Assembly: GCA_021818615.1 (NCBI GenBank)
Contig: JAKATT010000136.1
Coordinates: 37,981-101,980 of the forward strand
From: Actinomycetes bacterium
Lineage (GTDB): Bacteria; Actinomycetota; Acidimicrobiia; Acidimicrobiales; Bog-793
Direction of reading: 5' to 3'
DNA length: 64,000 nt
The notes beneath the pieces are model-generated. The model worked only from the letters and a program-made list of their open reading frames with translations, had not been told where the DNA came from and did no database searches. The translations under genes and the position numbers were made by a program. Positions 1-64,000 of the stretch are shown here, in pieces. Position 1 is the first letter of the stretch, and each line of letters opens with the position of its first letter.

Positions 1-648
1 GTAGAGGGTGAGAACCGTCCGCTCACGGTCGCCGAGCGAGGAGATCGCCCGAGCGAGGAGCCGGCGAGTCTCGTTCTTCTCCACTACTGCCACCGGGCCG
101 TCACCGGTGTCTGCCAAGGTGTCGCCCAGAGTGCTCGGACCCTGCTGGCCGAAGAGCATCTCATCGAGCTGGAGGATGCCGGCCCTTGTCGTTTGGCGCA
201 GCAACGAGTCGAGCTCCTGGGGCGTGAGACCGAGCTCGGTGGCGAGCTCCTCGTCTGTGGGCGAGCGCCGCAGCTTGTGCTCGAGCTTGTTGTAAGCCTG
301 GTCGGCCGCCCTCGCCTTGGCTCGAACCGAGCGCGGCACCCAGTCGATCGACCTCAACTCGTCGAGGATGGCGCCTCGGATGCGCGGCACGGCATAGGTC
401 TCGAACTTGACACCCCGCTCCGGGTCGTACTTCTCGATCGCGTCGATCAACCCGAGGATTCCGTAGCTCACCAGGTCGGCCTGATCGACCGAGTCCGGCA
501 GGCGTGACATGACCCGCCCGGCCACGAATTTGACGAGCGGCGAGTAGTGCAGGATCAGGCGGTCGCGGGCCGACCGGTCCGGCGCGAGCCGGTAGTCGCC
601 CCACAGCTCCCCGACCGTCTCTATGCGCTGGACCTCGATCGCCATCAT
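1..648 (-). CDS. FliA/WhiG-type (sigma-28 family) sigma factor, C-terminus beyond window edge
   Basis: Absent from ORF track (runs off edge). Reverse translation from ATG 646-648: MMAIEVQRIETVGELWGDY..LILHYSPLVKFVAGRV..GILGLIDAIEKYDPERGVKFETYAVPRIRGAILDELRSIDWVPRSVR..RERTVLTLY. This covers sigma-70 regions 2, 3 and the start of 4. ATGA overlap with xerC stop. Confidence 0.8.
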   Translation of the reverse strand, partial: MMAIEVQRIETVGELWGDYRLAPDRSARDRLILHYSPLVKFVAGRVMSRLPDSVDQADLVSYGILGLIDAIEKYDPERGVKFETYAVPRIRGAILDELRSIDWVPRSVRAKARAADQAYNKLEHKLRRSPTDEELATELGLTPQELDSLLRQTTRAGILQLDEMLFGQQGPSTLGDTLADTGDGPVAVVEKNETRRLLARAISSLGDRERTVLTLY

Positions 649-1592
649 GCCCTCGGGTGGGCGTTGCGGTAGGCACCGACGAGGCGTTCGGTGGAGACGT
701 GAGTGTAGACCTCGGTGGTACGCAGGCTCGAGTGACCGAGCAGCTCCTGTACGACGCGGAGGTCGGCTCCCCCATCCAGCAGGTGCGTGGCGTAGGTGTG
801 CCGAATGGCGTGGGGATGGGTCGGCACGGGCGATCGGCGGTCGAGCACGCGCCGGACGTCGCGGGGAGTCATACGATTCCGTCGGGCGTTCACGAACAAC
901 GCGTCCATCGGCTCGGAGCCGTCCGAGAGCAGGCGCCGGGCCTGCCCGAGATAGGCGGCCACGGCATCGGCAGCCGGCTCGGAGATGGGCACGCGTCGCT
1001 GCTTCGAGCCTTTGCCCCAAACGGTGACGCTCAAGGATGGGAGGTCGACATCGCCGACATCGAGGCTGCAGAGCTCGCCGACTCGAAGCCCACTGCCGTA
1101 GAGCAGCTCAAGGACGGCATCGTCCCGCATTCGTATGGCAGGCTCCTGCTCCTCCAGGCAAGCTCGGCCTCCTTCGAGCAGCATCTCCATCTCCGAGGAG
1201 GACAGCACCCGCGGCAGGCGGGCGTCACCGGCAGGAGCAAAGAGGCGGCAGGCCGGGTCGGCGTCGACGAAGCCTGAGCGCTTCAGCCACGCGAAGTACC
1301 TCCGCAGAGACGATGCCTTGCGAGCGATGCTCCGCTTGGCGAAGCGGCGCGTGGTGAGGTGGGCGAGATAGCGCCGGAGCACCAGGCGATCGACCGCGGC
1401 AGGGTCGGTGACTCCCGCGCGCTCCAGCCAGTCGAGGAAGGCTGCGACGTCCCCCGCGTACGCGCCACGAGTTGCCGCCGACTCCCCGGCGAGCGAGCGC
1501 ACGAACCCCTCCAGTTCGAAGCCCACGCCGTAAACGGTACCTGAGCCAAGCGGCCACCCGCGACAGAGGTCTCCAAAGTGGCTCCGAGCCAT
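645..1592 (-). CDS. xerC: Tyrosine recombinase XerC/XerD family
   Basis: N-terminal SAM-like domain (AYAGDVAAFLDWL, LRRYLAHL); catalytic C-terminus HPHAIRHTYATHLLDGGADLRVVQELLGHSSLRTTEVYTHVS. Start placed at ATG 1592 (MARSHF) rather than the ORF maximum at 1643. XerC vs XerD not resolvable by eye. Confidence 0.85.
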   Translation of the reverse strand: MARSHFGDLCRGWPLGSGTVYGVGFELEGFVRSLAGESAATRGAYAGDVAAFLDWLERAGVTDPAAVDRLVLRRYLAHLTTRRFAKRSIARKASSLRRYFAWLKRSGFVDADPACRLFAPAGDARLPRVLSSSEMEMLLEGGRACLEEQEPAIRMRDDAVLELLYGSGLRVGELCSLDVGDVDLPSLSVTVWGKGSKQRRVPISEPAADAVAAYLGQARRLLSDGSEPMDALFVNARRNRMTPRDVRRVLDRRSPVPTHPHAIRHTYATHLLDGGADLRVVQELLGHSSLRTTEVYTHVSTERLVGAYRNAHPRA

Positions 1593-1641
1593 GAAAAGAG
1601 AAGTGGATGCCGGTACCCGAGCAGTGCGAGAAGATAGGGGC

Positions 1642-2334
1642 ATGGCGAGCCGGGTACTCCTTGTTGAAGACGACGAGCGGATCAGAGCCTCGATGAGGCT
1701 GTCTCTCGAGGACGAGGGCTATGAGGTCGAGGAGGCAGAGAGTGGTGAGGACGCCCTCGAGGCTCACGCCCGTGCGCTCGTCGCCCAGCCATTCGATCTT
1801 CTCGTAGTCGACATCATGCTTCCGGGGATGGACGGCTTCGACTGCTGCAGAGAGCTCCGCAAGGCGAGTGCAGTGCCCATCATCATGGTGACGGCACGAA
1901 CCGACACCCACGACGTGGTCGCCGGCCTCGAGGCAGGCGCCGACGACTACGTCACGAAACCATTCGAGCCGAAGGAGCTCGCCGCGCGCATTCGCGCCCT
2001 GCTCCGCCGGGCTCGGACCACCGATGGCGGACCAGTCTCGCTCACCTTCGGTGACCTCGAGATCCTCCCCGAGGCCGGTGTCGTGAGGAGGGACGGTGAG
2101 GAGGTCCACCTCACCCGCACCGAGTTCCTCCTCCTCTGCGAGCTCGCGGCGAACACCGGTAGGGTCCTCTCGCGAGAGCAACTCCTCGAACGCGTATGGA
2201 GCTATGACTACTTCGGGGACGGCCGCCTCGTGGACGTCCACATCCGCCGCCTGCGAACCAAGGTGGAGCGCGACCCGAGCGATCCGCGTCATGTCCTCAC
2301 CGTTCGCGGCCTTGGGTACAAGCTGGCGCCTTGA
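1642..2334 (+). CDS. OmpR-family response regulator (MtrA-like position)
   Basis: MASRVLLVEDDERIR..DLLVVDIMLPGMDG receiver domain. Winged-helix C-terminus: LTRTEFLLLCELAANTGRVLSREQLLERVWSYDYFGDGRLVDVHIRRLRTKVE. Confidence 0.88.
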   Translation: MASRVLLVEDDERIRASMRLSLEDEGYEVEEAESGEDALEAHARALVAQPFDLLVVDIMLPGMDGFDCCRELRKASAVPIIMVTARTDTHDVVAGLEAGADDYVTKPFEPKELAARIRALLRRARTTDGGPVSLTFGDLEILPEAGVVRRDGEEVHLTRTEFLLLCELAANTGRVLSREQLLERVWSYDYFGDGRLVDVHIRRLRTKVERDPSDPRHVLTVRGLGYKLAP

Positions 2335-3938
2335 GGTCGTCCGGCGCCCACCTTCACCCCTCGCCCTCGAGGGATCGACGGGTGGACGAGCCGCGAGGGC
2401 GGGCGTTGCGCCAGTCGAAGGCGACGCCTGGCGCCACGGCAGCTGGCGGCACGCCCGCCGGAGCAACCGGGCGCGGCCGCGCCCGCGCCCGGTCAGAGAA
2501 CGGCCCATCCCGCCAGGGCGAGTCGCGACTGACGCGTCGCAGGCCGCGCCGCCATCTCGGCCTCCGGGCCCGAGTCACTACGACGTTCGCGCTCGGTGCC
2601 CTCGTGCTGTCCGGGACGCTCGCCTCGATCACGTACTTCTCGGTGCGCAGCTCCGTGCTCAACCAGCAGGAGCTGTCTCTGCGACACGAGGCGCTCGGAA
2701 GTGCCGTTCTCATGAGCGGCCAGCTGCAGCACGCAGTTCCGGACTACGTCGGGCTGCTCGCATCCGTGGACGCCACCCGAGGGTCGCAGTCCTTCCTCTA
2801 CAAGAACTCCGAGTGGTACGTCTCGGCGCCGACGCTGCTTCCGAATGACCTCCCTCGACGGCTTCGCCAGATCGTTCTCTCGGGGGTCGCGGCTGAACAG
2901 CTGGTCTTGCTGAACGGGACACCTCACCTCGTCGTCGGGGTCCCGGTGAAGTCCGTGAAAGCCGACTTCTTCGAGGTCTTCGACCTCGGCGACATCTCCC
3001 GCACCCTGCATGTGCTCCTCGTGTCCCTCGTCCTCGCTGCCGCCGCTACGACTCTTGGAGGAGCGGTCCTCGGCAGCTGGGGCGCGTCTCGGGCGCTGCG
3101 ACCACTGCACGAAGCCGCCGAGGCAGCGCTCGCCATCGCGAGTGGGCGTCTCGACACCCGCCTCGAGGCAGAAGACTACGCGGACCTCGCCGTCCTCACC
3201 TCGGCCTTCAACCGGATGGCCGACCGCCTGCAGGAGCGGGTCGAGCGCGAGGTCCGCTTCACCTCCGACGTCAACCACGAGCTGCGGTCACCCCTTACGA
3301 CTCTCGCCGCCTCGCTCTCCGTCCTCGAAGGCCGCCGGGACGAACTGCCCGAGCGCTCCCGGAGGGCGCTCGACCTCCTTGGTGCCGAAGTCAGGCGCTT
3401 CCGCCGGCTCGTCGACGACCTGCTCGAGATCTCTCGCCTCGACGCCGGGCTCGGCGAGATCAACAAGGATGAAGTGAGCCTCGGTGCCCTCGTCCGCCAC
3501 AGCGTGGAGGCGACGGGCATCCCGGTCCTGATCGACCTCGACGACGAGGTGGGCGAACGGCGGGTCGTGATCGACAAGGTTCGTTTCGAGCGGATAGTGG
3601 CCAATCTTCTCGAGAACGCCCGCCACTACGCCGGGGGGGCAACTCGATTCGTGGTCGAGGCTGACGGCGACGTCGGCCGCTTCGCGATCGAGGACAGAGG
3701 TCCGGGCGTCGCCCCGGGCGAACGAGACAGGATCTTCGACCGCTTCTCACGGGGAACGAGCGCGAAACGACGCGGCGCGGGCGAAGGCACCGGCCTCGGC
3801 CTCGCCATCGTCTCGGAGCACGCTCGCGCCCTGAAAGGCCGCGTCTGGGTCGAGGCCAACGGCAGCCGCGGCGCCCGCTTCGTCGTCGAGCTGCCTATCC
3901 TGCCCGTCGACGGCGGCTCCGAGGAGACGGTCCCGTGA
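2331..3938 (+). CDS. Sensor histidine kinase (HAMP-HisKA-HATPase; MtrB-like position)
   Basis: TM segment TTTFALGALVLSGTLASITYF; HAMP (LRPLHEAAEAALAIASGRLDTRL..FNRMADRL); H-box FTSDVNHELRSPLTTL; N/G boxes LLENARHYAG, DRGPGV, GTGLGLAIV. TTG start overlaps the regulator stop; true start uncertain. Confidence 0.8.
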   Translation: MRSSGAHLHPSPSRDRRVDEPRGRALRQSKATPGATAAGGTPAGATGRGRARARSENGPSRQGESRLTRRRPRRHLGLRARVTTTFALGALVLSGTLASITYFSVRSSVLNQQELSLRHEALGSAVLMSGQLQHAVPDYVGLLASVDATRGSQSFLYKNSEWYVSAPTLLPNDLPRRLRQIVLSGVAAEQLVLLNGTPHLVVGVPVKSVKADFFEVFDLGDISRTLHVLLVSLVLAAAATTLGGAVLGSWGASRALRPLHEAAEAALAIASGRLDTRLEAEDYADLAVLTSAFNRMADRLQERVEREVRFTSDVNHELRSPLTTLAASLSVLEGRRDELPERSRRALDLLGAEVRRFRRLVDDLLEISRLDAGLGEINKDEVSLGALVRHSVEATGIPVLIDLDDEVGERRVVIDKVRFERIVANLLENARHYAGGATRFVVEADGDVGRFAIEDRGPGVAPGERDRIFDRFSRGTSAKRRGAGEGTGLGLAIVSEHARALKGRVWVEANGSRGARFVVELPILPVDGGSEETVP

Positions 3939-4570
3939 CAAGAGTCGGCGGCCGGTCGCGATGCAGCCACGGGTGCGCTCTTCTCGTGCTCGCGGCATCG
4001 CTCTCTTGCGGGCTTGGCCTCGGTCTCACAGGCTGTGGCGTCCCGGTGAGCGCCTCGCCACAGCCGCTGTCCGCCGGGCTGCTACCAAAGGCTCTCTCGG
4101 AGAGCCTCCCGACGCTTCCTCCCCCGAAGCCGCTCTCGGCGCGCGACGTCCCTGTCCCGATCTACCTGGTGAACCCGCTGCAACGCCTCGTCATCGAAGC
4201 GCGCATCGTGGCCAAGCCGCTCACCGCCCAGAGCGTGCTCGATGTGCTCGAGCAAGGGCCGCTGCCACACGAGTCCCAGGCCGGCCTGTTCACGGCGTTG
4301 CTGCCTGGCTCGCATCTGAGCGTGCTGGCGGTAGCGCACGGCGTTGCCAAGGTGCAGCTCGACAACAACTTCTTCGAGCTGGTCGGAGAGTCAGCAGTGC
4401 TCGAGCTGGCACAGATCGTCGACACGTTGACCAAGGCGCTGCCCCAGAAGGTGAAGTCAGTGCAGTTCTACTTCGATGACGTGCCGACGGAGGCCGAGAT
4501 CGGGAACGGCAGCCTCGTAGCGCGGCCGGTGACGCCGAAAGACTATGCATCGCTCGTCCAGCAGAGCTGA
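3935..4570 (+). CDS. Small lipoprotein with GerMN-like domain (occupies the lpqB position)
   Basis: Signal plus lipobox ALLVLAASLSCGLGLGLTGC. GerMN-like core: VPIYLVNP..AQSVLDVLEQGP..AKVQLDNNFF..LAQIVDTLTKA..VQFYFDDVP. GTGA overlap with kinase stop. Confidence 0.65.
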   Translation: MTRVGGRSRCSHGCALLVLAASLSCGLGLGLTGCGVPVSASPQPLSAGLLPKALSESLPTLPPPKPLSARDVPVPIYLVNPLQRLVIEARIVAKPLTAQSVLDVLEQGPLPHESQAGLFTALLPGSHLSVLAVAHGVAKVQLDNNFFELVGESAVLELAQIVDTLTKALPQKVKSVQFYFDDVPTEAEIGNGSLVARPVTPKDYASLVQQS

Positions 4571-4612
4571 ACTGTCCCACCTGAATCTGGGCCGCGTACG
4601 GGAAGCTCGACT

Positions 4613-4630
4613 GGCCCGCTGTTGCGGGCC
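4613..4630. terminator. GC hairpin between convergent lipoprotein gene and rsfS
   Basis: GGCCCGC-TGTT-GCGGGCC, a perfect 7-bp stem with 4-nt loop in the 74-nt convergent gap. No U-tract. Confidence 0.3.
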
Positions 4631-4644
4631 AACCCGGGCGGGCC

Positions 4645-5016
4645 TCAGGATCCGAGGTGGGCGGCGCCCGCCACGGCCTGCCAGTCGAGCCGGGGTGCGT
4701 CACCCCACAGGCGCTCCAGGTCGTAGTAGGACCGAGCCTCGTCATTGAACACGTGCACTACGAAGTCGCCGTAGTCCATCAGCACCCAGCGGGCGTCGTC
4801 CAACCCCTCGATGCATCGCGGGCTGCCGCCGCCCTCTCTCCTCACGCGATGCTCGACCTCCTCGGCGATCGCCCGGACCTGGCGATCGTTTGTCCCGCTC
4901 GCTATCACGAAGTAGTCGGTGATGGCGAGCAGATCGCCGACCTCGATCACCACCGCCGGCTCGGGCGTCTTCGACGACGACGCCTCCGCAGCTAGGACGG
5001 TGTAATCCACCGTCAC
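4645..5016 (-). CDS. rsfS: Ribosome silencing factor RsfS
   Basis: AITDYFVIASGTNDRQVRAIAEEVEHRV..RWVLMDYGDFVVHVFNDEARSYYDLERLW. Start placed at GTG 5016 (124 aa); the longer ORF would overlap nadD. Confidence 0.85.
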   Translation of the reverse strand: MTVDYTVLAAEASSSKTPEPAVVIEVGDLLAITDYFVIASGTNDRQVRAIAEEVEHRVRREGGGSPRCIEGLDDARWVLMDYGDFVVHVFNDEARSYYDLERLWGDAPRLDWQAVAGAAHLGS

Positions 5017-5095
5017 GCGTGACCGACCGCCGGCTCGGGTCGACCCGCAAACTCGCCAGGCTGGACGCCCCGCTTCGGACGAAGGAAGCTTCTGC

Positions 5096-5695
5096 TCATC
5101 TCTCCTGACCATACAGGCAACGCTCGCGGAGCACGCGGATGGCGGGCTCCGGGATGAGGAAATCGAGGGGCCGGCCGGTCGCCGAGCGGTCGCGCAGATC
5201 GGTACTGGAGATCTCGAGGGCAGGGATCTCGACGGCATCGGCCTTCCATCGCGCGAGCGGTCCCTCCCGGCCGGGGTTCACGGCAGCGGAACCTGGCCGG
5301 TTGACGACGACGAGCCGTACCCGGGTGCGCACCTCCTCGATCCGCTCCCACGTCCCGAGCTGCATCGCCACGTCAGCGCCGATTACGAGGTGGATCTCAG
5401 CGCCTGGGAAACGCTCCTCGAGCTCCGAGACGGTGTCGGCGGTATAGGAGATGCCTCCGCGGTCGATCTCGAGCGCAGAGGCCTCGATACCCTCGACGCC
5501 CTCTACCGCAGCCCGCACAAGGGCGAGCCGGTCGGCGGCGGGCGTCACGGGTCGCTGGCCGATCTTCTGCCACGGATGATTGGCCACGACGAGAAGGACG
5601 ACATCGAGGCTGAGCTCGTGGCGCACGTTCACCGCCGCCACGAGGTGCCCGACGTGGATGGGGTCGAACGTGCCGCCGAGCAGTCCGATGCGCAT
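5096..5695 (-). CDS. nadD: Nicotinate-nucleotide adenylyltransferase
   Basis: MRIGLLGGTFDPIHVGHL (T/HxGH motif); ISSTDLR near C-terminus. Canonical nadD-rsfS pairing. Confidence 0.9.
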   Translation of the reverse strand: MRIGLLGGTFDPIHVGHLVAAVNVRHELSLDVVLLVVANHPWQKIGQRPVTPAADRLALVRAAVEGVEGIEASALEIDRGGISYTADTVSELEERFPGAEIHLVIGADVAMQLGTWERIEEVRTRVRLVVVNRPGSAAVNPGREGPLARWKADAVEIPALEISSTDLRDRSATGRPLDFLIPEPAIRVLRERCLYGQER

Positions 5696-5740
5696 GCGGC
5701 GCCGGCCGCCTCGCGAGGTCCGTTCCATCGCCGGGGGTGC

Positions 5741-6670
5741 TCAGGTCCCGGCGAGGCGCGCCACCACCGGCGCGAATGGTTCGACATCACCGTCATGCAG
5801 GACCCAGTAGGAGAAACCCATCCGCTCGCGCCGCTCGATCAACGTCTCCACGATCTCGTTCTCGGTGCCGATGAGGACCGCCGGCGAAGCCGCCACCTCT
5901 TCCGGTGGAAAGCCGAACAGCTTGGAGAGCTCCTCGGCGGTCTCTGACCGTGGCGGCCCGAGCTTGGTGGCGAACGTCAGGCTCTGCAGCTCGAGGTCCG
6001 CGAAGCGGTCGCCGGCGTCCTCCCGGACCCAGCCGATCCTCTCCTCGAAACGCCCTCGGGAGACCGATGCCATGGTCTCGGCGTCGATGGCCCCAGACGT
6101 GAGCGACGCGTTGACGCCGATGATGTCGGCGTGCTCCACGGCGAGGCGGAGCATGCGCCTGCCGCCGCCGCCAATGATGAGCGGAGGACCGCCGGGACTG
6201 TGCGGGCGCGGAAACCCCTGGGCGTTGTTCAGCTGGTAGAAGCGCCCATCGAAGTCGACCGTCTCGTCGCTCCAGAGGCCCTTCATCACTCGCACGGCCT
6301 CCTCGAGGCGCCCTATGCGCTCTGCGTGGCCGTCGTAGGCGATGCCGGACTGGTCGTAGTCCGCCTTCAGCCACCCTGCTCCGAGACCGACCTCGAACCG
6401 GCCCTCGCTCAGCAGGTCCAATGTGGCGCACTCCTTCGCGAGGACTAGCGGGTGCCTGTAGTCGTTGTCGAAGACGAGGGAGCCGACCCGGAGCGACGTG
6501 GTCGCCTCGGCGGCGGCTGTGAGCGCCGGGAACTGAGCCCACTGATCGTCGAAGTGGTCCGGCATGAACAACGTCGAGTAGCCGAGCCCCTCGAGCTGGC
6601 GGGCGTAGTCACGCCACGATCGCGCAGTCGCGTGCTTGGAGCACTGCACCGCAAAGCGGAACGGGCGCAT
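5741..6670 (-). CDS. Luciferase-like monooxygenase family oxidoreductase (probably F420-dependent)
   Basis: MRPFRFAVQ..LEGLGYSTLFMPDHF..RFEVGLGAGW..PPLIIGGGGRRMLRLAVEHADIIGVN, an LLM TIM-barrel signature. Cofactor assignment is inference. Confidence 0.7.
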   Translation of the reverse strand: MRPFRFAVQCSKHATARSWRDYARQLEGLGYSTLFMPDHFDDQWAQFPALTAAAEATTSLRVGSLVFDNDYRHPLVLAKECATLDLLSEGRFEVGLGAGWLKADYDQSGIAYDGHAERIGRLEEAVRVMKGLWSDETVDFDGRFYQLNNAQGFPRPHSPGGPPLIIGGGGRRMLRLAVEHADIIGVNASLTSGAIDAETMASVSRGRFEERIGWVREDAGDRFADLELQSLTFATKLGPPRSETAEELSKLFGFPPEEVAASPAVLIGTENEIVETLIERRERMGFSYWVLHDGDVEPFAPVVARLAGT

Positions 6671-6703
6671 TGGACGAGGTTATCCACCACCTAGGCTTGG
6701 GGC

Positions 6704-8095
6704 ATGGAAAGCCGCACGCTCGACGCCGACGCCGCCCTGGCCTCGCCTCCAAGCGGGAGGTGGGCACCGCGGTCGTGGCGGGAGCATCCAGCCCTGCAGT
6801 TGCCCACCTGGCCGGACGCCGCGGTCCTCGACGACGTGGTCATACAGCTGCGAGCGCTCCCCCCCCTCGTCTTCGCCGGTGAGGCCCGCCGTCTCACGAG
6901 AGCGCTCTCTTCGGTCCAGGCCGGCAAGGCCTTCCTCCTGCAGGCCGGCGACTGCGCCGAGTCCTTCGACGAGTTCTCGGCCGACGCCATCAGGGACAAG
7001 CTGAAGGTCATCCTTCAGATGGCCGTCGTCCTCACGTACGGCTCGGGCGTCCCGGTGCTGAAGGTGGGCCGGATCGCCGGCCAGTTCGCAAAGCCCCGGT
7101 CATCGCCTACCGAGCGTGTCGGCGACCTCGAGCTGCCCGTTTTCCGCGGCCATATCGTCAACGACGACCTCCCGGTGCCGGCTGCCCGAGTGCCCGACCC
7201 GAGGCGGATGTTGACCGCCTACCACCAGTCCACCTCGACGCTCAACCTGCTACGGGCGTTCACCAAAGGTGGCTTCGCCGACCTCACCCATGTCCACGCG
7301 TGGAACCAGCAGTTCGTCGCGTCCTCCGCCGAAGGCCGGCGCTACGAGGCAATCGCCGAGGAGATCGATCGGGCGCTGCGCTTCATGACGGCGTGTGGCG
7401 TCGACCTGTCGACCGACTCACCGATCCACCAGGTCGATCTGTTCACAAGCCACGAGGCGCTCCTGCTTGACTACGAGGAGGCGCTCACTCGAGAGGACTC
7501 GCTGAGCGGCGAGTGGTACGACTGCTCGGCCCACATGCTCTGGATCGGCGAGCGGACGCACCAGATAGACGGCGCGCACGTCGAATTCGCCCGTGGCATC
7601 CGCAACCCCATATCGGTGAAGCTCGGACCGGCAGCCGAGCCGGACGAGGTGCTGTCTCTTTGCGAGCGCCTCAACCCAGAGCGGATCCCGGGGCGGCTCA
7701 CGCTCACGAGCCGAATGGGCGTCGACAAGGTGCGGCGGGCGCTCCCGCCGCTAGTCGTCGCGACCGAGCGCGCCGGCCACCCTGTGGTCTGGGCTTGTGA
7801 CCCGATGCACGGCAACACCTTCGCGAGCGAGTCGGGGCGCAAGACCAGGCACTTCGACGACGTCCTCGGCGAGATCCAGGGCTTTTTCGAAGTCCATCGC
7901 CGCTGCGGTACCTGGCCGGGTGGGGTCCACATCGAGCTCACCGGCGACGACGTGACCGAGTGCCTCGGGGGGATAGAGGACATTCTCGAGGAGCAGCTTC
8001 CGCTTCGTTACACGACTGCCTGCGATCCCCGGTTGAATGCCCGCCAGGCGATCGACCTCGCATTTCGCGTCGCCGAACTGCTCCGAGGTGACTGA
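6704..8095 (+). CDS. aroG: Class II 3-deoxy-7-phosphoheptulonate (DAHP) synthase
   Basis: 463 aa. Motifs: FLLQAGDCAESF, GRIAGQFAKPRS, HMLWIGERT, WACDPMHGNT, GGVHIELTG. Confidence 0.9.
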   Translation: MESRTLDADAALASPPSGRWAPRSWREHPALQLPTWPDAAVLDDVVIQLRALPPLVFAGEARRLTRALSSVQAGKAFLLQAGDCAESFDEFSADAIRDKLKVILQMAVVLTYGSGVPVLKVGRIAGQFAKPRSSPTERVGDLELPVFRGHIVNDDLPVPAARVPDPRRMLTAYHQSTSTLNLLRAFTKGGFADLTHVHAWNQQFVASSAEGRRYEAIAEEIDRALRFMTACGVDLSTDSPIHQVDLFTSHEALLLDYEEALTREDSLSGEWYDCSAHMLWIGERTHQIDGAHVEFARGIRNPISVKLGPAAEPDEVLSLCERLNPERIPGRLTLTSRMGVDKVRRALPPLVVATERAGHPVVWACDPMHGNTFASESGRKTRHFDDVLGEIQGFFEVHRRCGTWPGGVHIELTGDDVTECLGGIEDILEEQLPLRYTTACDPRLNARQAIDLAFRVAELLRGD

Positions 8096-8354
8096 GGCAG
8101 CCTGGACAGGCTTGCTCGCTGGTGCTCCCGACGATGTGACGAACCCAGGTGCCCACGTGTGTTTTCTGTGACGCAAGTGGAAATGCCCCGGGAACGCGAC
8201 CTATCATGGAGGCGGTCGGTGCAAGGGTGTCGGGGCGCGGCGGTGTCAAGAGGGGGTCGCCGGTATCGCTGGTCGACACGGCGGCACGCGGCGGAGGGTA
8301 CATAGAGCAGGCGCGTTGCGTCGGCTCCCGATTTGGCAGGGGCTGAGCTTTTAG

Positions 8355-10115
8355 ATGTTGAGAAAGGCTCGTCGATCATTTCAACCACGTCTCGTGGTGT
8401 TGGTGCCACTCTTCGTGGTCACCGCCCTGATGCCGGTAGCTGTGAGCCCAATTCCTGCCGCGGCCGGCCTGTTCAAGCAACCAAGAGTTGTGTCGACGAG
8501 GTACACCTACGATCTCGCTACGGCGAGCGGCGAGGTGCTGGCCTTCGGTGGTGCCCGCTCGTTCGGCTCGGCGATCAGCTACAACCTCCCAGCTCCGATC
8601 GTCGGGATCGCCTCGACATCGGACCTGCTCGGGTATTGGCTGGTCGGCGCGGACGGGAGCGTGTACGCCTTCGGCGACGCCGTGCTGCACGGCTCCCTCG
8701 CCGGCAAGCTCACAGCGCCTGACCACGTGATCGCCATCCTGCCGACAGCTGATGACGGCGGCTACTGGCTCGTCGATGCGAACGGCGTCATAAGACCGTT
8801 CGGCGACGCTCACCGCATCGGGCCGGGCAGGCTGCCGCCTGCCGACCTGTCGACACCCATTGTCAGCGCCGCCGTCATGCGCAACGGGCTCGGTGCCTGG
8901 CTGACCAACGCTGCCGGTGAGGTGTTCACGATAGGCGGGGCCGTGTCGTACGGTTCGCTCGCCGGCACGACGCTGGCCAGCCCGGTGACTGGAATGGCTG
9001 CCACGCCGAGCGGGCTCGGCTACTGGCTGACCGAGGCGAACGGGAGCACCTACGCTTTCGGCAACGCGGTGCCGAGCGGCACTGCGACGAAGACGATCCC
9101 CGGCTCGGTGGTCGGGATCGTGCCTGCCGCCGACCGGTGGGGCTATTGGGCTGTCTCCGACAAGGGCTACGTCGTCGCCGGCGGCGACGCGAGGTCGCGC
9201 GGAGGGACCACGCTGAAGGCGACCGGCTCGCCGGTCGTCGGCATCGCTCTGGCGCAGAAATGGGTCCCCTCTCCCGTGGGGGGCGGGTTTCCTTCCGGCA
9301 GCGTCGGCTACGACGTCAACTGGCCTCAGTGCTCGGGCAGCCATGCGGGGAACCTTCCCGGGCCTCCCGGCGACATTGCGGGCTCGGCGGCCTACTCGAT
9401 TGCCATCGTCGGCGTCGACGGTTGGGCCGTCGGCTCTGACAACCCATGCCTCGCGGCCGAGATCGCTTGGGCGAAGAACGCGACCGAGCCGGCGGGGCAC
9501 TCCCCGGGTACCCCGGCCTACGACCTGTACATCTTCCTCAACTCTCCGGCCTCCACGTCCACGATCGACCAGAGCGGACCCGCCGGCACGTGCTCGAAGC
9601 TGTCCGGCGGCGCCAAGGACCACTGCCTCGCCTACAACTACGGCTACAACGCCGCGATCGATGCGATCTCGTACGCGAGCTCGCAAGGGGCGAGCGCCAC
9701 GCGGTGGTGGCTCGACATCGAGAACGACGCGTGCGCGCCTGGCATCTACAACGACATCAGCAACGGCGAGTACTGGTCGTGCAACCAGGAGCTCAACTCA
9801 GCGACGATTCAGGCGGCGCTCGACGCCGTCCGTTCGAAGGGCCTCACGGCGGGCATCTACTCGACGTCGATCCAGTACAAGGGCATCACCGGTGGCTACG
9901 TGCCGACCGGAGGCTCTGGCCCGCTGCCGCTCTGGATCGCCGGTGCCAACTGGACCTCTCCCCCCTACCCTTCCTCCACTGGCTACCCGGCGCCGTCGGC
10001 GAACGCCGCCTACTGCGCCGGGGGCTCGCTCGCCTTTGCCGGAGGGCAGCCGGTGATCCTCCAGGAGACCCCTGGACCGAACGGCTACCCCTTCGACCCT
10101 GACTACGCCTGCTAG
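8355..10115 (+). CDS. Secreted protein: six GYWL/FGDA repeats plus C-terminal glycoside-hydrolase-like (DUF1906/GH25-like) domain
   Basis: Signal-like N-terminus (LVVLVPLFVVTALMPVAVSPIPAAA). Six repeats of about 48 aa (..GYWLVGADGSVYAFGDAVLHGSLAG..PVVGIA..). C-terminal GYDVNWPQCSG..WWLDIEND motif. Domain names recalled from memory, not searched. Confidence 0.6.
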   Translation: MLRKARRSFQPRLVVLVPLFVVTALMPVAVSPIPAAAGLFKQPRVVSTRYTYDLATASGEVLAFGGARSFGSAISYNLPAPIVGIASTSDLLGYWLVGADGSVYAFGDAVLHGSLAGKLTAPDHVIAILPTADDGGYWLVDANGVIRPFGDAHRIGPGRLPPADLSTPIVSAAVMRNGLGAWLTNAAGEVFTIGGAVSYGSLAGTTLASPVTGMAATPSGLGYWLTEANGSTYAFGNAVPSGTATKTIPGSVVGIVPAADRWGYWAVSDKGYVVAGGDARSRGGTTLKATGSPVVGIALAQKWVPSPVGGGFPSGSVGYDVNWPQCSGSHAGNLPGPPGDIAGSAAYSIAIVGVDGWAVGSDNPCLAAEIAWAKNATEPAGHSPGTPAYDLYIFLNSPASTSTIDQSGPAGTCSKLSGGAKDHCLAYNYGYNAAIDAISYASSQGASATRWWLDIENDACAPGIYNDISNGEYWSCNQELNSATIQAALDAVRSKGLTAGIYSTSIQYKGITGGYVPTGGSGPLPLWIAGANWTSPPYPSSTGYPAPSANAAYCAGGSLAFAGGQPVILQETPGPNGYPFDPDYAC

Positions 10116-10119
10116 AGAA

Positions 10120-10869
10120 CTAACGCTCGCCCTCGTAGGCGACCCAGTTCGGGGGCGGTGTACGAAGCCCGTGCCCGGCTCCCCACGCCTCTTTGTCGAG
10201 GTGGGCAGCATCGTTGTAGCGCACGAACCACCATCGCTTGCCCGTCCACGACCACTCTGTCATCGACGAGTTGTCGGCGAACCCGCGAAAACCCGCTCCG
10301 TTCGAAGGGACGCCGAGGAACCTGATCACCGACGCGCCGACTAGGCCGCCATGGCCGGCAATGACGACGAGCCGGCCAGCGTGGCGCGTCAGCACCTCGT
10401 AGAACGCAGCCTCTGCCCGGTCGAGGAACCTGGCCCAGGACTCGCCGCCCGGTGCGAGCACGCGTTCGTCGTCCACGCCTGGGACCTCGCGCCCGTAGAC
10501 GGCCTCGTAGTCCTTCCATGTCATGCCGTCCGCTTCCCCGACATGGCGCTCGCACAACGAGCACGTCTGCTCGATGGAGAGGCCCCCGAGGGCAGGCGCG
10601 AGGAGCTGGGCCGTCTCGATGGCCCGCGGCAGGATGCTGGAGTAGAGGGCGGCGGCGCCTTCGAGCTCCCCGGTACGCCGCAGGCGATCGGCCAGCGCCG
10701 CCACCTGGCGCCGCCCATGCTCGGTGAGGCCCTTGCAGGTCTCATGGCCGCCGAGAGTGTCCTCGGCGTTGCTCACTGCCTCGCCGTGACGCACGATCAC
10801 GAGGCGCGTCCCAGGGGCTAATTGGTCGTAGTCCAGCCTCGCGCGGCTGGCGAGCGGAAGAGCACGCAC
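10120..10869 (-). CDS. Histidine phosphatase (phosphoglycerate mutase-like) family protein
   Basis: RLVIVRHGEAVSN (RHG motif), TEHGRRQ, VVIAGHGGLV. Start placed at GTG 10869 to avoid overlap with the VWA gene; start uncertain. Confidence 0.75.
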   Translation of the reverse strand: MRALPLASRARLDYDQLAPGTRLVIVRHGEAVSNAEDTLGGHETCKGLTEHGRRQVAALADRLRRTGELEGAAALYSSILPRAIETAQLLAPALGGLSIEQTCSLCERHVGEADGMTWKDYEAVYGREVPGVDDERVLAPGGESWARFLDRAEAAFYEVLTRHAGRLVVIAGHGGLVGASVIRFLGVPSNGAGFRGFADNSSMTEWSWTGKRWWFVRYNDAAHLDKEAWGAGHGLRTPPPNWVAYEGER

Positions 10870-10886
10870 GACAGGGAGGCTACGGG

Positions 10887-12404
10887 CTAGACCAGGTGCT
10901 CGACGAAGCCCTCGAGCTGGCGCAGGTTGCGGCACTCGAAGACGCCATCGCAGAACTGGGCGTAGTGCTCGACGATCGAGTCGCCGCTCCCCCAGTAAGA
11001 ACGTGGCTCGGGATTCAGCCAGTACACACGGCGCGCCCGCTGCGCCAGCTCCTTCACCACCCAGGCCTCGGGCGAATGGTAGTTCGAACGGGCGTCGCCA
11101 AGAAGGATGATGCTCGTCTTCGGGCCGACGTCGCCTCCCCACCGCTGCCAGAAGACAGCGAGGGCGTGGCCGTAGTCGGAATGTCCGTCCACCCAGACGA
11201 CATCGGCCTCCTGGTTGACCCGGTGCACCGCCTCGCCCACAGTCTCGGCGCGATCGAAGATGCCCGTCACCTCGTCGATGCCGTCAATGAACACGAAGCT
11301 GCGCACCTGGGAGAACTGCGATGCGATCGCGTGCACGAGATGGAGCGTGAACCGGGCGAACGCCGCCACCGAGCCAGAGATGTCGGCGATCACGAACAGC
11401 TCCGGCTTTGTCGGCTTCGGATGCCGGAAACGTGGCTCGGCCGGCACCCCCCCGTACGACAACGAGTGCCGCATGGTGGCGCGGAAGTCGAGCGCGCCCC
11501 GGCGCAGGTGGCGGTGCTTGCGAGCGAGGCGCGCCTGCAGCTTGCGCGTGAGCGGCTGGACCGCCCTTCGCATCTGGACGAGCTCGTCGCGGGTCGCGTG
11601 CATGAAGTCGACGTCCTCGGGAAGCGGCTTGCGCAGCGACTTGGCAAGCGCCTCGACACCACGGTCTGCGACGAGCCGGCGCCGTATCTCGGCCTCGATC
11701 GCTCGGCGGAGATCATCGATGCGTGCCTTGTACTCGTCCTCGAGCAGGCGCTCTTCCAGGGGGCTCAGGTGCCCGAGCCTGCGCCCGCGGATCACCGGCC
11801 CGAGGTCCTCCCCGGCGCTGGCGGCGGGCTGCGTCCCCGGACCCTCCACCGCTGCGCGCGCCTCGCCGATGAGGCGGGCGAGGGCACCGTCGAGGTCGAG
11901 GTTCCTAAGCGTGCGGTACAGGTAGTACGTGCCACCGACAGGGCGCCCTGGCTCCATGCCGGCGTACCGCCCGACAGCGAGGCGGGCGACCGCTGCGAGC
12001 ATCGAGGAGTCCCCCTCGCTCAACGCCTTGTAGAGCATGGCAGCGAGCTCCTCCGGGCTCACCGCCTCCCCCCCTCCCGCACCCCGCTCAGCCTGGCCCA
12101 GACCTCTGCTCCCGTCGGCTCCTGAAGCGCCGTCCTCGTCCCCAGGCGCGCCGTCGCCACCGTCGGCTCCATCGATCGCGTACTGCGGGCCGCGCAGCGA
12201 GAAGTACACCTCGAACGCCGTGTCGAAGGCTCTCCAATGGGCCGAGGACTTCACCAGCGTCGCCCCGAGGGCGTACTTGATCGCCTGGCGGTCCTCGAGG
12301 GGCAGGTGCCGGATCGCCTCGGCGGCATCGGCCGCCTCGGTCACCGAGACGGGAAGGCCCACCTGCCGGAGCTCGCCGACGAAGCCGGTCAGGACGTCGA
12401 GCAC
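10887..12404 (-). CDS. VWA domain protein, CoxE-like (MoxR partner)
   Basis: MIDAS-type DxSxS (FVIADISGSVAAF), FVFIDGIDEVT, ILLGDARSNY. Lies immediately downstream of the MoxR ATPase. Confidence 0.75.
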   Translation of the reverse strand: MLDVLTGFVGELRQVGLPVSVTEAADAAEAIRHLPLEDRQAIKYALGATLVKSSAHWRAFDTAFEVYFSLRGPQYAIDGADGGDGAPGDEDGASGADGSRGLGQAERGAGGGEAVSPEELAAMLYKALSEGDSSMLAAVARLAVGRYAGMEPGRPVGGTYYLYRTLRNLDLDGALARLIGEARAAVEGPGTQPAASAGEDLGPVIRGRRLGHLSPLEERLLEDEYKARIDDLRRAIEAEIRRRLVADRGVEALAKSLRKPLPEDVDFMHATRDELVQMRRAVQPLTRKLQARLARKHRHLRRGALDFRATMRHSLSYGGVPAEPRFRHPKPTKPELFVIADISGSVAAFARFTLHLVHAIASQFSQVRSFVFIDGIDEVTGIFDRAETVGEAVHRVNQEADVVWVDGHSDYGHALAVFWQRWGGDVGPKTSIILLGDARSNYHSPEAWVVKELAQRARRVYWLNPEPRSYWGSGDSIVEHYAQFCDGVFECRNLRQLEGFVEHLV

Positions 12405-12426
12405 GCCGGCGCTGGCTCCCCGGCGC

Positions 12427-13416
12427 TCAGGCCGGCGCCCGCCTGGTCGCGGCGGCGACCTCCTTGGCGGCAGTCTCGATGTCGGAGCGGTACTTGAGGA
12501 GCAGGTGGAGCGTGTCGCGAGCGGTCTGCTCGTCGACGGAGTCGATGCCGAGGAGCACGAGAGTGCGGGCCCAGTCGAGCGTCTCGGAGATCGAGGGATG
12601 CTTCTTCAACTCGAGCGAGCGGAGCGATCTCACGATGCGCGCCACCTGATCGGCCAGCTCCTCGGTGATACCCGGCACCTTGGCGAGCACGATCTCACGC
12701 TCGCGCTCGACCGACGGATAGTCGAGATGGAGGAAGAGGCAGCGCCGCTTCAAGGCCTCCGAGAGCTCTCTCGTGTTGTTCGAGGTGAGGAAGACGAGCG
12801 GGATCTGGGTCGCCCTCACCGTTCCGAGCTCCGGGATGGAGACCTGGTAGTCGGAGAGTATCTCGAGCAGGAGCGCCTCGGTCTCGATCTCGACCCGATC
12901 CACCTCGTCCACCAGCAGGACCACTGGCTCGCTCGCCCTGATCGCCTCGAGGAGCGGGCGGGTGAGCAGGAACTCCTCGGAGAAGATGTCCTCCTCGAGC
13001 TCCTCCCAACCTGCTCGGCGAGCCTCGTCCGGCGTGGCACTCTCGACCTGGATCCGAAGCAGCTGCTTCTTGTAGTTCCACTCGTAGAGCGCCTTCGCCT
13101 CGTCGAGACCCTCGTAGCACTGCAGCCGGATCAGCCGGGCACCTGTGAGGCGAGAGACTGACTTGGCGAGCTCGGTCTTTCCCGTGCCGGCGGGACCTTC
13201 GACAAGCACAGGCTTCGCGAGTCGATCAGCGAGGTAGACCACACCTGCGAGACCGTCGTCGGCGAGGTACCCGACCTCGCGCAGCCGCTCGCGCAGCTCG
13301 GGCACAGAGGCGAAGCGCGGCTCGCCGATCGGGAGCTCCTCCGACGCTCGCGCCGCACCGAGGCCCTTTGGCTGCTCGCCTGGCGACGCTTCGTCGCTCC
13401 GGGCCGAGATGGTCAC
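12427..13416 (-). CDS. MoxR-family AAA+ ATPase
   Basis: Walker A VLVEGPAGTGKTELAK; RLQCYEGLDEAKALYEWNY; Walker B VVLLVDEVDR; FLTSNNTRELSEALKRRC. GTG 13416 overlaps proA stop (GTGA); the longer ORF is a shadow over proA. Confidence 0.85.
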   Translation of the reverse strand: MTISARSDEASPGEQPKGLGAARASEELPIGEPRFASVPELRERLREVGYLADDGLAGVVYLADRLAKPVLVEGPAGTGKTELAKSVSRLTGARLIRLQCYEGLDEAKALYEWNYKKQLLRIQVESATPDEARRAGWEELEEDIFSEEFLLTRPLLEAIRASEPVVLLVDEVDRVEIETEALLLEILSDYQVSIPELGTVRATQIPLVFLTSNNTRELSEALKRRCLFLHLDYPSVEREREIVLAKVPGITEELADQVARIVRSLRSLELKKHPSISETLDWARTLVLLGIDSVDEQTARDTLHLLLKYRSDIETAAKEVAAATRRAPA

Positions 13417-14684
13417 GTCCTCGTCTGTCCTTGCCCATAGATGACGTACTTGGCGGTCGTGAGCTCGCGCAGGCCCATCGGCCCGCGAGCATGCAGCTTC
13501 TGAGTGGATATGCCGATCTCCGCCCCTAGGCCGAGCTCGCCGCCGTCCACGAAACGGGTCGAAGCGTTCACGAGCACGGCGGCCGCGTCGACCTCGCGGA
13601 CAAAGCGCGTCGCAGCGCCGAGGTCGCTCGTCACGATCGCCTCCGAATGGCCCGATGAGTACCGGCGGATGTGGGCGATCGCCGACTCGAGGCCGTCGAC
13701 GACCGCGACCGAGCACCGCAGGTCAAGGAACTCGGTCGCAAAGTCGGCCTCGGTCGCCGGCGCGATGCCCTTGCCGAGTATCGCCCTCGTCGGCTCGTCA
13801 CCAAGCAGCTCGACGCCATGCGTTCCGAGCAGGCGAGCCACCCGCGGCAGGAACTCGCCGGCGACGGCGGCATCGACTACCAGCGACTCCATGGCGTTGC
13901 AAACGCTCGGACGGGATGTCTTGGCGTTGACGACAATACGCTCGGCCATGTCGAGATCGGCCGAGCGATGCACGTAGACGTGGCAATTCCCATCGCCGTC
14001 GATGACATATGGCACCGACGCCGTCGCACGCACCATGTCGATGAGCGCCGCCCCTCCCCGGGGGACGAGGCAGTCGATCACGCCGCTCATCCGGACGAAG
14101 TGCTCGGCGGTCTCGTGACTGGTGTCCTCGACGAGCACGACGCCGTCCTCGGGGAGCGCCGCCTTTCTGAGCGCCTCCCTCAGGATCGCCGCAACCGCCC
14201 TGTTCGACTCGAGCGCGCCTGACGAGCCGCGGAGGAATGCTGCGTTCCCTGCCTTGAGGCAGAGGGCGGCTGCATCCGCCGTCACATTGGGGCGGTTCTC
14301 GTAGATGACTCCGACCACGCCGAGCGGGACGCGCACGCGTTGCACCTCGAGCCCGTTCGGGCGCCGGTGTCCCTCGACGATCTCGCCCACCGGGTCGGGC
14401 AGCTCCGCCACCGCCCTTAGTCCGTCGGCCATCTGGGCGACGCGGCGCTCGTCGAGGCGCAAGCGGTCGACCACGGTCGCCGTCACGTCCCCGCCGACTG
14501 CCCGGTCGACGTCTGCTTCGTTGGCACGGAGTATCTCGGCCGATCTCGCCGCGAGCAGGTCCGCACCGAGCAGCAGCGCCTCGTTCTTCGCCGCAGTCGT
14601 TGCGAGCGCGAGCACCCGTGCCGCCTCGCGGGCACGGCCCCCGAGACGCTCGAGCTCCTGGTGAGCGCTGGTGAGATCGGCCAT
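13413..14684 (-). CDS. proA: Glutamate-5-semialdehyde dehydrogenase
   Basis: VGVIYENRPNVT, CNAMESLVV (catalytic Cys), HSEAIVT, VNASTRFVDGGELGLGAEIGISTQKLHARGPMGL. Confidence 0.92.
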   Translation of the reverse strand: MADLTSAHQELERLGGRAREAARVLALATTAAKNEALLLGADLLAARSAEILRANEADVDRAVGGDVTATVVDRLRLDERRVAQMADGLRAVAELPDPVGEIVEGHRRPNGLEVQRVRVPLGVVGVIYENRPNVTADAAALCLKAGNAAFLRGSSGALESNRAVAAILREALRKAALPEDGVVLVEDTSHETAEHFVRMSGVIDCLVPRGGAALIDMVRATASVPYVIDGDGNCHVYVHRSADLDMAERIVVNAKTSRPSVCNAMESLVVDAAVAGEFLPRVARLLGTHGVELLGDEPTRAILGKGIAPATEADFATEFLDLRCSVAVVDGLESAIAHIRRYSSGHSEAIVTSDLGAATRFVREVDAAAVLVNASTRFVDGGELGLGAEIGISTQKLHARGPMGLRELTTAKYVIYGQGQTRT

Positions 14685-14725
14685 GCCACAGGCTACCCGC
14701 ACCCGCGCGGGCGGCGGCGAGAAGC

Positions 14726-15643
14726 TCAGTCCACCGGCACCCCGAGCGCAGCTCGCAGGCGCTCCAGCTGCCAGGCGAGCTCGCCGGCGCCTGCCGCGGC
14801 CCCATTGGCATCAGCTGCGGCGTCGCGCGCCCGCGACGCGGCGTCGCGGGCCGCAACCCAGGCGGGCACGATGCCGGCACGGCGACCACCGATGAAGCTT
14901 CCCCAGGGCGTGTCTACAGGCTCGGGCGGCGGTTGAAGCGCTCCGCTGTCCTCCTCGTAGCGGACGTTCTCGCTCTCGAGCAGTTGTGGAACCGCCTCGT
15001 GACGCAGGGCCTCGACGGCGGACAGAACCGCGTCGCGCGCCGCCGCGAGGGCTTCCCAGTCGGGATCGTCGAGGGCGTCGACGTCGGCTGCCTCGTCCTC
15101 GAGCGTGATCGAGAATGCCAGGTCGCCGATGTCGTCGCCTCGCTTGCGCAGGCGGCGCGCCGTGGCGATGCGCGAGATCCGCCCGAGGAGCCCAGTGTCG
15201 CCGTCCGAGCTCTCGAGCCAGGAGCGGGCGGCTCTGAGGACCTCGCCGAGAGTCGCCCCGCTTGGCAGCCAGAGCCGACCGGGATCGACCAGCACGTGTT
15301 CGGCGCAGTCAAGGGCGAAGCGGGCCGCCGCCTGCACGTTCCAGGCGGTCTCGGCGGAGAGCCGGGCGGAGTCGACCTCCACCACACCAGGCAGCCTGGC
15401 CTCGGCACCGGACGGCGGAGCTATCTCAGCGACGAAGATGCGCTCGCCGAGCTCGCCGAGAAGACCGGTCAAGCTGAACAGCGGCAGGCCCGTCAGCGCC
15501 GACTGCGCAGCTTTGTCACCTGAGTCGAGCCACTCGCCGGGACGGCCGCTCGGGTGCGGCAGCGGCCAGCGGAACTCCTCTTCCATGTAGTACTCGACGC
15601 CGCGGGCGTCGGTCGGCACGAACAGCGCGTCGGTCTCGCTCAC
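14726..15643 (-). CDS. Hypothetical protein with Ala/Asp-rich helical C-terminus
   Basis: High-GC3 frame from GTG 15643 (VSETDALFVPTDARGVEYYMEEEFRWPL..). Ends in AARDAASRARDAAADANGAAAGAGELAWQLERL. No family recognised; upstream part of the ORF treated as shadow. Confidence 0.45.
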   Translation of the reverse strand: MSETDALFVPTDARGVEYYMEEEFRWPLPHPSGRPGEWLDSGDKAAQSALTGLPLFSLTGLLGELGERIFVAEIAPPSGAEARLPGVVEVDSARLSAETAWNVQAAARFALDCAEHVLVDPGRLWLPSGATLGEVLRAARSWLESSDGDTGLLGRISRIATARRLRKRGDDIGDLAFSITLEDEAADVDALDDPDWEALAAARDAVLSAVEALRHEAVPQLLESENVRYEEDSGALQPPPEPVDTPWGSFIGGRRAGIVPAWVAARDAASRARDAAADANGAAAGAGELAWQLERLRAALGVPVD

Positions 15644-15711
15644 GCGGCCAGCCTCCCACAGCTGGCGCGAACCGACGTGCGAGGTGGTCAACTTCTCGCA
15701 ATGATGGCGGC

Positions 15712-16398
15712 ATGACGGCGCACAGCGGCCCGCGGTGGTTCGAAGAGGCGCTCGCTCGCAGCGGCGCGAACGAGCGGCTGGCTGCCCAGCTGCGTTTTGT
15801 GCTGGAGCTCGACAAGGCAAAGACGGTGCTCCGCCGCACCTACCTGACCGACGGGTCGAGGCTCGAGGACGACGCTCAGCACATGTGGCACGCGCTGATG
15901 GCCGCAATCGTGCTCGCCGAGCACGCGGCCGAGCGAGTCGACCCAATCCGCCTTGCCCTCATGCTCGCGGTCCACGACGTCGTCGAGATCGATGCCGGTG
16001 ACACCTTCATCTATGACGATGCAGGGATGGCAACCAAGACCGAGCGCGAGCGGCTGGCCGCCGACCGCATCTTCGGCATCCTTCCCCCCGACCAGCAAGA
16101 GCTGTTTCGGCAGCTCTGGGAAGAGTTCGAGGAGCACGACACGGCGACCGCACGGATGGCCACCGCCATCGACAGGCTGCTCCCGTTGCTCATGAACCGC
16201 GCCCTCGACGGGCGTTCCTGGCGAGAGCACGGCGTCAGCTTCGAGCGGGTCTACGCCCGCAACTCGACCATCGAGCAGGGATCGCCAGCTCTCTGGGCAG
16301 TTGGTCGTCAGGTGCTCGAGCAGGCGACAGCCGAGAGCCTGTTTGGCGCCGGTCCGGGTGCTCGGGGTGCCCCGCCCGGCGGCGAGGCGGAGGGCTAG
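15712..16398 (+). CDS. HD-domain phosphohydrolase (YfbR-like 5'-nucleotidase family)
   Basis: EDDAQHMWHALMAAIVLAE..LMLAVHDVVEIDAGDTF (H..HD..D metal ligands), ATARMATAIDRLLPLL. Confidence 0.75.
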   Translation: MTAHSGPRWFEEALARSGANERLAAQLRFVLELDKAKTVLRRTYLTDGSRLEDDAQHMWHALMAAIVLAEHAAERVDPIRLALMLAVHDVVEIDAGDTFIYDDAGMATKTERERLAADRIFGILPPDQQELFRQLWEEFEEHDTATARMATAIDRLLPLLMNRALDGRSWREHGVSFERVYARNSTIEQGSPALWAVGRQVLEQATAESLFGAGPGARGAPPGGEAEG

Positions 16399-16407
16399 GA
16401 GGCTCCC

Positions 16408-17571
16408 CTAGACGAGCACGACGAGGTCGTCGCGGTGGACGATCTCGGGCGGCACGTCCGGCGGAAGTTCGGCCGTCCTGCGCCCCATCCACTCCCCGGC
16501 CCGGGCCGAGGGGGCCCGAACAATTCCCTTCGCGAAGACGATCCCGTCGCTCCCGGCGATCTCGACGGCATCCTTCGGTGAGAATCGTCCGCTCACCTCG
16601 AGCACGCCGCTCGGCAGGAGGCTGGTCCCCCGCTCGAGCAGGGCGCGCCGGGCACCGTCGTCGACGACGAGGCGGCCGCACGGCCGCAGGGCAAATGCGA
16701 TCCAGAGCTTGCGGGCGTTCAACACCCTGCGGTGCGCGAGGAACACCGTGCCGACGGTGCCTGCGCCGCGCACCGAATCCACCAGCACGCTGGGCCGCTC
16801 CGCAGCGGCGATCACGGTGCGCACCCCGGACCACGATGCCATCTTGGCAGCCGCCAGCTTGGATGCCATGCCACCGCGCGCGTTGTCACTCCCGGGCCCG
16901 CCGGCGGCGAGCTCGAGCTCGTGTCCGATCTCGACCACCTCCTCGATCAGTGTCGCTGCCTCGTCGACGCGCGGGTCGGCCGAGAAGAGCCCGGCCGTAT
17001 CGGTCAGCAGGACCAGCAAGTCAGCCTGGAGGAGATGGGCGACGAGGGCGGCGAGCCGGTCGTTGTCGCCGAAGCGGATCTCGTCGTCGGCAATGGCATC
17101 GTTCTCGTTCACGATGGGAACGATGCCGAGGTCGATGAGGCGCCTCAGAGTGTCGCGCGCATGCAGGTAGCGGGCCCGGTGTGCGAAGTCGGTCGGGGCG
17201 AGGAGCACCTGGCCGGCGATGAGGCCGACTCGCCCGAGCGCGTCGTCGTAGACCCGCATCAGACGGTGCTGGCCGATGGCGGACAACGCCTGCAACGCGA
17301 CCGGATCGGTCGGGCGCCTTGTGTCGCCACCGGCGGCCAGCACGGCAACCCCGGCGGTGACCGCCCCGGAGGTCACGACGACGGCCTTGTGGCCGGAGGA
17401 GAGCAGCTCCGCCAGCTCGGTGCCCAGCTTGAGCACGGCACCCTCGTCCACCCCTCCGTCCGGGCGCGTGACGGAGCTGGTGCCGATCTTCACCACGACT
17501 ATCACGGCACCAACCTTGTCACGGCGCCGAGGATGCCGCGCACGCCGGCATCCTCGGCGCCGTTCAGCCAT
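16408..17571 (-). CDS. proB: Glutamate 5-kinase
   Basis: VVVKIGTSSVT, VVVTSGAV, IVPIVNENDA, FGDNDRLAALVA, C-terminal PUA-like LLPSGVLEVSG. ATG 17571 overlaps the obg 3' end by 8 nt. Confidence 0.9.
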   Translation of the reverse strand: MAERRRGCRRARHPRRRDKVGAVIVVVKIGTSSVTRPDGGVDEGAVLKLGTELAELLSSGHKAVVVTSGAVTAGVAVLAAGGDTRRPTDPVALQALSAIGQHRLMRVYDDALGRVGLIAGQVLLAPTDFAHRARYLHARDTLRRLIDLGIVPIVNENDAIADDEIRFGDNDRLAALVAHLLQADLLVLLTDTAGLFSADPRVDEAATLIEEVVEIGHELELAAGGPGSDNARGGMASKLAAAKMASWSGVRTVIAAAERPSVLVDSVRGAGTVGTVFLAHRRVLNARKLWIAFALRPCGRLVVDDGARRALLERGTSLLPSGVLEVSGRFSPKDAVEIAGSDGIVFAKGIVRAPSARAGEWMGRRTAELPPDVPPEIVHRDDLVVLV

Positions 17572-18820
17572 CCTCGTAAGAGAACGCGAGGTCGCCGATA
17601 CGGACCGAGTCGCCTTCCCGGGCGCCCGCTCGAGCGAGGGCGCGGTCAACACCGATCCGCTTGAGGCGTCTCTGCACATGTGCAAGAGCGTCAGGATCCG
17701 TAAGGTCCGAGACAGCGACGGCCCGCACCGCCTCCCGGCCCGACACGACCCAGGTCGTGCCGTCTCGCCCCACCTCTATGCCGCCGCTGTCCGGACGGTG
17801 GGTCACGACGCTGCGCCGCGGTGCCGGGGTGGCGGCGCGAGCCTCGCTCACCATCGCGGCCAGGCGCTGGACGAGCTCGGCCATGTGCTCACCGGTGACG
17901 GCCGAGATCTCGAGCTCACCACCGTAGCCGGCGGGCTCTGGCCGTTCCGCCACCGGCACTGCGTCGACCTTCGAGCCGACGACGAGACGGGGGCGGCCAA
18001 GCAGCTCGGGACGGAACTGCCTCAGCTCGTCAAGGAGCACCGAGACCTGCTCGGGCGGGTCGAGCTCACCTGAGGCGAGATCTGCCAGAACAAGAAGTAT
18101 GCGGGCTCTCTGGACATGCCGCAGGAAGCGGTGACCGAGACCGCGGCCCTCGGCCGCTCCTTCGACGAGCCCGGGGATGTCGGCGATGACGAACTGGGAT
18201 CTGTCCCCGTCCGTCTCGACGACGCCTAGGTGCGGCTGCAGAGTCGTGAATGGGTAGTCGGCGATCTTCGGCCGGGCAGCCGAGACGGCGGCAACGAGTG
18301 TCGACTTCCCTGCGTTGGGAAAGCCGACGACAGCGACGTCTGCCATCAGCTCGAGCTCGAGGTCGAGCCAGCGCTCCTCGCCGAGCTCCCCTTGCTCGGC
18401 GAAGGCCGGAGCTCTCAATCTGTTGGTGAGAAAGCGGGCATTGCCACGGCCCCCGCGCCCTCCTGCGGCAGCGAGGAAGCGATCGCCGGAGACGGCGAGG
18501 TCGGCAAGCACATCGCCTTCGGCCGAGCGCACGACCGTGCCCTCGGGCACGGCTACGACGAGGTCCGTGCCCCGCCGGCCGTGGCGGCGCTTTCCACCGC
18601 CGTGGGTGCCGTCACCGGCACGGCGATGCGGATGGTCCTCGAACGCGAGGAGGGAGGCCACCTGGTTCGAGGCCACCAGGTGGACGTCGCCGCCGGCACC
18701 GCCGTCGCCGCCGTCCGGGCCGCCCTTGGCGACGTGAGCCTCGCGCCGGAACGAGACGGCACCAGCTCCGCCGTTCCCCCCCCTCACGTGGACCTGGGCT
18801 TCGTCGACGAAGCCGGGCAT
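17564..18820 (-). CDS. obg: GTPase Obg/CgtA
   Basis: MPGFVDEAQVHVRGGNGGAGAVSFRRE..GGDGG (Obg fold); G1 GFPNAGKST; G3 DIPGLVEGA; C-terminal TGS-like tail. Confidence 0.95.
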   Translation of the reverse strand: MPGFVDEAQVHVRGGNGGAGAVSFRREAHVAKGGPDGGDGGAGGDVHLVASNQVASLLAFEDHPHRRAGDGTHGGGKRRHGRRGTDLVVAVPEGTVVRSAEGDVLADLAVSGDRFLAAAGGRGGRGNARFLTNRLRAPAFAEQGELGEERWLDLELELMADVAVVGFPNAGKSTLVAAVSAARPKIADYPFTTLQPHLGVVETDGDRSQFVIADIPGLVEGAAEGRGLGHRFLRHVQRARILLVLADLASGELDPPEQVSVLLDELRQFRPELLGRPRLVVGSKVDAVPVAERPEPAGYGGELEISAVTGEHMAELVQRLAAMVSEARAATPAPRRSVVTHRPDSGGIEVGRDGTTWVVSGREAVRAVAVSDLTDPDALAHVQRRLKRIGVDRALARAGAREGDSVRIGDLAFSYEDG

Positions 18821-18831
18821 CGGTCGCCTCC

Positions 18832-19395
18832 TCAGTTGAGGGAAGCGTCGACGGGATGGCGCGCGAGCACGGCCAGCCAGCCGCCCTGTCGTCTGAGGAC
18901 ACGCTCCCAGAGCGCCTCGGGGTCTGAGGCGAGCACATCCTCCGGAGAGCTCTCGAGCACGACCCAGGCTCCGGCCCCTATCTCCTCTTCCAGCTGTCCG
19001 GGGCCCCAGCCCGAATACCCGCTGAAGACTCGCAGGCCGCGCAGGCGGACCTCGATCTCGTCCGGCTCCTTGTGGAGGTCGACCGTGCCGAGATCGTCGA
19101 CGAGGTGTGAGTAGCCCTCGACGTCATCGCTCGGTCCCGAGGCGTTGCGCCCGACACAGATGGCCGCGTTCGGCTGCACAGGACCGCCGACGAACAGGAC
19201 GCCAGGGCTGGACGCGAGCGGGCTCCAGTGGGGCACGATCTCAGAGACCGGAGTCTCGCTCGGCCTGTTCAGCACCACTCCGAGAGCTCCGTCCTCGTCC
19301 GCGGCGAGCAGGAAGACCACGCTCCGGCGGAAGTTCGAGTCCTCGAGCGTCGGGGTCGCGACGAGGAGGCGGCCCCTTTCGGGAGGGGCTGGCAC
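18832..19395 (-). CDS. YqgE/AlgH family protein
   Basis: LLVATPTLEDSNFRRSVVFLLAADEDGALGVVLNRPS..VFSGYSGWGPGQLEEEI. Confidence 0.8.
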   Translation of the reverse strand: MPAPPERGRLLVATPTLEDSNFRRSVVFLLAADEDGALGVVLNRPSETPVSEIVPHWSPLASSPGVLFVGGPVQPNAAICVGRNASGPSDDVEGYSHLVDDLGTVDLHKEPDEIEVRLRGLRVFSGYSGWGPGQLEEEIGAGAWVVLESSPEDVLASDPEALWERVLRRQGGWLAVLARHPVDASLN

Positions 19396-19408
19396 GTGTC
19401 GCTCCCGG

Positions 19409-19693
19409 TCAGGAGTCTGTGGCCGCGAGTGCTCCGGCTGGCTCGAGCGGCACGATATCGACGAGGCGCCGCCCGTGCCTCCTACCGAACTTCACCCGGC
19501 CGTCCGCCTTGGCGAACAGCGTGTCATCCTTGCCGCGCCCGACGTTCTCGCCGGGATGGAAGTGGGTGCCGCGCTGGCGCACGATGATCGAACCGGCAAC
19601 GACGCGGGTCCCGTCGTAGACCTTCACCCCGAGACGCTGAGCTGCTGAGTCGCGGCCGTTGCGGGTGGAGCCGCCGCCCTTGGTCTTCGACAC
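19409..19693 (-). CDS. rpmA: 50S ribosomal protein L27
   Basis: [54 protein letters not shown]. Confidence 0.97.
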
Positions 19694-19705
19694 GTCGGAG
19701 CCTCC

Positions 19706-20029
19706 TCAAGCCTTCTTCGATGGTCCGGCGATAGCGGTGATCTCAAGCGTCGTGTAGCGCTGCCGGTGGCCGTAGCGCCGGCGCTGACGGGTCTTCGCCT
19801 TGTAGGTGAAGCCCGTGATCTTCGGGCCCTTCGAGTCGCCGACAACGGTCGCGCGCACGCTCGAAAGAGCGAGCTGCTGAGAAGCTGACACCACCTTGTC
19901 ACCGTCGACCAGCAGGAGAGGGACGAGCGACAGCTCCTCACCGGGCGCGACAGCCAACAGTTCGACGTCGACCTTCTCGCCGACCTCGACACGTTGCTGC
20001 TTGCCACCGGCGTCGATCACCGCATACAT
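19706..20029 (-). CDS. rplU: 50S ribosomal protein L21
   Basis: MYAVIDAGGKQQRVEVGEKVDVE..KITGFTYKAKTRQRRRYGHRQ. Confidence 0.95.
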   Translation of the reverse strand: MYAVIDAGGKQQRVEVGEKVDVELLAVAPGEELSLVPLLLVDGDKVVSASQQLALSSVRATVVGDSKGPKITGFTYKAKTRQRRRYGHRQRYTTLEITAIAGPSKKA

Positions 20030-20136
20030 AGGGATGTAACCCTAGCAAGCCCCAAAGGGGTGACCGGACGAGCACGGCAGCAGCAGAGGTGGCCCGGGCT
20101 CTACCGCCGGAGCGCGAAAGGCGCCACCAGCTCGGT

Positions 20137-22245
20137 TCAGCCGTCGCTGTCCCGGAAGATGATCCCCCTCCCGTTGCACATCGGGCAGGTCTCCGACAGC
20201 GTCTCGACCAGCCCCTCGCCCACACGCTTGCGGGTCATCTCGACCAGGCCGAGCTCCGAGATCTCATAGACCTGGGTCGGAGTCTTGTCACGGGCGAGGG
20301 CAGCCCGGAAGGCTGCCATCACCGCCTGGCGGTTCGCCTTGATCTCCATGTCGATGAAGTCGATGACGATGATGCCGCCGATGTCGCGCAACCTGAGCTG
20401 CCGGGCGATCTCGTCGGCAGCCTCGAGGTTGTTCTCGAAGACCGTCTCCTCGAGGCTCGAGGAGCCGACGTTCTTGCCGGTGTTCACGTCGATCACGGTG
20501 AGCGCCTCGGTCCGCTCGATGATGAGCGAGCCGCCAGAGGGCAGCCACACCTTGCGGTCGAGCGCCTTGTGGAGCTGCTCGTGGACGTGATGGCGCTCGA
20601 AGAGCGGAAGCGACTCGCTCGCCGTGTCATAGAGCTCGATGCGGTCGGCCAGCTCTGGGTCGAACTCGGCCACATACGCCTTCACCACCTCGTAGAGCTC
20701 CCGATCGTCGATGAGCACGGCGCGGTGTTCTTCGGTGAGCTCCTCGCGAATGATCCTCACTGCCATGTGCGGCTCGGAGTAGAGCAGCGCCGGAGCAGGC
20801 AGCCGACGCGCCCGCTCGTCGATCTCCTCCCAGCGCGCGACGAGCTGAGCGACGTCGCGCCTGAGGTCGTCCGCCGAGGCTCCGGCCGCGGCCGTTCGCA
20901 CGATGAGCCCGTGACCGTCGGGGCGAACCTCGTCGAGGACTCGCCGCAGTCGCTTGCGCTCGTTGTCGTCGAGGCGCCGGGAGATCCCGTACGTCTCCGA
21001 CTGCGGCACGAGCACCACGAACCGGCCCGGAAGCGAGACCTCCTGGGTCAGCCGGGCACCCTTCAAGCCGATCGGGTTCTTCGTCACCTGGCAGACGATC
21101 GTCTGGCCGGGTCGAAGCAGGTGCTCGATGCGGTCGGCTCCCGGTGTCCGCTCGATGTCGTCGCGGTCATAGGAGACGTCACCCCAGTAGAGGACGGCGT
21201 TCTTCGGCGTGCCGATGTCGACGAAGGCAGCCTCCATCCCGGGAAGGACGTTCTTCACCCGGCCCCGGTAGATGTTGCCGATGATCTGGAGCGAGTCGTC
21301 CTGCGGGCGAGCGACGTAGTGCTCGACGAGCGTGCGGCCCTCGAGAACGGCGATGTGGGTCGCACCTGGCTCGACGCGCACACACATGAGGTAGCGACCG
21401 AGTGCCCGACCGCTCCGCCGCTCGGCGGCCAGCCTGGGGCCGCCTGCAAGGGGTGAACCCGGTGCGACCGGCACGCCGTCAGTCCCCGCCTCGCCAGGCG
21501 CCGGCTGCGCACGCGTCCTGGTTACGCCAGAGCCCGAGCCGGAACCGCCCCCGGAACCGGCCTGTGGGCCGGCACCGGCGGCAGCTGCACCGGCACCCTG
21601 CCCCCCGCCTGAGGGGCGCCGCCGGCCCCGACCACCGCGACGACGTCGGGATGCGTTGCTCGAGCCGGATTGCCCTGTCTCACCGCCCAGAGCGGCCCCG
21701 CTGCTCTTCCCGCTGCCGCGGCGCGCGCTCCCAGCGCTGCCCCGGCCGCTCTGGCCGCGCGCGCCACCCTCGCCAGGGCGCGGAGGCGGAACAGGGGACG
21801 GCGCTGGCCGGGTATCGCCAATACGCGGCTTCGCAATCTCACTGCCGGCATCGGCACGCACAGCTGGAGGCGATGCTCCGGGCGGGTGTGGGTCTCCCGC
21901 CCGCCCCTCACCGGTCTTGACGCCGGTGCGTGCAGGCCCCTCCGGAGGTCGGGGCTCGGCTCCATCTGCGCCGGGTCTCGGCGAGGCACCGGCCGCTTGG
22001 CGACCGGGTGTTCCAGTGGTCGCCGGCTCGGCGTGGCGGTCCGGGGCGTTCGGCCCCGGGATCGCCTCGTCCGGCGTCCGGCGTCCGGACATCGGGTCCG
22101 ACATCGGGAAGATCCCTTCTCGAGGGCGCGGCGATACGCGCCGTGTGCACCCGGCGGGCGGTGCCTCCGGCGCGCCGGTGGCGACGCCGTGCAAGCCGAC
22201 CCGGGGTGCCGAATTCAGCAACGAGCACAGTGTCCCGGTCGTCAC
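20137..22245 (-). CDS. rne: Ribonuclease E/G family with long R/G/S/P-rich N-terminal extension
   Basis: S1 plus catalytic core IGNIYRGRVKNVLPGMEAAFVDIG..VTKNPIGLKGARLT..VIDVNTGK..IIVIDFIDM; C-terminal CPMCNGRG. Real start possibly ATG 22104 (MSDPMSGRR). Confidence 0.85.
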   Translation of the reverse strand: MTTGTLCSLLNSAPRVGLHGVATGAPEAPPAGCTRRVSPRPREGIFPMSDPMSGRRTPDEAIPGPNAPDRHAEPATTGTPGRQAAGASPRPGADGAEPRPPEGPARTGVKTGEGRAGDPHPPGASPPAVRADAGSEIAKPRIGDTRPAPSPVPPPRPGEGGARGQSGRGSAGSARRGSGKSSGAALGGETGQSGSSNASRRRRGGRGRRRPSGGGQGAGAAAAGAGPQAGSGGGSGSGSGVTRTRAQPAPGEAGTDGVPVAPGSPLAGGPRLAAERRSGRALGRYLMCVRVEPGATHIAVLEGRTLVEHYVARPQDDSLQIIGNIYRGRVKNVLPGMEAAFVDIGTPKNAVLYWGDVSYDRDDIERTPGADRIEHLLRPGQTIVCQVTKNPIGLKGARLTQEVSLPGRFVVLVPQSETYGISRRLDDNERKRLRRVLDEVRPDGHGLIVRTAAAGASADDLRRDVAQLVARWEEIDERARRLPAPALLYSEPHMAVRIIREELTEEHRAVLIDDRELYEVVKAYVAEFDPELADRIELYDTASESLPLFERHHVHEQLHKALDRKVWLPSGGSLIIERTEALTVIDVNTGKNVGSSSLEETVFENNLEAADEIARQLRLRDIGGIIVIDFIDMEIKANRQAVMAAFRAALARDKTPTQVYEISELGLVEMTRKRVGEGLVETLSETCPMCNGRGIIFRDSDG

Positions 22246-22390
22246 TCGTGGCCTGTGAGGTGGGATCGAGGGTGACCCAGCGCTCGAGGAGCACCACGAG
22301 GACGGTGGAGGCGATGAGCGCGGGAACCACCGACAGCAGCTGCCGGGGCCGTCGCTTCGTCGTCATCCTGGTCAGCAGTGTACCTGTCAT
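21908..22390 (-). CDS. Possible small membrane-anchored protein (only the first ~65 codons look protein-like)
   Basis: GGAGG 5 nt upstream of ATG 22390. MTGTLLTRMTTKRRPRQLL plus TM SVVPALIASTVLVVLL. The frame has no stop until 21908 and runs over the rne 5' region in another frame. Confidence 0.3.
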   Translation of the reverse strand: MTGTLLTRMTTKRRPRQLLSVVPALIASTVLVVLLERWVTLDPTSQATSDDRDTVLVAEFGTPGRLARRRHRRAGGTARRVHTARIAAPSRRDLPDVGPDVRTPDAGRGDPGAERPGPPRRAGDHWNTRSPSGRCLAETRRRWSRAPTSGGACTHRRQDR

Positions 22391-22412
22391 GTGGCCTCCG
22401 CCAGGGTCTCGC

Positions 22413-24548
22413 TCAGTTACCGAACGGGCTCAGGTGGAAGCTCACCTGTCCGACAGGATGGTTGATGAGATACTGGAAGACCTGCCGGGCGACCGGCGCC
22501 GCGGCAGACGCCCCGTACCCGGCGTGCGGGATCACGACGGCTACGACGTATCGAGGTGCTGACGTCGAGCCCGTCGCCGGACCGAACGCCACGAACAAGG
22601 CAGTGGGGGGGGCGTTCGGGTTGTTGCTCGTAGTCGCCGTCCCGGTCTTGCCGGCAAGGGGAAGCTTCGAATAGGGGTACGGAGGATTGGTTCCGGCGAA
22701 GACCGACCCGGCTGTGCCTGTCGCGACATTCGTGATCGCACCTTCGAAACCGGACAGCATCGCCTGGTAGTTGGTCGGCGAGATCGTCACGTGCCCGAGG
22801 ACCTTCGGCTTGAACACCCGGACCACCCTGCCCGCGGGAGAGACGATCCCAGCCGCCACCTCGGGGGCGTACCGGGTCCCGCCATTGGCGAAGGTCGCGT
22901 ACGCCGTTGCGAGCTGCAGTGGCGTGATGAGGGTTTCGCCCTGGCCGAAGGCCATGTTCACGTTGTCGCCCGCGCCGTAGTAGACGTAGGGGAACGCCTT
23001 GGGAGCCTCGGCGTGCTGCAGCTTGCGAAGCGCCGGTGAGTCAACCTGACCCGAGTACTCACCGGGGAGGTCTACGCCGGTCGAGGTACCGAACCCGTAG
23101 GCGGAGGCATATTTCTGGATGGGCATCGTGCCGAAGCGACTGGCCGAAGCCCAGAAGTCGTAGCCAAGCGTGTAGAAGAAGACGTCGTCCGACGCGGTGA
23201 TCGCGGTCGTTATGTCGATCGGCCCCAGCACGACGCCGTCGCCGTTGATGAAGGTGCAGCCACTGCCTGCACAGGGAGGCGGGATGGTGAAGCTGCCGGT
23301 GTCGTTGATGATCGTGCTCGGAGTGATGAGACCGTCCTGGAGCGCAGCAGTGGCGGTGGCGAGCTTGAACGTCGACCCGGGCGTGTAGAGGCCCTGGATC
23401 GCCCTGTTCAGGAGCGGCTGATTGTTCCGCGGGCTCGTGATGTACCGGTAATGAGCCTCCGAGATGCCGCCGACCCACCAGGCGGGGTTGTACGTCGGCG
23501 CCGACTCCATGGCGAGCACGGCGCCGTTCTGCGGGTCGAGGACCACGACGGAGCCTGACGTGACAGGCAGGCCCTGGCTCTGCAGGCTGGAGAGCTGGGC
23601 ATCAAGTGCCTTCTGCACCTCCTCTTGCAGGCCGACGTCGATGTTGGTGACGACGCTGTCGCCGATCACGGGCGAATAGGTGACGGGCGTTCCGACCGGG
23701 TCACCGGCGGCATCGACTCGCAGGATCTCGTGTCCGGCACGGCCGTGCAACCACCGCTCGTACTGAGCCTCTATCCCCGATTGCCCGATGACGTCGCTCG
23801 GGACGTAGCCGTACTTCGCAAGAGCCTTGAGCTCGCTCGCGCTGATGTCTGCGACGTAGCCGAGCGTCTGGGCCGCAAGGTCGCCGAAGGGATAGGTCCG
23901 CTCGGCCACGTAGCTCACCGCCACCCCGGGAAAGAGCGACTGGTGCTCGGACAGGTAGACGATCGCGCTCTCGGGGACGCCGACCTCGACGGGAACCGGC
24001 TCATAGATGCTGTCCTGCTGGTTGGCAAGGTCAGCGCGGATCTGGCGGACGGTGATGGCGAGCTCGACGGCAAGGCGTTGCACGACGGCCGGGTCGGCAA
24101 GTGCGACCTGGCGGTTCAGCGTCACCACCGGCTCGACCTTGTCCCCGACGAGCACCGCGCCGTTGCGGGCGACGATAAGGCCGCGCGGCGGCGAGATCGG
24201 CACGCTGCGCGTGACGAGGTTGAGCGCCTCGGCGTGGTACTTCGACCCCTCCAACACCTGCAGCGACCAGAGTCGCACGAGCATCGCCGAGAAGAGCCCG
24301 AGGATCACGACGCCCATGATCGTGAGACGGAGACCGACGTGGACCGTTTCGCTCCGACGCTGCTGCTCCTTCTCCTCGTCTTCGAGGCGCTTCAGCGGGC
24401 TCGAAGAGACGACCTTCTGCCACCCCCGCTCCGGGCGACCGTCCTCGTCGAGCGACCGGGGCGGGAGCACCGGGCTGCGCGGAGCCCCCGACCGGGACGG
24501 CGGCAGGGGCCGAGTGCCGCTTGAGTGCCGAGTGGCTCTGCCCGTCAT
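22413..24548 (-). CDS. mrdA: Penicillin-binding protein 2 (elongasome transpeptidase)
   Basis: TM LTIMGVVILGLFSAMLV; PGSTFK (SxxK); GKTGTA (KTG). ATG 24548 overlaps mreD stop (ATGA); the upstream 177 codons of the ORF are a shadow over mreD. Confidence 0.9.
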   Translation of the reverse strand: MTGRATRHSSGTRPLPPSRSGAPRSPVLPPRSLDEDGRPERGWQKVVSSSPLKRLEDEEKEQQRRSETVHVGLRLTIMGVVILGLFSAMLVRLWSLQVLEGSKYHAEALNLVTRSVPISPPRGLIVARNGAVLVGDKVEPVVTLNRQVALADPAVVQRLAVELAITVRQIRADLANQQDSIYEPVPVEVGVPESAIVYLSEHQSLFPGVAVSYVAERTYPFGDLAAQTLGYVADISASELKALAKYGYVPSDVIGQSGIEAQYERWLHGRAGHEILRVDAAGDPVGTPVTYSPVIGDSVVTNIDVGLQEEVQKALDAQLSSLQSQGLPVTSGSVVVLDPQNGAVLAMESAPTYNPAWWVGGISEAHYRYITSPRNNQPLLNRAIQGLYTPGSTFKLATATAALQDGLITPSTIINDTGSFTIPPPCAGSGCTFINGDGVVLGPIDITTAITASDDVFFYTLGYDFWASASRFGTMPIQKYASAYGFGTSTGVDLPGEYSGQVDSPALRKLQHAEAPKAFPYVYYGAGDNVNMAFGQGETLITPLQLATAYATFANGGTRYAPEVAAGIVSPAGRVVRVFKPKVLGHVTISPTNYQAMLSGFEGAITNVATGTAGSVFAGTNPPYPYSKLPLAGKTGTATTSNNPNAPPTALFVAFGPATGSTSAPRYVVAVVIPHAGYGASAAAPVARQVFQYLINHPVGQVSFHLSPFGN

Positions 24549-25093
24549 CGGCTGGTAGCGCTGCCACCGGCGAGGCTCGCAAGGTCGCGCGACGATCCCG
24601 AGCTGCCGGCGGTCACCGCCCAGGTGACGAGCGCCGCAGTCGGGATGACCAGGATTGCGTTCCCCACCGCCACGACGAGGCAGATCACGAGAGTCGCGCC
24701 GAGATCCAGGTGGGGCTGACCGAGCAGCGTCTCCAACCCCGCGTAGAGAAGGGTGCCACCGATGCTGCCAAGCAAAGCCGTCACGACCTTGAAGCTGTAT
24801 GGCGCCCTCCCACCTGGCAGTCCGGCGGCAAGGCCGACCGCGAAGGCCACAAGGACGAAACAGAGCGCTGAGAGCCCGTAGGGTGTCGGCACGAACAGGT
24901 CGGCGACGAGACCGCTGACAAAGGCCATGACCGATCCGAGCTGGGGACCGGCGGCGAGACCGCACACGACCGCGACGAGGAGGAACAGGTCGGGATGGGC
25001 GCCTGCCACCGTGATGCCGTCGAGCACGCCCACCTGAACGACTGCGACGAGGACGAGGACCCCGACAAAGCGAAGCCATCCACGAAGCGTCAC
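24545..25093 (-). CDS. mreD: Rod shape-determining protein MreD
   Basis: About 180-aa polytopic membrane protein (FVGVLVLVAVVQV.., LFLLVAVVCGLAAG..) in the canonical slot between mreC and pbp2. Confidence 0.75.
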   Translation of the reverse strand: MTLRGWLRFVGVLVLVAVVQVGVLDGITVAGAHPDLFLLVAVVCGLAAGPQLGSVMAFVSGLVADLFVPTPYGLSALCFVLVAFAVGLAAGLPGGRAPYSFKVVTALLGSIGGTLLYAGLETLLGQPHLDLGATLVICLVVAVGNAILVIPTAALVTWAVTAGSSGSSRDLASLAGGSATSR

Positions 25094-25106
25094 GGCCTCA
25101 ATCCTG

Positions 25107-25946
25107 CTAGGCCGGCGGTAGCCATTGCATGACAGCCACGTACTGGGTGTTCGTGAAGGACGCGAACGGCTGGACTAGGACGGTACGGGTGAGGCTGCCA
25201 CCCGCCGGCCCCACCGAGGAGATGTAGCCGACCGGGATGCCGGACGGATAGGAGTCCGCCCCCATGAGTCCGCTCGTGTAGACGCGCTGGCCGATCCTCG
25301 GCGACATGCTCGCAGTCACGTACTCGAGACGGAGCGGGTCGCCTGAGCCCTGGCCGACCGCGACGGCGACGGAGTTGCCCGTCCCGAGACGCACGCCGAC
25401 GGCTGAGGCCGGGTCGGTCAACAGCCTCACCATGGAGGTGACGTGGCCCGCTGAGATGACCGTGCCCACCAAGCCGGCACCGGCGACCACCGGCATCCCG
25501 ACGCCGACACCGTTGGAGGTGCCGCGGTTGATCTCGAAGGTGAGCTCGAAGTTCGAGGACGAGCCCGAGAGCACTTCGGCGAGCTCGGTCGGGATGTTCT
25601 GGACGAAAGGAAGGTGCTCTTCGGCCAGCACCTGCTGCAGCTGGTGCTCAGCCTGGGCGTTCTCGAGCACCTGGCGCCGCAGCGCCCCGATCTCTTCTTG
25701 CAGGCGGGCGTTCTCCGAGACTGCCGAACCGTAGTTCACGGCACCCGAGAAGAAGTCGCCGATCGGGTGAAGTGCGGCCGAGAGCGCCCGCTGGACCGGC
25801 GAGATCATGTCGCGTGCTGCATTGCGGATCGAGCCGATGTCATGGCTCGCCGTGCCCCGGTAGTCGAGCGTGATAACCGTGACGGACGCGAGCAGCAAGA
25901 TGACGAGGGTAAGGCGCTGGCTCGTATTGCGGCGCGTCGTAGCCAA
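25107..25946 (-). CDS. mreC: Rod shape-determining protein MreC
   Basis: N-terminal TM, coiled coil (ENARLQEEIGALRRQVLE), then beta-domain GMPVVAGAGLVGTVISAG..VRLLTD. Confidence 0.85.
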   Translation of the reverse strand: MATTRRNTSQRLTLVILLLASVTVITLDYRGTASHDIGSIRNAARDMISPVQRALSAALHPIGDFFSGAVNYGSAVSENARLQEEIGALRRQVLENAQAEHQLQQVLAEEHLPFVQNIPTELAEVLSGSSSNFELTFEINRGTSNGVGVGMPVVAGAGLVGTVISAGHVTSMVRLLTDPASAVGVRLGTGNSVAVAVGQGSGDPLRLEYVTASMSPRIGQRVYTSGLMGADSYPSGIPVGYISSVGPAGGSLTRTVLVQPFASFTNTQYVAVMQWLPPA

Positions 25947-25959
25947 CGCGACCCCGGGA

Positions 25960-26991
25960 TCAGCGGTTGGAGGAGGAGATGAGGACCTGCTTCAGGGCCT
26001 CGAACTCCTCGAGGCACATCCCGCTTCCGAGCGCCACGCAATTGAGCGGGTCTGGCGCGACCACGATCGGCATGTGCGTCTCCGCCTGCAGCCTGACGTC
26101 CAAGCCGTGCAGGAGGGCTCCGCCGCCAGTGAGGACTATGCCCTGCTCCATGATGTCGGCAGCCAGCTCGGGTGGGCAGCGATCGAGGGTCACCTTGACG
26201 GCGTCGACGATCGCCGCCACCGGCTCCTCGATCGCCTTGCGGATCTCCTCAGTCGTCGTCACGACGGTCTTCGGCAGCCCGGTCACAAGGTCACGGCCCC
26301 TGATCTCGGCATGCAACTCCTCCTCGAGCTCGCAGGCCGAGCCGAGCGCGATCTTGATCTCCTCCGCCGTCCGCTCGCCGAGGGCGAGCGAGTACTCCTT
26401 CTTCACGAACGAGATGATCGCCTCGTCCAGCTCGTCACCGCCGATGCGGATCGACTGGCTGACGACGATGCCACCGAGGGAGATGACGGCGACCTCGGTC
26501 GTGCCACCGCCGATGTCGACCACCATGTTTCCAGTCGGCTCGTGGATCGGCAGCCCTGCGCCGATCGCCGCTGCCATCGGCTCCTCGACTATGTACGCCT
26601 TTCGGGCGCCGGCATACTCCGCGGCTTCCTGGACGGCACGCTTCTCGACGCCCGTGATACCTGACGGAACGCAGATGACCATGCGGGGCTTGGAGAAGCG
26701 CCGCGGGTGGACCCGCCGTATGAAGTAACGCAGCATCATCTCGCAGATCTCGAAGTCCGCTATCACCCCGTCTTTGAGCGGGCGGATCGCCTGGATGTTG
26801 CTCGGGGTGCGCCCGATCATCCGTTTCGCCTCGACACCAACGGCGAGCGGGTGCCCGTCCTTCACGTTGATGGCGACGACGGAAGGCTCGTTGAGGACGA
26901 TCCCCTTGCCCCGGACGTACACCAACGTGTTGGCGGTTCCGAGGTCCACGGCCATGTCGCGGCCAATAAAAGAGAAACTGTTCTCGGTCAT
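25960..26991 (-). CDS. mreB: Rod shape-determining protein MreB
   Basis: IGRDMAVDLGTANTLVY, VICVPSGITGVEKRAV, VVDIGGGTTEVAVISLGG, GIVLTGGGALL. Confidence 0.97.
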   Translation of the reverse strand: MTENSFSFIGRDMAVDLGTANTLVYVRGKGIVLNEPSVVAINVKDGHPLAVGVEAKRMIGRTPSNIQAIRPLKDGVIADFEICEMMLRYFIRRVHPRRFSKPRMVICVPSGITGVEKRAVQEAAEYAGARKAYIVEEPMAAAIGAGLPIHEPTGNMVVDIGGGTTEVAVISLGGIVVSQSIRIGGDELDEAIISFVKKEYSLALGERTAEEIKIALGSACELEEELHAEIRGRDLVTGLPKTVVTTTEEIRKAIEEPVAAIVDAVKVTLDRCPPELAADIMEQGIVLTGGGALLHGLDVRLQAETHMPIVVAPDPLNCVALGSGMCLEEFEALKQVLISSSNR

Positions 26992-27109
26992 GAAATCAGG
27001 TGCTCCAGGGGACTCGGAAAGCGATCAGCTCAAAGGCTAAGGGATCGTCTCGATTCGGACAAGGCGCCCCCTCATCGCCCGACCAAGGTTACTCGTTCGA
27101 CGCGCCCCT

Positions 27110-27130
27110 CCGTCCGCGGGGTACGGACGG
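27110..27130 (-). terminator. Hairpin downstream of ndk
   Basis: CCGTCCG-CGGGGTA-CGGACGG (7-bp stem) 23 nt past the ndk stop. No U-tract, so weak evidence. Confidence 0.25.
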
Positions 27131-27152
27131 CTCGTCGACCCTCGAGGAAGGC

Positions 27153-27563
27153 TCATGCGAGGGACGGGAAGAAGAGCTCGATCTCCCGCCGGGCCGAATC
27201 AGCGGAGTCCGAGCCGTGAACCAGGTTCTCCGTCAACGCCAAGCCGAAGTCGCCCCGAATCGTGCCCGGCGGCGCCTCTGCCGGGTTCGTCGGGCCCATG
27301 AGTGTCCGCACGACCTTCCAGGCATCCTCCGGCCCGTCGGCGACCACGAGGAAGGATGGGCTCCCGGTTATGAACTCGATGAGGCCGTCGTAGAAGGGCT
27401 TGCCGTAGTGCTCCGCGTAGTGGCGTGCGGCGGTCGCCGGGTCGATCGTGCGCAGCTCGGCGGCGACAAGACGAAGGCCTTTGCGCTCGAGACGTCCGAG
27501 GATCTCGCCGACGAGGCCCCGCTCGACGGCGTCAGGCTTGCAGATCACCAAAGTCCGCTTCAC
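27153..27563 (-). CDS. ndk: Nucleoside diphosphate kinase
   Basis: MKRTLVICKPDAVERGLVGEI..GPTNP..GTIRGDF..NLVHGSDS. Confidence 0.95.
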   Translation of the reverse strand: MKRTLVICKPDAVERGLVGEILGRLERKGLRLVAAELRTIDPATAARHYAEHYGKPFYDGLIEFITGSPSFLVVADGPEDAWKVVRTLMGPTNPAEAPPGTIRGDFGLALTENLVHGSDSADSARREIELFFPSLA

Positions 27564-27631
27564 GGGTGGATGACCCTACCGGGAGGCTGCGACACCGGCC
27601 AGTCCGGCGCCGACTCCAGCGATGCATGCTT

Positions 27632-29104
27632 TCATCTCCTGAGCAGGCCCCTCGCGGCACCGACAACATAGAGAGAGCCGGTGACAAGGACGAGATCGCC
27701 GCTCTCGGCAACCTCGAGCGCCCGCTCGAGGGCGTCAGCCACACTCGTCGGTCCTGACTCGACCTCGTCGGTGGGCAGGCCAAGGGAGCGGGCTGCCTCG
27801 GCGACCTGTGCCGCCGGTTGGGCACGAGGCGACGCCGGCGAGCACGCCACGACCCTGTCGAGCGCTCGTCCGCCGCTCGCCAGCGCCTCGAGCAGCTCGA
27901 GCGGGCTGCGGCCCCGCAAGCAGCCGATGACCACAATGACCCGCCGGGTCGCCGAGAAGTCCTCTGCCAATGTGGCACCGGCGGCCGCCGCACCGGCAGG
28001 GTTGTGCGCACCGTCCAGCACGACGAGGGGTGAGCGGCGTACCACCTCCATCCGACCGGGGACCGTCACCGACCCAAGACCCCGCTCCACCAGCTCCTGG
28101 TCGAGCGGCCCGCCCGAGAACGCCTGCACCGAGGCGAGGGCGACCGCTGCATTGTCGGCCTGGTGCACCCCGTAAAGCGGGATGAATACCTCGCCGTAGC
28201 ACCCAGCCGGGGTGAAAAGCTCGACAACTCGACCGCCGAGAGCGAGCCGGCTGGCCTCCGCTCCGAAGTCCTCCCCGCGTCGCCATACGGAGGCTGCCGC
28301 GACCCGCACGGCCTCGTCGTCGAAGATGCGGGCGATGTCGTCATCCTCCTCGCCGAGCACGAGCACGCTGCCCGCCTTCACGATGCCGGCCTTCTCGGCA
28401 GCGATGTGCGCCCGGGTGGGCCCGAGAATGTCGGTGTGGTCGAGGGCAACGTTGGTCACCGCCGCAACAGTCCCGTCGGCCACGTTCGTCGCGTCGAACC
28501 GGCCGCCGAGTCCCACCTCCACCACCGCGGCGTCGACGGCCTCATCGGCGAACCAGCGGTAGGCACACGCCGTGACGATCTCGAACCAGCTGAGCCGTTC
28601 GCCCAGGAAGAGCTCGAGCTCGGCGAGCGCCCCGAGCTGAGAGGCGAGCTCGTCGTCGCTGATCGCCACGCCGTCGATCGACAACCGTTCATTGATGAGC
28701 TCGAGGTGCGGGCTCGAATAGAGGCCCACCCGTAGACCCTGGGCCTTGAGAAGGGCCGAAGCCATGCGACACGTCGAACCCTTGCCGTTCGTTCCGGTGA
28801 CGTGGATGACCGGGTAGCTGCGCTGAGGCTCCCCGATGGCTTCCATGAGCCGCCTGATGCGCTCCACGGTCGGCAGTCCGTGGCGCCCGGCATGCCCGGC
28901 TTCGATGGCTTCGAGATTTATGTGACGGTCGAGCCAGGCGAGGGCCTCGCCGAGGCTCGCCGCGGTACCGCCGGCCGACGCGCCGGCCCCGCCGCCGAGC
29001 GGCGGAGCAAAGGGACCGGTCTCTCGGAAAGGGTCAGGAAGCGGCGCGGCGCGACCGTTCCGGCTTCTCGGGCGCGCCTCGAGGCACCAGGCTCGGTGCG
29101 ACAC
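27632..29104 (-). CDS. folC: Bifunctional folylpolyglutamate synthase/dihydrofolate synthase
   Basis: [14 protein letters not shown]-loop; Mur-ligase middle and C-terminal domains. Between the clpX stop and the conserved N-terminal helix ([11 protein letters not shown]) there is no in-frame ATG/GTG/TTG. The nearest candidate start is GTG 29104, inside clpX. Confidence 0.8.
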
Positions 29105-30308
29105 GCTCGAGCACGACCGAGCGGTCGACCACGCAGCGGCCGATGTCCTCCCGGCTCGGCAGGTCGTACATGACGTCGAGCAGCACCTCTTCGAGGATCG
29201 CCCGCAGCCCGCGGGCACCCGTCCCTCTCAGCAGCGCCTGGTCGGCGATCGCCTCGAGGGCATCCTCGGTGATCTCGAGCTCAACCTTGTCGAGCTCGAA
29301 CACCCGGCGGTACTGCTTGGCAAGCGCGTTCTTCGGCTCCACAAGGATGCGAACGAGGGCCTCGCGGTCGAGGCTCGAGACGGCTCCGATGACGGGCAAC
29401 CGGCCGACGAACTCGGGGATGAGCCCGAACTTCAAGAGATCCTCGGGAAGCACCTGCATGAGGAGCTCGCCCTCTTTCCAGTGCTTGCCACGGCGAAGGT
29501 CGGCCCGGAACCCGATGCCTGCCCGGCCGATCCGGCTCTCGATGATCTTGTCGAGACCGGCGAACGCGCCACCGCAGATGAAAAGGACGTTCGTCGTGTC
29601 TATCTGGATGAACTCCTGGTGGGGATGCTTGCGGCCTCCCTGGGGAGGGACCGAGGCCGTGGTTCCCTCGAGGATCTTCAACAGCGCCTGCTGCACACCC
29701 TCGCCCGACACGTCGCGGGTGATCGAGGGGTTCTCCGACTTGCGGGCGATCTTGTCGATCTCGTCGATGTAGATGATCCCCGTCTCCGCCTTCTTGACGT
29801 CGTAATCGGCAGACTGGATGAGCTTGAGGAGGATGTTCTCGACGTCCTCGCCCACGTAGCCCGCCTCGGTGAGAGCCGTGGCGTCGGCGATGGCAAAGGG
29901 CACGTTCAGCATCCTCGCGAGCGTCTGTGCAAGGAGGGTCTTGCCACAGCCTGTCGGACCGAGCAGGAGGATGTTCGACTTCGAGATCTCGATGTCGCCC
30001 TCCCGGTACGCTCCCGCCTGCACCCGCTTGTAGTGGTTGTAGACGGCCACCGAGAGGATCTTCTTCGCCTGCTCCTGGCCGACCACGTAGTCGTTCAGGA
30101 ACTCGAAGATCTCCTTCGGCTTCGGGAGGTCCTCGAAGCTGACCTCGCTCGGTTCGGCCAGCTCCTCCTCGATGATGTCGTTACAGAGCTCGATGCACTC
30201 GTCGCAGATGTAGACGCCGGGACCGGCGATCAGCTTCTTCACCTGCTTCTGCGACTTCCCACAGAAGCTGCACTTGACCAGCTCCCCCCCATCGCCGAAC
30301 TTGGCCAC
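29034..30308 (-). CDS. clpX: ATP-dependent Clp protease ATP-binding subunit ClpX
   Basis: Zn finger CSFCGK..CDEC; Walker [12 protein letters not shown]; IIYIDEIDK; [10 protein letters not shown]. Confidence 0.97.
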
Positions 30309-30322
30309 CTTGCCTCCCCCGC

Positions 30323-30955
30323 TCAGGCAGCGCCGACGGCCGCTATTGCCCCGGCGGCTTCTTGCTGCTTGGTGATCACCTCGTCGATGACACCGTACTC
30401 ACGCGCTTCGTCGGCACTCATGATGAAGTCCCGATCTGTGTCGTGATGGATCTTCTCGACCGGTTGCCCGGTGTCATCGGCGAGCATCTCGTTCAGGAGA
30501 TCCCGCATGCGCAGGATCTCCTTGGCCTGCAACTCGATGTCGGTCGCCTGCCCGGCCGCACCGCCGTAAGGCTGGTGAAGAAGGACCCTCGCGTGCCGCA
30601 GGGCGAAACGCTTGCCCTTGGTGCCGGCTGCAAGAAGCACCGCGGCGGCAGATGCCGCCTGGCCGAAGCAGAATGTCGACTTGTCCGGTCTCACGTATTT
30701 CATCGTGTCGTAGATGGCGAAGAGGGCGGTGATGTCTCCACCCGGCGAGTTGATGTAGATATTGATGTCCTTCTCCGGGTCCTCGGACTCGAGAAAGAGC
30801 ATCTGGGCGCAGACGAGATTGGCGACGGTGTCGTCGATCGGCGTCCCGATGAAGATGATGCGCTCGCGCAAGAGGCGCGAGTAGAGGTCGTACGCCCGCT
30901 CGCCACGGCTCGACTGCTCCACGACCGTCGGCACGAGATATCCGTACGCGTTCAA
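30323..30955 (-). CDS. clpP: ATP-dependent Clp protease proteolytic subunit
   Basis: [34 protein letters not shown] (catalytic Ser)..LLHQP. TTG 30955 preceded by GGAGGAAGG, overlapping tig stop (TTGA). Only one clpP is present here. Confidence 0.9.
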
Positions 30956-32349
30956 CCTTCCTCCTCGCCCTCGACCGGTGCATCCGGGCTGCCATCCTCG
31001 GCAGCCGGTCCGCTGCTCCCACCCGCCTCCTCCGACGAGCCCTCGTGCTCGAGAAGCAGCGCTCGATCCATCGGGTTCCCCTGCTCGTCCACGACGTCGA
31101 CGTGCTCGATGAGCCACGTCACCGCCTTCGAGTTCCGTAGCTCCGAGCGTAGCCGTTCCAAGCCCGGACCCTCTGCGATCTGGCGCGCCATCTCGCGCGT
31201 CGACCGGTTGCTCTCCTTGGCGACCCTGGCGATCTCAGAGGTGAGCTCATCATCGCTCACCTCGATCTTCTCGGAGTCGGCGAGCGCTCGCAAGGCGAGG
31301 TCTGCGCGCACCTGGGTCGCCGCTTGTTCCCGCAGCTCTGCCACGAGCTCCTCGGCGGAGATCCCGCGCATCGCCATGTACTCCTCGAGCGCGACGTTGC
31401 CGTCGGCCAGTCTGTGAACGAGCCCGTGCTGCAGGCGGTCCGCCTCCTCGTTCACGAGCGTCTCGGGCATCTCGTCCACCACGAGAGCGGAGAGCGCCTC
31501 GACAACCTTCTCTCGAAGCTCGAGACTGGCCTGCAGCCGGCGATAGGCGGTGAGGCGACCGCGGATGTCGTCTCGTAGAGCAGCAATCGTGTCGAACTCG
31601 GACGCGTCGCTCGCCCACTCATCCGTGGCCTCGGGCAGCACCTTCTCACGTACGAGCTTCACGAGCAAGCGCACCTTGGCCGGTCCACCGGGCGCCTCCT
31701 GGGCGTCGACCTCGACGATATCGCCTGCCTTGGCAGCGCGCAGCTTGGCGTCTGCTCCTTCGAGGAGTCGGTTCGTCCCGATCTCGTAGACGTAGTCGCT
31801 GGCCGAGAGCTCCTCGACAACCTCGTCGCCTCGCATGCCGGTGACGTCGAGGGTGACTACATCACCATCCCTCGCCGGCCGCTCGACCTCGCTCAGTTCT
31901 GCGAACTGCTCCCGCAGCCGGTCGAGCTGCGCCTCGACCTCCCGGTCGGCCGGTTCCGGTGGAGACACCGTGACCTGGAGGCCCTCGTAGCCCGGGATGG
32001 CGACCTTCGGGCGCACCTCGACGATGGCGTCGAAGGCGAGCGGACCGTCCTCCTCACCCGAGGTGATGTCGATCTTGGGTGTGGCAATGATGTCGAGCGC
32101 CGTCTCCTCGACCGCCTGGGCGTAGTAATCGGGAACGGCATGGCGGATCACTTCCTCGCGGATGGCCTTGCCGCCGAGCCTCAGCTCGAGAAGGCGGCGG
32201 GGCACCTTGCCCGGCCGGAACCCGGGAACGTTGACCTCCCGCTGCAGCCGCCGGAGGGTCTCGTCGACGGCCGACGAGAGCTCCTCCTCGTCGACTTCGA
32301 CGGTGAGCTTGACCCTGTTGCCTTCGAGGACCTCGGCGGATGAGCGCAT
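30952..32349 (-). CDS. tig: Trigger factor
   Basis: [41 protein letters not shown] (ribosome-binding motif). Start at ATG 32349; the upstream ORF extension is rejected. Confidence 0.9.
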
Positions 32350-32489
32350 ATGGCTTGCGGATTCTACCGGTCCCCCGCTGTCGGTCCCACCGATCGTCGG
32401 AGGGTCACGGGCGGCCGAAGCAGTACGCTCCGCCACGGAGAGCCGGGAAGGCTGGTCGGCACGCTGTTGCGTCGCGCCGAAGGAGCCGA

Positions 32490-33578
32490 ATGACGAGCCC
32501 CGAGTTCCATGCAGCTCTCGCATCACTTCCAGTCCCCGCCGCAGCCCTCCTGTCAGCGCCGGTCGCCGTGCTCGCGATGCCGGCGGCGGCATCGTTGTTC
32601 ACCGTCGGCACAGCGGTCAGCCTTGCTGCCAGCACCGTCCTCGTCGGGCGGATCGCCCGGGCCGGGGAGTGCCTCCGGCTCTCGAACGCCGCCGTAGGCC
32701 TCATCGCCGCGCTGTGTGCCGACGCCCCGGAAGTGACCTCGGCGGTCACCGCGTTCTCCCACCACCAGGCAGACGTCGGCGTCGGCGTGGTGTTCGGATC
32801 GAACATCTTCAACCTTGCCGGTCTGCTCGGGCTCGGCGCCATCTTCGCCGGCAGCATCTCGGTCCACCGCCGAGCCGCCATCCTCGAGGGAGCTGTCGGA
32901 GGCTTCATCGCCCTCATCGGCCTGCTCGCCGGGCTTAGGGTCATGCCCCCAGCTGCGGCACTCGGCCTTTCAGCCATCGCGCTCGTCCTGTACGCGGCGC
33001 TCACCGCGGTGCGGGCCCGTACGGTACGCCGCCTCCCCATCCCTCCGGCGGCGGCGGTCTGGTTGGTGCGCGCCGTGCGGGAGGAGAGCCTAGACGCCTC
33101 GGCCGCCCTGCCTGCCCACGCAAGCGGCAGACAAGCTGCCCCGGACGCAGCCATCGCGGCGGCGGCGCTCGCCGTCGTCGTGGCGGCAAGCATCGCGATG
33201 GAACATGGTGCCACCTCTCTCGGAGCCCACTACGACCTCCCGAACATCGTTACTGGAGGCATCATTCTCGCGGCGGTGACGAGCCTGCCGAACGCCGTCG
33301 CCGGCATCTACCTGTCGGCCAAGGGCCGGGGTACGGCGGTGATGAGCGGGGCGATGAACAGCAACGCTTTCAACGTGATGGCCGGGCTGCTGGTCCCAGG
33401 CGTCGCGCTCCCCCTCGCCGCCGAGTCCCCAGGGGCTGTGCTCAGCGCGATCTGGTACGCCGCCATGACGGCAGGCGTGATCGTGCTCGTCGTAGCCGGG
33501 CGCGGGCTGACGCGACTGAGCGGCGCGGCGATCATCGCGGGCTACCTCTGTTTCGTCGGGGTGATCGTGGCACGCTGA
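32490..33578 (+). CDS. CaCA (sodium/calcium exchanger) family membrane protein
   Basis: Two alpha-repeat-like motifs: APEVTSAVTAF..VFGSNIFNLAGLLG and SLPNAVAGIYLS..GAMNSNAFNVMAGLL. AGGAG lies 4 nt before ATG 32490. Confidence 0.7.
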   Translation: MTSPEFHAALASLPVPAAALLSAPVAVLAMPAAASLFTVGTAVSLAASTVLVGRIARAGECLRLSNAAVGLIAALCADAPEVTSAVTAFSHHQADVGVGVVFGSNIFNLAGLLGLGAIFAGSISVHRRAAILEGAVGGFIALIGLLAGLRVMPPAAALGLSAIALVLYAALTAVRARTVRRLPIPPAAAVWLVRAVREESLDASAALPAHASGRQAAPDAAIAAAALAVVVAASIAMEHGATSLGAHYDLPNIVTGGIILAAVTSLPNAVAGIYLSAKGRGTAVMSGAMNSNAFNVMAGLLVPGVALPLAAESPGAVLSAIWYAAMTAGVIVLVVAGRGLTRLSGAAIIAGYLCFVGVIVAR

Positions 33579-33651
33579 TGCAGGGCTCGAGCCTGGCGTG
33601 CCGCGGCGCAGTCGGCGGGCAGCGCCACCTCTCCTAGACTCCGGGACCGAC

Positions 33652-33725
33652 CGGGGAGTAGCGCAGCTTGGCAGCGCGCCTGCTTTGGGAGCAGGAGGCC
33701 GCGGGTTCGAATCCCGCCTCCCCGA
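33652..33725 (+). tRNA. tRNA-Pro (anticodon TGG)
   Basis: 74-nt cloverleaf. Acceptor CGGGGAG/CTCCCCG; D arm GCGC-AGCTTGGCA-GCGC; anticodon arm CCTGC-TTTGGGA-GCAGG; T arm GCGGG-TTCGAAT-CCCGC; discriminator A. No encoded CCA. Confidence 0.9.
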
Positions 33726-33779
33726 CACAGGGCTAGCAACTGTTCCCTGAGATCACTATATATGTGATCGAACGCGTGT

Positions 33780-34394
33780 ATGCTAGGTCACGTGAAGCTT
33801 GCCGAGTGGGCCAGGAGCTACGGGGTCCATCCCCAGACCGCCTACCGCTGGTTCAGGGAGGGCAAGCTGCCAGTCCCGGCCGAACGGTTGCCAACGGGCA
33901 CGATAATCGTGCCGAGCAGCGTCAAGACCGGCACTGGCGTTGTCGTTGCCTCGCTGTACGCTCGGGTCTCCAGCCACGACCAGCGCGCTGACCTCGACCG
34001 GCAAGTGGCGAGGCTCAGCCAGTGGGCAGCCGGCAACGGCATGGCCGTCGGCGAGGTGGTGACCGAGGTCGGCTCGGGCACGAACGGCCACCGCCGCAAG
34101 TTGGCGCGCCTGCTCGCTGACCCGGACGCCACCGTCATAATCGTCGAGCACCGGGACCGCCTGGCACGTTTCGGCGTCGAGCACTTAGAGGCCGCGCTGT
34201 CGGCACAGGGGCGCAGGGTGGTCGTCGTGGACGACGGTGAGGTCCAAGACGACCTCGTCAGGGACATGACCGAGGTGCTGACCAGTTTCTGCGCCCGGCT
34301 ATATGGTCGCCGTGGCGCCCGCAACCGGGCAGAGAAGGCCTTGAGGTGCGCAGAGCACGATGTAGGCCCAAAGGCCTTGGCCGAGGCGGGTTAG
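33780..34394 (+). CDS. tnpA: IS607-family serine recombinase transposase TnpA
   Basis: MerR-like HTH (KLAEWARSYGVHPQTAYRWFREGKL) plus resolvase catalytic domain (YARVSSHDQRADLDRQ, VIIVEHRDRLARFG). Confidence 0.9.
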   Translation: MLGHVKLAEWARSYGVHPQTAYRWFREGKLPVPAERLPTGTIIVPSSVKTGTGVVVASLYARVSSHDQRADLDRQVARLSQWAAGNGMAVGEVVTEVGSGTNGHRRKLARLLADPDATVIIVEHRDRLARFGVEHLEAALSAQGRRVVVVDDGEVQDDLVRDMTEVLTSFCARLYGRRGARNRAEKALRCAEHDVGPKALAEAG

Positions 34395-34396
34395 CC

Positions 34397-35817
34397 GTGC
34401 TGGTGCACCAGGCGTACCGGTTCGAGCTTGGCCCCGACAACGCCCAGCGCTCGGGCCTGGCGAGCCACGCCGGCGCCTCCCGGTTCGTCTACAACTGGGG
34501 CCTGGCCCTGGTCAAAGAGCACGTGGCCGCCCACAAGGCCCTGGTGGCCCTGGCGCTGCGCCAGGGGGCCAACGTTGGGCAAGCCGAGGCCTGGGCCACC
34601 GAGGTGACAGGGCCGGTCCCGTGGTCGTTGCCGGCGCTCAGGAGGCAGTGGAACCGGCAAAAGCACGACGTGGCCCCCTGGTGGGCCGAGAACTCCAAGG
34701 AGGCCTACAGCTCGGGCCTCGACGCCCTAGCCCGGGGCTTGAAGGCCTTCTTCGGTTCCCGTTCAGGCGGGCGCAAGGACCGGGCTGTCGGCTTCCCCAA
34801 GTTCAAGAACAAGGGCTCGCGGGCCAGCTTCCGGGTGACAACTGGCAGCTTCGGCGTGGTGGACGACCGCCACGTGCGCCTGCCCCGCATAGGCGTGCTC
34901 CGCACCAAGGAACCCACTGCCAAACTGGCGAGGAAGCTCGTCGACGCCAGTGCCAGGGTGCTCTCGGCCACGGTGTCAGAACGCGCCGGGCGCTGGTATG
35001 CGAGCTTTACTGAGAGCTGGACCGCCTCGAGCCCGAGGTGCCGGCCGGCGCCCCAGTTGGCGTAGACCTCGGGGCAAAGCACCTGGCCGTGCTCTCGACC
35101 GGCGAGGAGGTCGACAGCCCCAAGCACCCCTCCCGCTACGCCCGGCGCATGGCCCGGCTCCAACGCCAGTGCTCGCGCCGGCAGGGGCCAGCCAAGGGGC
35201 ACAGGCCTTCAGGGCGCTGGCGGCGCTCCAAGGCCAAGCTGGCCAAAGCCCACGCCAAGGTGGCCAATGCTCGGGCGGACAAGCTCCACAAGTTGACCAC
35301 CCGCCTGGCCAAAAGCCACGGAGCAGTCGTAGTCGAGGACCTAAATGTCGCCGGCATGACCACCAGTGCCAAGGGATCGGGCCACTGGCGGGGCAAGGCG
35401 GGGCTCAACCGGGCCTTGGCCGATGCCTCCCCGGCCGGGCTGCGCCGCCAGCTTGCCTACAAGACCACCTGGTATGGCAGCCGGCTCGTGGTCGCCGACA
35501 GGTGGTTCCCCTCTTCCAAGACGTGCTCGGGCTGTGGGACGGCAAAAGCCAAGCTGTCCCTGTCCGAGCGCGTGTTTTGTTGTGAGCACTGCGGCTTGGT
35601 CATCGACCGGGACCACAACGCCGCTGCCAACCTGGCGGCCCTGGTGGCTGCCATAGGTACCGCCAGTGGGGCGGGAACCGGCCGGGGAAAGACCGGCCTA
35701 CGCACAGGGAGAGGAGAGGTCACAGGCTACGGCCAGTGCTCCTCGGTGAACTGTGAAGACGGCGCCGGACAACCGGGCAAGACCGCCACCGCCGCCGGGC
35801 AACCGACGGCTGCTTGA
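34397..35817 (+). pseudogene. tnpB: TnpB (RuvC-like RNA-guided nuclease) split by a single frameshift near 35012-35014
   Basis: ORF1 from GTG 34397: VLVHQAYRFELGPDN..FPKFKNKG..RWYASFT. ORF2 frame: ELDRLEPEVPAGAPVGVDLG (D), VVVEDLN (E), CSGCG..CCEHCG zinc finger, DRDHNAAANL (D). The frames join if one base is restored after ACT at 35009-35011. Confidence 0.85.
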
Positions 35818-35887
35818 GACGTGCTCACATTTGGTCACGTTTCGAGCAACGGTTTATGGACTCGTTTATCGACTCCTGATCACCTTG

Positions 35888-36002
35888 CCCTACGCAGCCC
35901 TACGTACGGGGTCGTGGCCGCGCAGGGGCCGTACGCTGGGCTTTCGCGGCGGCGGGGGTCGAAGGCGCCTCTCGTGACTCTCTTTTCCCTACGCAGCCCT
36001 AC
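35888..36002. repeat. 16-bp perfect direct repeat CCCTACGCAGCCCTAC (35888-35903 and 35987-36002)
   Basis: Read directly. The two copies are offset by 99 bp (83 bp between them), immediately beyond the AT-rich right end of the IS607 element. Confidence 0.85.
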
Positions 36003-36135
36003 CGCAGCATGGGGCAGCGCGTTACTCAACGAGATGGGCGAGACGTCGTCGCCTCGAGGGAGGTGGTTCGCGGGTGGGTGATGGGCCTGTGGGTGATGCG
36101 GTCCCGCGGCATCCCTTTTCTCATGTGCCGGTTCC

Positions 36136-36726
36136 TCACTGATCGTCTTCGTCGGCGAGGACGACGATCCCGCTTGGCGCATCGAGGAGCGCCAGGGTGC
36201 GCCGGGCGGCATCCTCGACGTGGATCCGCGGCGGCGCTGGGAGGTCGTCGGGGTAGTAGGTCCTCGGGCCGTAGAGCTGGCCATAGCGGACGACGACACC
36301 GCCGGCATCGAGGATGAGGCGCTCGTGCTCGGCCACTGCTTCGCCACTCCCCGGCGGCGTCCAAGCGATGCTCTGCGCGAGGAAGCGACGCGTGCCCGCT
36401 GCGGCGACAGCGGCGAGCAGGTTGCGCGTCCCTTCGGTGCGGATCCGGTTGTTGCGTGACGCGTAGTCGGGGATCTCGTCGAGGTGGTCGGGGAGATCGG
36501 TGAGCTGGTGCATGACGAGGTCCGGGGCGAAGCCGACGACGGCGTCGACGAGCGCGACAGCGTCGAACACGTCGCAGACAACGGGCACAGCCCCGAGGGC
36601 TGCGATCGCAGAAGCCTTGCCGGGTGAGCGGGTCATGCCCGCCACCTCGTGGCCGGCGCCATGGAGCAGGACGAGGAGCCGGGTTCCGATGACCCCGGTT
36701 GCTCCGGCGATGAACACCCGCATCAC
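36136..36726 (-). CDS. NAD(P)-binding epimerase/SDR-like protein, possibly C-terminally truncated
   Basis: MRVFIAGATGVIGTRLL Rossmann motif. At 196 aa it seems short for this fold as I recall it, and it ends at the edge of the IS-flanking region. Confidence 0.65.
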   Translation of the reverse strand: MMRVFIAGATGVIGTRLLVLLHGAGHEVAGMTRSPGKASAIAALGAVPVVCDVFDAVALVDAVVGFAPDLVMHQLTDLPDHLDEIPDYASRNNRIRTEGTRNLLAAVAAAGTRRFLAQSIAWTPPGSGEAVAEHERLILDAGGVVVRYGQLYGPRTYYPDDLPAPPRIHVEDAARRTLALLDAPSGIVVLADEDDQ

Positions 36727-37076
36727 GACGTAGCCTCGACGTGGCGCACTGCGGGGGTGTCGAAGTGCCGGTGCCGGAGCTCGGAGCAGACCGAGATCGT
36801 GTACTCGAGATAGAAGTCGTCACGGCCGCGTTGCTGGGCCGATCGATGCTCGGGGTCCTCACGCCAGGCTTCGTGGTGGGCGACGGTGTCGAAGGTGACC
36901 AACGACACCCGCTCCCCGTCGGAGGCGACGAAGGTCTTGAAGTCGACGAACCCGGGCATCTGGCGGGCACGAGCCTCCATGCATACGGCGAGCTCGCCGT
37001 AGCCGTTCGTCTCGGCGTCGTCACGCAGGCGCGAGCGGAAGACAGTGACGACGGGCTGGTCAGTACCGGGCTCCAT
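36723..37076 (-). CDS. Antibiotic biosynthesis monooxygenase (ABM) domain protein
   Basis: VVTVFRSRLRDD..YGELAVCMEARARQMPGFVDFKTFVASDGERVSLVTFDTVAHHEAWR. 4-nt overlap with the SDR gene. Confidence 0.7.
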   Translation of the reverse strand: MEPGTDQPVVTVFRSRLRDDAETNGYGELAVCMEARARQMPGFVDFKTFVASDGERVSLVTFDTVAHHEAWREDPEHRSAQQRGRDDFYLEYTISVCSELRHRHFDTPAVRHVEATS

Positions 37077-37462
37077 GCGAACAGCTTCGCCGATGGCGAC
37101 GCCTCCGTGGACAAGGACGCCGAGGCGCCGGAGCGAGACTGCCGCCGTCCCTGGGACACGCCTCGACGTCGTCTGGCTCGTAACCGAGTGCTCCGAAGTT
37201 CACAGGTCACCCCCGCCACCAAGTACCTCGGGTTCCCGCGCCTGAAGGGTTCAAGAACTCGATGCCGAAGGTGCGTGGGAGCTTTGCCGGGACCGAGATC
37301 CGTCAGACCGAACTTCGGCGGGTGAGCCGGTTGTCAATGGCGATCGCCCGAAGCCGTGACCAGGCAATTTGCGTTGTAGATCGCCTGGTGAGCTCAGATT
37401 GTAGGGGCAACATCATCCCCGGAGTCCAGCGAAGAGCGGCCTAGAATAGTCGGCGGGCGTAC

Positions 37463-38990
37463 GTGAAGACCACGGCGGCGCGTCGGGGCGATAAGACGTA
37501 CAGCTGCCTCTCGTTGGTGGAGGCCGTCCGCGAGAGGACCAAGGTGAAGCACCGGGTGCTCCTGCGTCTGGGCAAGGTGAGCGAGCTGCGCGACTCGGGC
37601 CAGCTGGACCGGATCATCGCTGCCCTTCGCCAGCACGCCGAGGGCACGTAGTTCGCAAGCAGCGAGCTGTCGAGCGACGGCTCGCCCAGCTTCGGCGCGA
37701 TGGCCGCGATCTACGCCTACTTCACCCGACTCGGACTCGACCGGCACTTCGCAGCCGTCGGACGCCGACGCAAGTCCGTCCGCCTCGCGACAACGGTGTA
37801 CGCGCTCTGTGCGAACCGACTCTGCGATCCGGCCTCCAAGCGGCGCACGGTCCTCGAGTGGCTCGACGACGTCGCCCTCCCCGCCGGTGTTGAGACCCCC
37901 TCCCTCGACCGCTGCTACCGCGCGCTCGACGCACTGAGCGCGTCGAGGCAGCTGACCGAAGAGGTGCTGTTCTCGGCGGTCACCGACCTCACCAACTTGG
38001 ATCTCCGCCTGTGCTGCTACGACTCACCTCCACCTACTTCGAGACCGACGGACGGGCGAGCGCTGCCTTCCCCGCGCGCGCCTTTGGCTACAGCCGCGAC
38101 CACCGGGGCGACCGGCCCCAGGTGATGATCGGGCTGCTCGTAACCGGAGACGGCATCCCGCTCGCCCACCAAGGTGTTCCCGGGCAACACGAACGACGCC
38201 TCAACGCTCAAAGGCGTGCTCTCGGACCTGAAGGAGCGCTTCTGTGTGGGGAGGATCGCGCTCATCGCGGATAGAGGAATCATCAGCGACGCCAACGTGT
38301 CTGCGCTCGGTGCGTCGGGCTTCGACCACGTGATGGCGACGAGGCTGCACCTGGAGCGTGACCGCCGTCCTGGGCAAGGCGCGCCGACCCGGCCAGGGGT
38401 CCCAGTCCCCGAAGCTCGCTCGGGGGCGACCGAAGTGGTCCACGACGGTTGGCGCTACGTCGTCGTGTTCTCGCCCGAGCGGTTCAACCGCGACAACCGC
38501 CGCCGGGAGGAGATCCTGGCCGAGACCGAGGACGCGCTCTGCGCCTCGGAAGAACGCGTGCGCTCGGGACGGCTGGGCGACCCCGCCAAGATCGGCGCGG
38601 CCGCCCAGCGGATCCTGTCTTCCTCGCCGATGGCCCGAGTGTTCGTGACCCACCTCCGAGAGGGCGCCTTCGCCCCGTTCAAGGTGCTGAAGGACTTCTT
38701 GGGACTGCGTCCGGTCTTCCACTTCAGCGAAGCACGCGTCCGTGGCCACATCGCGCCGTGCGTCATCGCGGCCGCGATCGAGGCGCTGATCGCCATCGAC
38801 CTCGAGCGCTCAGGGATCATGGACCCCGATCTTCCCCACCAGGTGATGACGCCACGACGAGCGCTCCGCGAGCTCGACCGCATCCGCGTTCACGAGCTCA
38901 GCGTGGGCAACGCCGGGTCGAAGTGGTCACCGCCGCAGCGGGCTCCAGGCGTCCATCCTCTCCGCCATGCACGTCGACACCGCCGGCTGG
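37463..38990 (+). pseudogene. IS1634-family (IS4-like) transposase, decayed
   Basis: KTYSCLSLVEAVRERTKVKHRVLLRLG..; in-frame TAG at 37649; frameshifts near 38015 and 38170 (TSTYFETDG..GYSRDHRGDRPQVMIGLLVTGDGIPLAHQ / VFPGNTNDASTL..IALIADRGIIS); apparent internal deletion before FKVLKDFLGLRPVFHF. Confidence 0.75.
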
Positions 38991-39184
38991 GACCGGGCCG
39001 CAATAGCCGACCAGGGAGCTCGGCCGACTTGGCGTCGAAGGACTGTCACCTGGTGGCGCAACACAAGGATCTCGGCGTCCTTCGCGAACGTGTCCCTCCT
39101 CGCCAACCCAAGGAGTCCGAAGGTGCGATGGACGAGTCGATACAGGAACGAGAGCACCACGGCGAGCAGCCTCGCCGACTCCAT
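38927..39184 (-). pseudogene. N-terminal fragment of another transposase/integrase (family not assigned)
   Basis: LLGLARRDTFAKDAEILVLRHQVTVLRRQVGR matches the N-terminal motif I recall from actinobacterial IS integrase-core proteins. No catalytic domain follows. Abuts the IS1634 remnant. Confidence 0.4.
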
Positions 39185-39430
39185 CCTGGCAGGTCAAGGC
39201 GGTGGCTGGGAGTTTCTGGACCCTTCAGGTCGCGATCGGCGTGCCCGGGATTCCTCGGTGTTCAAGCTTCGCGATTGCTCCGTCGAGGTCGTCGACCGCG
39301 ACCGTCACCATGGCATGCCCGGCACGACTCGGAGCGTCGACCATGCAGAGCCACGCAGCGTCGGGTCAGTATCGCCGGTGCCATCGCGCGCCGATCGGGT
39401 GACATGCAACCAGGGTGGCGCGCAGCCACG

Positions 39431-40120
39431 TCATCGCCGACGCATGGTGACCAGCCAGAGTCGGCGGGGTAAGCCGCCCTCCTCGAACGCGGTGACGCTG
39501 TCGAGATCGAAGCCATCGGCCAGGCGCTCGACGAGGGACCGATCGAAGAAGTGCACGACGAACCCGCCGTTCTCGTACAGGCTGTCGCCGAGCGAACGAC
39601 CGGCGCCGTAGTGGGCGTCGCCGGTGTGGCGCACGGTGTAGACGCACAGCCCCCCCGGGCGCAGTACCCGGCGTACCTCGGCGGCGAGGGCCGCGAGCTC
39701 GGGCGTGGTCAGCGCCATGTTGAAGAGCATGTGGGAGAAGCAGGCGTCGAGGGAGCTGTCGGCGAAGGGCAGCGGACGCCGCACGTCGTGCACCGCGGTG
39801 GCGAGACGCCCGGCGAGCTCGGGTCCCGCTGCGGCCGCCAGGCCGGCCACGGCAGTCGCGGCGTAGTCGAGGGCGTGGACCTCGAGACCTGCACGCAGCA
39901 GCTCCAGGGTGTCACGGCCCTGGCCGGCTCCGAGCTCGAGCACCTCCACGAGGCCTTCGCCGGCAAAGCGGCCCGCTGCGTAGCGACCGGCCTCGCTCGG
40001 CTCGGACCCGTACATCTCGGGGTTGGCACCGAGGGTCGTCTCCCACTGACGCCGCTGGTCGGCGATCAGGGTTCCGGTGGTCACGGTTCCGGTGGTCACC
40101 GGGACGTCGGTCCCGTTCAT
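39431..40120 (-). CDS. Class I SAM-dependent methyltransferase
   Basis: VLELGAGQGRDTLELL (motif I), LRPGGLCVYTV. Start at ATG 40120 (MNGTD). Contains the VTTGT x2 repeat. Confidence 0.8.
   Translation of the reverse strand: MNGTDVPVTTGTVTTGTLIADQRRQWETTLGANPEMYGSEPSEAGRYAAGRFAGEGLVEVLELGAGQGRDTLELLRAGLEVHALDYAATAVAGLAAAAGPELAGRLATAVHDVRRPLPFADSSLDACFSHMLFNMALTTPELAALAAEVRRVLRPGGLCVYTVRHTGDAHYGAGRSLGDSLYENGGFVVHFFDRSLVERLADGFDLDSVTAFEEGGLPRRLWLVTMRRR
40070..40099. repeat. 15-bp tandem duplication GGTTCCGGTGGTCAC x2
   Basis: Read directly. Encodes VTTGTVTTGT at the methyltransferase N-terminus. Confidence 0.85.
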
Positions 40121-40152
40121 CGGGTCGTTCGCTCGGGCTCGCAGGTCGCGCT

Positions 40153-40470
40153 TCACCTGCCCCTCGGCGGCATCCACCTGTCGGGCTCCGTGCGCAAGAG
40201 GCCATCGACGCGCTGCTCGAACTCGGCGATGTCGATCTCGCCGCGTGCGTAACGTTCCCGCAGCGTCATCATCGGGTCCTCGCGGGCCGGCGGCTCGGCC
40301 AGCTCCCCGGGAGCTCCCGGAGCGTGACCGAACCCGCAGCCGGGCCCCCACCCTCCAAGAGCACTACGAGATCGCTGGGACATCAGCCTCAGGCTCATGA
40401 AGAGAGCCACGGCGATCATCGCCGGGATCACGAGGAGCATCGGCCACGGGAAGCTTCCCCACATCATCAT
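40153..40470 (-). CDS. Small membrane protein with C-terminal SHOCT domain
   Basis: AGGAGGAAT immediately upstream of ATGATGATG. TM FPWPMLLVIPAMIAVALFMSL; SHOCT-like LRERYARGEIDIAEFEQRVDGL. Confidence 0.65.
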   Translation of the reverse strand: MMMWGSFPWPMLLVIPAMIAVALFMSLRLMSQRSRSALGGWGPGCGFGHAPGAPGELAEPPAREDPMMTLRERYARGEIDIAEFEQRVDGLLRTEPDRWMPPRGR

Positions 40471-40585
40471 GATTCCTCCTGAAGCTCGACCGGCACCCCT
40501 GTGCACGTTCTCGCCAAGGTTGTCCGCGCCAGGCAACCGGATCCGGCACCGCGAGGCTCGCAGTGGTAGAGCCGGGTGGAGCTCA

Positions 40586-40918
40586 TCAGGATCTCCCGTC
40601 GACGAGCAGTGCCCGGACCGCCTCGATGGCAGGGCGCAGCGCGTCGCTGGTGGCGCAGTAGTAGACGTAGGTGCCGCGGCGCTCGGCCCGCACGACTCCC
40701 CGGTCGCGCAGCACGCGCAGGTGGTGGGAGACGGCTGGCTGGCGAAGTCCCGCCGCCGTCGCGATCGCGCCGACGGAGACACACGCCGTGTCGAGGATCG
40801 AGAGGATCCGAAGCCGCGTCGGATCGCCGAGCGCCTGAAGCAGCTCGGCGAGCTGAGCTGCCTCGCCTCGGTCGATCGTCGGAGCTGCGTCCAGAAGCGT
40901 CGTCACGCTGTATATCAA
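40586..40918 (-). CDS. ArsR/SmtB-family transcriptional regulator
   Basis: LLQALGDPTRLRILSIL..VGAIATAAGLRQPAVSHHLRVLRDRGVVRAERRGTYVYY. TTG start lies inside an AT-rich repeat. Confidence 0.85.
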   Translation of the reverse strand: MIYSVTTLLDAAPTIDRGEAAQLAELLQALGDPTRLRILSILDTACVSVGAIATAAGLRQPAVSHHLRVLRDRGVVRAERRGTYVYYCATSDALRPAIEAVRALLVDGRS

Positions 40919-40940
40919 CAGATCTATATCTACAGATATT
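40911..40940 (-). promoter_or_regulatory. AT-rich repeat/palindrome overlapping the arsR start (candidate operator)
   Basis: Gene-sense: ATATCTGTAGATAT (palindrome), then AGATCTGTTGATATA. ATCTGTWGATAT occurs twice. Conspicuous in GC-rich DNA. Confidence 0.35.
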
Positions 40941-40978
40941 CCGAGCTCTCGAGCCCGACGACGGACGGAGGGATCCCT

Positions 40979-41674
40979 TCACCTCGTCGCCCGGGTGGTC
41001 TGCTCGTCGCGGCCGCCCCGCCACCGAGTGCCCGCCGCGACGGCGACGAAGCCCGCTTCGGATAGGGCTCCCTCTCGTACCTCCTCGTCCACCGGGGCGT
41101 CCATCGGGGCCTGGCGAAGGGTGGAGCGGGCGGCCACGACCTCGAATCCGGCACGTCCGAGCAGTCCGAGATGGTCGGCGAGTGTGAGGAAGTGGGCGCC
41201 CTGGTAAAAGGGGTGGCCGGCGCGCCGCTTCTCCTCATAGGCCTGACCCCAGGCGCTGTCACCGGGCACGAGCCCGACGACGAGGCTGCCGCCCGGGCGA
41301 AGCACCCGGCGGACCTCGTCGAGGAGCCCGGCCGGGTCGTCCGCGAAGCAGAGCGTGACGACGAGGATCACCACGTTGAACCCGTGATCGGCGAATGGCA
41401 GCTGCTCGCCGGCTCCCTGGACGACGCGCACGCCCCTCCTCGCGGCCAGGTCGAGCGGTGCGCGGGCGGGGTCGAGACCTACCTCGATTCCGAGCGCCGT
41501 GGCGAAGCGCCCGGAGCCGACCCCGACCTCGAGACGTGGTGGCCCCGTCCCAGACAACAGCGGGCGCAGGCACCTGAGCTCGAGGTCGAACAGCTTGCGC
41601 CCTGACGCCATGTCATACCAGGCGTCGTAGCGTGCGGCGAGGTCTTCGAAGGCCGATCCCACCGGCACGGCCAC
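40979..41674 (-). CDS. Class I SAM-dependent methyltransferase (type 11-like)
   Basis: RLEVGVGSGRFATAL (motif I), LPFADHGFNVVILVVTLCF, LRPGGSLVVG. Confidence 0.8.
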   Translation of the reverse strand: MAVPVGSAFEDLAARYDAWYDMASGRKLFDLELRCLRPLLSGTGPPRLEVGVGSGRFATALGIEVGLDPARAPLDLAARRGVRVVQGAGEQLPFADHGFNVVILVVTLCFADDPAGLLDEVRRVLRPGGSLVVGLVPGDSAWGQAYEEKRRAGHPFYQGAHFLTLADHLGLLGRAGFEVVAARSTLRQAPMDAPVDEEVREGALSEAGFVAVAAGTRWRGGRDEQTTRATR

Positions 41675-41678
41675 GCTC

Positions 41679-41906
41679 TCAGGGCCGGTCGACCCTCAGG
41701 TCCCGCAGCTTGCCCGTGACCTCCGCCAGCTCCTGTTCGAGGTCGCGCTGGCGCTCCTCGAGGATGCTCCGCCGGCTCGCTGTCTCCTCCTCGCGATCCC
41801 GGTGCGGGCCACCGCCGTGGCCGCCGCAGCAACCCGAGCCTCCGCAGCAGCCGTGCCCCCGGCCCCTCGGGCCCCGCTCGACGTCGTCTCGTTCCATCGT
41901 TCTCAT
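41679..41906 (-). CDS. Small Cys/Gly/His-rich coiled-coil protein (DUF5320-like)
   Basis: GPRGRGHGCCGGSGCCGGHGGGPH followed by coiled coil LEERQRDLEQELAEVTGKLRDL. 2-nt gap after padR, 4-nt gap before the methyltransferase. Family call from memory. Confidence 0.5.
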   Translation of the reverse strand: MRTMERDDVERGPRGRGHGCCGGSGCCGGHGGGPHRDREEETASRRSILEERQRDLEQELAEVTGKLRDLRVDRP

Positions 41907-41908
41907 TG

Positions 41909-42328
41909 TCAGTCCTTTCCGTGGTAGGTGTTGTCGATCTTCTCGGCGACCGCCCCGTAGCGCTCGAGCACTCGTGCGATCCGCGCCTGGCCGGACCGGA
42001 GCGACCCCGCCCAGGCGCCGAGCAACGCGGCACCCTCACCAGTGAGCTCGTAGATCCGCTTGAGCGGACCGGGGGCGTCTTCGCTCCACGAGGAGGCGAC
42101 GAGGCCTTCCCCTTCGAGCGAGCGCAGCAGCCGGTAGAGGTTGCCGAAGTCGACCCTGCCCTCTTCGAGGAGCTCCTCGAGCGCGTCAGCGAGCTCGTAG
42201 CCGTGGCTCGGGCCCTCCGCCAACAGCAGCAGCACGGCCGGCTCGGCAAAACGCTCGACCCGGGCCCGGACCTCGAAGCTGCCCGGGCCGACCCGGCAGC
42301 GGCAGCGTGGTTGACGATCGACCTTCAT
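41909..42328 (-). CDS. PadR-family transcriptional regulator
   Basis: RFAEPAVLLLLAEGPSHGYELADAL..FGNLYRLLRSLEGEGLV..KRIYELTGEG. N-terminal RCRCR. Start at 42328 or 42355. Confidence 0.8.
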   Translation of the reverse strand: MKVDRQPRCRCRVGPGSFEVRARVERFAEPAVLLLLAEGPSHGYELADALEELLEEGRVDFGNLYRLLRSLEGEGLVASSWSEDAPGPLKRIYELTGEGAALLGAWAGSLRSGQARIARVLERYGAVAEKIDNTYHGKD

Positions 42329-42405
42329 CGCTTTTCGAGTATAGGTGAACGACATAGGTGTCGTACATCCCCCGGGACCCCTCCAGGTCTTGTCCTGCGC
42401 CTGTG

Positions 42406-42429
42406 GATCTGTTATCCATAGATATATGG
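42406..42429 (+). promoter_or_regulatory. AT-rich motif overlapping the start of the ArsR-rhodanese gene (candidate operator)
   Basis: GATCTGTTATCCATAGATATATGG. Shares GATCTGTT and GATATA with the site at 40911-40940. ATG 42426 lies inside it, with no SD upstream. Confidence 0.35.
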
Positions 42430-43187
42430 AGTATCAGAACAGCGAGCAGGGGCGGGCCGATCTCTACGGGCAGCTGGCCCGGATCGGCAAGGTGGTCATG
42501 CACCCCAAGCGCATCGAACTGCTGGACCTGCTCTGCCAGGGCGAGCGCAGCGTTGACGCGCTCGCCGCGGCGAGCAGTCTCAAGCTCACGACGGCTTCGG
42601 CACATCTGCAGGTGATGCGCCAGGCCCGGCTCGTCGAGACCCGCCGGGAGGGGACTCGGGTCTACTACCGGGCGGCCGGCGAGGAGGTCTGCCGTCTCGT
42701 CACCGCGCTCAGCGACCTGGCCCGTGCCCGTCTCGCCGAGGTGGACCAGATCCTCCGGGCGATCGGCACCGACGCGCACGGCGCCGAGCGGGTGACCCGA
42801 GCCGAGCTGCTCGAGCGGGTCCTCGTGGGGGACGTCGTCGTCCTCGACGTGCGACCCCCCGAGGAGTACGCGGCCGGCCACATCGCCGGTGCGATCTCGC
42901 TCCCATTGGAGCAACTCGAGGCGCGGCTCGACGAGCTCGACCCCACGATCGAGGTTGTCGCCTACTGCCGGGGCCCGCTCTGCCTCCTCGCCCCTGAGGC
43001 CGTCGGCACCCTTCGCGAGCGTGGTCGCCGGGCACGCTGCCTCGAGGACGGCATGCCCGAATGGCGCCGTGCGGGCCTGCCCGTCGCCGCCGGGGTCGGG
43101 GTCGCCGCCGGGGTCGGGGTCGCCGCCGGGGTCGGGGTCGGGGTCGGGGCGGCGACGGCGCCCGATGGCACGCGGCGGTCGCGATGA
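42426..43187 (+). CDS. ArsR-family HTH fused to a rhodanese domain
   Basis: HPKRIELLDLLCQGERSVDALA..ASAHLQVMRQARLVETRREGTRVYY, then rhodanese VVVLDVRPPEEYAAGHIAGAISLP..VVAYCRGPLC (active-site Cys loop). Repeat-encoded (GVGVAA)n tail. Confidence 0.85.
   Translation: MEYQNSEQGRADLYGQLARIGKVVMHPKRIELLDLLCQGERSVDALAAASSLKLTTASAHLQVMRQARLVETRREGTRVYYRAAGEEVCRLVTALSDLARARLAEVDQILRAIGTDAHGAERVTRAELLERVLVGDVVVLDVRPPEEYAAGHIAGAISLPLEQLEARLDELDPTIEVVAYCRGPLCLLAPEAVGTLRERGRRARCLEDGMPEWRRAGLPVAAGVGVAAGVGVAAGVGVGVGAATAPDGTRRSR
43083..43149. repeat. 18-bp tandem repeat GTCGCCGCCGGGGTCGGG x3 plus GTCGGG partial units
   Basis: Read directly. Encodes AAGVGV repeats at the C-terminus of the ArsR-rhodanese protein, ending about 35 nt before the overlapping cysteine desulfurase start. 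Confidence 0.9.
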
Positions 43188-44338
43188 CCGCGGAGCGCGC
43201 TCCCGGCCTGATCTATCTCGACCACAACGCGACCACGCCACTGGCGCCGCAGGTGCTCGAGGCAATGCTGCCCTACCTGCGAGAGCACTTCGGCAACCCC
43301 TCCAGTGACCACGAGCCGGGTCGGCGCGCCCGTCGGGCCGTCGAAGAGAGCCGGGAGCTGGTTGCGTCGCTCATCGGTGCTGCACCCGGAGAGATCGTGT
43401 TCACCTCCGGTGGCACCGAGTCCAACAATCTCGCCATCCGCGGCTGTGCAGCATCCGCACCGCCGGGACGTCGCCGCATCGTCACCTCCCAGGTCGAGCA
43501 CCCGGCCACGAGCGGCCCTTGCGGGTTGCTGGAGGCACAGGGGTGGACGGTCACCCGCGTGCCGGTCACCCATACTGGGACGCTCGACCCCGTCACGGTC
43601 GACGCCGCGCTCGGCACCGACGTGGCGCTCTTGACGGTGATGCTCGCCCAGAACGAGACCGGGGCCGTCATGGCGATCCCCGCTCTGGCACAGGCGGCCC
43701 GGGGGTCAGGCAGCGTCGTGCATACCGACTCCGCCCAGGCCATCGGAAAGATCGCCGTCTCGGTCGAGATTCTCGGGGTCGACCTCCTCTCCATCGCCGG
43801 CCACAAGTGCTATGGCCCCAAAGGTGTCGGCGCGCTGTATGTCCGGCGCGGGACAACGCTCGAGCCCGTGATCCGCGGGGCCGGCCAGGAACGGGGACTA
43901 CGCCCCGGCACGGAGAACGTCGCCGGCATCGTCGGCCTCGGAGCCGCCTGTGAGCTCGCGCAGTCCCGCCTGACCGATGAGGGAGAGCGGATGCGGACGC
44001 TTCGCGACATGTTGTGGGGAGCCCTCTCGGAGCGCATCGCTGGCCTCGTCCGACACACCCCGATGGACACCAGCCTGCCCAATACCTTGACCGTGTCCTT
44101 CCCCGGCGCCCTGGGCAGGGACGTGCTGGGCCACGCCGAAGGCCTCGCCGCATCGACCGGGTCGGCCTGCCACGCTGGCGAGGAGACCCCCTCTGCCACG
44201 TTGCTCGCCATGGGCGTGCCACCCGACGTCGCACGTGGTGCCGTGCGGCTCTCGCTCGGCCGCGCCAATAGCCCGACCGAGATCGCCGCCGCCGTCGAGA
44301 TGCTCGTGAAAGCCCACCGGGAGGCAACCGGACCGTGA
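43184..44338 (+). CDS. Cysteine desulfurase (class V aminotransferase, NifS/IscS-like)
   Basis: IYLDHNATTP, FTSGGTESNNLAIRG, HTDSAQAIGK, SIAGHKCYGPKGVGALY (PLP Lys), STGSACHAG (catalytic Cys loop). ATGA overlap with the upstream gene. Confidence 0.9.
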   Translation: MTAERAPGLIYLDHNATTPLAPQVLEAMLPYLREHFGNPSSDHEPGRRARRAVEESRELVASLIGAAPGEIVFTSGGTESNNLAIRGCAASAPPGRRRIVTSQVEHPATSGPCGLLEAQGWTVTRVPVTHTGTLDPVTVDAALGTDVALLTVMLAQNETGAVMAIPALAQAARGSGSVVHTDSAQAIGKIAVSVEILGVDLLSIAGHKCYGPKGVGALYVRRGTTLEPVIRGAGQERGLRPGTENVAGIVGLGAACELAQSRLTDEGERMRTLRDMLWGALSERIAGLVRHTPMDTSLPNTLTVSFPGALGRDVLGHAEGLAASTGSACHAGEETPSATLLAMGVPPDVARGAVRLSLGRANSPTEIAAAVEMLVKAHREATGP

Positions 44339-44630
44339 CCGGCGACTGCCGATCGATCCATCGCAGGAAGAACCGCATTCGGGCCGGCTCCCCGCCGCTG
44401 GTTGCGAGCAGCTCCTGTCGCAAGCCCTTGCTGATGTGGCCCGAGAGCCTTCCACAGGAAGCTCGGCACCCATACCTCGCAGTGGTGAGCGCCCCCGACG
44501 TCTGCCGGATCGCCCGGCGGGCTGTCGGCACCGGAAGCCGAGCAGCACCGTGGCGCCAGCGGCGACCACGTGCGTTCACGAGCCGGTGGGGCACCTCAGC
44601 CAGCCGGAGCCTCGAATACAAGGAGCGAGC

Positions 44631-44981
44631 GTGAAGATCCTCGTCATCTTGAACGACCCACCGTATGGGACCGAGCGCTCCTACAACGGGCTTCGTCTCG
44701 CGGGCGCCCTCGCCAAGCGCGAGGGCGTCGAGCTGAAGGTGTTCTTGTTCGGCGACGCCGTCGGCTGCGCGCTCGCCAAGCATAAGCTGCCCGACGGCTA
44801 CTACCACCTCGATCGGATGGTGGCTTCCGTCGTTCGCCACGGCGGCCAGATCGGCTGCTGTGGCACGTGCATGGACGCCCGTGCCTTCACCGACGACAAG
44901 CTCGTCGAGGGCGCCCGGCGGTCGAGCCTCGAGGACGCGACCGAGTGGACGATCTGGGCCGACAAGGTCGTGAGCTTTTGA
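44631..44981 (+). CDS. DsrE/TusD-like sulfur-relay family protein
   Basis: AAGGAG 6 nt before GTG 44631. VKILVILNDPPYGTERSYNGLRLA..VFLFGDAV..IGCCGTCMDARA. Confidence 0.7.
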   Translation: MKILVILNDPPYGTERSYNGLRLAGALAKREGVELKVFLFGDAVGCALAKHKLPDGYYHLDRMVASVVRHGGQIGCCGTCMDARAFTDDKLVEGARRSSLEDATEWTIWADKVVSF

Positions 44982-45105
44982 GCACGACGGGTCCGCGTCA
45001 CACGGGGGCACACCTCGCCGCGGTGACGAAGCGGCAGTTCACGAGCTCGACGAGATTCCTTGGTGACATCGAACGCGGGGCTCTCCTCGACAACGAGGTC
45101 ACACG

Positions 45106-46326
45106 GTGACCGGGCGCGTGCGGGTAGTCATCGTCGGAGGTTCCTTCGGCGGCCTCACCACCGCCTACGAGCTACGCCGCCAACTCTCACCCGAGCGGGC
45201 GGAGATCACCCTCGTCGCCAAGGAGGAGCGCTTCACCTTCGTCCCCTCGCTCACCTGGGTGGTGACGGGGTCGCGCACCCTCCCCCAGATCTCCTTCGGC
45301 CTCGCCAGGCCGCTCGCCGCCAAGCAGGTCCACTTCGCCCACGGGACCGTGACCGGCATCGACACCGAGGCCAAGGTGCTGACGACGACGAGCGGCGAGC
45401 ACCACTACGACTTCCTCGTCGTGGCCACCGGACACCGCAGCGCCAACGAGGCCGTCGAGGGCCTCGGGCCCTTCGACGGGCCGGGGCACTCGCCCATGTC
45501 CCCTCCCGAGGCCGAGGAGCTCGCCATAGCGGTTCGTGCTCTGCTCGCCGACCCCGGCCCGATCGTCGTCGGCGCAGCGCCCGGTGCGAGCTGCATCGGA
45601 CCGGCCTACGAGCTCGCCTTCGGGCTCGATCACCTGCTGCGCCGGCACAAGCTGCGCCACCTCGTGCCGATGAGCTTCGTCACCCCCGAGCCCTACCTGG
45701 GCCACATGGGCATGGGCGGCGCCGGCAAGATCCGCCAGCTCCTCGAAGGCGAGCTCGAGGAGCGCGACATCTCCTACCGAACCTCCGCGGCGGTGACCAA
45801 GATCACCGCCGACGCCGTGGATGTGGCGGGGGAGAGGTCGATCCCCTCGGTGCTCTCGATCGTCATCCCGCCACTCGCCGGGGTCGAGGCGGTCGCCACG
45901 AGCCCAGGGCTCGCCAACCCCAAGGGCTTCATCGCCGTCGACGCCCACTACCGTCACCGGAGTGCAGTGGGCGTCTACGCAGTCGGGGTGGCCGTTGCGC
46001 TTCCACCCGTCGGCGAGACCCCGGTGCCGGTCAACTTCCCGAAGACCGGCCACATGACCGAGCAGATGGCACAGATCGCCGCCTCCGACATCGCAACCCG
46101 GATAGCTGGAGCAAAGCCTCGCAGCTTCGAGCTGTCCGCCCGCTGCGTGCTCGACATGGGCAACAGCGGCGCCTACCTGGCGGTCGATCCCGTCCGCCCG
46201 CCGCGAGACAAGATCCCGACCGTGTCCGAGGGACCCCAGTGGCTGCTCGCCAAGCGGGTCTTCGAACAAGCCTACCTCTGGCACGCCAAGCACGGCCGGC
46301 GGATGCCGACCGCGATCGGGTGGTGA
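45106..46326 (+). CDS. Sulfide:quinone oxidoreductase-like FAD-dependent oxidoreductase
   Basis: VVIVGGSFGGLTTA (FAD); PGASCIGPAYELAF and ARCVLDMGNSGA (positions of the SQR redox cysteines); FPKTGHMTEQ. NDH-2 is less likely, as there is no second dinucleotide motif. Confidence 0.7.
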   Translation: MTGRVRVVIVGGSFGGLTTAYELRRQLSPERAEITLVAKEERFTFVPSLTWVVTGSRTLPQISFGLARPLAAKQVHFAHGTVTGIDTEAKVLTTTSGEHHYDFLVVATGHRSANEAVEGLGPFDGPGHSPMSPPEAEELAIAVRALLADPGPIVVGAAPGASCIGPAYELAFGLDHLLRRHKLRHLVPMSFVTPEPYLGHMGMGGAGKIRQLLEGELEERDISYRTSAAVTKITADAVDVAGERSIPSVLSIVIPPLAGVEAVATSPGLANPKGFIAVDAHYRHRSAVGVYAVGVAVALPPVGETPVPVNFPKTGHMTEQMAQIAASDIATRIAGAKPRSFELSARCVLDMGNSGAYLAVDPVRPPRDKIPTVSEGPQWLLAKRVFEQAYLWHAKHGRRMPTAIGW

Positions 46327-46329
46327 CAG

Positions 46330-46818
46330 GTGCGCCGACGCCGAGGGCCTGAGCCCCTCGTCCTCGGCGCGGTTCTCTCGGTGCTGTCAGGACAAGGGAC
46401 CTCGGTGCGGGTCCTGTGCTTCACCCACGCCGAAGCCTCGACGCTCGATGGAGCGAGCCGGCCCCTCGGTGCAGTCCGGGCCGAGGAGCTCCGAGCTGCG
46501 GCCGCTGTGCTCGGGGTCGACGAGGTCACCTTGCTGTCGTACCCAGATGGCGATCTCGGCGAGATCCTGAAGGGTGCAGTGCCGCTACGAGTTGCTCGCG
46601 CCGCTCCACGCCTGGGCGAGCGGGAGAAGCTCGTTCACGCGGCGGCGCGAAGGCGAGCGATCGAGCTGCTGCATCTGCCTCGCGGCGGCCAACCGTCGCC
46701 GGCACGCCGGGGACCGGTCGAGCGCGACACCGACGAGCACACGCTGGAGCGGTCCACCCGGGGCTGTGTGACTGTGGCTGCTGGAACGGCGAGGACTGCT
46801 GGATGCCATGTTCGCTGA
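46330..46818 (+). pseudogene. PIG-L/LmbE-family deacetylase-like fragment (degenerate)
   Basis: VRVLCFTHAEASTL..LGAVRAEELRAAAAVLGVDEVTLLSYPDGDL resembles the family core. The N-terminal HPDDE motif and the C-terminal half are not recognisable. Confidence 0.3.
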
Positions 46819-46998
46819 ATCCACCGGATGCACTCTCCTCGCTGTCGGTCGTCACGAGCGCCAACCGGCTGCGCCGGTCGCGCCTGGTCAGAACGCCTCC
46901 TTCGAGCAGACGTGCTGCACGAAGCCCTCGCCCCTCGATCGGGCGGCACGTCGCGACCGGCGCGACCCAAGCGGCGTGAAGTCACCGGAGGGCGAATC

Positions 46999-47418
46999 GT
47001 GCAAGTGAAAGGCGCTGCACCAAGCGCTGATCAAGAGTCGTCGCGCTCACCCGATGGGAGAGGCACCTCGCCGCTGGCCGCATCCCTCGCCGGCCTCGTG
47101 CTCAAGCCGTTCGCCGGGTGGGCGGCGCCCGCGGCGATCGCCGGCCGCACCCTGGCGATGTTCGAGGCCCTGGTGGACGAGGACATCGAGCGCGACCACG
47201 CCGTCGAGCTGGTGGGGGATGCCTGCTGGGAAGTCTACGCGCAGTGGGGCCAGATCCCAAAGCTCGCATCGTGGATACGCTCCGGTGACCGGGTGCTGGC
47301 ACGCCTGTGGGGCGGCCATCTCGAACGCCATGGTTCGCTTCCCGGAGGCGCACCGTGTTGTGACTTCCGGTTCAAGGCGGATGTGGAACCGCCCTCGCCG
47401 CCAGTGCGGAGTTCGTGA
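46999..47418 (+). CDS. Hypothetical protein ending in CCDFRF
   Basis: GGAGGG 6 nt before GTG 46999. GC3-rich frame from about 47060 (LAASLAGLVLKPFAGW..VELVGDACWEVYAQWG..GGAPCCDFRFK). Any family assignment would be a guess. Confidence 0.35.
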   Translation: MQVKGAAPSADQESSRSPDGRGTSPLAASLAGLVLKPFAGWAAPAAIAGRTLAMFEALVDEDIERDHAVELVGDACWEVYAQWGQIPKLASWIRSGDRVLARLWGGHLERHGSLPGGAPCCDFRFKADVEPPSPPVRSS

Positions 47419-47588
47419 TGCGGATCCAATGCGCCGCGTGCGGCTGCATCGTCGACGGCGGCATCCGAGTCGCCGTGTGCGGCGACCCTCGATCTTGCTG
47501 CTCGGCCCTGCCCGTAGTCGAGGACCTCCCTCGATCCTCCACCGCCGACGCATCCGAAGAGCAGGACCGCTCCGCGCACCACACCTGA
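47418..47588 (+). CDS. 56-aa Cys-rich micro-ORF (not in track)
   Basis: ATG overlaps the upstream TGA by 1 nt (TGATG). MRIQCAACGCIVDGGIRVAVCGDPRSCCSALPVVEDL... has six Cys in the first 28 residues. No homology evidence available. Confidence 0.3.
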   Translation: MRIQCAACGCIVDGGIRVAVCGDPRSCCSALPVVEDLPRSSTADASEEQDRSAHHT

Positions 47589-47653
47589 AGACGCCAGCAC
47601 CTACGAATCGGAGAAACCCTTGCGCAGCCGGGACCGTTCCGGGTGCCGCTTTC

Positions 47654-48979
47654 TCAGATCCGCGCCAGGGTCAGGGGCACCATGACCAGGCCGAAGCCGA
47701 CGACGCCGAGGCACAGAGCCGTGGCGGTGACACGACGGGCGCCGTGCATCCGGTGCTCCTCGGCGAGGGCCCGCCTCTCCAGCGCCAGCAGGAACCCCAG
47801 CACGATTGGCAGCAGGAGGGCGTTCATGACCATGACGTCCGTGACCAAGCCGACGAGGTCGACGCTCAGGAGCACCATGACTGCACCGGCGACGTGCGCT
47901 GCGCTGTATGCGATGTAGAACTTCGCCGTCTTGGCGCTGGGCTTCTCGTTGAGCGTGTGGGTCCAGCCCGAGACCTCTGCGAGCCCGAAGGCGCCCGCGA
48001 GGGAGGCGACCAAGGCGGCCACGAGAGCCGCACCGAGCATGGCGCCACCGAGGAGGATCCTCGCCCCGGCGACCCCGAGGAACGGCAGGAGCGCCGAGGA
48101 CATCTCTCCCACGGTCTCGAGGGAGGCGCCGGGATGATGCAAGCCGACCGTGGCAGCAAAGGTGACGACAGTGGCGATCATGACGAGCTGGGTCAGGACC
48201 GCCCCGGTGGCGGTGTCTCGTCGCGCGCTGCGGATATCTCGCGCCCCCAGCCCTTTGTCGATCACCGCACCCTGCTGGTAGAAGATCATCCACGGCATGA
48301 TCACGGCCCCGACGTTGGCGGCGAGCAGCTCCACGTACGAAGCGCGCTCGAGCGGCAGGTGACCCAAGCCTGCACCGAGGGACGGGAGGCTCGGGTGGGC
48401 GAGGATCATGGCCGGGATGAAGACCAGCTCCATCAGCCCGAGCACCACCCCGGCGCGCTCGGCCCGGCGATAGCTGCCAGTGAGGGCGATGCCGATGAGG
48501 AAGGCGGCGGCGAGCGGCACGGTGAGGACCCGGGAGACGCCGAAGAGCTCCCCGACGCCCGCCACGGCGGCGAGCTCGGTGAGGAGCGCTCCGACCGCCG
48601 ATGCGAAGAGCGTCGTCGCGGAGAGCCATGCCCAGCCCGGCCCGAAGCGCTCCCGGATCAGAGCGCCGTGGCCTTTGCCGGTGTGGATGCCGAGCCGGAC
48701 GGTCATCTCCTGGACGAAGTAGAGGACCGGGACGAGCACGAGCTGGGGTAGGAGCATTCGGTAGCCCCAGCGAGCTCCGGACTGAGCCGCCGTGATCAAG
48801 CTCCCGGCGTCCGTGTCGGCCAACATCACCAAGAGGCCCGGGCCCCACACGACCATGAGCCCTGCGAGCAGCAAGCGCCGTCTGCGGCGCGGCAACCCGG
48901 CGAGGGGACGGGGGAGTGTTTCGGTGGCTGCTGTCGGACCAACGACTCCGATACGGCCAGGCATGCGCCACCGCCCCAT
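47654..48979 (-). CDS. NRAMP-family metal transporter with non-canonical TM1 motif
   Basis: LLVMLADTDAGSLITAAQSGARWGY..YFVQEMTVRLG..AVIMPWMIFYQQ. Eleven or more hydrophobic segments. Begins 3 nt after the DUF3105 stop. Confidence 0.8.
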   Translation of the reverse strand: MGRWRMPGRIGVVGPTAATETLPRPLAGLPRRRRRLLLAGLMVVWGPGLLVMLADTDAGSLITAAQSGARWGYRMLLPQLVLVPVLYFVQEMTVRLGIHTGKGHGALIRERFGPGWAWLSATTLFASAVGALLTELAAVAGVGELFGVSRVLTVPLAAAFLIGIALTGSYRRAERAGVVLGLMELVFIPAMILAHPSLPSLGAGLGHLPLERASYVELLAANVGAVIMPWMIFYQQGAVIDKGLGARDIRSARRDTATGAVLTQLVMIATVVTFAATVGLHHPGASLETVGEMSSALLPFLGVAGARILLGGAMLGAALVAALVASLAGAFGLAEVSGWTHTLNEKPSAKTAKFYIAYSAAHVAGAVMVLLSVDLVGLVTDVMVMNALLLPIVLGFLLALERRALAEEHRMHGARRVTATALCLGVVGFGLVMVPLTLARI

Positions 48980-48982
48980 CCG

Positions 48983-49852
48983 CTACGGTTGAAGCGGGGT
49001 GCCGACGCCTCCTGCGCAAGGACCACCGAGCTCGGGCGTGTAGCGCTGGCTCGCCCGGAAGGTGTCGACGAACCGCTGCAGCCTTGGGTCGTTCGGCGAG
49101 TTGACCCGCAGCTGGAATCCCCACGAGGAGATGACGATTGGCGAGGCCAGACCGGGGAAGGGGCTCAGATCGACGTAGCGCGACCCGGAGTGGTCCACGA
49201 CGCTCTGTCGCGACTCGAAGGAACGCAACTCGGCTACTTCGGCGGGTGGAAGCGATGGTTGGTAGGTGATCCAGACGGCGCCGTGCTCGAGGTCATGGAC
49301 GGCACGCTCGTTCGGCACCGGGTTGTCGTAGACCCCGCAGTTCATCCACACCGCGTTGTGGTCGCCGCCGACCGGCGGGATGACGGCGTAGCTGACGGGA
49401 CCGGAGACGTGGGTGTGCCGAAGTGCGCGGACTGCGGGGCCATTGTGGCTGTCGGCCGGCCAGCCGGTGGTGTCATAGGCGACAACTCCCGGGATGCCCG
49501 AGGTGTTCGGCACTTCGAGCGCGGCCGGCTGCACGTCGGGAGTCCCGCCTCCAACTCCTGGCGGCATGGTCTCGTCGCCCGTCCGGGTCCCCGAACCGCC
49601 CGAGACAAGCAAGACCACGATCAGCACGAGCACGAGGATCGTGGCGACGGCGCCCCCACCCCACCAGGCGACGCGTCGGCGGCGCCTTCGCGCCTCCTCG
49701 GCGGCGCGCTGCCCGGCGAGCTCGGCCTGACGCCCGCGGCGGATCTGAGCCTTGGTCGGGCGGCGCGCAGTCGGCGGTGCCATGCGGCTGGAGCCCGGAC
49801 GGCGAGCGTGCGGCTCGCTGCGCTGCTTCGGAGTCGTCGCTTGTCGGCTCAT
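48983..49852 (-). CDS. DUF3105 domain membrane-anchored protein
   Basis: Basic N-terminus plus TM (GGAVATILVLVLIVVLLV), then YAVIPPVGGDHNAVW..AVHDLEHGAVWITYQP. An alternative duplicated start lies at 49882. Confidence 0.75.
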   Translation of the reverse strand: MSRQATTPKQRSEPHARRPGSSRMAPPTARRPTKAQIRRGRQAELAGQRAAEEARRRRRRVAWWGGGAVATILVLVLIVVLLVSGGSGTRTGDETMPPGVGGGTPDVQPAALEVPNTSGIPGVVAYDTTGWPADSHNGPAVRALRHTHVSGPVSYAVIPPVGGDHNAVWMNCGVYDNPVPNERAVHDLEHGAVWITYQPSLPPAEVAELRSFESRQSVVDHSGSRYVDLSPFPGLASPIVISSWGFQLRVNSPNDPRLQRFVDTFRASQRYTPELGGPCAGGVGTPLQP

Positions 49853-49896
49853 CTGTAACCTCTCAATCGCTTGTCGGCTCATCTGCGACCTCTCGC
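49837..49896. repeat. 30-bp tandem duplication (26/30 identical) spanning the TorD stop and the DUF3105 RBS/start
   Basis: TCGCTTGTCGGCTCATCTGTAACCTCTCAA / TCGCTTGTCGGCTCATCTGCGACCTCTCGC. Each copy carries GAGAGGT-N5-ATGAGCCGACAAGCG in gene sense. Confidence 0.85.
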
Positions 49897-50522
49897 GGGT
49901 TCTCCCTGCGGCGCAGGTCTGCCTCGACGAGCGACAGCGCGCAGGACACAAGGAGCCGCGGCATCTCGCCGGTGTGCTTTGCCTCCAGTGCCGCCGCCAG
50001 GCGCGGCAGCCACGCGACGAGATGGGCGAGCATCGCTTCGACCCGGCGGGCCCGTTCTGGACTGGCAGGACGACCGGAGGCCACCGCCACGAAGGCGAGC
50101 TCCACGCCGACATGGTCCGGCGCCTGGATGAGTGAGCCCCCCGGACCGCGCCGGCGCCGGTCCCACGAGAGCTCCTCTGCGTCGAGCAGCGCGAGGACAT
50201 CGAAGGTGGACCGACCCCAGAGCAGCCCGTCGTCGAGGTAGACGGAGGCATAGGACGGAACGTGCCGAGCGGGGACCGGCGGCCCGAAGCAGGCGATGTG
50301 GTCCGCCGCCGCCCGCGCCCGCTCGGTCGCGGTCGCGGCGGCGAGCTTCGTGATCGTGCTGATCCATACGTCGCGGTCCTCGCACACGCGGGCGGTGGCC
50401 TCGATGAGAGAGTCCAGCTCCGGCAGCGAGTCACGGCTCACGGCGGCGGGGCCGTCAAGAAAGGCGTGAGCCAACAGGTCATAGCTGGCGGTGAAGACGT
50501 CAATGGCCTGGGCAGTGAGCAT
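49863..50522 (-). CDS. TorD/DmsD/NarJ-family redox-enzyme maturation chaperone
   Basis: MLTAQAIDVFTASYDLLAHAFL..ACFGPPVP..SLIQAPDHVGVELAFV (E/QPxDH motif). GGAGAGGA upstream. Starts 3 nt after the catalytic gene stop. The upstream 291 codons of the ORF are rejected. Confidence 0.75.
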   Translation of the reverse strand: MLTAQAIDVFTASYDLLAHAFLDGPAAVSRDSLPELDSLIEATARVCEDRDVWISTITKLAAATATERARAAADHIACFGPPVPARHVPSYASVYLDDGLLWGRSTFDVLALLDAEELSWDRRRRGPGGSLIQAPDHVGVELAFVAVASGRPASPERARRVEAMLAHLVAWLPRLAAALEAKHTGEMPRLLVSCALSLVEADLRRRENPREVADEPTSD

Positions 50523-50524
50523 CG

Positions 50525-53500
50525 TCAAATCCTCTCCACGGCAACTCGCGTCTCGAAGTAGGCCTGGCCGCCGGTGACCGCGTCCATGCACCCGACCGTC
50601 CACCCGTCGGCACCGGCGAGGGAGGTGTCGAGCCGGATGACCGAGTTGAGCCGCACCGCAGTCCCCCGGGTGGCGTCGCCGCCGACCGCACTGCCGTCGA
50701 TCGTCGTGCTCGCAGCCCCGGATTGCCAGTGCCCGTAGCCGTGGGGGAAGGCGACGACGCCCGGTCGCACGCCGGGGAGCAGCCGCAGGCGGCCGACGGG
50801 TGCCCGCTCGCGGGGCAGCGTCGCGGAGTAGACACGCACGAGGTCTCCCGCTTCGAACCCGCGGCGGGCGGCGTCGCTCGGGCACATGTCGATGAACCCC
50901 TCCGGCATGAGCTCGGTGAGCCAGGGATCGACGATGCACTGGCTGTGGCTGAGGATCGTCGACTTGTGGGTGCTGAGCACGAAGGGGAAGCGCGAGGCGG
51001 GATCGAGCTGCTCGAAGCTCCTCCCTGCCAGGTCGGTCATCGGCGCGAAACGGGCGGTGCCGCAGAAGCGCTCGCCGCTGAGCGAGTTGCGGGTCGTCGC
51101 CACGTCGGGGTTGTAGAGCTGGCAGGGGAGCCCGCCCTGTCCGTAGCGGTAGGTCATCCACGCCGGGCCGGTGGCCGGGTTCGCTGGAAGCCTTACCGCC
51201 GACAGGAACGACGCCCGCACCTCGGCAGGGCTGATCTGGTTGGTGGCACGGGCGTAGTGCTCCAAGCCGGTGTCGAGCACGAGGTTCTGGACGATCCTGC
51301 CCAGGCGGGAACTGCTGCCCGTGCTCGGTAGGTACGCGACCTCGTAGTCCTCGAAGCGCCCGCCACGCGCCAGCACGTAGGCGACCTTCGGCCACTCGGA
51401 GCTTCTGATCGCGCGGCGGCGGGTGGCAATCAGCGGCGCGACTGCGGCAAGCTCGGCCCTGCTCGCGTTTGGGACGGGTCCCAGGTTGTGCAGAGCTCCG
51501 TCACGCCAGGCCTGGAACGTCGGGTCGTAGGCGACGTTGGCCACCATCTTCAGGTAGTAGTCCTCACGGGTGTCGAGGGAACCCCCCTCGGCGAAGGCGT
51601 GCTCGCCGAAGCCCGGCAGGCCGAGCGCTTTGGCGACGTCGATGAGGAACTGCTCCATGCACATCGGGTAGCCGCTGGCTGTGTGCCCGGTGAGGGGCTC
51701 GATCACGGGCTGGCGGACGCCCTGGGCCTTGGTCGGGACGACGGGCCAGACGCCCGGGAACTCCCACGACTCGAGGAAGGTCGTGTCCGGCACGACGTAG
51801 TCTGCGAAGACGGCAGTCTCCGACATCACGATGTCGGTGGCGATGAAAAGCGGCACCCTGTCGAGGTCGGTGATGAGCCGCTGGAAGGGGAGGGCGGGGT
51901 CGTCGCAGCCGCCGATCGCTGGCGCGCTCCAGGCCGGGTTGGCGGCATGTGACAGGACGATCTTCGCCCCGTACGGGTAGCCCTCGCGGATCCCGGCGAA
52001 CATCTCCGGCCACTGCCCGCCGCCGAAAGGGAACCAGGGCCGCCGCGCCGGGTAGGGATTGACGCCGGCCTTCACTTTGGCGGCGTACTCGCCGGAGGTC
52101 TCGTAAGCGACGCCGCTACGCGAGATCGGGACGCCGGCAGGGACGTTGGCGGGCTGGCCCGGCCAGGACCCGAGCGCGTACGGAGCCCCGGAGCTCCCTC
52201 CGGCGTAGTCCGCCGTCCCGCCGCCGACCACGTAACCGCCCATCCAATCGAGGCTGCCGACGAGGAAGTTGAGCGTCATGACAGCCCGGCAGGCGTAGAA
52301 GCCGTTCGTGTGCATGGCGGGACCGCGCCCGTAGTCGGCCACCGCCTGGCGGCCGTAGCTGGTGAACTCGGCCGCCAAAGTGGCGATCAGCTCCGGGGGG
52401 ACCCCCGCCTGGGTGGCGTACTGCTCGAGGCTGAGCGCGCGGGCCTCGCCGTAGAGGAGCTGGAACCCGGTAGCGCACCTGACGCCGTTAACCACGGTTG
52501 TGTTGGTGTCGAGCGCGCCGGCCGGCCAGAGCTCACCGGATCGTGCGCCGGTGGCGGGCACGGGCACCCTCGTCGAAGGGTCGATCACGACGCCCGCCTG
52601 CCCGGAGCCGGAGGCAAGCCCCATGGAGCTTCCACCGCCACCTCCCATCTTCTCTGGGGAGAGCCCCGCCTCGGCGGGCGTGAGGAACGATCCGTAGCGG
52701 GGATGCTGCGGGTCGGAGACGACGAGCCAGGTGGCATTGGTGAAGCTCGGCATGCCCGCCTTCGCCGCCGCCTCCTGGCTCGGGCACGACAGGTAGGCGG
52801 CGTCGTAGGCGGCCTGCTCGATGATCGAGCGGATCATCCCCATGGCGAGGGCGCCGTCGCCGCCCGGGCGGACGTAGACGCAGCGATCGGCGTACATCGA
52901 CGAGTTGTTCGCCCGGACGTCGACGACTACGAAACGTAGGGATCTGGAAGCAGACGCCTCGGCGACCTTGCGCCCGAGCGCCTGCATCGGGAACCCTCCC
53001 GTCGTAGGGTTCAGCCCGAAGAAGATCACGTACTGGGCGTTGGCGAGATCCGGCTTGAGCGGGTCCGTCATCCCGTCGAGCGAGAGCATCGTCGCCTTCA
53101 TGCGGGGGAGGTCGCAGACGGCGTCGGCCGCTTCGAGGTTGACCGTCCCGAACGAGGACGCGAAACGTGAGAGGAGATCCGTCTGGCCGTTCTCGGCCAT
53201 TCCGTAGAAGACGACGAGGCCGTTCGTCTCCGGGCCGAGACCTGGGTCGGCCGGGTCGATCGGCCGGTAGCGCCCGCGACCATGGTCGTAGAGACCGGCG
53301 AAGCCCTCGACCTGACGGCGCTCTTCCCCCGCCACCGCCGAGAAGAGCGTCCCGCCGGCGACGACCTCGTCGACGAGCTGCTCCCAAGAGACGGCCTCGA
53401 AACGCCCCGAGCCCCGCGGCCCGCTCCGCTTGAGGGGAAGGGTCAGCCGGTAGGGGTCGTAGACGGTCTGGCGGCCCGCTTGCCCCCGGTTGCAGAGCGA

Positions 53501-55081
53501 GTGCGGAGTCGCCCACACCGCCGCCGAGGCGGCAGGCGTGGCATACCGGGCGTGCGGCTCGGTGCTGGCGGGGTGGTAGGGATTCCCGTCCAACTTCTGA
53601 AGGACGCCCCCGAAGACCTCGGCGGCGAGGCCACAGTCGCTCCCGCACTGCTTGCAGACGCTGTAGATGGTGCTCACGCCGGTGAGGGTCGCCGGGCGGT
53701 CCGGGTAGACGAAGGTGCCCCTGCGATGGAAGAGGTCGCCCACCCATGGCGCCGCACCCCAGCTGGCGGCGGCAACGCCGCCGCTCACCATCCCGGTACG
53801 GGCGAGGAAAGCCCTGCGGCCAAAACGTGCCCGGCCGTCCGCCGCCGGCTCGAGGCGATGAGATGACGGAGCGGAAGGAGTGCCCACCGGTGCAGGCAAG
53901 AGCGTGCCGGCAGGCTCCGTGTCCCGAGCAGCCGCCTCGCGCCAGGGCAACAGCCAGGAGAAGAAGAGGAACAGCAAGACGGCGATGGCGAAGACCCCGA
54001 GCACCGTCTGGACGGAGTCGAAGCCGGTGAGCGGCACCGACATGTGGACGATGCTCGAGGAGACCTTCGACTCCATTTGCCCGCCGAGCACGACGTTGTA
54101 GCGCATCGCGTAGACCCCGACCACGACGCAGAGGGCGATGGCGGCTCCCCCGAGCACGGAACGCCTGACCGGCCGGACGAGGAATAGGAGCAGCGGCAGC
54201 ACGATCCCCACTCCGAGCTGGAGGCCGAGGTAGCTGAAGGCGTGCGGTCCGTGCAGGAAGACCGAGCTCACGCCCTCGCTCACCGGTCCCTGCGTGTAGG
54301 CGGAGACGCCACTCGTGACGAGGTCGACGACGTCCAAGAAGCCGTCGAGGGCGAGGAAGCCCACCAGCCAGAAAAGGAGCGTCCGGGTCAGCTCACGGTC
54401 GCACTGATCGCGGTAGAAGCGTCCCGTGAGCCCGTAGACGAGATACATGAAGGCCATCCCGGAGACGACCGCCGAGACGATGAAGAGCACGGGCATGAGC
54501 GCCGTCGACCAGATCGCCCGTGCCTTCACCGCCCCGAAGACGAAACCGATGTAGCCGTGGAACAAGAAGGCGAGCAGGATGCCGATCGCCGAGAGGCCGA
54601 CGAGCACCTTGGCGTCTCGCCGCTCGGCCCGCTCGCTCAGGTCGCTGCTCCCGAGAGCGAGCAGCGAGGAGAGCCGCGCCCGCCAACCGGTCCCGCCGGC
54701 GCGCATGACGTTCTTGCGCCGAAAGGCGAAGTAGGTCTCGACGGTCATGAGCACGACGTAGCTCAGCCAGATCAAGGTGAAATCGCCGAGCGGCGACCAA
54801 GGGATGTGCGGGCGGGTGAAGAGCTCGAAGGCGTTGACGGGTTGGCGGGCGTCGGCGAGCACGGTCACGGGGGCGGCGAGAAGGAGGGAGAAGCTGACGA
54901 TGAGGGCGAGAGGGGCGAGCCTTGCGAGGCGATGCACCTTGAAAACGTGGCTGAGCGAGGCGACAACGAACGAGCCGGCGACGAGGCCGGAGATGAACGG
55001 GTAGGTGGCGATGAGCAGTCCCCAGTAGACGTTCTCGAGGGCACCTCCTCGAAGGCCCGGGTCGAGCGCGAGCATTCTCAT
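50525..55081 (-). CDS. Fused NrfD-type membrane anchor + internal Tat motif + bis-MGD molybdopterin oxidoreductase catalytic subunit (TtrC-TtrA-like fusion), 1518 aa
   Basis: ATG 55081 (GGAGGGG upstream). Residues 1-380: nine hydrophobic segments of NrfD/PsrC type. Residues 421-447: GRRAFLARTGMVSGGVAAASWGAAPW. Then FS0 motif CKQCGSDC..C, GNPYHP, ALAMGMIRSI, and ~1090 residues to ..AVERI. No stop anywhere in the frame. Confidence 0.8.
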   Translation of the reverse strand: MRMLALDPGLRGGALENVYWGLLIATYPFISGLVAGSFVVASLSHVFKVHRLARLAPLALIVSFSLLLAAPVTVLADARQPVNAFELFTRPHIPWSPLGDFTLIWLSYVVLMTVETYFAFRRKNVMRAGGTGWRARLSSLLALGSSDLSERAERRDAKVLVGLSAIGILLAFLFHGYIGFVFGAVKARAIWSTALMPVLFIVSAVVSGMAFMYLVYGLTGRFYRDQCDRELTRTLLFWLVGFLALDGFLDVVDLVTSGVSAYTQGPVSEGVSSVFLHGPHAFSYLGLQLGVGIVLPLLLFLVRPVRRSVLGGAAIALCVVVGVYAMRYNVVLGGQMESKVSSSIVHMSVPLTGFDSVQTVLGVFAIAVLLFLFFSWLLPWREAAARDTEPAGTLLPAPVGTPSAPSSHRLEPAADGRARFGRRAFLARTGMVSGGVAAASWGAAPWVGDLFHRRGTFVYPDRPATLTGVSTIYSVCKQCGSDCGLAAEVFGGVLQKLDGNPYHPASTEPHARYATPAASAAVWATPHSLCNRGQAGRQTVYDPYRLTLPLKRSGPRGSGRFEAVSWEQLVDEVVAGGTLFSAVAGEERRQVEGFAGLYDHGRGRYRPIDPADPGLGPETNGLVVFYGMAENGQTDLLSRFASSFGTVNLEAADAVCDLPRMKATMLSLDGMTDPLKPDLANAQYVIFFGLNPTTGGFPMQALGRKVAEASASRSLRFVVVDVRANNSSMYADRCVYVRPGGDGALAMGMIRSIIEQAAYDAAYLSCPSQEAAAKAGMPSFTNATWLVVSDPQHPRYGSFLTPAEAGLSPEKMGGGGGSSMGLASGSGQAGVVIDPSTRVPVPATGARSGELWPAGALDTNTTVVNGVRCATGFQLLYGEARALSLEQYATQAGVPPELIATLAAEFTSYGRQAVADYGRGPAMHTNGFYACRAVMTLNFLVGSLDWMGGYVVGGGTADYAGGSSGAPYALGSWPGQPANVPAGVPISRSGVAYETSGEYAAKVKAGVNPYPARRPWFPFGGGQWPEMFAGIREGYPYGAKIVLSHAANPAWSAPAIGGCDDPALPFQRLITDLDRVPLFIATDIVMSETAVFADYVVPDTTFLESWEFPGVWPVVPTKAQGVRQPVIEPLTGHTASGYPMCMEQFLIDVAKALGLPGFGEHAFAEGGSLDTREDYYLKMVANVAYDPTFQAWRDGALHNLGPVPNASRAELAAVAPLIATRRRAIRSSEWPKVAYVLARGGRFEDYEVAYLPSTGSSSRLGRIVQNLVLDTGLEHYARATNQISPAEVRASFLSAVRLPANPATGPAWMTYRYGQGGLPCQLYNPDVATTRNSLSGERFCGTARFAPMTDLAGRSFEQLDPASRFPFVLSTHKSTILSHSQCIVDPWLTELMPEGFIDMCPSDAARRGFEAGDLVRVYSATLPRERAPVGRLRLLPGVRPGVVAFPHGYGHWQSGAASTTIDGSAVGGDATRGTAVRLNSVIRLDTSLAGADGWTVGCMDAVTGGQAYFETRVAVERI

Positions 55082-55086
55082 GTCGC

Positions 55087-56157
55087 TCACTCCCCTCCGA
55101 GGGGTGTCTGCAGGACCATCTGGCCGCTGAGCTCGGCGTACTGATCGGTGTTGGTGCCGACGGCGTAGGGGTAAACGGTGTCGAAGGCGGTGGCGGCGCT
55201 CACGAGCTCGCCGTTCAGGTTGATGTAGAAGATCTGCGGATCCGTCCCCTCCTCGGGAAGGAGCGTGATCGTCGGGTACTGGGCAAGGAGCTGGGAGGCG
55301 GCGCTCTGCGGGTCGTTGAGGTCGCCGAAGACCCGCGCCCTTCCGACGCACGAGGTGACGCAGGCAGGGAGGAGTCCCCGGTCGAGGCGTTGCACGCAGA
55401 AAGTGCACTTGTCCGCCGTCTCCTGCACGCTGTGGAAATATCGGGCGTCGTACGGGCAGGCCTGGATGCAGATCCCACAGCCGATGCACTTCGTGTAGTC
55501 GACAAGGACCGGGCCATCCCCGCGCTTGAAGGTGGCCTGCACCGGGCAAACGATGACGCAGGGCGGGTTGTCGCAGTGGTTGCAAAGTCGGGGGAGCGCC
55601 CACCGCTTCACCGTCGGCGTGAAGCGCCCGTCTTCGGTGACGATGGAGCCCGACGGATCCCGGACCATCGTGCCGAGCTCGACCACCTCCACCCAGGTGC
55701 GGTAGTTGCCCGGCGGCACGTTGTTCTCGCTCTTGCAGGCGACCACGCAGGCCTGGCAACCGATGCAGCGGCGCAGGTCGATGACCATCCCCCAGTGGTG
55801 CGATGCGGCGGACTCGTCGGGGAAGGCCTCGTAGTAGGCGGGCTGGTCGCGCGAGTTGAGGATGGTGGGCACCCAGGCGCCCGGCCGGCTCCAACCGTCT
55901 GGCCGGGCGTTCAGCTCGTCGACCGTCCAGCTCGCCCAGCGGGGCTTGAGCGCGAGCACCTTGGAGAGGGGAAGGCGGCCCTTCAGGCGGGTCGGAAGGA
56001 GCGCTGCGGCGGTCCGTCCGGCCCGCAAGCGGGTGACGACGCCCCCGGACGCGGCAGCGACCGTCATCCCGAGCGCAGCTGTGAGAGCCTGGCGGCGCGT
56101 GAACGCGACCCGCTCGCCGGTTGCTCGGGAGTCGTCCGGTCTCGATCTCGCCCCCAT
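55087..56157 (-). CDS. Tat-targeted 4Fe-4S ferredoxin subunit (TtrB/PsrB/NrfC-like)
   Basis: Tat signal FTRRQALTAALGMTVAAASGG. Cys clusters: CIGCQACVVACKSEN, CNHCDNPPCVIVCP, CIGCGICIQACPYDA, CTFCVQR..ACVTSC. About 90-residue insert between the signal and the first cluster. Confidence 0.9.
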   Translation of the reverse strand: MGARSRPDDSRATGERVAFTRRQALTAALGMTVAAASGGVVTRLRAGRTAAALLPTRLKGRLPLSKVLALKPRWASWTVDELNARPDGWSRPGAWVPTILNSRDQPAYYEAFPDESAASHHWGMVIDLRRCIGCQACVVACKSENNVPPGNYRTWVEVVELGTMVRDPSGSIVTEDGRFTPTVKRWALPRLCNHCDNPPCVIVCPVQATFKRGDGPVLVDYTKCIGCGICIQACPYDARYFHSVQETADKCTFCVQRLDRGLLPACVTSCVGRARVFGDLNDPQSAASQLLAQYPTITLLPEEGTDPQIFYINLNGELVSAATAFDTVYPYAVGTNTDQYAELSGQMVLQTPLGGE

Positions 56158-56238
56158 CGGCTCTCATGCTCCGCCGTCCCGGCAGTCCCCACATCGGCGA
56201 AGCCGCTTACATCGGCCGGTAATCCCGCCTAGGCGATC

Positions 56239-56250
56239 TCGCGTACGCGA
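56239..56250. promoter_or_regulatory. Perfect 12-bp palindrome TCGCGTACGCGA in the divergent ttrB-like / response-regulator intergenic region
   Basis: Read directly. The 140-bp divergent promoter region makes it a candidate dimeric regulator site. Confidence 0.3.
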
Positions 56251-56297
56251 CAGTGCGACGCCGTCGGCCCGGATGGCGATGCACAATGTGAGCAGCC

Positions 56298-56927
56298 ATG
56301 TCGCCCCGCCCGATCCGCGTCATTGTCGTCGACGACCACCAGGTCGTGCGGGAGGGGACACGGCGGATCCTCGAGGCGGCGGGTTTCGAAGTTGTCGCCG
56401 AGGCTGCCACGGCCGCCGAGGCCGTCACGGCGGTCGCCGCCGGTTCCCCTGACGTCGTCCTCGCCGACGTCAGGCTGCCGGGCATGACCGGCATCGATCT
56501 CACCGCCCTCTTGAAGGACAGGCATCCGGCGATCAAGGTGCTGATCCTCTCGTCGTACGCGAACCCGGCTTACGCTCGAGCGGCGCTCAAGGCGGGTGCT
56601 GCCGGCTATCTGGTCAAGACCGCCTCCGACGACGAGCTCGTGGGCGCCGTAAGGTCGGCGTCGCTCGGTACGGGGGTGCTCGACTCGGGCGTCTTGTCGG
56701 AGCTCATCTCGGAGACGGGCGGCGACTTCCAGATGCTCACGGGCCGGGAGCGCGACGTGGTCGAGCTCGTCGTCGCAGGGCTCCCGAACAAGGGGATCGC
56801 CGCCCGCCTCGAGGTGAGCCCGCGGACGGTCGATGCCCACCTTGCGCACCTGTTCACCAAGCTCTCCGTCTCGTCACGGGCCGAGCTCGTGGCGTGGGCA
56901 GCCCGCCATGGGATGTTGGGGGAGTGA
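56298..56927 (+). CDS. NarL/LuxR-family response regulator
   Basis: IRVIVVDDHQVVREG..DVVLADVRLPGMTG receiver domain. LuxR HTH: LTGRERDVVELVVAGLPNKGIAARLEVSPRTVDAHLAHLFTKL. Confidence 0.9.
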   Translation: MSPRPIRVIVVDDHQVVREGTRRILEAAGFEVVAEAATAAEAVTAVAAGSPDVVLADVRLPGMTGIDLTALLKDRHPAIKVLILSSYANPAYARAALKAGAAGYLVKTASDDELVGAVRSASLGTGVLDSGVLSELISETGGDFQMLTGRERDVVELVVAGLPNKGIAARLEVSPRTVDAHLAHLFTKLSVSSRAELVAWAARHGMLGE

Positions 56928-58288
56928 CCGGAAAGGTGCCCTCGGAGCGGCCCGGGAAGGGACTCGGCGCCTATCTGCCGCCGATCCACGACCGGCGCTT
57001 CTGGTTCACCCAAGGGCTGGTTCTCGTGGTGTCCATCGCCCATGCGGTCGTCCACATAGCGGTCGGCGGGTTGCCCGACGTGCTCGTCCTGATCCTGTAC
57101 ACGTTCCCGGTGATCTATGCGGCTCTCGAGTTCGGCTTCCGGGGCTCGGTCGCGACGACGGCGCTCATAGTGGTGCTCTCGCTGCCCTTCGTCATCCACG
57201 ACGCCCTGTCGGGCGTCGGCTCGGATTTCGTAGGGCACCTCGTCGAGCTCGCCATCCTCGTCGTGGTCGCTCCGGTCGTGGGGCGGGTGGTCGAATCGGA
57301 GCGAGCCGCCCGCCGGGCGCACGAGGTGGCGGAGATCCGGTACCGGGCGCTCTTCGAGGCGAGCGGCGTGCCAGCCCTTGTCCTCGACGAACAGGGATGT
57401 ATCCAGGAGGCCAACCCTGCCGCCGCATCGTTGCTGCAGGGCGAGCTGCAGGGCAGGCACCTGAGCCAGGTGCTCGGCATGGCGGCCGCGGACGCGATCC
57501 TCGGAGGCGACCCGCCGCAACGACTCGACGTCTCCTCGGGCCTGGCGTTGCGGCCCATAGTCTCGGCTGCCGTGGGCGAGGCGGGTGAGCGCCTCGCCCA
57601 GGTCCTGTTCCAGGACGTCACGGAGGAGACCGCCGGCAGCCGGAGGACTCGGGCCTTCGCCCTTGCCGTCCTCGTCGCCCAAGAAGACGAGCGCCGGCGT
57701 ATCGCTCAGGAGCTCCACGACGAAGCGTTACAGCTCGTGGTCGAGCTCCGTCGCCGCGTCGAGCGAGTCGTGCGGTCCAGCCCACCCGACTGCGCCGGAG
57801 GCGAAGAGCTGCTCGCGGCGCGTTCGCTCGCCGACGCCGTGATCGAGGAGCTCAGGACCGTCGCCGTCCGTCTCCGCCCGCCCGACCTCGCCGATCTCGG
57901 TCTCACAGCCTCACTCGAGCGGCTCGTTGCCGAGGCCCGCCGCCGGGGCACTCCGGCCGAGATCGAGGTCGAAGGCCGCGAGCCCGCCCTCCCGCCGGAC
58001 TTCGCTCTCTCGCTCTACCGGGTAGCCCAGGAGGCGCTCACGAATGCTGAGCACCACGCCCGGGCCCAGCACGTCGGCTTGCGGCTCGACTTCTCGGACT
58101 CGAGCGCTGTCCTTGTCGTCGAGGACGACGGGGTCGGGTTCGTGGTGGGCGATGCCGCGGCGAGCGAGGCGAACGCCCATCTGGGACTGCTCGGGATGCG
58201 CGAGCGGTTGCAGCTCGTTGGCGGGACCCTCGAGATCACCTCTGCGGTCGGCGAGGGAACGACCGTTGCCGCGGCCGTGCGCCTCTAG
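56894..58288 (+). CDS. Membrane sensor histidine kinase (HisKA_3/NarX-type) with PAS-like domain
   Basis: Four N-terminal hydrophobic segments; PAS-like YRALFEASGVPALVLDEQGCIQEANPAA; H-box EDERRRIAQELHDEALQ; HATPase VEDDGVGF..GLLGMRERL. GTG 56924 (GTGA with the regulator stop) is an alternative start. Confidence 0.85.
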   Translation: MGSPPWDVGGVTGKVPSERPGKGLGAYLPPIHDRRFWFTQGLVLVVSIAHAVVHIAVGGLPDVLVLILYTFPVIYAALEFGFRGSVATTALIVVLSLPFVIHDALSGVGSDFVGHLVELAILVVVAPVVGRVVESERAARRAHEVAEIRYRALFEASGVPALVLDEQGCIQEANPAAASLLQGELQGRHLSQVLGMAAADAILGGDPPQRLDVSSGLALRPIVSAAVGEAGERLAQVLFQDVTEETAGSRRTRAFALAVLVAQEDERRRIAQELHDEALQLVVELRRRVERVVRSSPPDCAGGEELLAARSLADAVIEELRTVAVRLRPPDLADLGLTASLERLVAEARRRGTPAEIEVEGREPALPPDFALSLYRVAQEALTNAEHHARAQHVGLRLDFSDSSAVLVVEDDGVGFVVGDAAASEANAHLGLLGMRERLQLVGGTLEITSAVGEGTTVAAAVRL

Positions 58289-58779
58289 CCCGATCCGGTC
58301 GGCTCACCGGCGGCATAGCGTCCGTGCAGGCTCTCCGCCCCCAGGAACGATACCCCTCCCCCTCCCACGCCGCCACCACGCTCCAGCAGGTGAGGCGCGC
58401 CGACCACCGGGCCAGCTCCGCAAGACGGCCCTCCCCGTACAAGGCCCGGGCACCTCGTAGACGCCGAGGCGGCGCTCGGCGCCCGGGAGATGGGGCTAAC
58501 GCCAACTCTCGCGTCTGTGGGTAGTGCACCTCAGGGCTGATCCTCGGCGGCGGTCAGAGTAGAAGATCCCCTTGCTGTACAAGGCCAAACTGGTCGTGTC
58601 TCTACCGATGCATCGGGTCGTTGTGGGGTCGATCTCGCTGTACGTTGGGTCCCGCCTAGCGGAGTGAAGATGAGGTCAAGCCGCTTTGGGGTCAGCCCGG
58701 AAGGCCGATAGTCACGGGCATGTAAGACCAACTGGCGAGGATGCCTGACTTCGGTCGTCATAGCTTGTGAAGTAATGGC

Positions 58780-60459
58780 ATGAATCGTACAGCGAACCAT
58801 ACCCCAGTCAGAGGACGGGCGGCCCGCCCCGGCGGCGAGTTCTTCGCCCGCCCGGCCGGGCCCAACCACCGTCGCTTCGAGGCCCTACGTGCGTACCTGT
58901 GGGAGGGGGCCAGCGGCGAGGAGGCCGCGGCGAGGGCCGGCTACTCGTTGGAGACGCTGCGATCGGTGGTGCGGGACTTCCGCGCCGGCAAGACCGGGTT
59001 CTTCATCGACCCGCGGCCCGGGCCGAGGCGTGCCCCGGCCAAGAACGCGGCGCGTGAGCGCATCATCGAGCTGCGCCGTGCCGGCCACTCGGCCACGGAG
59101 ATCTCCGAGGCGCTTCTCGGCACCTCGACCCCGCTCAACCGCACCGGGGTCGCCGAGGTGCTGGCCGAGGCCGGGTTCCCCCGCCTACCGGTACGACCGC
59201 CCGCCGAGCGTGGCGCCCCCTACCGCTACCACCCCCGCCGGGCCGCCCGCATTGTGTTCGGCGAGCTGGCGCCACGGGCCGAGACCAAGGTTGGCGGGCT
59301 GCTGGCCGTCGTCCCCGAGCTCGTCGCGCTCGACCTGCCCGGCCTCATCAGAGCCGCCGGCTACCCCGGCACATCGGTCATCCCGGCCACGAGCTACCTG
59401 CTGTCGCTGCTCGCCTTGAAGCTGGTCGGGGTCGCTCGGGTCTCCCACGTCGAGGACCTGGCCGCCGATGTCGGAGCCGGGCTGTTCGCCGGGCTGGTGG
59501 CCCTTCCCAAGGCCACCGCGCTCACCACCTACTCCTACCGGCTCGACCACTCCCACCAGGCCGCATTCCTCGCCGCGCTCGGCAAGGCGATGCTCGCAGC
59601 CGACCTCGTCTCGGACGCCTCCGGCGACCTCGACTTGGACTTCCGCGCCATCATGCACTGGGGCGAGGACGTGGTCCTGGAGAAGCACTACGTCCCCCGC
59701 CGCTCCCAGCGCACCCGCTCGGTGCTGAGCTTCTTCGCCCAAGACGGCGCCAGCCAGACCCTCGTGTATGCCAACGCCGACCTCACCAAGGACACCCAGG
59801 CCCGCGAGGTGCTCGTCTTCGCCGAGCTCGACGCCAAAGGCATCAACTTCCTCACCCTCCGCATGCGCTCACCGTCGCTCCTCCGCCACATCGCCTCCCT
59901 GCCCCCATCGGCGTGGCGGACCGTGGCTCTCGATCGCGACGGCAACTACCGCCGCCCGAAAGTCGTCGACGAACAAGTCAGCATCTCCGCCTACCCCGGC
60001 ACCGTGCGCCAGCTCGTCGTCACCGGCCTCGGTCGCGACGCCGCGACGGTCATCATCACCAACGACCGCGTCGCCACCGCCAAGCAGCTCATCGAGCGCT
60101 ACGCCCGGCGGATGAACATCGAGCAGCACTTGGCCGAATCGATCCGCTCGTTCCACCTCGACGCCCTAGCCGGCTCCGTGCCGCTCAACGTCGACCCAGA
60201 CGTCGCGCTATCGGTGCTCGCCGGCGCGGTGCGCGCGTCGTTGCGCCGCCGGCTCACCGGCTACCACCACGCCACCCCAGACACCCTCCAACGCCGGTTC
60301 CTGTCCACAGGAGGCCTCATCGTCGACAACGGTGACTCCGTCCTCGTCCAACTCAAACGGCGCACCTACTCCCCGGTGCTTCGCCAGGCCGACATCCCCG
60401 AGGTCGCAGTCCCCTGGTGGGGGGGACGCACCCTCCGCTTCGAATACGACCGGCGATAG
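58780..60459 (+). CDS. Putative transposase (family not assigned)
   Basis: N-terminal HTH-like (AAARAGYSLETLRSVVRDF, IIELRRAGHSATEISEAL); LDFRAIMHWGEDVVLEKHYVPRRSQRTRSV; IERYARRMNIEQHLAESI. Flanked by other IS debris. Intactness not verifiable by eye. Confidence 0.6.
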   Translation: MNRTANHTPVRGRAARPGGEFFARPAGPNHRRFEALRAYLWEGASGEEAAARAGYSLETLRSVVRDFRAGKTGFFIDPRPGPRRAPAKNAARERIIELRRAGHSATEISEALLGTSTPLNRTGVAEVLAEAGFPRLPVRPPAERGAPYRYHPRRAARIVFGELAPRAETKVGGLLAVVPELVALDLPGLIRAAGYPGTSVIPATSYLLSLLALKLVGVARVSHVEDLAADVGAGLFAGLVALPKATALTTYSYRLDHSHQAAFLAALGKAMLAADLVSDASGDLDLDFRAIMHWGEDVVLEKHYVPRRSQRTRSVLSFFAQDGASQTLVYANADLTKDTQAREVLVFAELDAKGINFLTLRMRSPSLLRHIASLPPSAWRTVALDRDGNYRRPKVVDEQVSISAYPGTVRQLVVTGLGRDAATVIITNDRVATAKQLIERYARRMNIEQHLAESIRSFHLDALAGSVPLNVDPDVALSVLAGAVRASLRRRLTGYHHATPDTLQRRFLSTGGLIVDNGDSVLVQLKRRTYSPVLRQADIPEVAVPWWGGRTLRFEYDRR

Positions 60460-60563
60460 AGCCTGTTGCACGAACCCCTGAGGCGATCTGCAAAGGCCCT
60501 GGTAGCGCGCGGGAGGTCCACCACCCGAACAGGGCCAGTTGCGACGATGGCGTCGTGGCCTAA

Positions 60564-61459
60564 GACTTCCTCGCCCCCGAGCGCGACCAGCTCTACCTGC
60601 TCCCGCCGTCGATCGCCGACTGGCTCCCCGAGGACCACCTCGCCTTCTTCATCCTCGACGCGGCGGAGGAGATGGACCTCTCCCCCTTCTACGGCGACTA
60701 CCGCCAAGACGGCTGGGGAGGCGCCGCCCACCATCCGAAGGCGATGGTGGCGCTGCTCGTCTACGCGTACTGCGTGGGCGTGCGCTCGTCTCGCCAGATC
60801 GAGCGCGCCTGTTACATCGACGTCGCCTTCAGGGTGATCTGCGCCGGGCTGTTCTTGGACCACACGACGATCGCCCGCTTCCGGAGCCGCCACGAGCAGG
60901 CGTTGAAGCACGTGTTCTCTTCGTCGCTCCGGCTGTGCCAGCGCGCCGGGATGGCCAAGGTCGGCCTCGTTGCCTTGGACGGCACCAAGATGGCGGCCAA
61001 CGCCTCGATGCAGGCGAATCGCACCAAGGAGACCATCGACCAAGAGGTCGAGAAGATCTTCGCCGAGGCAGCCGCCACCGACGACGCCGAGGATGCGACG
61101 TTCGGCACCGAACGAGGAGACGAGCCACGCGCAACATGAAGAACAACCCCGCCCCTCGCACCGTCCGGCGCGGCCCGCTCCGAAAGGACGCCACGATTGT
61201 CGAACAGATGGACCGCAAGGTGTCGAAGAAGGCCGGGCGTGCACTCTACCGTCGTCGCCAGCAGCTCATCGAACCTGTCTTCGGCCAGATCAAGGACGGA
61301 CGGGGCATCCGGGGCTTCATGCGAAGAGGCGAGGCTGCCTGCGACTCGGAGTGGAAGCTCATCTGCGGCACCCACAACCTCTTGAAGCTCTACCGTCGCG
61401 CCCGAGCCGAACCGTCGCTCACCCCGTTCAGCCGGATGGCCGTCAGGACCACCTGCTGA
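60564..61459 (+). pseudogene. IS1182-family (IS5-like) transposase remnant lacking start codon and central DDE region
   Basis: TAA immediately upstream. N-terminal part: LAPERDQLYLLPPSIADWLPEDHLAFF..RSSRQIERAC..DHTTIARFR..ALDGTKMAANAS. The frame then changes at about 61136 to the C-terminal tail YRRRQQLIEPVFGQIKDGRGIRGFMRRG..EWKLICGTHNLLKL. Confidence 0.65.
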
Positions 61460-61799
61460 TCGAAGGCGGCACACCCGACCTCACGGCCACCCAGCGCCTT
61501 CGGGGCAATCGGGCCCGAGGCTCACCTCTCGGCAGCTGCCGGCTGCTGTACGACCGCCACATCCGCGAGGGTTCTCGCAACAGGCTCGATAGGGGTCGAA
61601 ATAGCTGCGCGAGAATCGGCGCTAACGCCCGGAAGGGCTTTCCATCTCGGTGCTGCGATCTCTGCCTGACGAGACGACGAGCGAGGGATACGTGCGAGGG
61701 GTGGCCTGAACGGACTGTTCGAGGAGGCGGTGCAAGAGCATCCGTTGCTGCCGAGTGTGTTCTAGTGAAACGACTCATGCCGCACCTCTTTCGAGGTTC

Positions 61800-61860
61800 T
61801 TCGCCTGACGGTCGCCGTCAGGCGAACCGGAGGGGAGGATCCTTGAGTTCGCTCCCCTCC
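61800..61860. other. Two adjacent strong hairpins
   Basis: TTCGCCTGACGG-TCG-CCGTCAGGCGAA (12-bp stem, 61800-61826) and GGAGGGGAG-N14-CTCCCCTCC (9-bp stem, 61829-61860). They lie between IS remnants. Confidence 0.5.
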
Positions 61861-61990
61861 TCTGCCGCACTCACAGCCAGGAAGCGCAGGGCTCCGTCAT
61901 CGCGAGTTTCGGTGAGGCGGGCTCAATGGATCACTGCAACAGCGCTGAGCGCTGGTCACGATTGACCGGCACCGAGCGAAGGGGGTTGCA

Positions 61991-63123
61991 GTGGCCAGGC
62001 TGTCCGTCGAAGAGCGTGTCCAGATCCTGAGGTTCCACAAGCAGGGACTGCCCGTCCACCAGATCGCCAAGGAGATGAGCCGGTCGTGGTGGGCGGTGAA
62101 GGCGGTGGTGTGTTCCACCGTCGCCATCCAGGAGCGCCTGTACGCGCCCGGTCTGGGCCGGCTGTCGATGGCTGATCGGGAGGAGATCCGAGCCGGCATC
62201 GTCGCCGGGGAGACGTACACGGTCGTCACCAAACAACTCGGCCGGTCGGTGTCGACTATCTCCCGGGAGGTGGCGAAGAACGGCGGACGGGCCCACTACC
62301 GCGCTCATCGCGACCACCGGCGTGCCGCCCGCTGCGCACGTCGACCGAAGGTGGCGAAACTCGCCGGCCAGCCGGAGCTGCGGTCGACCGTCGAGGACAA
62401 CTTCGCCGCCCTCGTCACTGCAACCGATGGGTTCTGCGAGAAAGTCAACGCCCGGCCGCACACCGAGACGCGCCGTCCGCCGGCGCAGATGCTTCTCGAG
62501 GAGCGCTCCCGCATGCACGTGCTGCCCCGGGCGCCGTTCACCGCCGCGCTCTGTGAGACGCGCAGCGTGCGCGACGACCAGACCATCCGCTTCGGCTCGG
62601 TGCACTACTCGCTGCCCAAGCGCTGGGGGGTGCGGAGGAGTGGTGCCGGGTGCACGGCGATCAGCTCGTCGTCACCGGTGTGGGCGACGGCGGCATCGAG
62701 GAGGTCGTCCGCCACGAGCTGTCTGTCCCCGGCCATCCACGCATCCTCGACGAGCACTACCCGAACCAACCGAAGGGCAACGGGCCGCCGGTGCGCCCGC
62801 TTCGGTCCAGAAGCGACGCCGAGCGGGCCTTTGTCGCCTTGGGCGACGGCGCCGAGCGCTGGCTGCGCGAAGCGTGTGCCACCGGGGTGGCCCGCGTGCG
62901 GGCCAAGATGGCCGACGCGGTCGAGCTGGCCACCCTCGTCGGGCCGGAGGCCGTGGACCGGGCCCTCGGGGTCGCCGCGCTGGCCGGGCGCTTCGCCGAG
63001 GGGGACCTCGCCTCGATCGTCGAGCACCTGGCGCAGCGAGGCGCGGTGGAGGAGCTCGTGCACGCGGATGAGGCGCACTCGGCGCAGCCCGGCACCGGCA
63101 CCTGGGAGGGACTTGGACGATGA
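61991..63123 (+). pseudogene. Chimeric IS debris: IS30-type N-terminal HTH region joined to IS21 IstA C-terminal region (frameshifted)
   Basis: Frame absent from track (open to the window end). LSMADREEIRAGIVAGETYTVVTKQLGRSVSTISREVAKNGGRAHYRAHRDHRRAARCARRPKVAKL is IS30-like. ..FCEKVNARPHTETRRPPAQML..RDDQTIRFGSVHYSLP is IstA-like. After a frame change near 62630 it continues as ..ILDEHYPN..ALGVAALAGRF (62650-63123). Confidence 0.55.
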
Positions 63124-63256
63124 TCCACCCTCCGACGAAGACCAACGGACCGCTCGAGGACCACGAGCTCGCCGAGCTCGCCGAGCTGGTGCCCGAGCAC
63201 CTTCGCGTCCGTATCTCCTGGTGGTGGCTGCGCCTCGCGAATGTGGGAGACCGGCC

Positions 63257-64000
63257 GTGAAGGGGCCCGAGCCGCCTGAGCTTCCGGCTGAGCTCGTAGC
63301 CCTGCTGCGCCGCATGCGGCTTCCCTCTCTGCGTCAGGCTGCCCCCGAGATCTGCGCCACAGCCCGGGCCCAGCGCTGGGACCCCGCCGAGATGCTGAGG
63401 GTGCTGCTCGCAGAAGAGGTGGCCGGTCGCGACCGGGCCACCCGGGAACTGCGACGGTGCCGTGCCGGGCTTCCCAACGGCAAGACCTTCGACTCCTTCG
63501 ACCCGGCCCGCTCGACCATCCCCCGTCCTACCCAACGGGCCCTTCGCACCTTGGAGTGGGTGGGGCGGGCCGAGAACTTGGCCATCTGCGGGCCGAGCGG
63601 CACGGGCAAGAGCCACCTCACCGAAGCCATCGCCCACGCCGTGATCGACGCCGGCATGCGCGTGGCGTGGTTCAGCCTGGAGTCGCTCACCGACACCGTG
63701 GGCCGGGCCAAGGTCGACGCGTCGGTCACCAAGGTGGTGGCACGCATCTGCCGGGCGGAGAGACGGTGCGCTCGGCCCAGAACTCCACGGTCGTCGAACA
63801 TACGTGCGGGGTGTGACAGACGACGCCAAGAGATGATCTCCACGACAGACGGACAGCACCGGTCCCCGCGAGTGGAAGAGGCTCCAACTCACCCCAAAAA
63901 GAACCACATCTGCTGTCGACAGGCTCCTGCATCACGCACGTCTCGTGGCCACCGAGGGCCCCTCGCTGCGCCTGGAGGACGCCATGGCCGGCAAGGGGGT
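63257..64000 (+). pseudogene. istB: IS21-family IstB ATPase, disrupted; continues past window end
   Basis: LRRMRLPSLRQAAPEI..KTFDSFD..NLAICGPSGTGKSHL (Walker A) ..VVARICRA, then about 150 nt of unrelated sequence. The C-terminal AVDRLLHHARLVATEGPSLRL resumes in another frame at 63912. Confidence 0.7.

Follow-up and report, generated by a model that had tools for sequence, protein, structure and literature searches.

Can the quinol-binding membrane anchor and the Tat-exported catalytic subunit of a molybdoenzyme be encoded as one polypeptide, and how would such a protein be assembled? The question is raised by one open reading frame in the window (the whole stretch of 64,000 nucleotides analysed here), in which an earlier note, made from the letters alone, had seen an NrfD-type anchor covalently joined to a bis-MGD subunit that bears a Tat signal. 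Our analysis finds the join to be genuine. As a whole we consider it likely that the locus carries a real, evolutionarily recent in-frame ttrC-ttrA fusion within a ttrB-ttrC-ttrA-ttrD operon of an uncultured Actinomycetota bacterium, a fusion which is tolerated and whose product is assembled via Sec and then Tat.

The frame runs unbroken on the minus strand for 1,518 codons plus TGA, from ATG 55081 to TGA 50525. This part of the earlier claim stands, with the correction that the frame is open further upstream as far as 56194 (1,889 codons in total). The 371 extra codons are an Arg-rich translation of 70% GC DNA lying over the ttrB-like gene in a different frame, and they give no domain match; a start at 56194 was accordingly rejected as out-of-frame read-through of ttrB. 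ATG 55081 is taken as the true start because it is placed 8 nt after GGAGGGGAG and because the N-terminus of the fused protein aligns with stand-alone TtrC proteins.

Along the protein follow a nine-helix NrfD/TtrC anchor, a disordered Pro/Ala linker, a twin-arginine signal and a TtrA-like bis-MGD subunit. The profile searches that the note had called for returned the NrfD domain PF03916 at residues 16-336 (E = 1e-30, 107.6 bits against a cut-off of 25.8), followed by Molybdop_Fe4S4 (residues 471-542), Molybdopterin (617-1105) and Molydop_binding (1368-1457), all above their cut-offs. The catalytic part had been described as a complete bis-MGD subunit with an FS0 motif and GNPYHP, and so it is: the FS0 [4Fe-4S] motif reads C476-x2-C479-x3-C483 (53633-53656) with the fourth Cys further downstream, GNPYHP is present, and the three domains together with the four-Cys FS0 are those of the MopB/DMSO-reductase superfamily. 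This domain is 81% identical to the unfused protein P0002, and its closest solved chain is PsrA (2vpw_A). Its best NCBIfam match is TtrA (NF011567; 589.7 bits, under the equivalog cut-off of 1750), and the anchor scores 21.5 bits against the cut-off of 314 for the TtrC equivalog NF011568. The best NCBIfam matches at the locus are thus TtrA and TtrB, yet, unlike canonical Ttr, all three subunits lie under the TtrA, TtrB and TtrC equivalog cut-offs, so the substrate could be tetrathionate, thiosulfate, polysulfide or another compound. The catalytic domain can be called TtrA-like by its sequence, with tetrathionate as a putative substrate.

For the anchor, nine hydrophobic segments had been counted in residues ~17-380; hydropathy peaks and an AlphaFold2 model of residues 1-470 agree on nine long transmembrane helices within residues 22-382. 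The model has a mean pLDDT of 82.8, and most 10-residue blocks of the helical core (residues 21-380) exceed 90. Lys plus Arg number 3/9/3/2/7 in the cytoplasmic loops and 2/2/2/0/1 in the outer ones (24 versus 7 in total), and the anchor has its N-terminus outside and its C-terminus in the cytoplasm. This is the topology of the TtrC subtype (nine helices, N-terminus on the P-side, C-terminus on the N-side); Salmonella TtrC is likewise predicted to have nine helices and an N-side C-terminus (PMC8076601). Foldseek searches with the anchor model retrieved the ActC chains 6f0k_C, 6btm_C and 8k9e_C (TM-score about 0.7) as well as PsrC (2vpw_C), and the two four-helix bundles that make up the PF03916 core in PsrC and ActC are present. 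In sequence, the anchor is 79% identical to the stand-alone TtrC of the nearest relative, L001.

The fused gene sits in a Ttr-type operon, with B-C-A order, a TorD-family chaperone gene and an adjacent two-component regulator (Table 1). The ttrB-like gene stops 5 nt before the ATG of the fused gene. The ttrD-like gene starts with an ATG 2 nt past the TGA of the fused gene, with GGAGAGGA upstream, and these two genes are translationally coupled. The divergent two-component arrangement is also found in L001. An IS-type transposase adjoins the locus.

Table 1. Features of the fused ttrC-ttrA locus, in window coordinates.
Feature	Position	Strand	Basis
Fused ttrC-ttrA ORF	50525..55081	-	Continuous frame; four Pfam domains; best NCBIfam match TtrA; 9 identical public contigs
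NrfD/TtrC-type quinol-binding anchor, residues 1-382, nine TM helices	53936..55081	-	Pfam, hydropathy, AlphaFold2, Foldseek, TtrC alignment
Pro/Ala-rich cytoplasmic linker, residues 383-418	53828..53935	-	L001 DNA alignment; AlphaFold2 pLDDT; no Shine-Dalgarno sequence
Internal twin-arginine signal, predicted tenth, Tat-dependent TM segment, residues 419-450, RFGRRAFLARTGMVSGGVAAASWGAAPWVGDL	53732..53827	-	RR at 53813-53818
TtrA-like bis-MGD catalytic domain, residues 451-1518	50525..53731	-	Pfam; NCBIfam; P0002 identity; dN/dS
ttrB-like four-cluster ferredoxin subunit, own Tat signal (FTRRQAL)	55087..56157	-	Pfam Fer4_11; NCBIfam TtrB, 247 bits
ttrD-like TorD/NarJ-family maturation chaperone	49863..50522	-	Pfam Nitrate_red_del, E = 2.9e-11
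Divergent two-component system	56298..58288	+	Pfam matches
NarL/LuxR-type response regulator	56298-56927	+	Pfam
PAS-HisKA_3 sensor kinase	56894-58288	+	Pfam

The region between anchor and catalytic subunit bears the marks of a lost gene boundary. What had been described as a Pro/Ala linker of ~40 residues comprises 36 (10 Ala and 7 Pro among them), over which the pLDDT drops from about 67 to about 47. L001 has separate ttrC (417 aa) and ttrA (1,107 aa) genes that share a 4-nt ATGA overlap with GGAGG ahead of it; in the DNA alignment ~13 nt of L001 are missing from the window, and these carry both the overlap and the GGAGG. As the ttrC tail aligns poorly and L001, the closest unfused relative, differs by 19% at the protein level, the individual indels of the alignment (-9, +5, -13) are not to be read literally. 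Strong Shine-Dalgarno sequences stand at the ttrB/ttrCA and ttrCA/ttrD boundaries, but the C/A junction has none. A search of the stretch from TM9 to the RR motif for a Shine-Dalgarno sequence plus start codon of a separate ttrA gave only TTG (L395) and GTG (V399), neither with a Shine-Dalgarno sequence at a spacing of 5-12 nt, and separate translation of ttrA from these in-frame candidates was rejected. In the ancestral state, the ttrC stop and the ttrA start would have overlapped in ATGA, with the GGAGG encoded within the TtrC tail; a short indel in this variable tail may then have removed stop codon, Shine-Dalgarno sequence and start codon and brought both frames into register. The linker would be the leftover of the TtrC tail. 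A fixed 1:1 stoichiometry, suggested earlier as a benefit of fusion, is speculative, the ATGA overlap already coupling translation in unfused relatives.

Within its own clade the fusion stands alone. A scan of genome contigs yielded 31 loci, all of them unfused (~27 with a readable ttrC/ttrA junction), and 21 TtrA clusters and 104 TtrC clusters are unfused as well. No diverged carrier of this fusion was found among the 31 genome loci, and none of 16 metagenome-contig loci was close; word-indexed searches returned unfused relatives only, whether the query was the full protein or residues 1-470. The fusion thus appears to be restricted to one species-level population, and in this clade it is best read as a single recent event through loss of the SD-ATGA boundary and not as an established design. 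Both halves seem to be under constraint, as suggested by dN/dS values against L001 of 0.21 for TtrC and 0.23 for TtrA and by four synonymous changes to one non-synonymous between two haplotypes of the fused gene (P about 0.018 under neutrality, on five polymorphisms only).

How would such a protein be exported? The earlier note had recognised a textbook twin-arginine motif with its hydrophobic core, and the motif G-R422-R423-A-F-L (residues 421-426) is indeed intact, followed by a weakly hydrophobic h-region and, directly after the segment, the basic H452-R453-R454, so that the usual features of a Tat substrate are present. The segment aligns with the N-terminal Tat signals of unfused TtrA relatives. 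Its h-region has a Kyte-Doolittle hydropathy of 0.85 versus 2.77 for TM9, and a rough Hessa sum, on a position-independent scale, gives +7.5 versus -4.0. Dual Sec/Tat targeting is recognised by Sec-type TMDs, a cytoplasmic loop of at least 8 aa and an RR directly before the final TMD, and the determinants of release from Sec, shown experimentally, are low hydrophobicity of the last TMD and positive charges after it (PMC5449189). In the fused protein the cytoplasmic loop before the final TMD has 48 residues (383-430) with the RR at 422-423, the rough insertion energy is positive, and HRR supplies the trailing charges. With nine helices and a cytoplasmic C-terminus, a weakly hydrophobic TtrA signal and HRR, all features of a dual Sec/Tat target are therefore assembled in one protein. 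Given the N-out/C-in anchor, the catalytic domain must cross the membrane while tethered. The expectation that a folded domain of ~120 kDa would do so attached to a nine-helix protein thus follows from the predicted topology, implies Sec plus Tat, and means that the fused protein probably needs both export machineries for its assembly.

We propose that TM1-9 would be inserted co-translationally by SRP/Sec and that the tenth segment would not be. The 118-kDa domain would fold in the cytoplasm and gain its [4Fe-4S] cluster and Mo-bisPGD, assisted by the TorD-like chaperone. The internal RR motif would then be read by Tat, TM10 inserted and the folded domain moved to the outer face, where, above its own anchor, it would dock on TtrB, itself exported by Tat as a separate protein. 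The fusion may have been tolerated since TtrC ends in the cytoplasm and the TtrA signal was already weakly hydrophobic and followed by HRR.

Known dual Sec/Tat proteins include the Rieske protein Sco2149 (3 TM), the haem-MoCo protein Sco3746 (5 TM), a polyferredoxin (5 TM) and YkuE-like proteins (4 TM) (PMC3471235, PMC5449189). The actinobacterial five-TM precedents mentioned in the earlier note correspond to Sco3746 (Tooke et al. 2017, PMC5449189), a predicted haem b/MoCo-binding protein in whose description NrfD and molybdopterin/bis-MGD are not mentioned. These proteins and the fused protein share Sec-type helices, a cytoplasmic loop, the RR, a weakly hydrophobic last helix with positive charges after it, and an outer cofactor domain. 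They differ in scale, the window protein having 9+1 helices as opposed to 2+1 to 4+1; its Sec part, unlike theirs, is a complete autonomous quinol-binding subunit, and its passenger of about 118 kDa, which would carry bis-MGD and a [4Fe-4S] cluster, is much above the size of a Rieske domain. Moreover, the fusion, known from sequence, is of very recent origin from two genes.

Three other explanations have to be weighed against a tolerated fusion. An artefact of sequencing or assembly, in which a stop was lost or an indel collapsed in GC-rich low-complexity sequence, might be suspected, for the junction does lie in GC-rich sequence encoding Pro and Ala, in which indel errors are plausible, and the 371 spurious open codons upstream illustrate how readily a GC content of 70% gives rise to long ORFs. 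However, the identical fused gene is present on 9 contigs (including MAG GCA_028063625.1, ENA ERZ27237336, Logan DRR872538 and SRR13205817) and a second haplotype on 2 further ones, at least 11 contigs from at least 6 runs or assemblies in total. The junction is shared by MEGAHIT assemblies (ENA), an NCBI MAG and Logan assemblies of four runs (SRR13205817, SRR13206618, DRR872538 and one other sample), and not only the stop codon but also the Shine-Dalgarno sequence and ATG of ttrA are gone. The two haplotypes, about 0.3% diverged, differ elsewhere by four synonymous changes and one conservative one (A438V, nt 53769), their sole amino-acid polymorphism, which lies inside the twin-arginine segment; both carry the fusion. 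We regard an artefact as effectively refuted and reject it, its probability being negligible. A real mutation without a working design is harder to dismiss. As all clade relatives are unfused, a slightly deleterious or neutral recent lesion is possible, that is, a recent deletion with a misassembled or weakened product, at a locus that is decaying or that persists only because tetrathionate-type respiration can be dispensed with. The lone fusion among well over 100 unfused relatives, the small divergence of the haplotypes, which may indicate a young event, and the transposase beside the locus would fit. So would the slightly high number of private changes at otherwise invariant sites (7 in TtrA and 3 in TtrC), which places the window protein third of 22 for TtrA. 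Yet all of these changes, like the one amino-acid difference between the haplotypes, are conservative, and 4.5 kb are free of stops and frameshifts. The RR motif and the cysteines of FS0 are intact, as are ttrB, the regulators and the chaperone gene coupled to the fused gene. Independent lineages have kept the same architecture over deep divergence. On balance, we hold decay to be rather unlikely.

Two final proteins could also arise from the one ORF. A signal peptidase might cut after the Tat h-region once export is complete, so that ordinary mature TtrA is set free and TtrC retains one extra helix, or an internal start at TTG (L395) or GTG (V399) might give some free pre-TtrA. By inspection, A-A-A/S in the h-region (residues 436-439) fits the -3/-1 rule, both alternative starts stand in frame 24-28 codons before the RR, and dual Sec/Tat reporters engineered to contain a signal-peptidase site can be released there (PMC5449189). 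On the other hand, AAA/S is preceded by just ~10 residues of a hydrophobic stretch 20 residues long, and this stretch ends in a clade-wide conserved W-G-x-x-P-W-x-G-D, resembling the end of an uncleaved helix. The internal starts have no Shine-Dalgarno sequence within 5-12 nt, in contrast to the strong ones at the operon's true starts, and internal initiation cannot yield TtrC on its own, as no stop codon follows it. Two separate products are thus improbable, more so than decay, and a single tolerated polypeptide remains our preferred reading.

Beyond this clade the architecture recurs. Metagenomic protein collections hold further NrfD-MopB fusion lineages, at least 4-5 of them independent and unrelated. 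The Gaiellaceae family among these has at least 34 clusters (at 90% identity; 63-100% identical), all fused (e.g. HWQ24901.1 and KatS3mg012_2409, about 1,470 aa). Representatives (Gaiellaceae, P0028, P0030, P0084, P0096) show the same order of NrfD, linker, Tat-like segment and FS0-MopB. In the MopB domain, identity to the window protein is only 32-35%, and each of these fusions has closer unfused relatives, which argues for independent origins. The Gaiellaceae locus has an FeS-subunit gene upstream, as in the window; the upstream gene of P0028 is without domain annotation. Unlike the window, the other loci have ArsR, ArsC-like and ACR3-like genes alongside and neither an adjacent TorD gene nor a two-component system. 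Gaiellaceae members also differ in an extra N-terminal helix and mostly have a single Arg in the motif, the second arginine being lost in about 34 of 37 sequences. The fused protein of the window is itself in GenBank (MDA8040223.1), labelled just 'polysulfide reductase NrfD'. The uniqueness implied by the earlier note does not hold, and the refuting case that it had named, an architecture already common in databases, applies in part: the design is on record in uncharacterised entries. In the clade of the window the fusion is a one-off. An open-access literature search found no paper describing any NrfD-MopB fusion.

Elsewhere, then, the design seems viable, since lineages such as the Gaiellaceae appear to keep it stably. 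A broader generalisation, somewhat short of probable, would hold for the fused class with its at least 4-5 origins that a quinol subunit of 9-10 helices is inserted by Sec and the attached, folded and cofactor-loaded domain of ~118 kDa is pulled across by Tat. The repeated origin suggests that an ordinary Tat signal behind an anchor with a cytoplasmic C-terminus is pre-adapted for the handover from Sec to Tat. Loss of the second Arg in the oldest fused family, the Gaiellaceae, suggests that membrane tethering may relax the twin-arginine requirement.

Canonical tetrathionate reductase TtrBCA(D), as in Salmonella ttrRS-ttrBCA, has the same order of B, C, A and TorD-type chaperone as the window and likewise a divergent two-component regulator, that of the window being placed like Salmonella ttrRS. 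Both also have Tat signals on TtrB and TtrA and a nine-helix TtrC with a cytoplasmic C-terminus; the difference is that in the window TtrC and TtrA form one polypeptide, so that the TtrA signal is internal. In Sulfobacillus acidophilus the operon reads tatA-ttrBCAD-tatC (PMC5114278). Alternative complex III is another case from the CISM/NrfD family in which normally separate subunits are fused, ActB combining a MopB-like and an FeS part, and the anchor finds its best structural match in ActC. It fuses an A-like subunit with B, however, whereas in the window C is fused with A; its ActB is not known to carry the Mo cofactor, and the NrfD-like ActC and ActF remain separate. The psr, phs and nrf operons are ordered A-B-C. 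Anchor and catalytic subunit can merge where C stands before A, as in ttrBCA, which would explain why the fusions are Ttr-like.

When C precedes A, a minimal mutation can merge the anchor and catalytic subunits of CISM/NrfD molybdoenzymes. The fused gene and its unfused sister operon (81% identity) form a natural before/after pair for the 'unifying mechanism' of Sec-to-Tat handover, with a substrate that goes far beyond the Rieske, Sco3746 and polyferredoxin models in size and complexity. A fused anchor-enzyme could ease heterologous expression of a quinol-coupled molybdoenzyme and could probe the size limits of tethered Tat transport. For annotation, fusions of 1,400-1,500 aa are labelled 'polysulfide reductase NrfD' or 'NrfD/PsrC family membrane anchor subunit', labels that conceal both a catalytic domain and an unusual biogenesis.

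Our analysis confirms that the ttrC::ttrA fusion is a genuine gene. On the minus strand a single stop-free frame of 1,518 codons runs from ATG 55081 to TGA 50525, exactly as the earlier note had read it. ATG 55081 is regarded as the true start because GGAGGGGAG lies 8 nt before it and the N-terminus MRMLALDPGLRGG aligns with the N-termini of stand-alone homologues. The same frame stays open for 371 codons further upstream (55082-56194, minus strand), and a start at 56194 was rejected since the added stretch is Arg-rich nonsense of 70% GC DNA that overlaps ttrB in another frame. The apparent 1,889-aa ORF is a GC-driven read-through that can mislead ORF callers.

A lost stop codon or frameshift error, which would turn the fusion into a sequencing or assembly artefact, can be excluded for practical purposes because assemblers, sequencing runs and haplotypes concur. 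The fused gene was found on nine contigs from NCBI, ENA (ERZ27237336) and Logan runs (including DRR872538 and SRR13205817), and its DNA is the same as in the window in all four of these contigs that were read. A second haplotype, B (loci L002/L003; ERZ27237364, SRR13206618), shows 46 differences from the window in 16.9 kb, of which five fall inside the fused gene (four synonymous plus A438V in the Tat h-region), and the fusion is retained. Also, GenBank already has an identical protein (MDA8040223.1, MAG GCA_028063625.1, Actinomycetota bacterium) under the name “polysulfide reductase NrfD”.

The anatomy proposed earlier, i.e. a nine-segment NrfD anchor, a Pro/Ala linker of about 40 residues, a twin-arginine motif and a complete bis-MGD subunit, was recovered throughout (see table for Pfam matches). 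Among NCBIfam models the C-terminal part matches TtrA best (590 bits vs an equivalog cut-off of 1750), and the N-terminal part gives a weak TtrC match and nothing more. Anchor hydropathy shows nine strong peaks (residues 22-382), and an AlphaFold2 model of residues 1-470 built with 48 homologues (mean pLDDT 82.8, below 50 at residues 415-470) contains nine long helices. Foldseek relates this anchor model to ActC of alternative complex III (TM-score ~0.7) and PsrC (2vpw_C). Lysines plus arginines number 3, 9, 3, 2 and 7 in the cytoplasmic loops and 2, 2, 2, 0 and 1 in the outside loops, predicting an N-out, C-in topology by the positive-inside rule; Salmonella TtrC is likewise predicted to have nine helices and a cytoplasmic-side C-terminus (PMC8076601). 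The Pro- and Ala-rich linker (36 residues, 383-418) leads into the Tat segment RFGRRAFLARTGMVSGGVAAASWGAAPWVGDL (residues 419-450), which carries twin arginines R422-R423, is followed immediately by HRR and has a Kyte-Doolittle hydropathy of 0.85 vs 1.5-2.8 for TM1-9. About 25 residues separate this predicted tenth segment (TM10) from the first cysteine of the FS0 motif (C476-x2-C479-x3-C483) that opens the catalytic domain.

Features of the fused protein (residues) and its surroundings (window positions)
Feature	Position	Strand	Remark
Pfam NrfD	residues 16-336		E = 1e-30
Pfam Molybdop_Fe4S4	residues 471-542		E = 2.8e-06
Pfam Molybdopterin	residues 617-1105		E = 1.9e-18
Pfam Molydop_binding	residues 1368-1457		E = 4.3e-11
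ttrB-like four-cluster ferredoxin	55087-56157	-	own Tat motif FTRRQAL
TorD/NarJ-family chaperone	49863-50522	-	ATG 2 nt past fused-gene stop; own Shine-Dalgarno (SD) site
DUF3105	48983-49852		downstream of operon
Nramp metal transporter	47654-48979		downstream of operon
Pyr_redox_2 flavoprotein	45106-46326		downstream of operon; may be SQR-like
DsrE	44436-44981		downstream of operon
Class-V aminotransferase / cysteine-desulfurase-like gene	43061-44338		downstream of operon
HTH + DDE transposase ORF	58780-60459	+	559 aa, intact in window

An AAA/S site is present in the 20-residue hydrophobic stretch of TM10, which might point to cleavage. Because this site is placed early and the stretch ends in a conserved Trp-rich motif, we lean towards an uncleaved helix. 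In the TtrA N-termini of L001, L004, L007-L012, L016 and L026 as well as in window residues 440-463, the Tat h-region is directly followed by G-W-G-x-S-P-W-[VI]-G-[DN]-V-F-[HY]-R-R-G-[TI]-[FY]-V-Y-P-[DN]-R-P, a motif that is near-invariant in the clade's Actinomycetota and Bacillota members. Such conservation is unusual in a region that is normally removed or unconstrained, and suggests that the TtrA signal stays uncleaved as an anchor and that its juxtamembrane segment is functional.

Within its own clade the fusion is not an established architecture. None of 21 TtrA clusters (50-81% identity, about 1,050-1,125 aa) contains NrfD, all 104 TtrC clusters (28-76% identity; mostly 390-463 aa, with a few shorter partial entries) are stand-alone, and ttrC and ttrA form two distinct ORFs at every junction that is present in 31 loci of GTDB species representatives (Actinomycetota, Bacillota and Chloroflexota MAGs, Sulfobacillus, Acididesulfobacillus, Symbiobacteriaceae). 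In the nearest unfused relative (L001, 81% identity), ttrC (417 aa) and ttrA (1,107 aa) overlap by ATGA, and the TtrC tail “...EGG..” encodes GGAGG, the SD site of ttrA. In the window the SD site, the ATG and the stop codon of this junction are all lost and both frames are in register; at this divergence the TtrC tail aligns too poorly for the junction indels to be assigned one by one. A search of the junction for a start with an SD site found no SD site and only in-frame TTG (L395) and GTG (V399); strong SD sites are retained at the other gene boundaries of the operon. The fused chain should therefore be the only form in which TtrA is made.

The earlier note's interpretation is partly supported: the fusion is real and topologically demanding, yet has precedents in sequence space, and the uniqueness that the note implied is contradicted by MDA8040223.1 and by a whole Gaiellaceae family. 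When residues 1-800 were searched exhaustively with HMMER against 1.84 billion representatives, matches spanning the junction came from P0028 (1,418 aa), P0030 (1,489 aa), P0036 (1,470 aa), P0084 (1,389 aa) and P0096 (1,364 aa), plus fragments. The Gaiellaceae family, of which P0036 is a member, comprises at least 34 clusters (90% identity level; 1,452-1,493 aa, all four domains in each) and spans 63-100% identity, relatives below about 61% being unfused; the NCBI product name is “NrfD/PsrC family molybdoenzyme membrane anchor subunit”. For the catalytic (MopB) domain of the window, identity is 81% with an unfused protein vs 32-35% with each other fusion, and for that of the Gaiellaceae fusion 60-62% with unfused P0216 vs 45-47% with fused P0030, which implies that NrfD-MopB fusions arose independently at least four or five times. 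In every case the anchor comes first and the enzyme second, with a Tat-like segment between. The Gaiellaceae family (P0036, P0174-P0176, P0183-P0215) has a lone arginine in this segment ([ST]-R-x-x-F-[LI]-G-[KQH]) in ~34 of 37 sequences, T-R-R being kept in P0204, P0214 and P0215 only; the need for two arginines may be less strict in a chain held by a Sec-inserted anchor, or these proteins may have come to be exported by another route. The unrelated fusion genes of L039 (GCA_026002995.1, Gaiellaceae) and L041 (the P0028 locus) each adjoin ArsR-type regulators, an LMWPc (ArsC-like) phosphatase and an SBF/ACR3-like transporter, a hint that these enzymes act on arsenic or related oxyanions, not sulfur compounds. 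P0150 (643 aa, MDRRAFL) and P0100 (685 aa, LSRRNFL) join an NrfD anchor to a four-cluster ferredoxin (TtrC-TtrB / NrfD-NrfC type) with an internal RR. They are candidates for a further type of dual Sec/Tat substrate that uses this anchor. Our search of the open-access literature found no paper describing NrfD-MopB or NrfD-ferredoxin fusions.

Known dual Sec/Tat substrates are Rieske proteins (3 or 5 TM), Sco3746 (5 TM, haem b + MoCo), a polyferredoxin (5 TM) and YkuE-like proteins (4 TM), and NrfD goes without mention in this experimental literature (PMC5449189, PMC7317946). Judged from sequence, the fused protein is best described as a new, very young variant of this class, built from a Ttr-like CISM enzyme. 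According to Tooke et al., handover from Sec to Tat depends on a weakly hydrophobic final helix, positive charges behind it and a loop of at least 8 residues (PMC5449189). The ordinary TtrA signals of the clade (RR...GWGxSPWxGDVFHRRG) already show all three determinants, so that the fusion would have needed no further adaptation, and a cytoplasmic anchor C-terminus would place the following TtrA signal in its normal orientation. In the proposed route, Sec/SRP would insert TM1-9 and release the tenth segment, the 118-kDa domain would fold and take up its cofactors with help from the TorD-like chaperone, and Tat would then insert TM10 and export the domain, which would dock on separately exported TtrB above its own anchor.

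Decay of the fused gene is argued against, if with low power, by low dN/dS, the haplotype counts and conservative private changes. Compared with L001, the anchor has a dN/dS of 0.21 and the catalytic part one of 0.23. The haplotypes differ by four synonymous changes to one non-synonymous (P about 0.018 for at least 4/5 synonymous under neutrality, given 25.8% synonymous sites). At sites invariant in 21 unfused relatives the window carries 7 private changes in TtrA (range among all sequences 0-38) and 3 in TtrC (0-5), all of them conservative (e.g. I/V, Y/F, N/S, L/V). The value of the fused gene lies in the natural pair that it forms with an unfused counterpart, and in the recurrent, unstudied architecture that it brings to light.

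The neighbouring genes complete a Ttr-type set, with a NarL-type response regulator and a PAS-HisKA_3 kinase divergent from the operon, so the locus reads ttrB-ttrC::ttrA-ttrD with a ttrRS-like regulator. The recorded ttrB call of L036 (NCBI GCA_028063625.1) is 233 aa, lacking the N-terminal 123 residues with FTRRQAL; other callers give 356 aa. Downstream, positions 43061-49852 form a sulfur-metabolism neighbourhood. Relatives of the locus include several acidophile lineages (Sulfobacillus, Acididesulfobacillus, AMDSBA1 MAG). Haplotype B has an 11-nt insertion at window position 59538 and a 1-nt indel at 60426, which break the transposase into ORFs of 252 and 324 aa; the IS element bordering the ttr locus thus varies between strains.

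Follow-up and report, generated by a model that had tools for sequence, protein, structure and literature searches.

How could a membrane anchor whose helices would be inserted by Sec and a folded molybdopterin enzyme that would be exported by Tat be made as one polypeptide? This question is raised by the window (the whole stretch of 64,000 nucleotides analysed here), in which a single minus-strand ORF running from 55081 to 50525 (1518 aa, stop codon included in the span) joins a TtrC/NrfD anchor, a linker and a TtrA-like domain. In this gene pair, ttrC would encode the quinol-oxidising membrane anchor and ttrA the molybdopterin catalytic subunit. The reading that we favour, and consider fairly probable, is that a ttrBCA-type operon has lost its ttrC/ttrA junction, and that the single 1518-residue product would have its nine helices inserted by Sec and its folded domain exported by Tat.

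The fused gene and its neighbourhood

The fused ORF starts with an ATG at 55079-55081, 5 nt past the TGA of the ttrB-like gene and with GGAGGGGAG upstream, and ends with a stop codon at 50525-50527 (Table 1). A longer ORF in the ORF listing (1889 aa, from 56194) was rejected, as its upstream portion overlaps ttrB in another frame and is a spurious read-through of high-GC sequence. Pfam searches of the fused protein located NrfD at aa 16-336, Molybdop_Fe4S4 at 471-542, Molybdopterin at 617-1105 and Molydop_binding at 1368-1457. The catalytic domain contains an FS0 cysteine motif of the CxxCxxxC type, C476-x2-C479-x3-C483 (53633-53656).

Table 1. Features of the fused gene, its parts and its neighbours (positions in the window)
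Feature	Position	Strand	Evidence or remark
Fused ttrC-ttrA ORF	50525..55081	-	1518 aa; five further assemblies carry it in identical or nearly identical form
TtrC/NrfD-type membrane domain, aa 1-380, nine predicted transmembrane helices	53942..55081	-	Pfam PF03916, hydropathy, AF2, Foldseek
Ninth transmembrane helix (predicted), aa 357-380	53942..54013	-	Hydropathy and AF2; kept in all unfused relatives; PMC8076601
Predicted cytoplasmic linker, aa 381-418 (~40 residues), Pro/Ala-rich	53828..53941	-	AF2 pLDDT about 51
In-frame GTG (V399), proposed internal start, unsupported	53885..53887	-	Anti-SD duplex +1.9 kcal/mol; no promoter-like site
Internal twin-arginine motif RFGRRAFLARTG, aa 419-430, RR codons 53813-53818	53792..53827	-	Homologous to N-terminal Tat signals of unfused TtrA
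Tat h-region GMVSGGVAAASWGAAPWVG, aa 430-448, predicted tenth (Tat-inserted) transmembrane segment	53738..53794	-	Weak hydrophobicity; AF2 helix 420-452
H452-R453-R454, positive charges right behind the h-region	53720..53728	-	FHRRG conserved in all TtrA relatives; putative Sec-avoidance/hand-over role, by PMC5449189
TtrA-like Mo-bisPGD catalytic domain, ~1070 residues	50528..53719	-	Pfam PF04879, PF00384, PF01568
NarJ/TorD/DmsD-family maturation chaperone gene, immediately downstream of the fused gene	49863..50522	-	Pfam PF02613, 44 bits; position shared with relatives L001 and L002
ttrB-like gene for a ferredoxin subunit with four clusters, which carries an N-terminal twin-arginine signal of its own, FTRRQALTAALGMTVAAASGG	55087..56157	-	Pfam Fer4_11 and related domains; NCBIfam TtrB 247.3 bits, under the cutoff of 416
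Divergent two-component system: LuxR-type response regulator (56298-56927) and PAS/HisKA_3 kinase (56894-58288)	56298..58288	+	Pfam; syntenic in L001

The cluster resembles the Salmonella-type tetrathionate reductase TtrBCA, reportedly described by Hensel and co-workers in 1999 and reviewed in PMC8076601 and PMC12949373, in its B-C-A order, in the RR signals on the ferredoxin and catalytic subunits, in the nine-helix NrfD-type anchor (N-out/C-in, as predicted here), in the adjoining LuxR-type two-component system, in the presence of a NarJ/DmsD-type chaperone within the cluster and in the best NCBIfam match of the catalytic part, which is TtrA. It differs in that C and A are one polypeptide and in that the host is an actinobacterial MAG. 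The three features regarded as the Ttr signature (genes in ttrBCA order, a Tat leader on each of A and B, and a nine-helix C subunit; PMC12949373) were all found: B-C-A order on one strand, RR on both subunits (FTRRQALTAALG in the TtrB-like protein and FGRRAFLARTG in the TtrA-like domain) and nine predicted helices. The scores obtained were nevertheless far under the NCBIfam equivalog cutoffs (TtrA 589.7 versus 1750, TtrB 247.3 versus 416 and TtrC 21.5 versus 314), and therefore the operon can only be called Ttr-like, with tetrathionate no more than a possible substrate. Ttr-like enzymes have also been reported for arsenate reduction or thiosulfate disproportionation (PMC12949373).

Origin and age of the fusion

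The ttrC-ttrA fusion is real and reproducible across datasets. The same 4557-nt gene, 100% identical, is present in ENA ERZ27237336, NCBI GCA_028063625.1 (MDA8040223.1) and Logan DRR872538 and SRR13205817, and a second haplotype (ERZ27237364; 99.9% identity) differs by 5 SNPs, 4 of them synonymous and 1 causing the change A438V, which falls within the h-region. The GC-rich, low-complexity nature of the region and the metagenomic origin of the data might suggest a sequencing or assembly artefact, the probability of which we regard as negligible, given that the junction is identical across runs and pipelines (MEGAHIT-style ENA contigs, NCBI MAG JAPTXY010000311 and the unitigs of both Logan runs) and occurs in the second haplotype too. 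Moreover, the linker contains neither a stop nor an ATG in any frame, which means that split genes could not be brought back by correcting one base.

Comparison with related loci revealed that ttrC and ttrA are separate wherever the junction was readable (20/20 loci, 40-83% identity), and that all 22 closest TtrA relatives of the window are unfused; the catalytic domain is 81% identical to that of one of the unfused proteins, P0002. Judged from these alignments, the fusion is young and lineage-specific. As it is confined to one near-clonal lineage, conservation is no argument yet for a function of the fused form. Both halves are under long-term purifying selection, with dN/dS values against L001 of 0.21 and 0.23 (0.23 for the catalytic domain). 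The SD-ATG(A) junction used by the relatives is missing from the window, as seen in the alignment with L001 and L002, and the linker is best explained, on the same alignment, as a product of the C-terminal tail of TtrC, which is variable, and of what used to be the intergenic/SD-start region. The exact mutation could not be reconstructed, as the GC-rich junction is broken by numerous small gaps when aligned with these two loci and the alignment is ambiguous. A stretch in another frame may be left over from the former TtrC C-terminus (ISSPRAGGGRP versus ISASAEGGRP followed by a stop), but it was too short to be trusted.

A recent origin would also suit a neutral-to-deleterious lesion, i.e. an operon becoming a pseudogene, whose fused protein never forms part of an active enzyme. 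Such an outcome, which we consider unlikely, would agree with the occurrence in one near-clonal lineage only (every relative at 40-83% identity is split), with the several small indels that separate the junction from that of L001 in place of a single clean event, and with the loss of SD-ATGA translational coupling. It is opposed by the integrity of the 1518-codon frame and of the flanking ttrB and chaperone genes, by the differences between the haplotypes (4 synonymous and 1 conservative change, with zero disruptions) and by the recurrence of the strain, unchanged, in several datasets. Furthermore, the predicted topology of the fusion is compatible, and the same architecture is stably kept in an independent 35-cluster family (see below).

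Anchor topology and the internal twin-arginine signal

Nine hydropathy peaks lie ahead of the RR motif, and the AF2 model contains anchor helices at residues 22-46, 56-76, 98-120, 150-184, 196-218, 226-263, 281-301, 309-335 and 357-377, as well as a tenth helix at 420-452 (pLDDT 74-84). The predicted cytoplasmic loops hold 28 K+R residues versus 8 in the periplasmic loops, in line with the positive-inside pattern. The PF03916 score of the anchor was 107.6 bits (gathering score 25.8), and its NrfD fold was confirmed by Foldseek, with matches to ActC (6btm_C, E=1.9e-8) and PsrC (2vpw_C, E=7e-4), although PDB chains searched with the anchor sequence gave no match. The anchor is thereby predicted to comprise nine helices, with its N-terminus outside and with the linker and the RR motif in the cytoplasm.

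According to the original prediction, the ninth hydrophobic segment (VLGVFAIAVLLFLFFSWLLPW, aa 360-380) returns the chain to the cytoplasm and presents the RR motif on the Tat-accessible side. The hydropathy, K+R and AF2 predictions all agree with this, and the helix count ahead of the RR motif came out odd (nine), not even. The helix is present and would place the motif in the cytoplasm, but it is not specific to the fusion, being conserved in 20/20 related loci, all of which keep TM9 together with a tail of 13-60 residues. A nine-helix TtrC with its N-terminus on the P-side and its C-terminus on the N-side is, indeed, a published hallmark (PMC8076601). On this comparison, the compatible geometry is inherited, with the ninth helix ancestral to TtrC and not an adaptation to the fusion. 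Given the ttrBCA gene order and the nine-helix C-in topology, loss of the stop/start junction would therefore yield a topologically compatible fusion.

The RR motif RFGRRAFLARTG (aa 419-430) and the h-region GMVSGGVAAASWGAAPWVG (aa 430-448) do lie inside the fused ORF, as had been proposed. The motif is not there by chance, because it aligns as the homologue of the N-terminal Tat signals that all unfused TtrA relatives carry at this position (e.g. MTVGDHGRFSRRAFLARTA in P0002). The h-region remains under the hydropathy peak threshold, and its summed Hessa value was about +6.0 (best 17-mer), versus -4.0 for a 19-residue window of TM9 and -4.0 to +4.2 for the windows of TM1-9, these figures being a position-independent sum on a proxy scale and not the output of a full delta-G predictor. 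The sequence features of dual Sec/Tat proteins were found together: an internal RR before the last segment, low hydrophobicity of that segment with HRR at 452-454 behind it, and a C-terminal cofactor domain. According to the rule that Tooke et al. (2017; PMC5449189) derived experimentally for Sec-then-Tat insertion, the last transmembrane segment is weakly hydrophobic and has positive charges behind it; by analogy, the geometry anticipated for this locus would fit that mechanism.

In the biogenesis that we propose, helices 1-9 would be inserted co-translationally by SRP/Sec, which would then reject the weakly hydrophobic tenth segment with its HRR. The TtrA domain (~118 kDa, as estimated from ~1070 residues) would fold while tethered in the cytoplasm and gain its [4Fe-4S] cluster and Mo-bisPGD there, with the neighbouring NarJ/DmsD-type chaperone probably acting on the now-internal RR peptide. 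The Tat translocase would subsequently export the folded domain, the h-region staying behind as a tenth transmembrane helix, and TtrB would be exported via its own RR signal.

Two other routes would make the fusion less consequential. The catalytic subunit might be produced separately by internal initiation (GTG 53887/TTG 53899) and so carry its Tat signal at the N-terminus in the conventional way; the fusion made by read-through would then be a by-product. The GTG (V399) had been suggested as such a start; it is indeed in frame, has no SD and has no stop upstream in its frame, and together with the TTG (L395) it lies 23 and 27 codons, respectively, upstream of RR. Weak or absent SD sequences are tolerated in Actinobacteria, yet this route appears very unlikely. 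The anti-SD duplex of the GTG is +1.9 kcal/mol, versus -10.0 for the ATG of the fused gene and -12.3 (L001) and -8.6 for the ttrA starts of relatives, and that of the TTG is -5.8, with its GGAG 15 nt away; neither codon stands out from the 87 start-like codons that lie in frame inside the fused ORF (median -2.7, 10th percentile -6.7). In relatives, ttrA begins 10-17 residues before RR with a strong SD, an element that is gone here, and no promoter-like site was found near the GTG, which is thus left without a ribosome-binding site, a promoter-like site or comparative support. None of the three frames has a stop codon from TM9 to the RR motif, and ribosomes arriving from ttrC would cover the site; as the upstream frame has no stop, internal initiation would not prevent synthesis of the full-length fusion either.

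The other route is export as a fusion followed by a signal peptidase cut behind the h-region, so that the mature enzyme would be a normal TtrABC of three subunits, with the fusion playing a part in biogenesis only. Tat signals of many molybdoenzymes are cleaved, and the h-region and the stretch behind it do contain small residues (VAAAS, WGAAP). Nevertheless, the AAA/S site falls midway along the h-region and the GAA/P site has Pro at +1, which blocks signal peptidase I, while the stretch behind the h-region, SPW[VI]GDVFHRRG, is strongly conserved, as expected of mature structure. The signal of Salmonella TtrA, moreover, is reported in PMC5449189, with reference to James et al. 2013, as an uncleaved membrane anchor, and we judge cleavage at this locus improbable. 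If the signal is uncleaved here as in Salmonella, the sole new element of the fused protein would be the ~40-residue cytoplasmic loop joining two helices of the same complex, which would account for the tolerance of the fusion.

Other fused NrfD proteins and dual Sec/Tat insertion

The same architecture was found in at least three distant TtrA-like groups, two of them with an RR motif. One of these, the P0033 family, consists of 35 clusters (34 full-length, 1398-1461 aa) from MAGs of several phyla, and is fused throughout (35/35), with RR in 34 clusters and RGR in the remaining one. The segment behind its motif is weakly hydrophobic (median +2.8 versus -1.85 for TM9) and is followed by 1-4 K/R residues; when 33 fused proteins of the family were aligned with the window protein, R422 was invariant and R423 at least 90% conserved. 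Domain order, nine hydropathy peaks before the aligned RR and TtrA as the best NCBIfam match are common to both, whereas identity to the window protein is about 30-36%, the P0033 linker is shorter (14-34 residues), its h-region is more hydrophobic and its partner is a 620-680-residue ferredoxin with its own internal RR signal. As the nearest relatives of the window protein (81%) are all unfused and identity to the P0033 family is low, the two fusions are independent; on these sequence relationships, the window protein is not a member of the family and shares its architecture by convergence. A profile search with four fused proteins gave no matches beyond those of the single-sequence search, and no described NrfD-molybdopterin or TtrC-TtrA fusion was found in literature searches, which lacked most subscription-journal papers.

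To our knowledge, only four protein families that combine Sec and Tat insertion have been described, all with small passengers and at most five helices. Among the polytopic metalloproteins of this kind are the actinobacterial Rieske protein Sco2149, the haem-MoCo protein Sco3746, the polyferredoxin Q1NSB0 and YkuE-like phosphoesterases (Keller et al. 2012, PMC3471235; Tooke et al. 2017, PMC5449189). The window protein resembles them in having Sec-type helices followed by a cytoplasmic loop, an internal RR right before a weakly hydrophobic last segment with basic residues behind it, and a C-terminal globular domain with a cofactor. Unlike them, it has nine helices before RR with the N-terminus outside, where the published N-out scan extended to 1, 3, 5 or 7 helices only, and its predicted ~1070-residue Mo-bisPGD/[4Fe-4S] passenger is several times larger than the known ones. 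A passenger so much larger than that of any proven dual Sec/Tat substrate weighs against the favoured reading. By analogy, the architecture fits the known dual Sec/Tat class as a previously undescribed form.

The NrfD fold is also shared with PsrC of Thermus thermophilus polysulfide reductase (PDB 2VPW/2VPZ) and ActC of alternative complex III (6BTM, 6F0K), which have eight and ten helices, respectively. The PsrC gene is, in addition, the last in psrABC; with this gene position and eight helices, an equivalent read-through fusion to PsrA is impossible, and for the same reasons fusions would recur in Ttr-like and not in Psr-type enzymes. Redox domains fused to NrfD-type anchors comprise Mo-bisPGD catalytic subunits and, in other proteins, TtrB-like ferredoxins. 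Whether NrfD anchors fused via an internal RR to large periplasmic redox domains form an unrecognised, widespread dual Sec/Tat class, with the window locus as a freshly arisen example in which the B-C-A order and the nine-helix C-in anchor let junction loss suffice, seems to us evenly balanced.

If this is true, no known class member would exceed the window protein in Sec-inserted helices (nine) or in the size of the Tat passenger (~118 kDa by the estimate above), and a 9+1-helix protein carrying a molybdoenzyme of this size would probe how far the hand-over mechanism scales. It would raise questions of tethered cofactor loading, of chaperone proofreading on an internal signal and of Tat transport of a domain anchored by nine helices, for which the split-gene relatives (81% identity) constitute a natural control pair. 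The P0033-family proteins are named 'NrfD/PsrC family molybdoenzyme membrane anchor subunit' at NCBI. Naming of this 'NrfD/PsrC membrane anchor' type (at JGI, some are 'tetrathionate reductase subunit A') keeps the catalytic domain out of sight when metabolism is reconstructed from MAGs.

The fused ttrC-ttrA gene and its unfused relatives

TtrC and TtrA have recently become fused at this locus, an NrfD-type membrane anchor and a molybdopterin catalytic subunit now being encoded by one gene. The twin-arginine (RR) motif, the hydrophobic segment following it (h-region), the ninth hydrophobic segment and the in-frame GTG were all found where the original prediction had placed them. The best-matching NCBIfam models were TtrA at 590 bits, TtrB at 247 bits and, with a weak score, TtrC; none reached its equivalog cutoff. 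A 1889-residue ORF from the ORF listing was rejected as a high-GC artefact, its upstream portion overlapping ttrB in a different frame.

Features of the fused gene and the adjoining ttrB-like gene (residues are those of the fused protein)
Feature	Window position	Residues	Strand	Remark
ttrB-like ferredoxin gene	55087-56157		minus	ends in TGA
Fused ORF, start ATG	55079-55081		minus	5 bases past ttrB TGA, after GGAGGGGAG
Fused ORF, stop	50525-50527		minus	1518 codons
NrfD (PF03916)		16-336		Pfam
Molybdop_Fe4S4		471-542		Pfam
Molybdopterin		617-1105		Pfam
Molydop_binding		1368-1457		Pfam
Ninth hydrophobic segment		357-380	minus	
In-frame GTG	53885-53887	V399	minus	
Twin-arginine motif RFGRRAFLARTG	53813-53818 (RR codons)	419-430	minus	
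h-region GMVSGGVAAASWGAAPWVG		430-448	minus	

In the first homology search the sole fused match was the query itself, the other 22 being unfused TtrA proteins of approximately 1100 residues (the closest 81% identical), and an artefact was therefore considered possible. A cluster look-up revealed a second 1518-residue member (NCBI MDA8040223.1, Actinomycetota MAG), and contig look-ups placed the fused gene also in ENA ERZ27237336 and ERZ27237364, NCBI GCA_028063625.1, and Logan DRR872538 and SRR13205817. Four of these five sources match the window at 100% identity, the stretch around the operon reaching 10.5 kb at most (window 47525-58081; L023-L026). The fifth carries a second haplotype, whose gene differs at 5 sites (4 synonymous changes, and A438V in the h-region). 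The full identity across four datasets with unrelated prefixes (ERZ, GCA, DRR and SRR) indicates a strain that is nearly clonal and has been sampled widely. Moreover, the linker, scanned in all frames, contains neither a stop nor an ATG, so the two genes cannot be restored by any single-base error. In the public annotation of one of these assemblies (L024, NCBI JAPTXY010000311.1), the ttrB start is placed internally (233 aa), the Tat signal being lost, and the 1518-residue protein is labelled only 'polysulfide reductase NrfD'.

The comparison set consisted of 21 related loci (anchor identity 83% down to 40%), mostly from Actinomycetota MAGs, with a few from Campylobacterota/Desulfurella, one from Bacillota and some unclassified. 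In 20 of 20 loci with a readable junction ttrC is closed by a stop codon, and in the relatives ttrA starts 0-60 nt past ttrC, either overlapping it as ATGA or after an GGAAGGAG-type Shine-Dalgarno (SD) sequence. Their TtrC tail after the ninth helix is variable (13-60 residues, acidic or proline-rich); in the window there is no SD-ATG(A) element and the tail runs directly into the TtrA signal. Synteny with the closest relative is otherwise kept (kinase, response regulator, ttrB, ttrC/A, NarJ-type chaperone, Nramp), and both halves have been under purifying selection since the split from it (dN/dS of 0.21 and 0.23). Together, the assemblies and the split relatives show that the fusion is real and of recent origin, and it is so far known only from one near-clonal lineage.

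Read on the minus strand in frame +2 with respect to the fused ORF, approximately 53835-53870 gives ISSPRAGGGRP, which is similar to the way the closest unfused TtrC ends (ISASAEGGRP, then stop); this may be what is left of a frameshift at the fusion's origin, too short and with too ambiguous a DNA alignment to rely on.

Anchor topology, Tat signal and internal start

Hydropathy analysis revealed nine peaks ahead of the RR motif (residues 22-40, 58-76, 101-120, 160-178, 194-212, 234-252, 284-302, 308-326 and 360-378; TM1-9). With the N-terminus outside, 28 K+R residues fall in predicted cytoplasmic loops versus 8 in periplasmic ones, the post-TM9 linker by itself holding 8. An AlphaFold2 model of residues 1-560 (input alignment with 33 distant fused homologues) has nine helices at the hydropathy-peak positions, followed by a linker modelled with low confidence and by a tenth helix spanning 420-452 (pLDDT 74-84); structurally it is similar to ActC of alternative complex III (E=1.9e-8) and to PsrC (E=7e-4). 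PsrC has eight helices according to the literature, and TtrC is described with nine, its N-terminus on the P-side and its C-terminus on the N-side (PMC8076601). The accepted Ttr signature combines a ttrBCA gene order with nine helices and with Tat leaders on A as well as B (PMC12949373). Since hydropathy, the positive-inside rule, the model and the literature agree, the argument that an odd number of helices puts the RR motif on the cytoplasmic side is right for the predicted topology. The ninth helix is indeed present ahead of the linker, but it is no adaptation to the fusion: found in TtrC of all 20 readable relatives (consensus LGVFxVAxLLFLxxxWLxPW), it is inherited from TtrC.

In dual Sec/Tat substrates, hand-over is due to a weakly hydrophobic last TM segment and trailing positive charges (Tooke et al. 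2017, PMC5449189). On the summed Hessa scale, the h-region scores approximately +6.0 (best 17-residue stretch) versus -4.0 to +4.2 for TM1-9 (19-residue windows); it lies under the hydropathy threshold applied to these helices and is trailed by H452-R453-R454. Both features are inherited from the ordinary TtrA signal, where they would serve Sec avoidance. Salmonella TtrA is cited as anchored through an uncleaved signal (PMC5449189); if this holds here, the fusion would only add a cytoplasmic loop joining two helices of one complex.

Based on the weak h-region, the HRR, the NarJ/TorD/DmsD-family chaperone gene directly downstream of the fused gene and the uncleaved-signal precedent, a Sec-then-Tat model is proposed, in which the nine helices would be inserted by Sec, the tethered catalytic domain would be loaded with cofactor in the cytoplasm, and Tat would export this domain, turning the h-region into helix ten. 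Beyond nine helices with the RR inside, we infer every step; at the level of prediction, these two features, the weak h-region and the HRR support the Sec-then-Tat geometry proposed originally. The fusion would be best filed with the known dual Sec/Tat class, its mechanism being an extension of the known one, and the natural split/fused pair and the unusually large passenger provide material for testing the hand-over model.

The same prediction had allowed for an internal start at the GTG. Anti-SD pairing over the 20 nt upstream gave +1.9 kcal/mol for this codon, versus -10.0 for the fused gene's ATG, -12.3 and -8.6 for the ttrA starts of the unfused relatives L001 and L002, and a median of -2.7 for the 87 in-frame start-like codons of the fused ORF; no promoter-like site was found near it. 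Nothing singles out this GTG from the other start-like codons, and the internal start is unsupported.

Similar architectures in other proteins

When 1.84 billion representatives were scanned exhaustively with HMMER (query: residues 1-620), six proteins aligned through the junction (P0033, P0039, P0053, P0074, P0081 and P0116). The P0033 family comprises 35 clusters (34 full-length, 1398-1461 residues), all with both domains, and its MAG labels are Planctomycetales, Trueperaceae, Acidimicrobiia, Microthrixaceae, Dermatophilaceae, Nitriliruptoraceae, Gemmatimonadota and Deltaproteobacteria. Each member has roughly nine hydropathy peaks ahead of the junction, then RR (34/35) or RGR (1/35). Next come 16-26 residues without charge, whose hydrophobicity is below that of TM9 (medians +2.8 vs -1.85), and past them 1-4 K/R residues. 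Across the joint alignment, R422 never varies and R423 is at least 90% conserved. Identity to the window protein is only approximately 30-36%, so the window fusion arose independently and converges on this widespread, uncharacterised family.

P0039 combines an RR motif with an additional N-terminal helix, which brings the count to ten and puts the N-terminus inside. The NrfD-MopB fusions P0053, P0081 and P0116 (the P0053 group) also have an additional N-terminal helix, and they keep the h-region behind a degenerate twin-arginine (ETRSAFLGK, ETRGDFLGK and TTRIDFVGK); either one arginine is enough, or a partner is needed for export, or the domain now belongs to another compartment. TtrA is the best NCBIfam match in the P0033, P0039 and P0053 groups, and the fused form has no curated model. 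A published bioinformatic screen of N-out dual substrates was limited to proteins with 1, 3, 5 or 7 helices ahead of the RR, and a literature search of incomplete coverage, in which absence is not proof, found no description of an NrfD-RR-molybdoenzyme architecture.

Another combination occurs in P0056, P0070 and P0153, in which an NrfD-type anchor and linker are followed by an RR signal (SRRNFLKTG, DRRAFLRAA and TRREFVRIF, respectively) and a TtrB/PsrB-like four-cluster ferredoxin, with no molybdopterin subunit; these are candidate dual Sec/Tat substrates. The upstream partner of the conserved fused family is a ferredoxin of 620-680 residues (L027:3130-5001, with a similar gene at L028:2943-4991). 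The L027 protein, the only one translated, contains cytoplasmic-type FeS domains, an internal RR signal PDRRSFIAGSAAATVGGVLGMIATG and a TtrB-like domain, a layout suggesting a membrane-spanning electron path.

In the window, the chaperone gene is followed by genes of a DUF3105 protein and an Nramp transporter (48983-49852, minus strand, and further downstream), the latter also being downstream in L001, the closest unfused relative. A 559-residue ORF lies past the two-component genes (58780-60459, plus strand).
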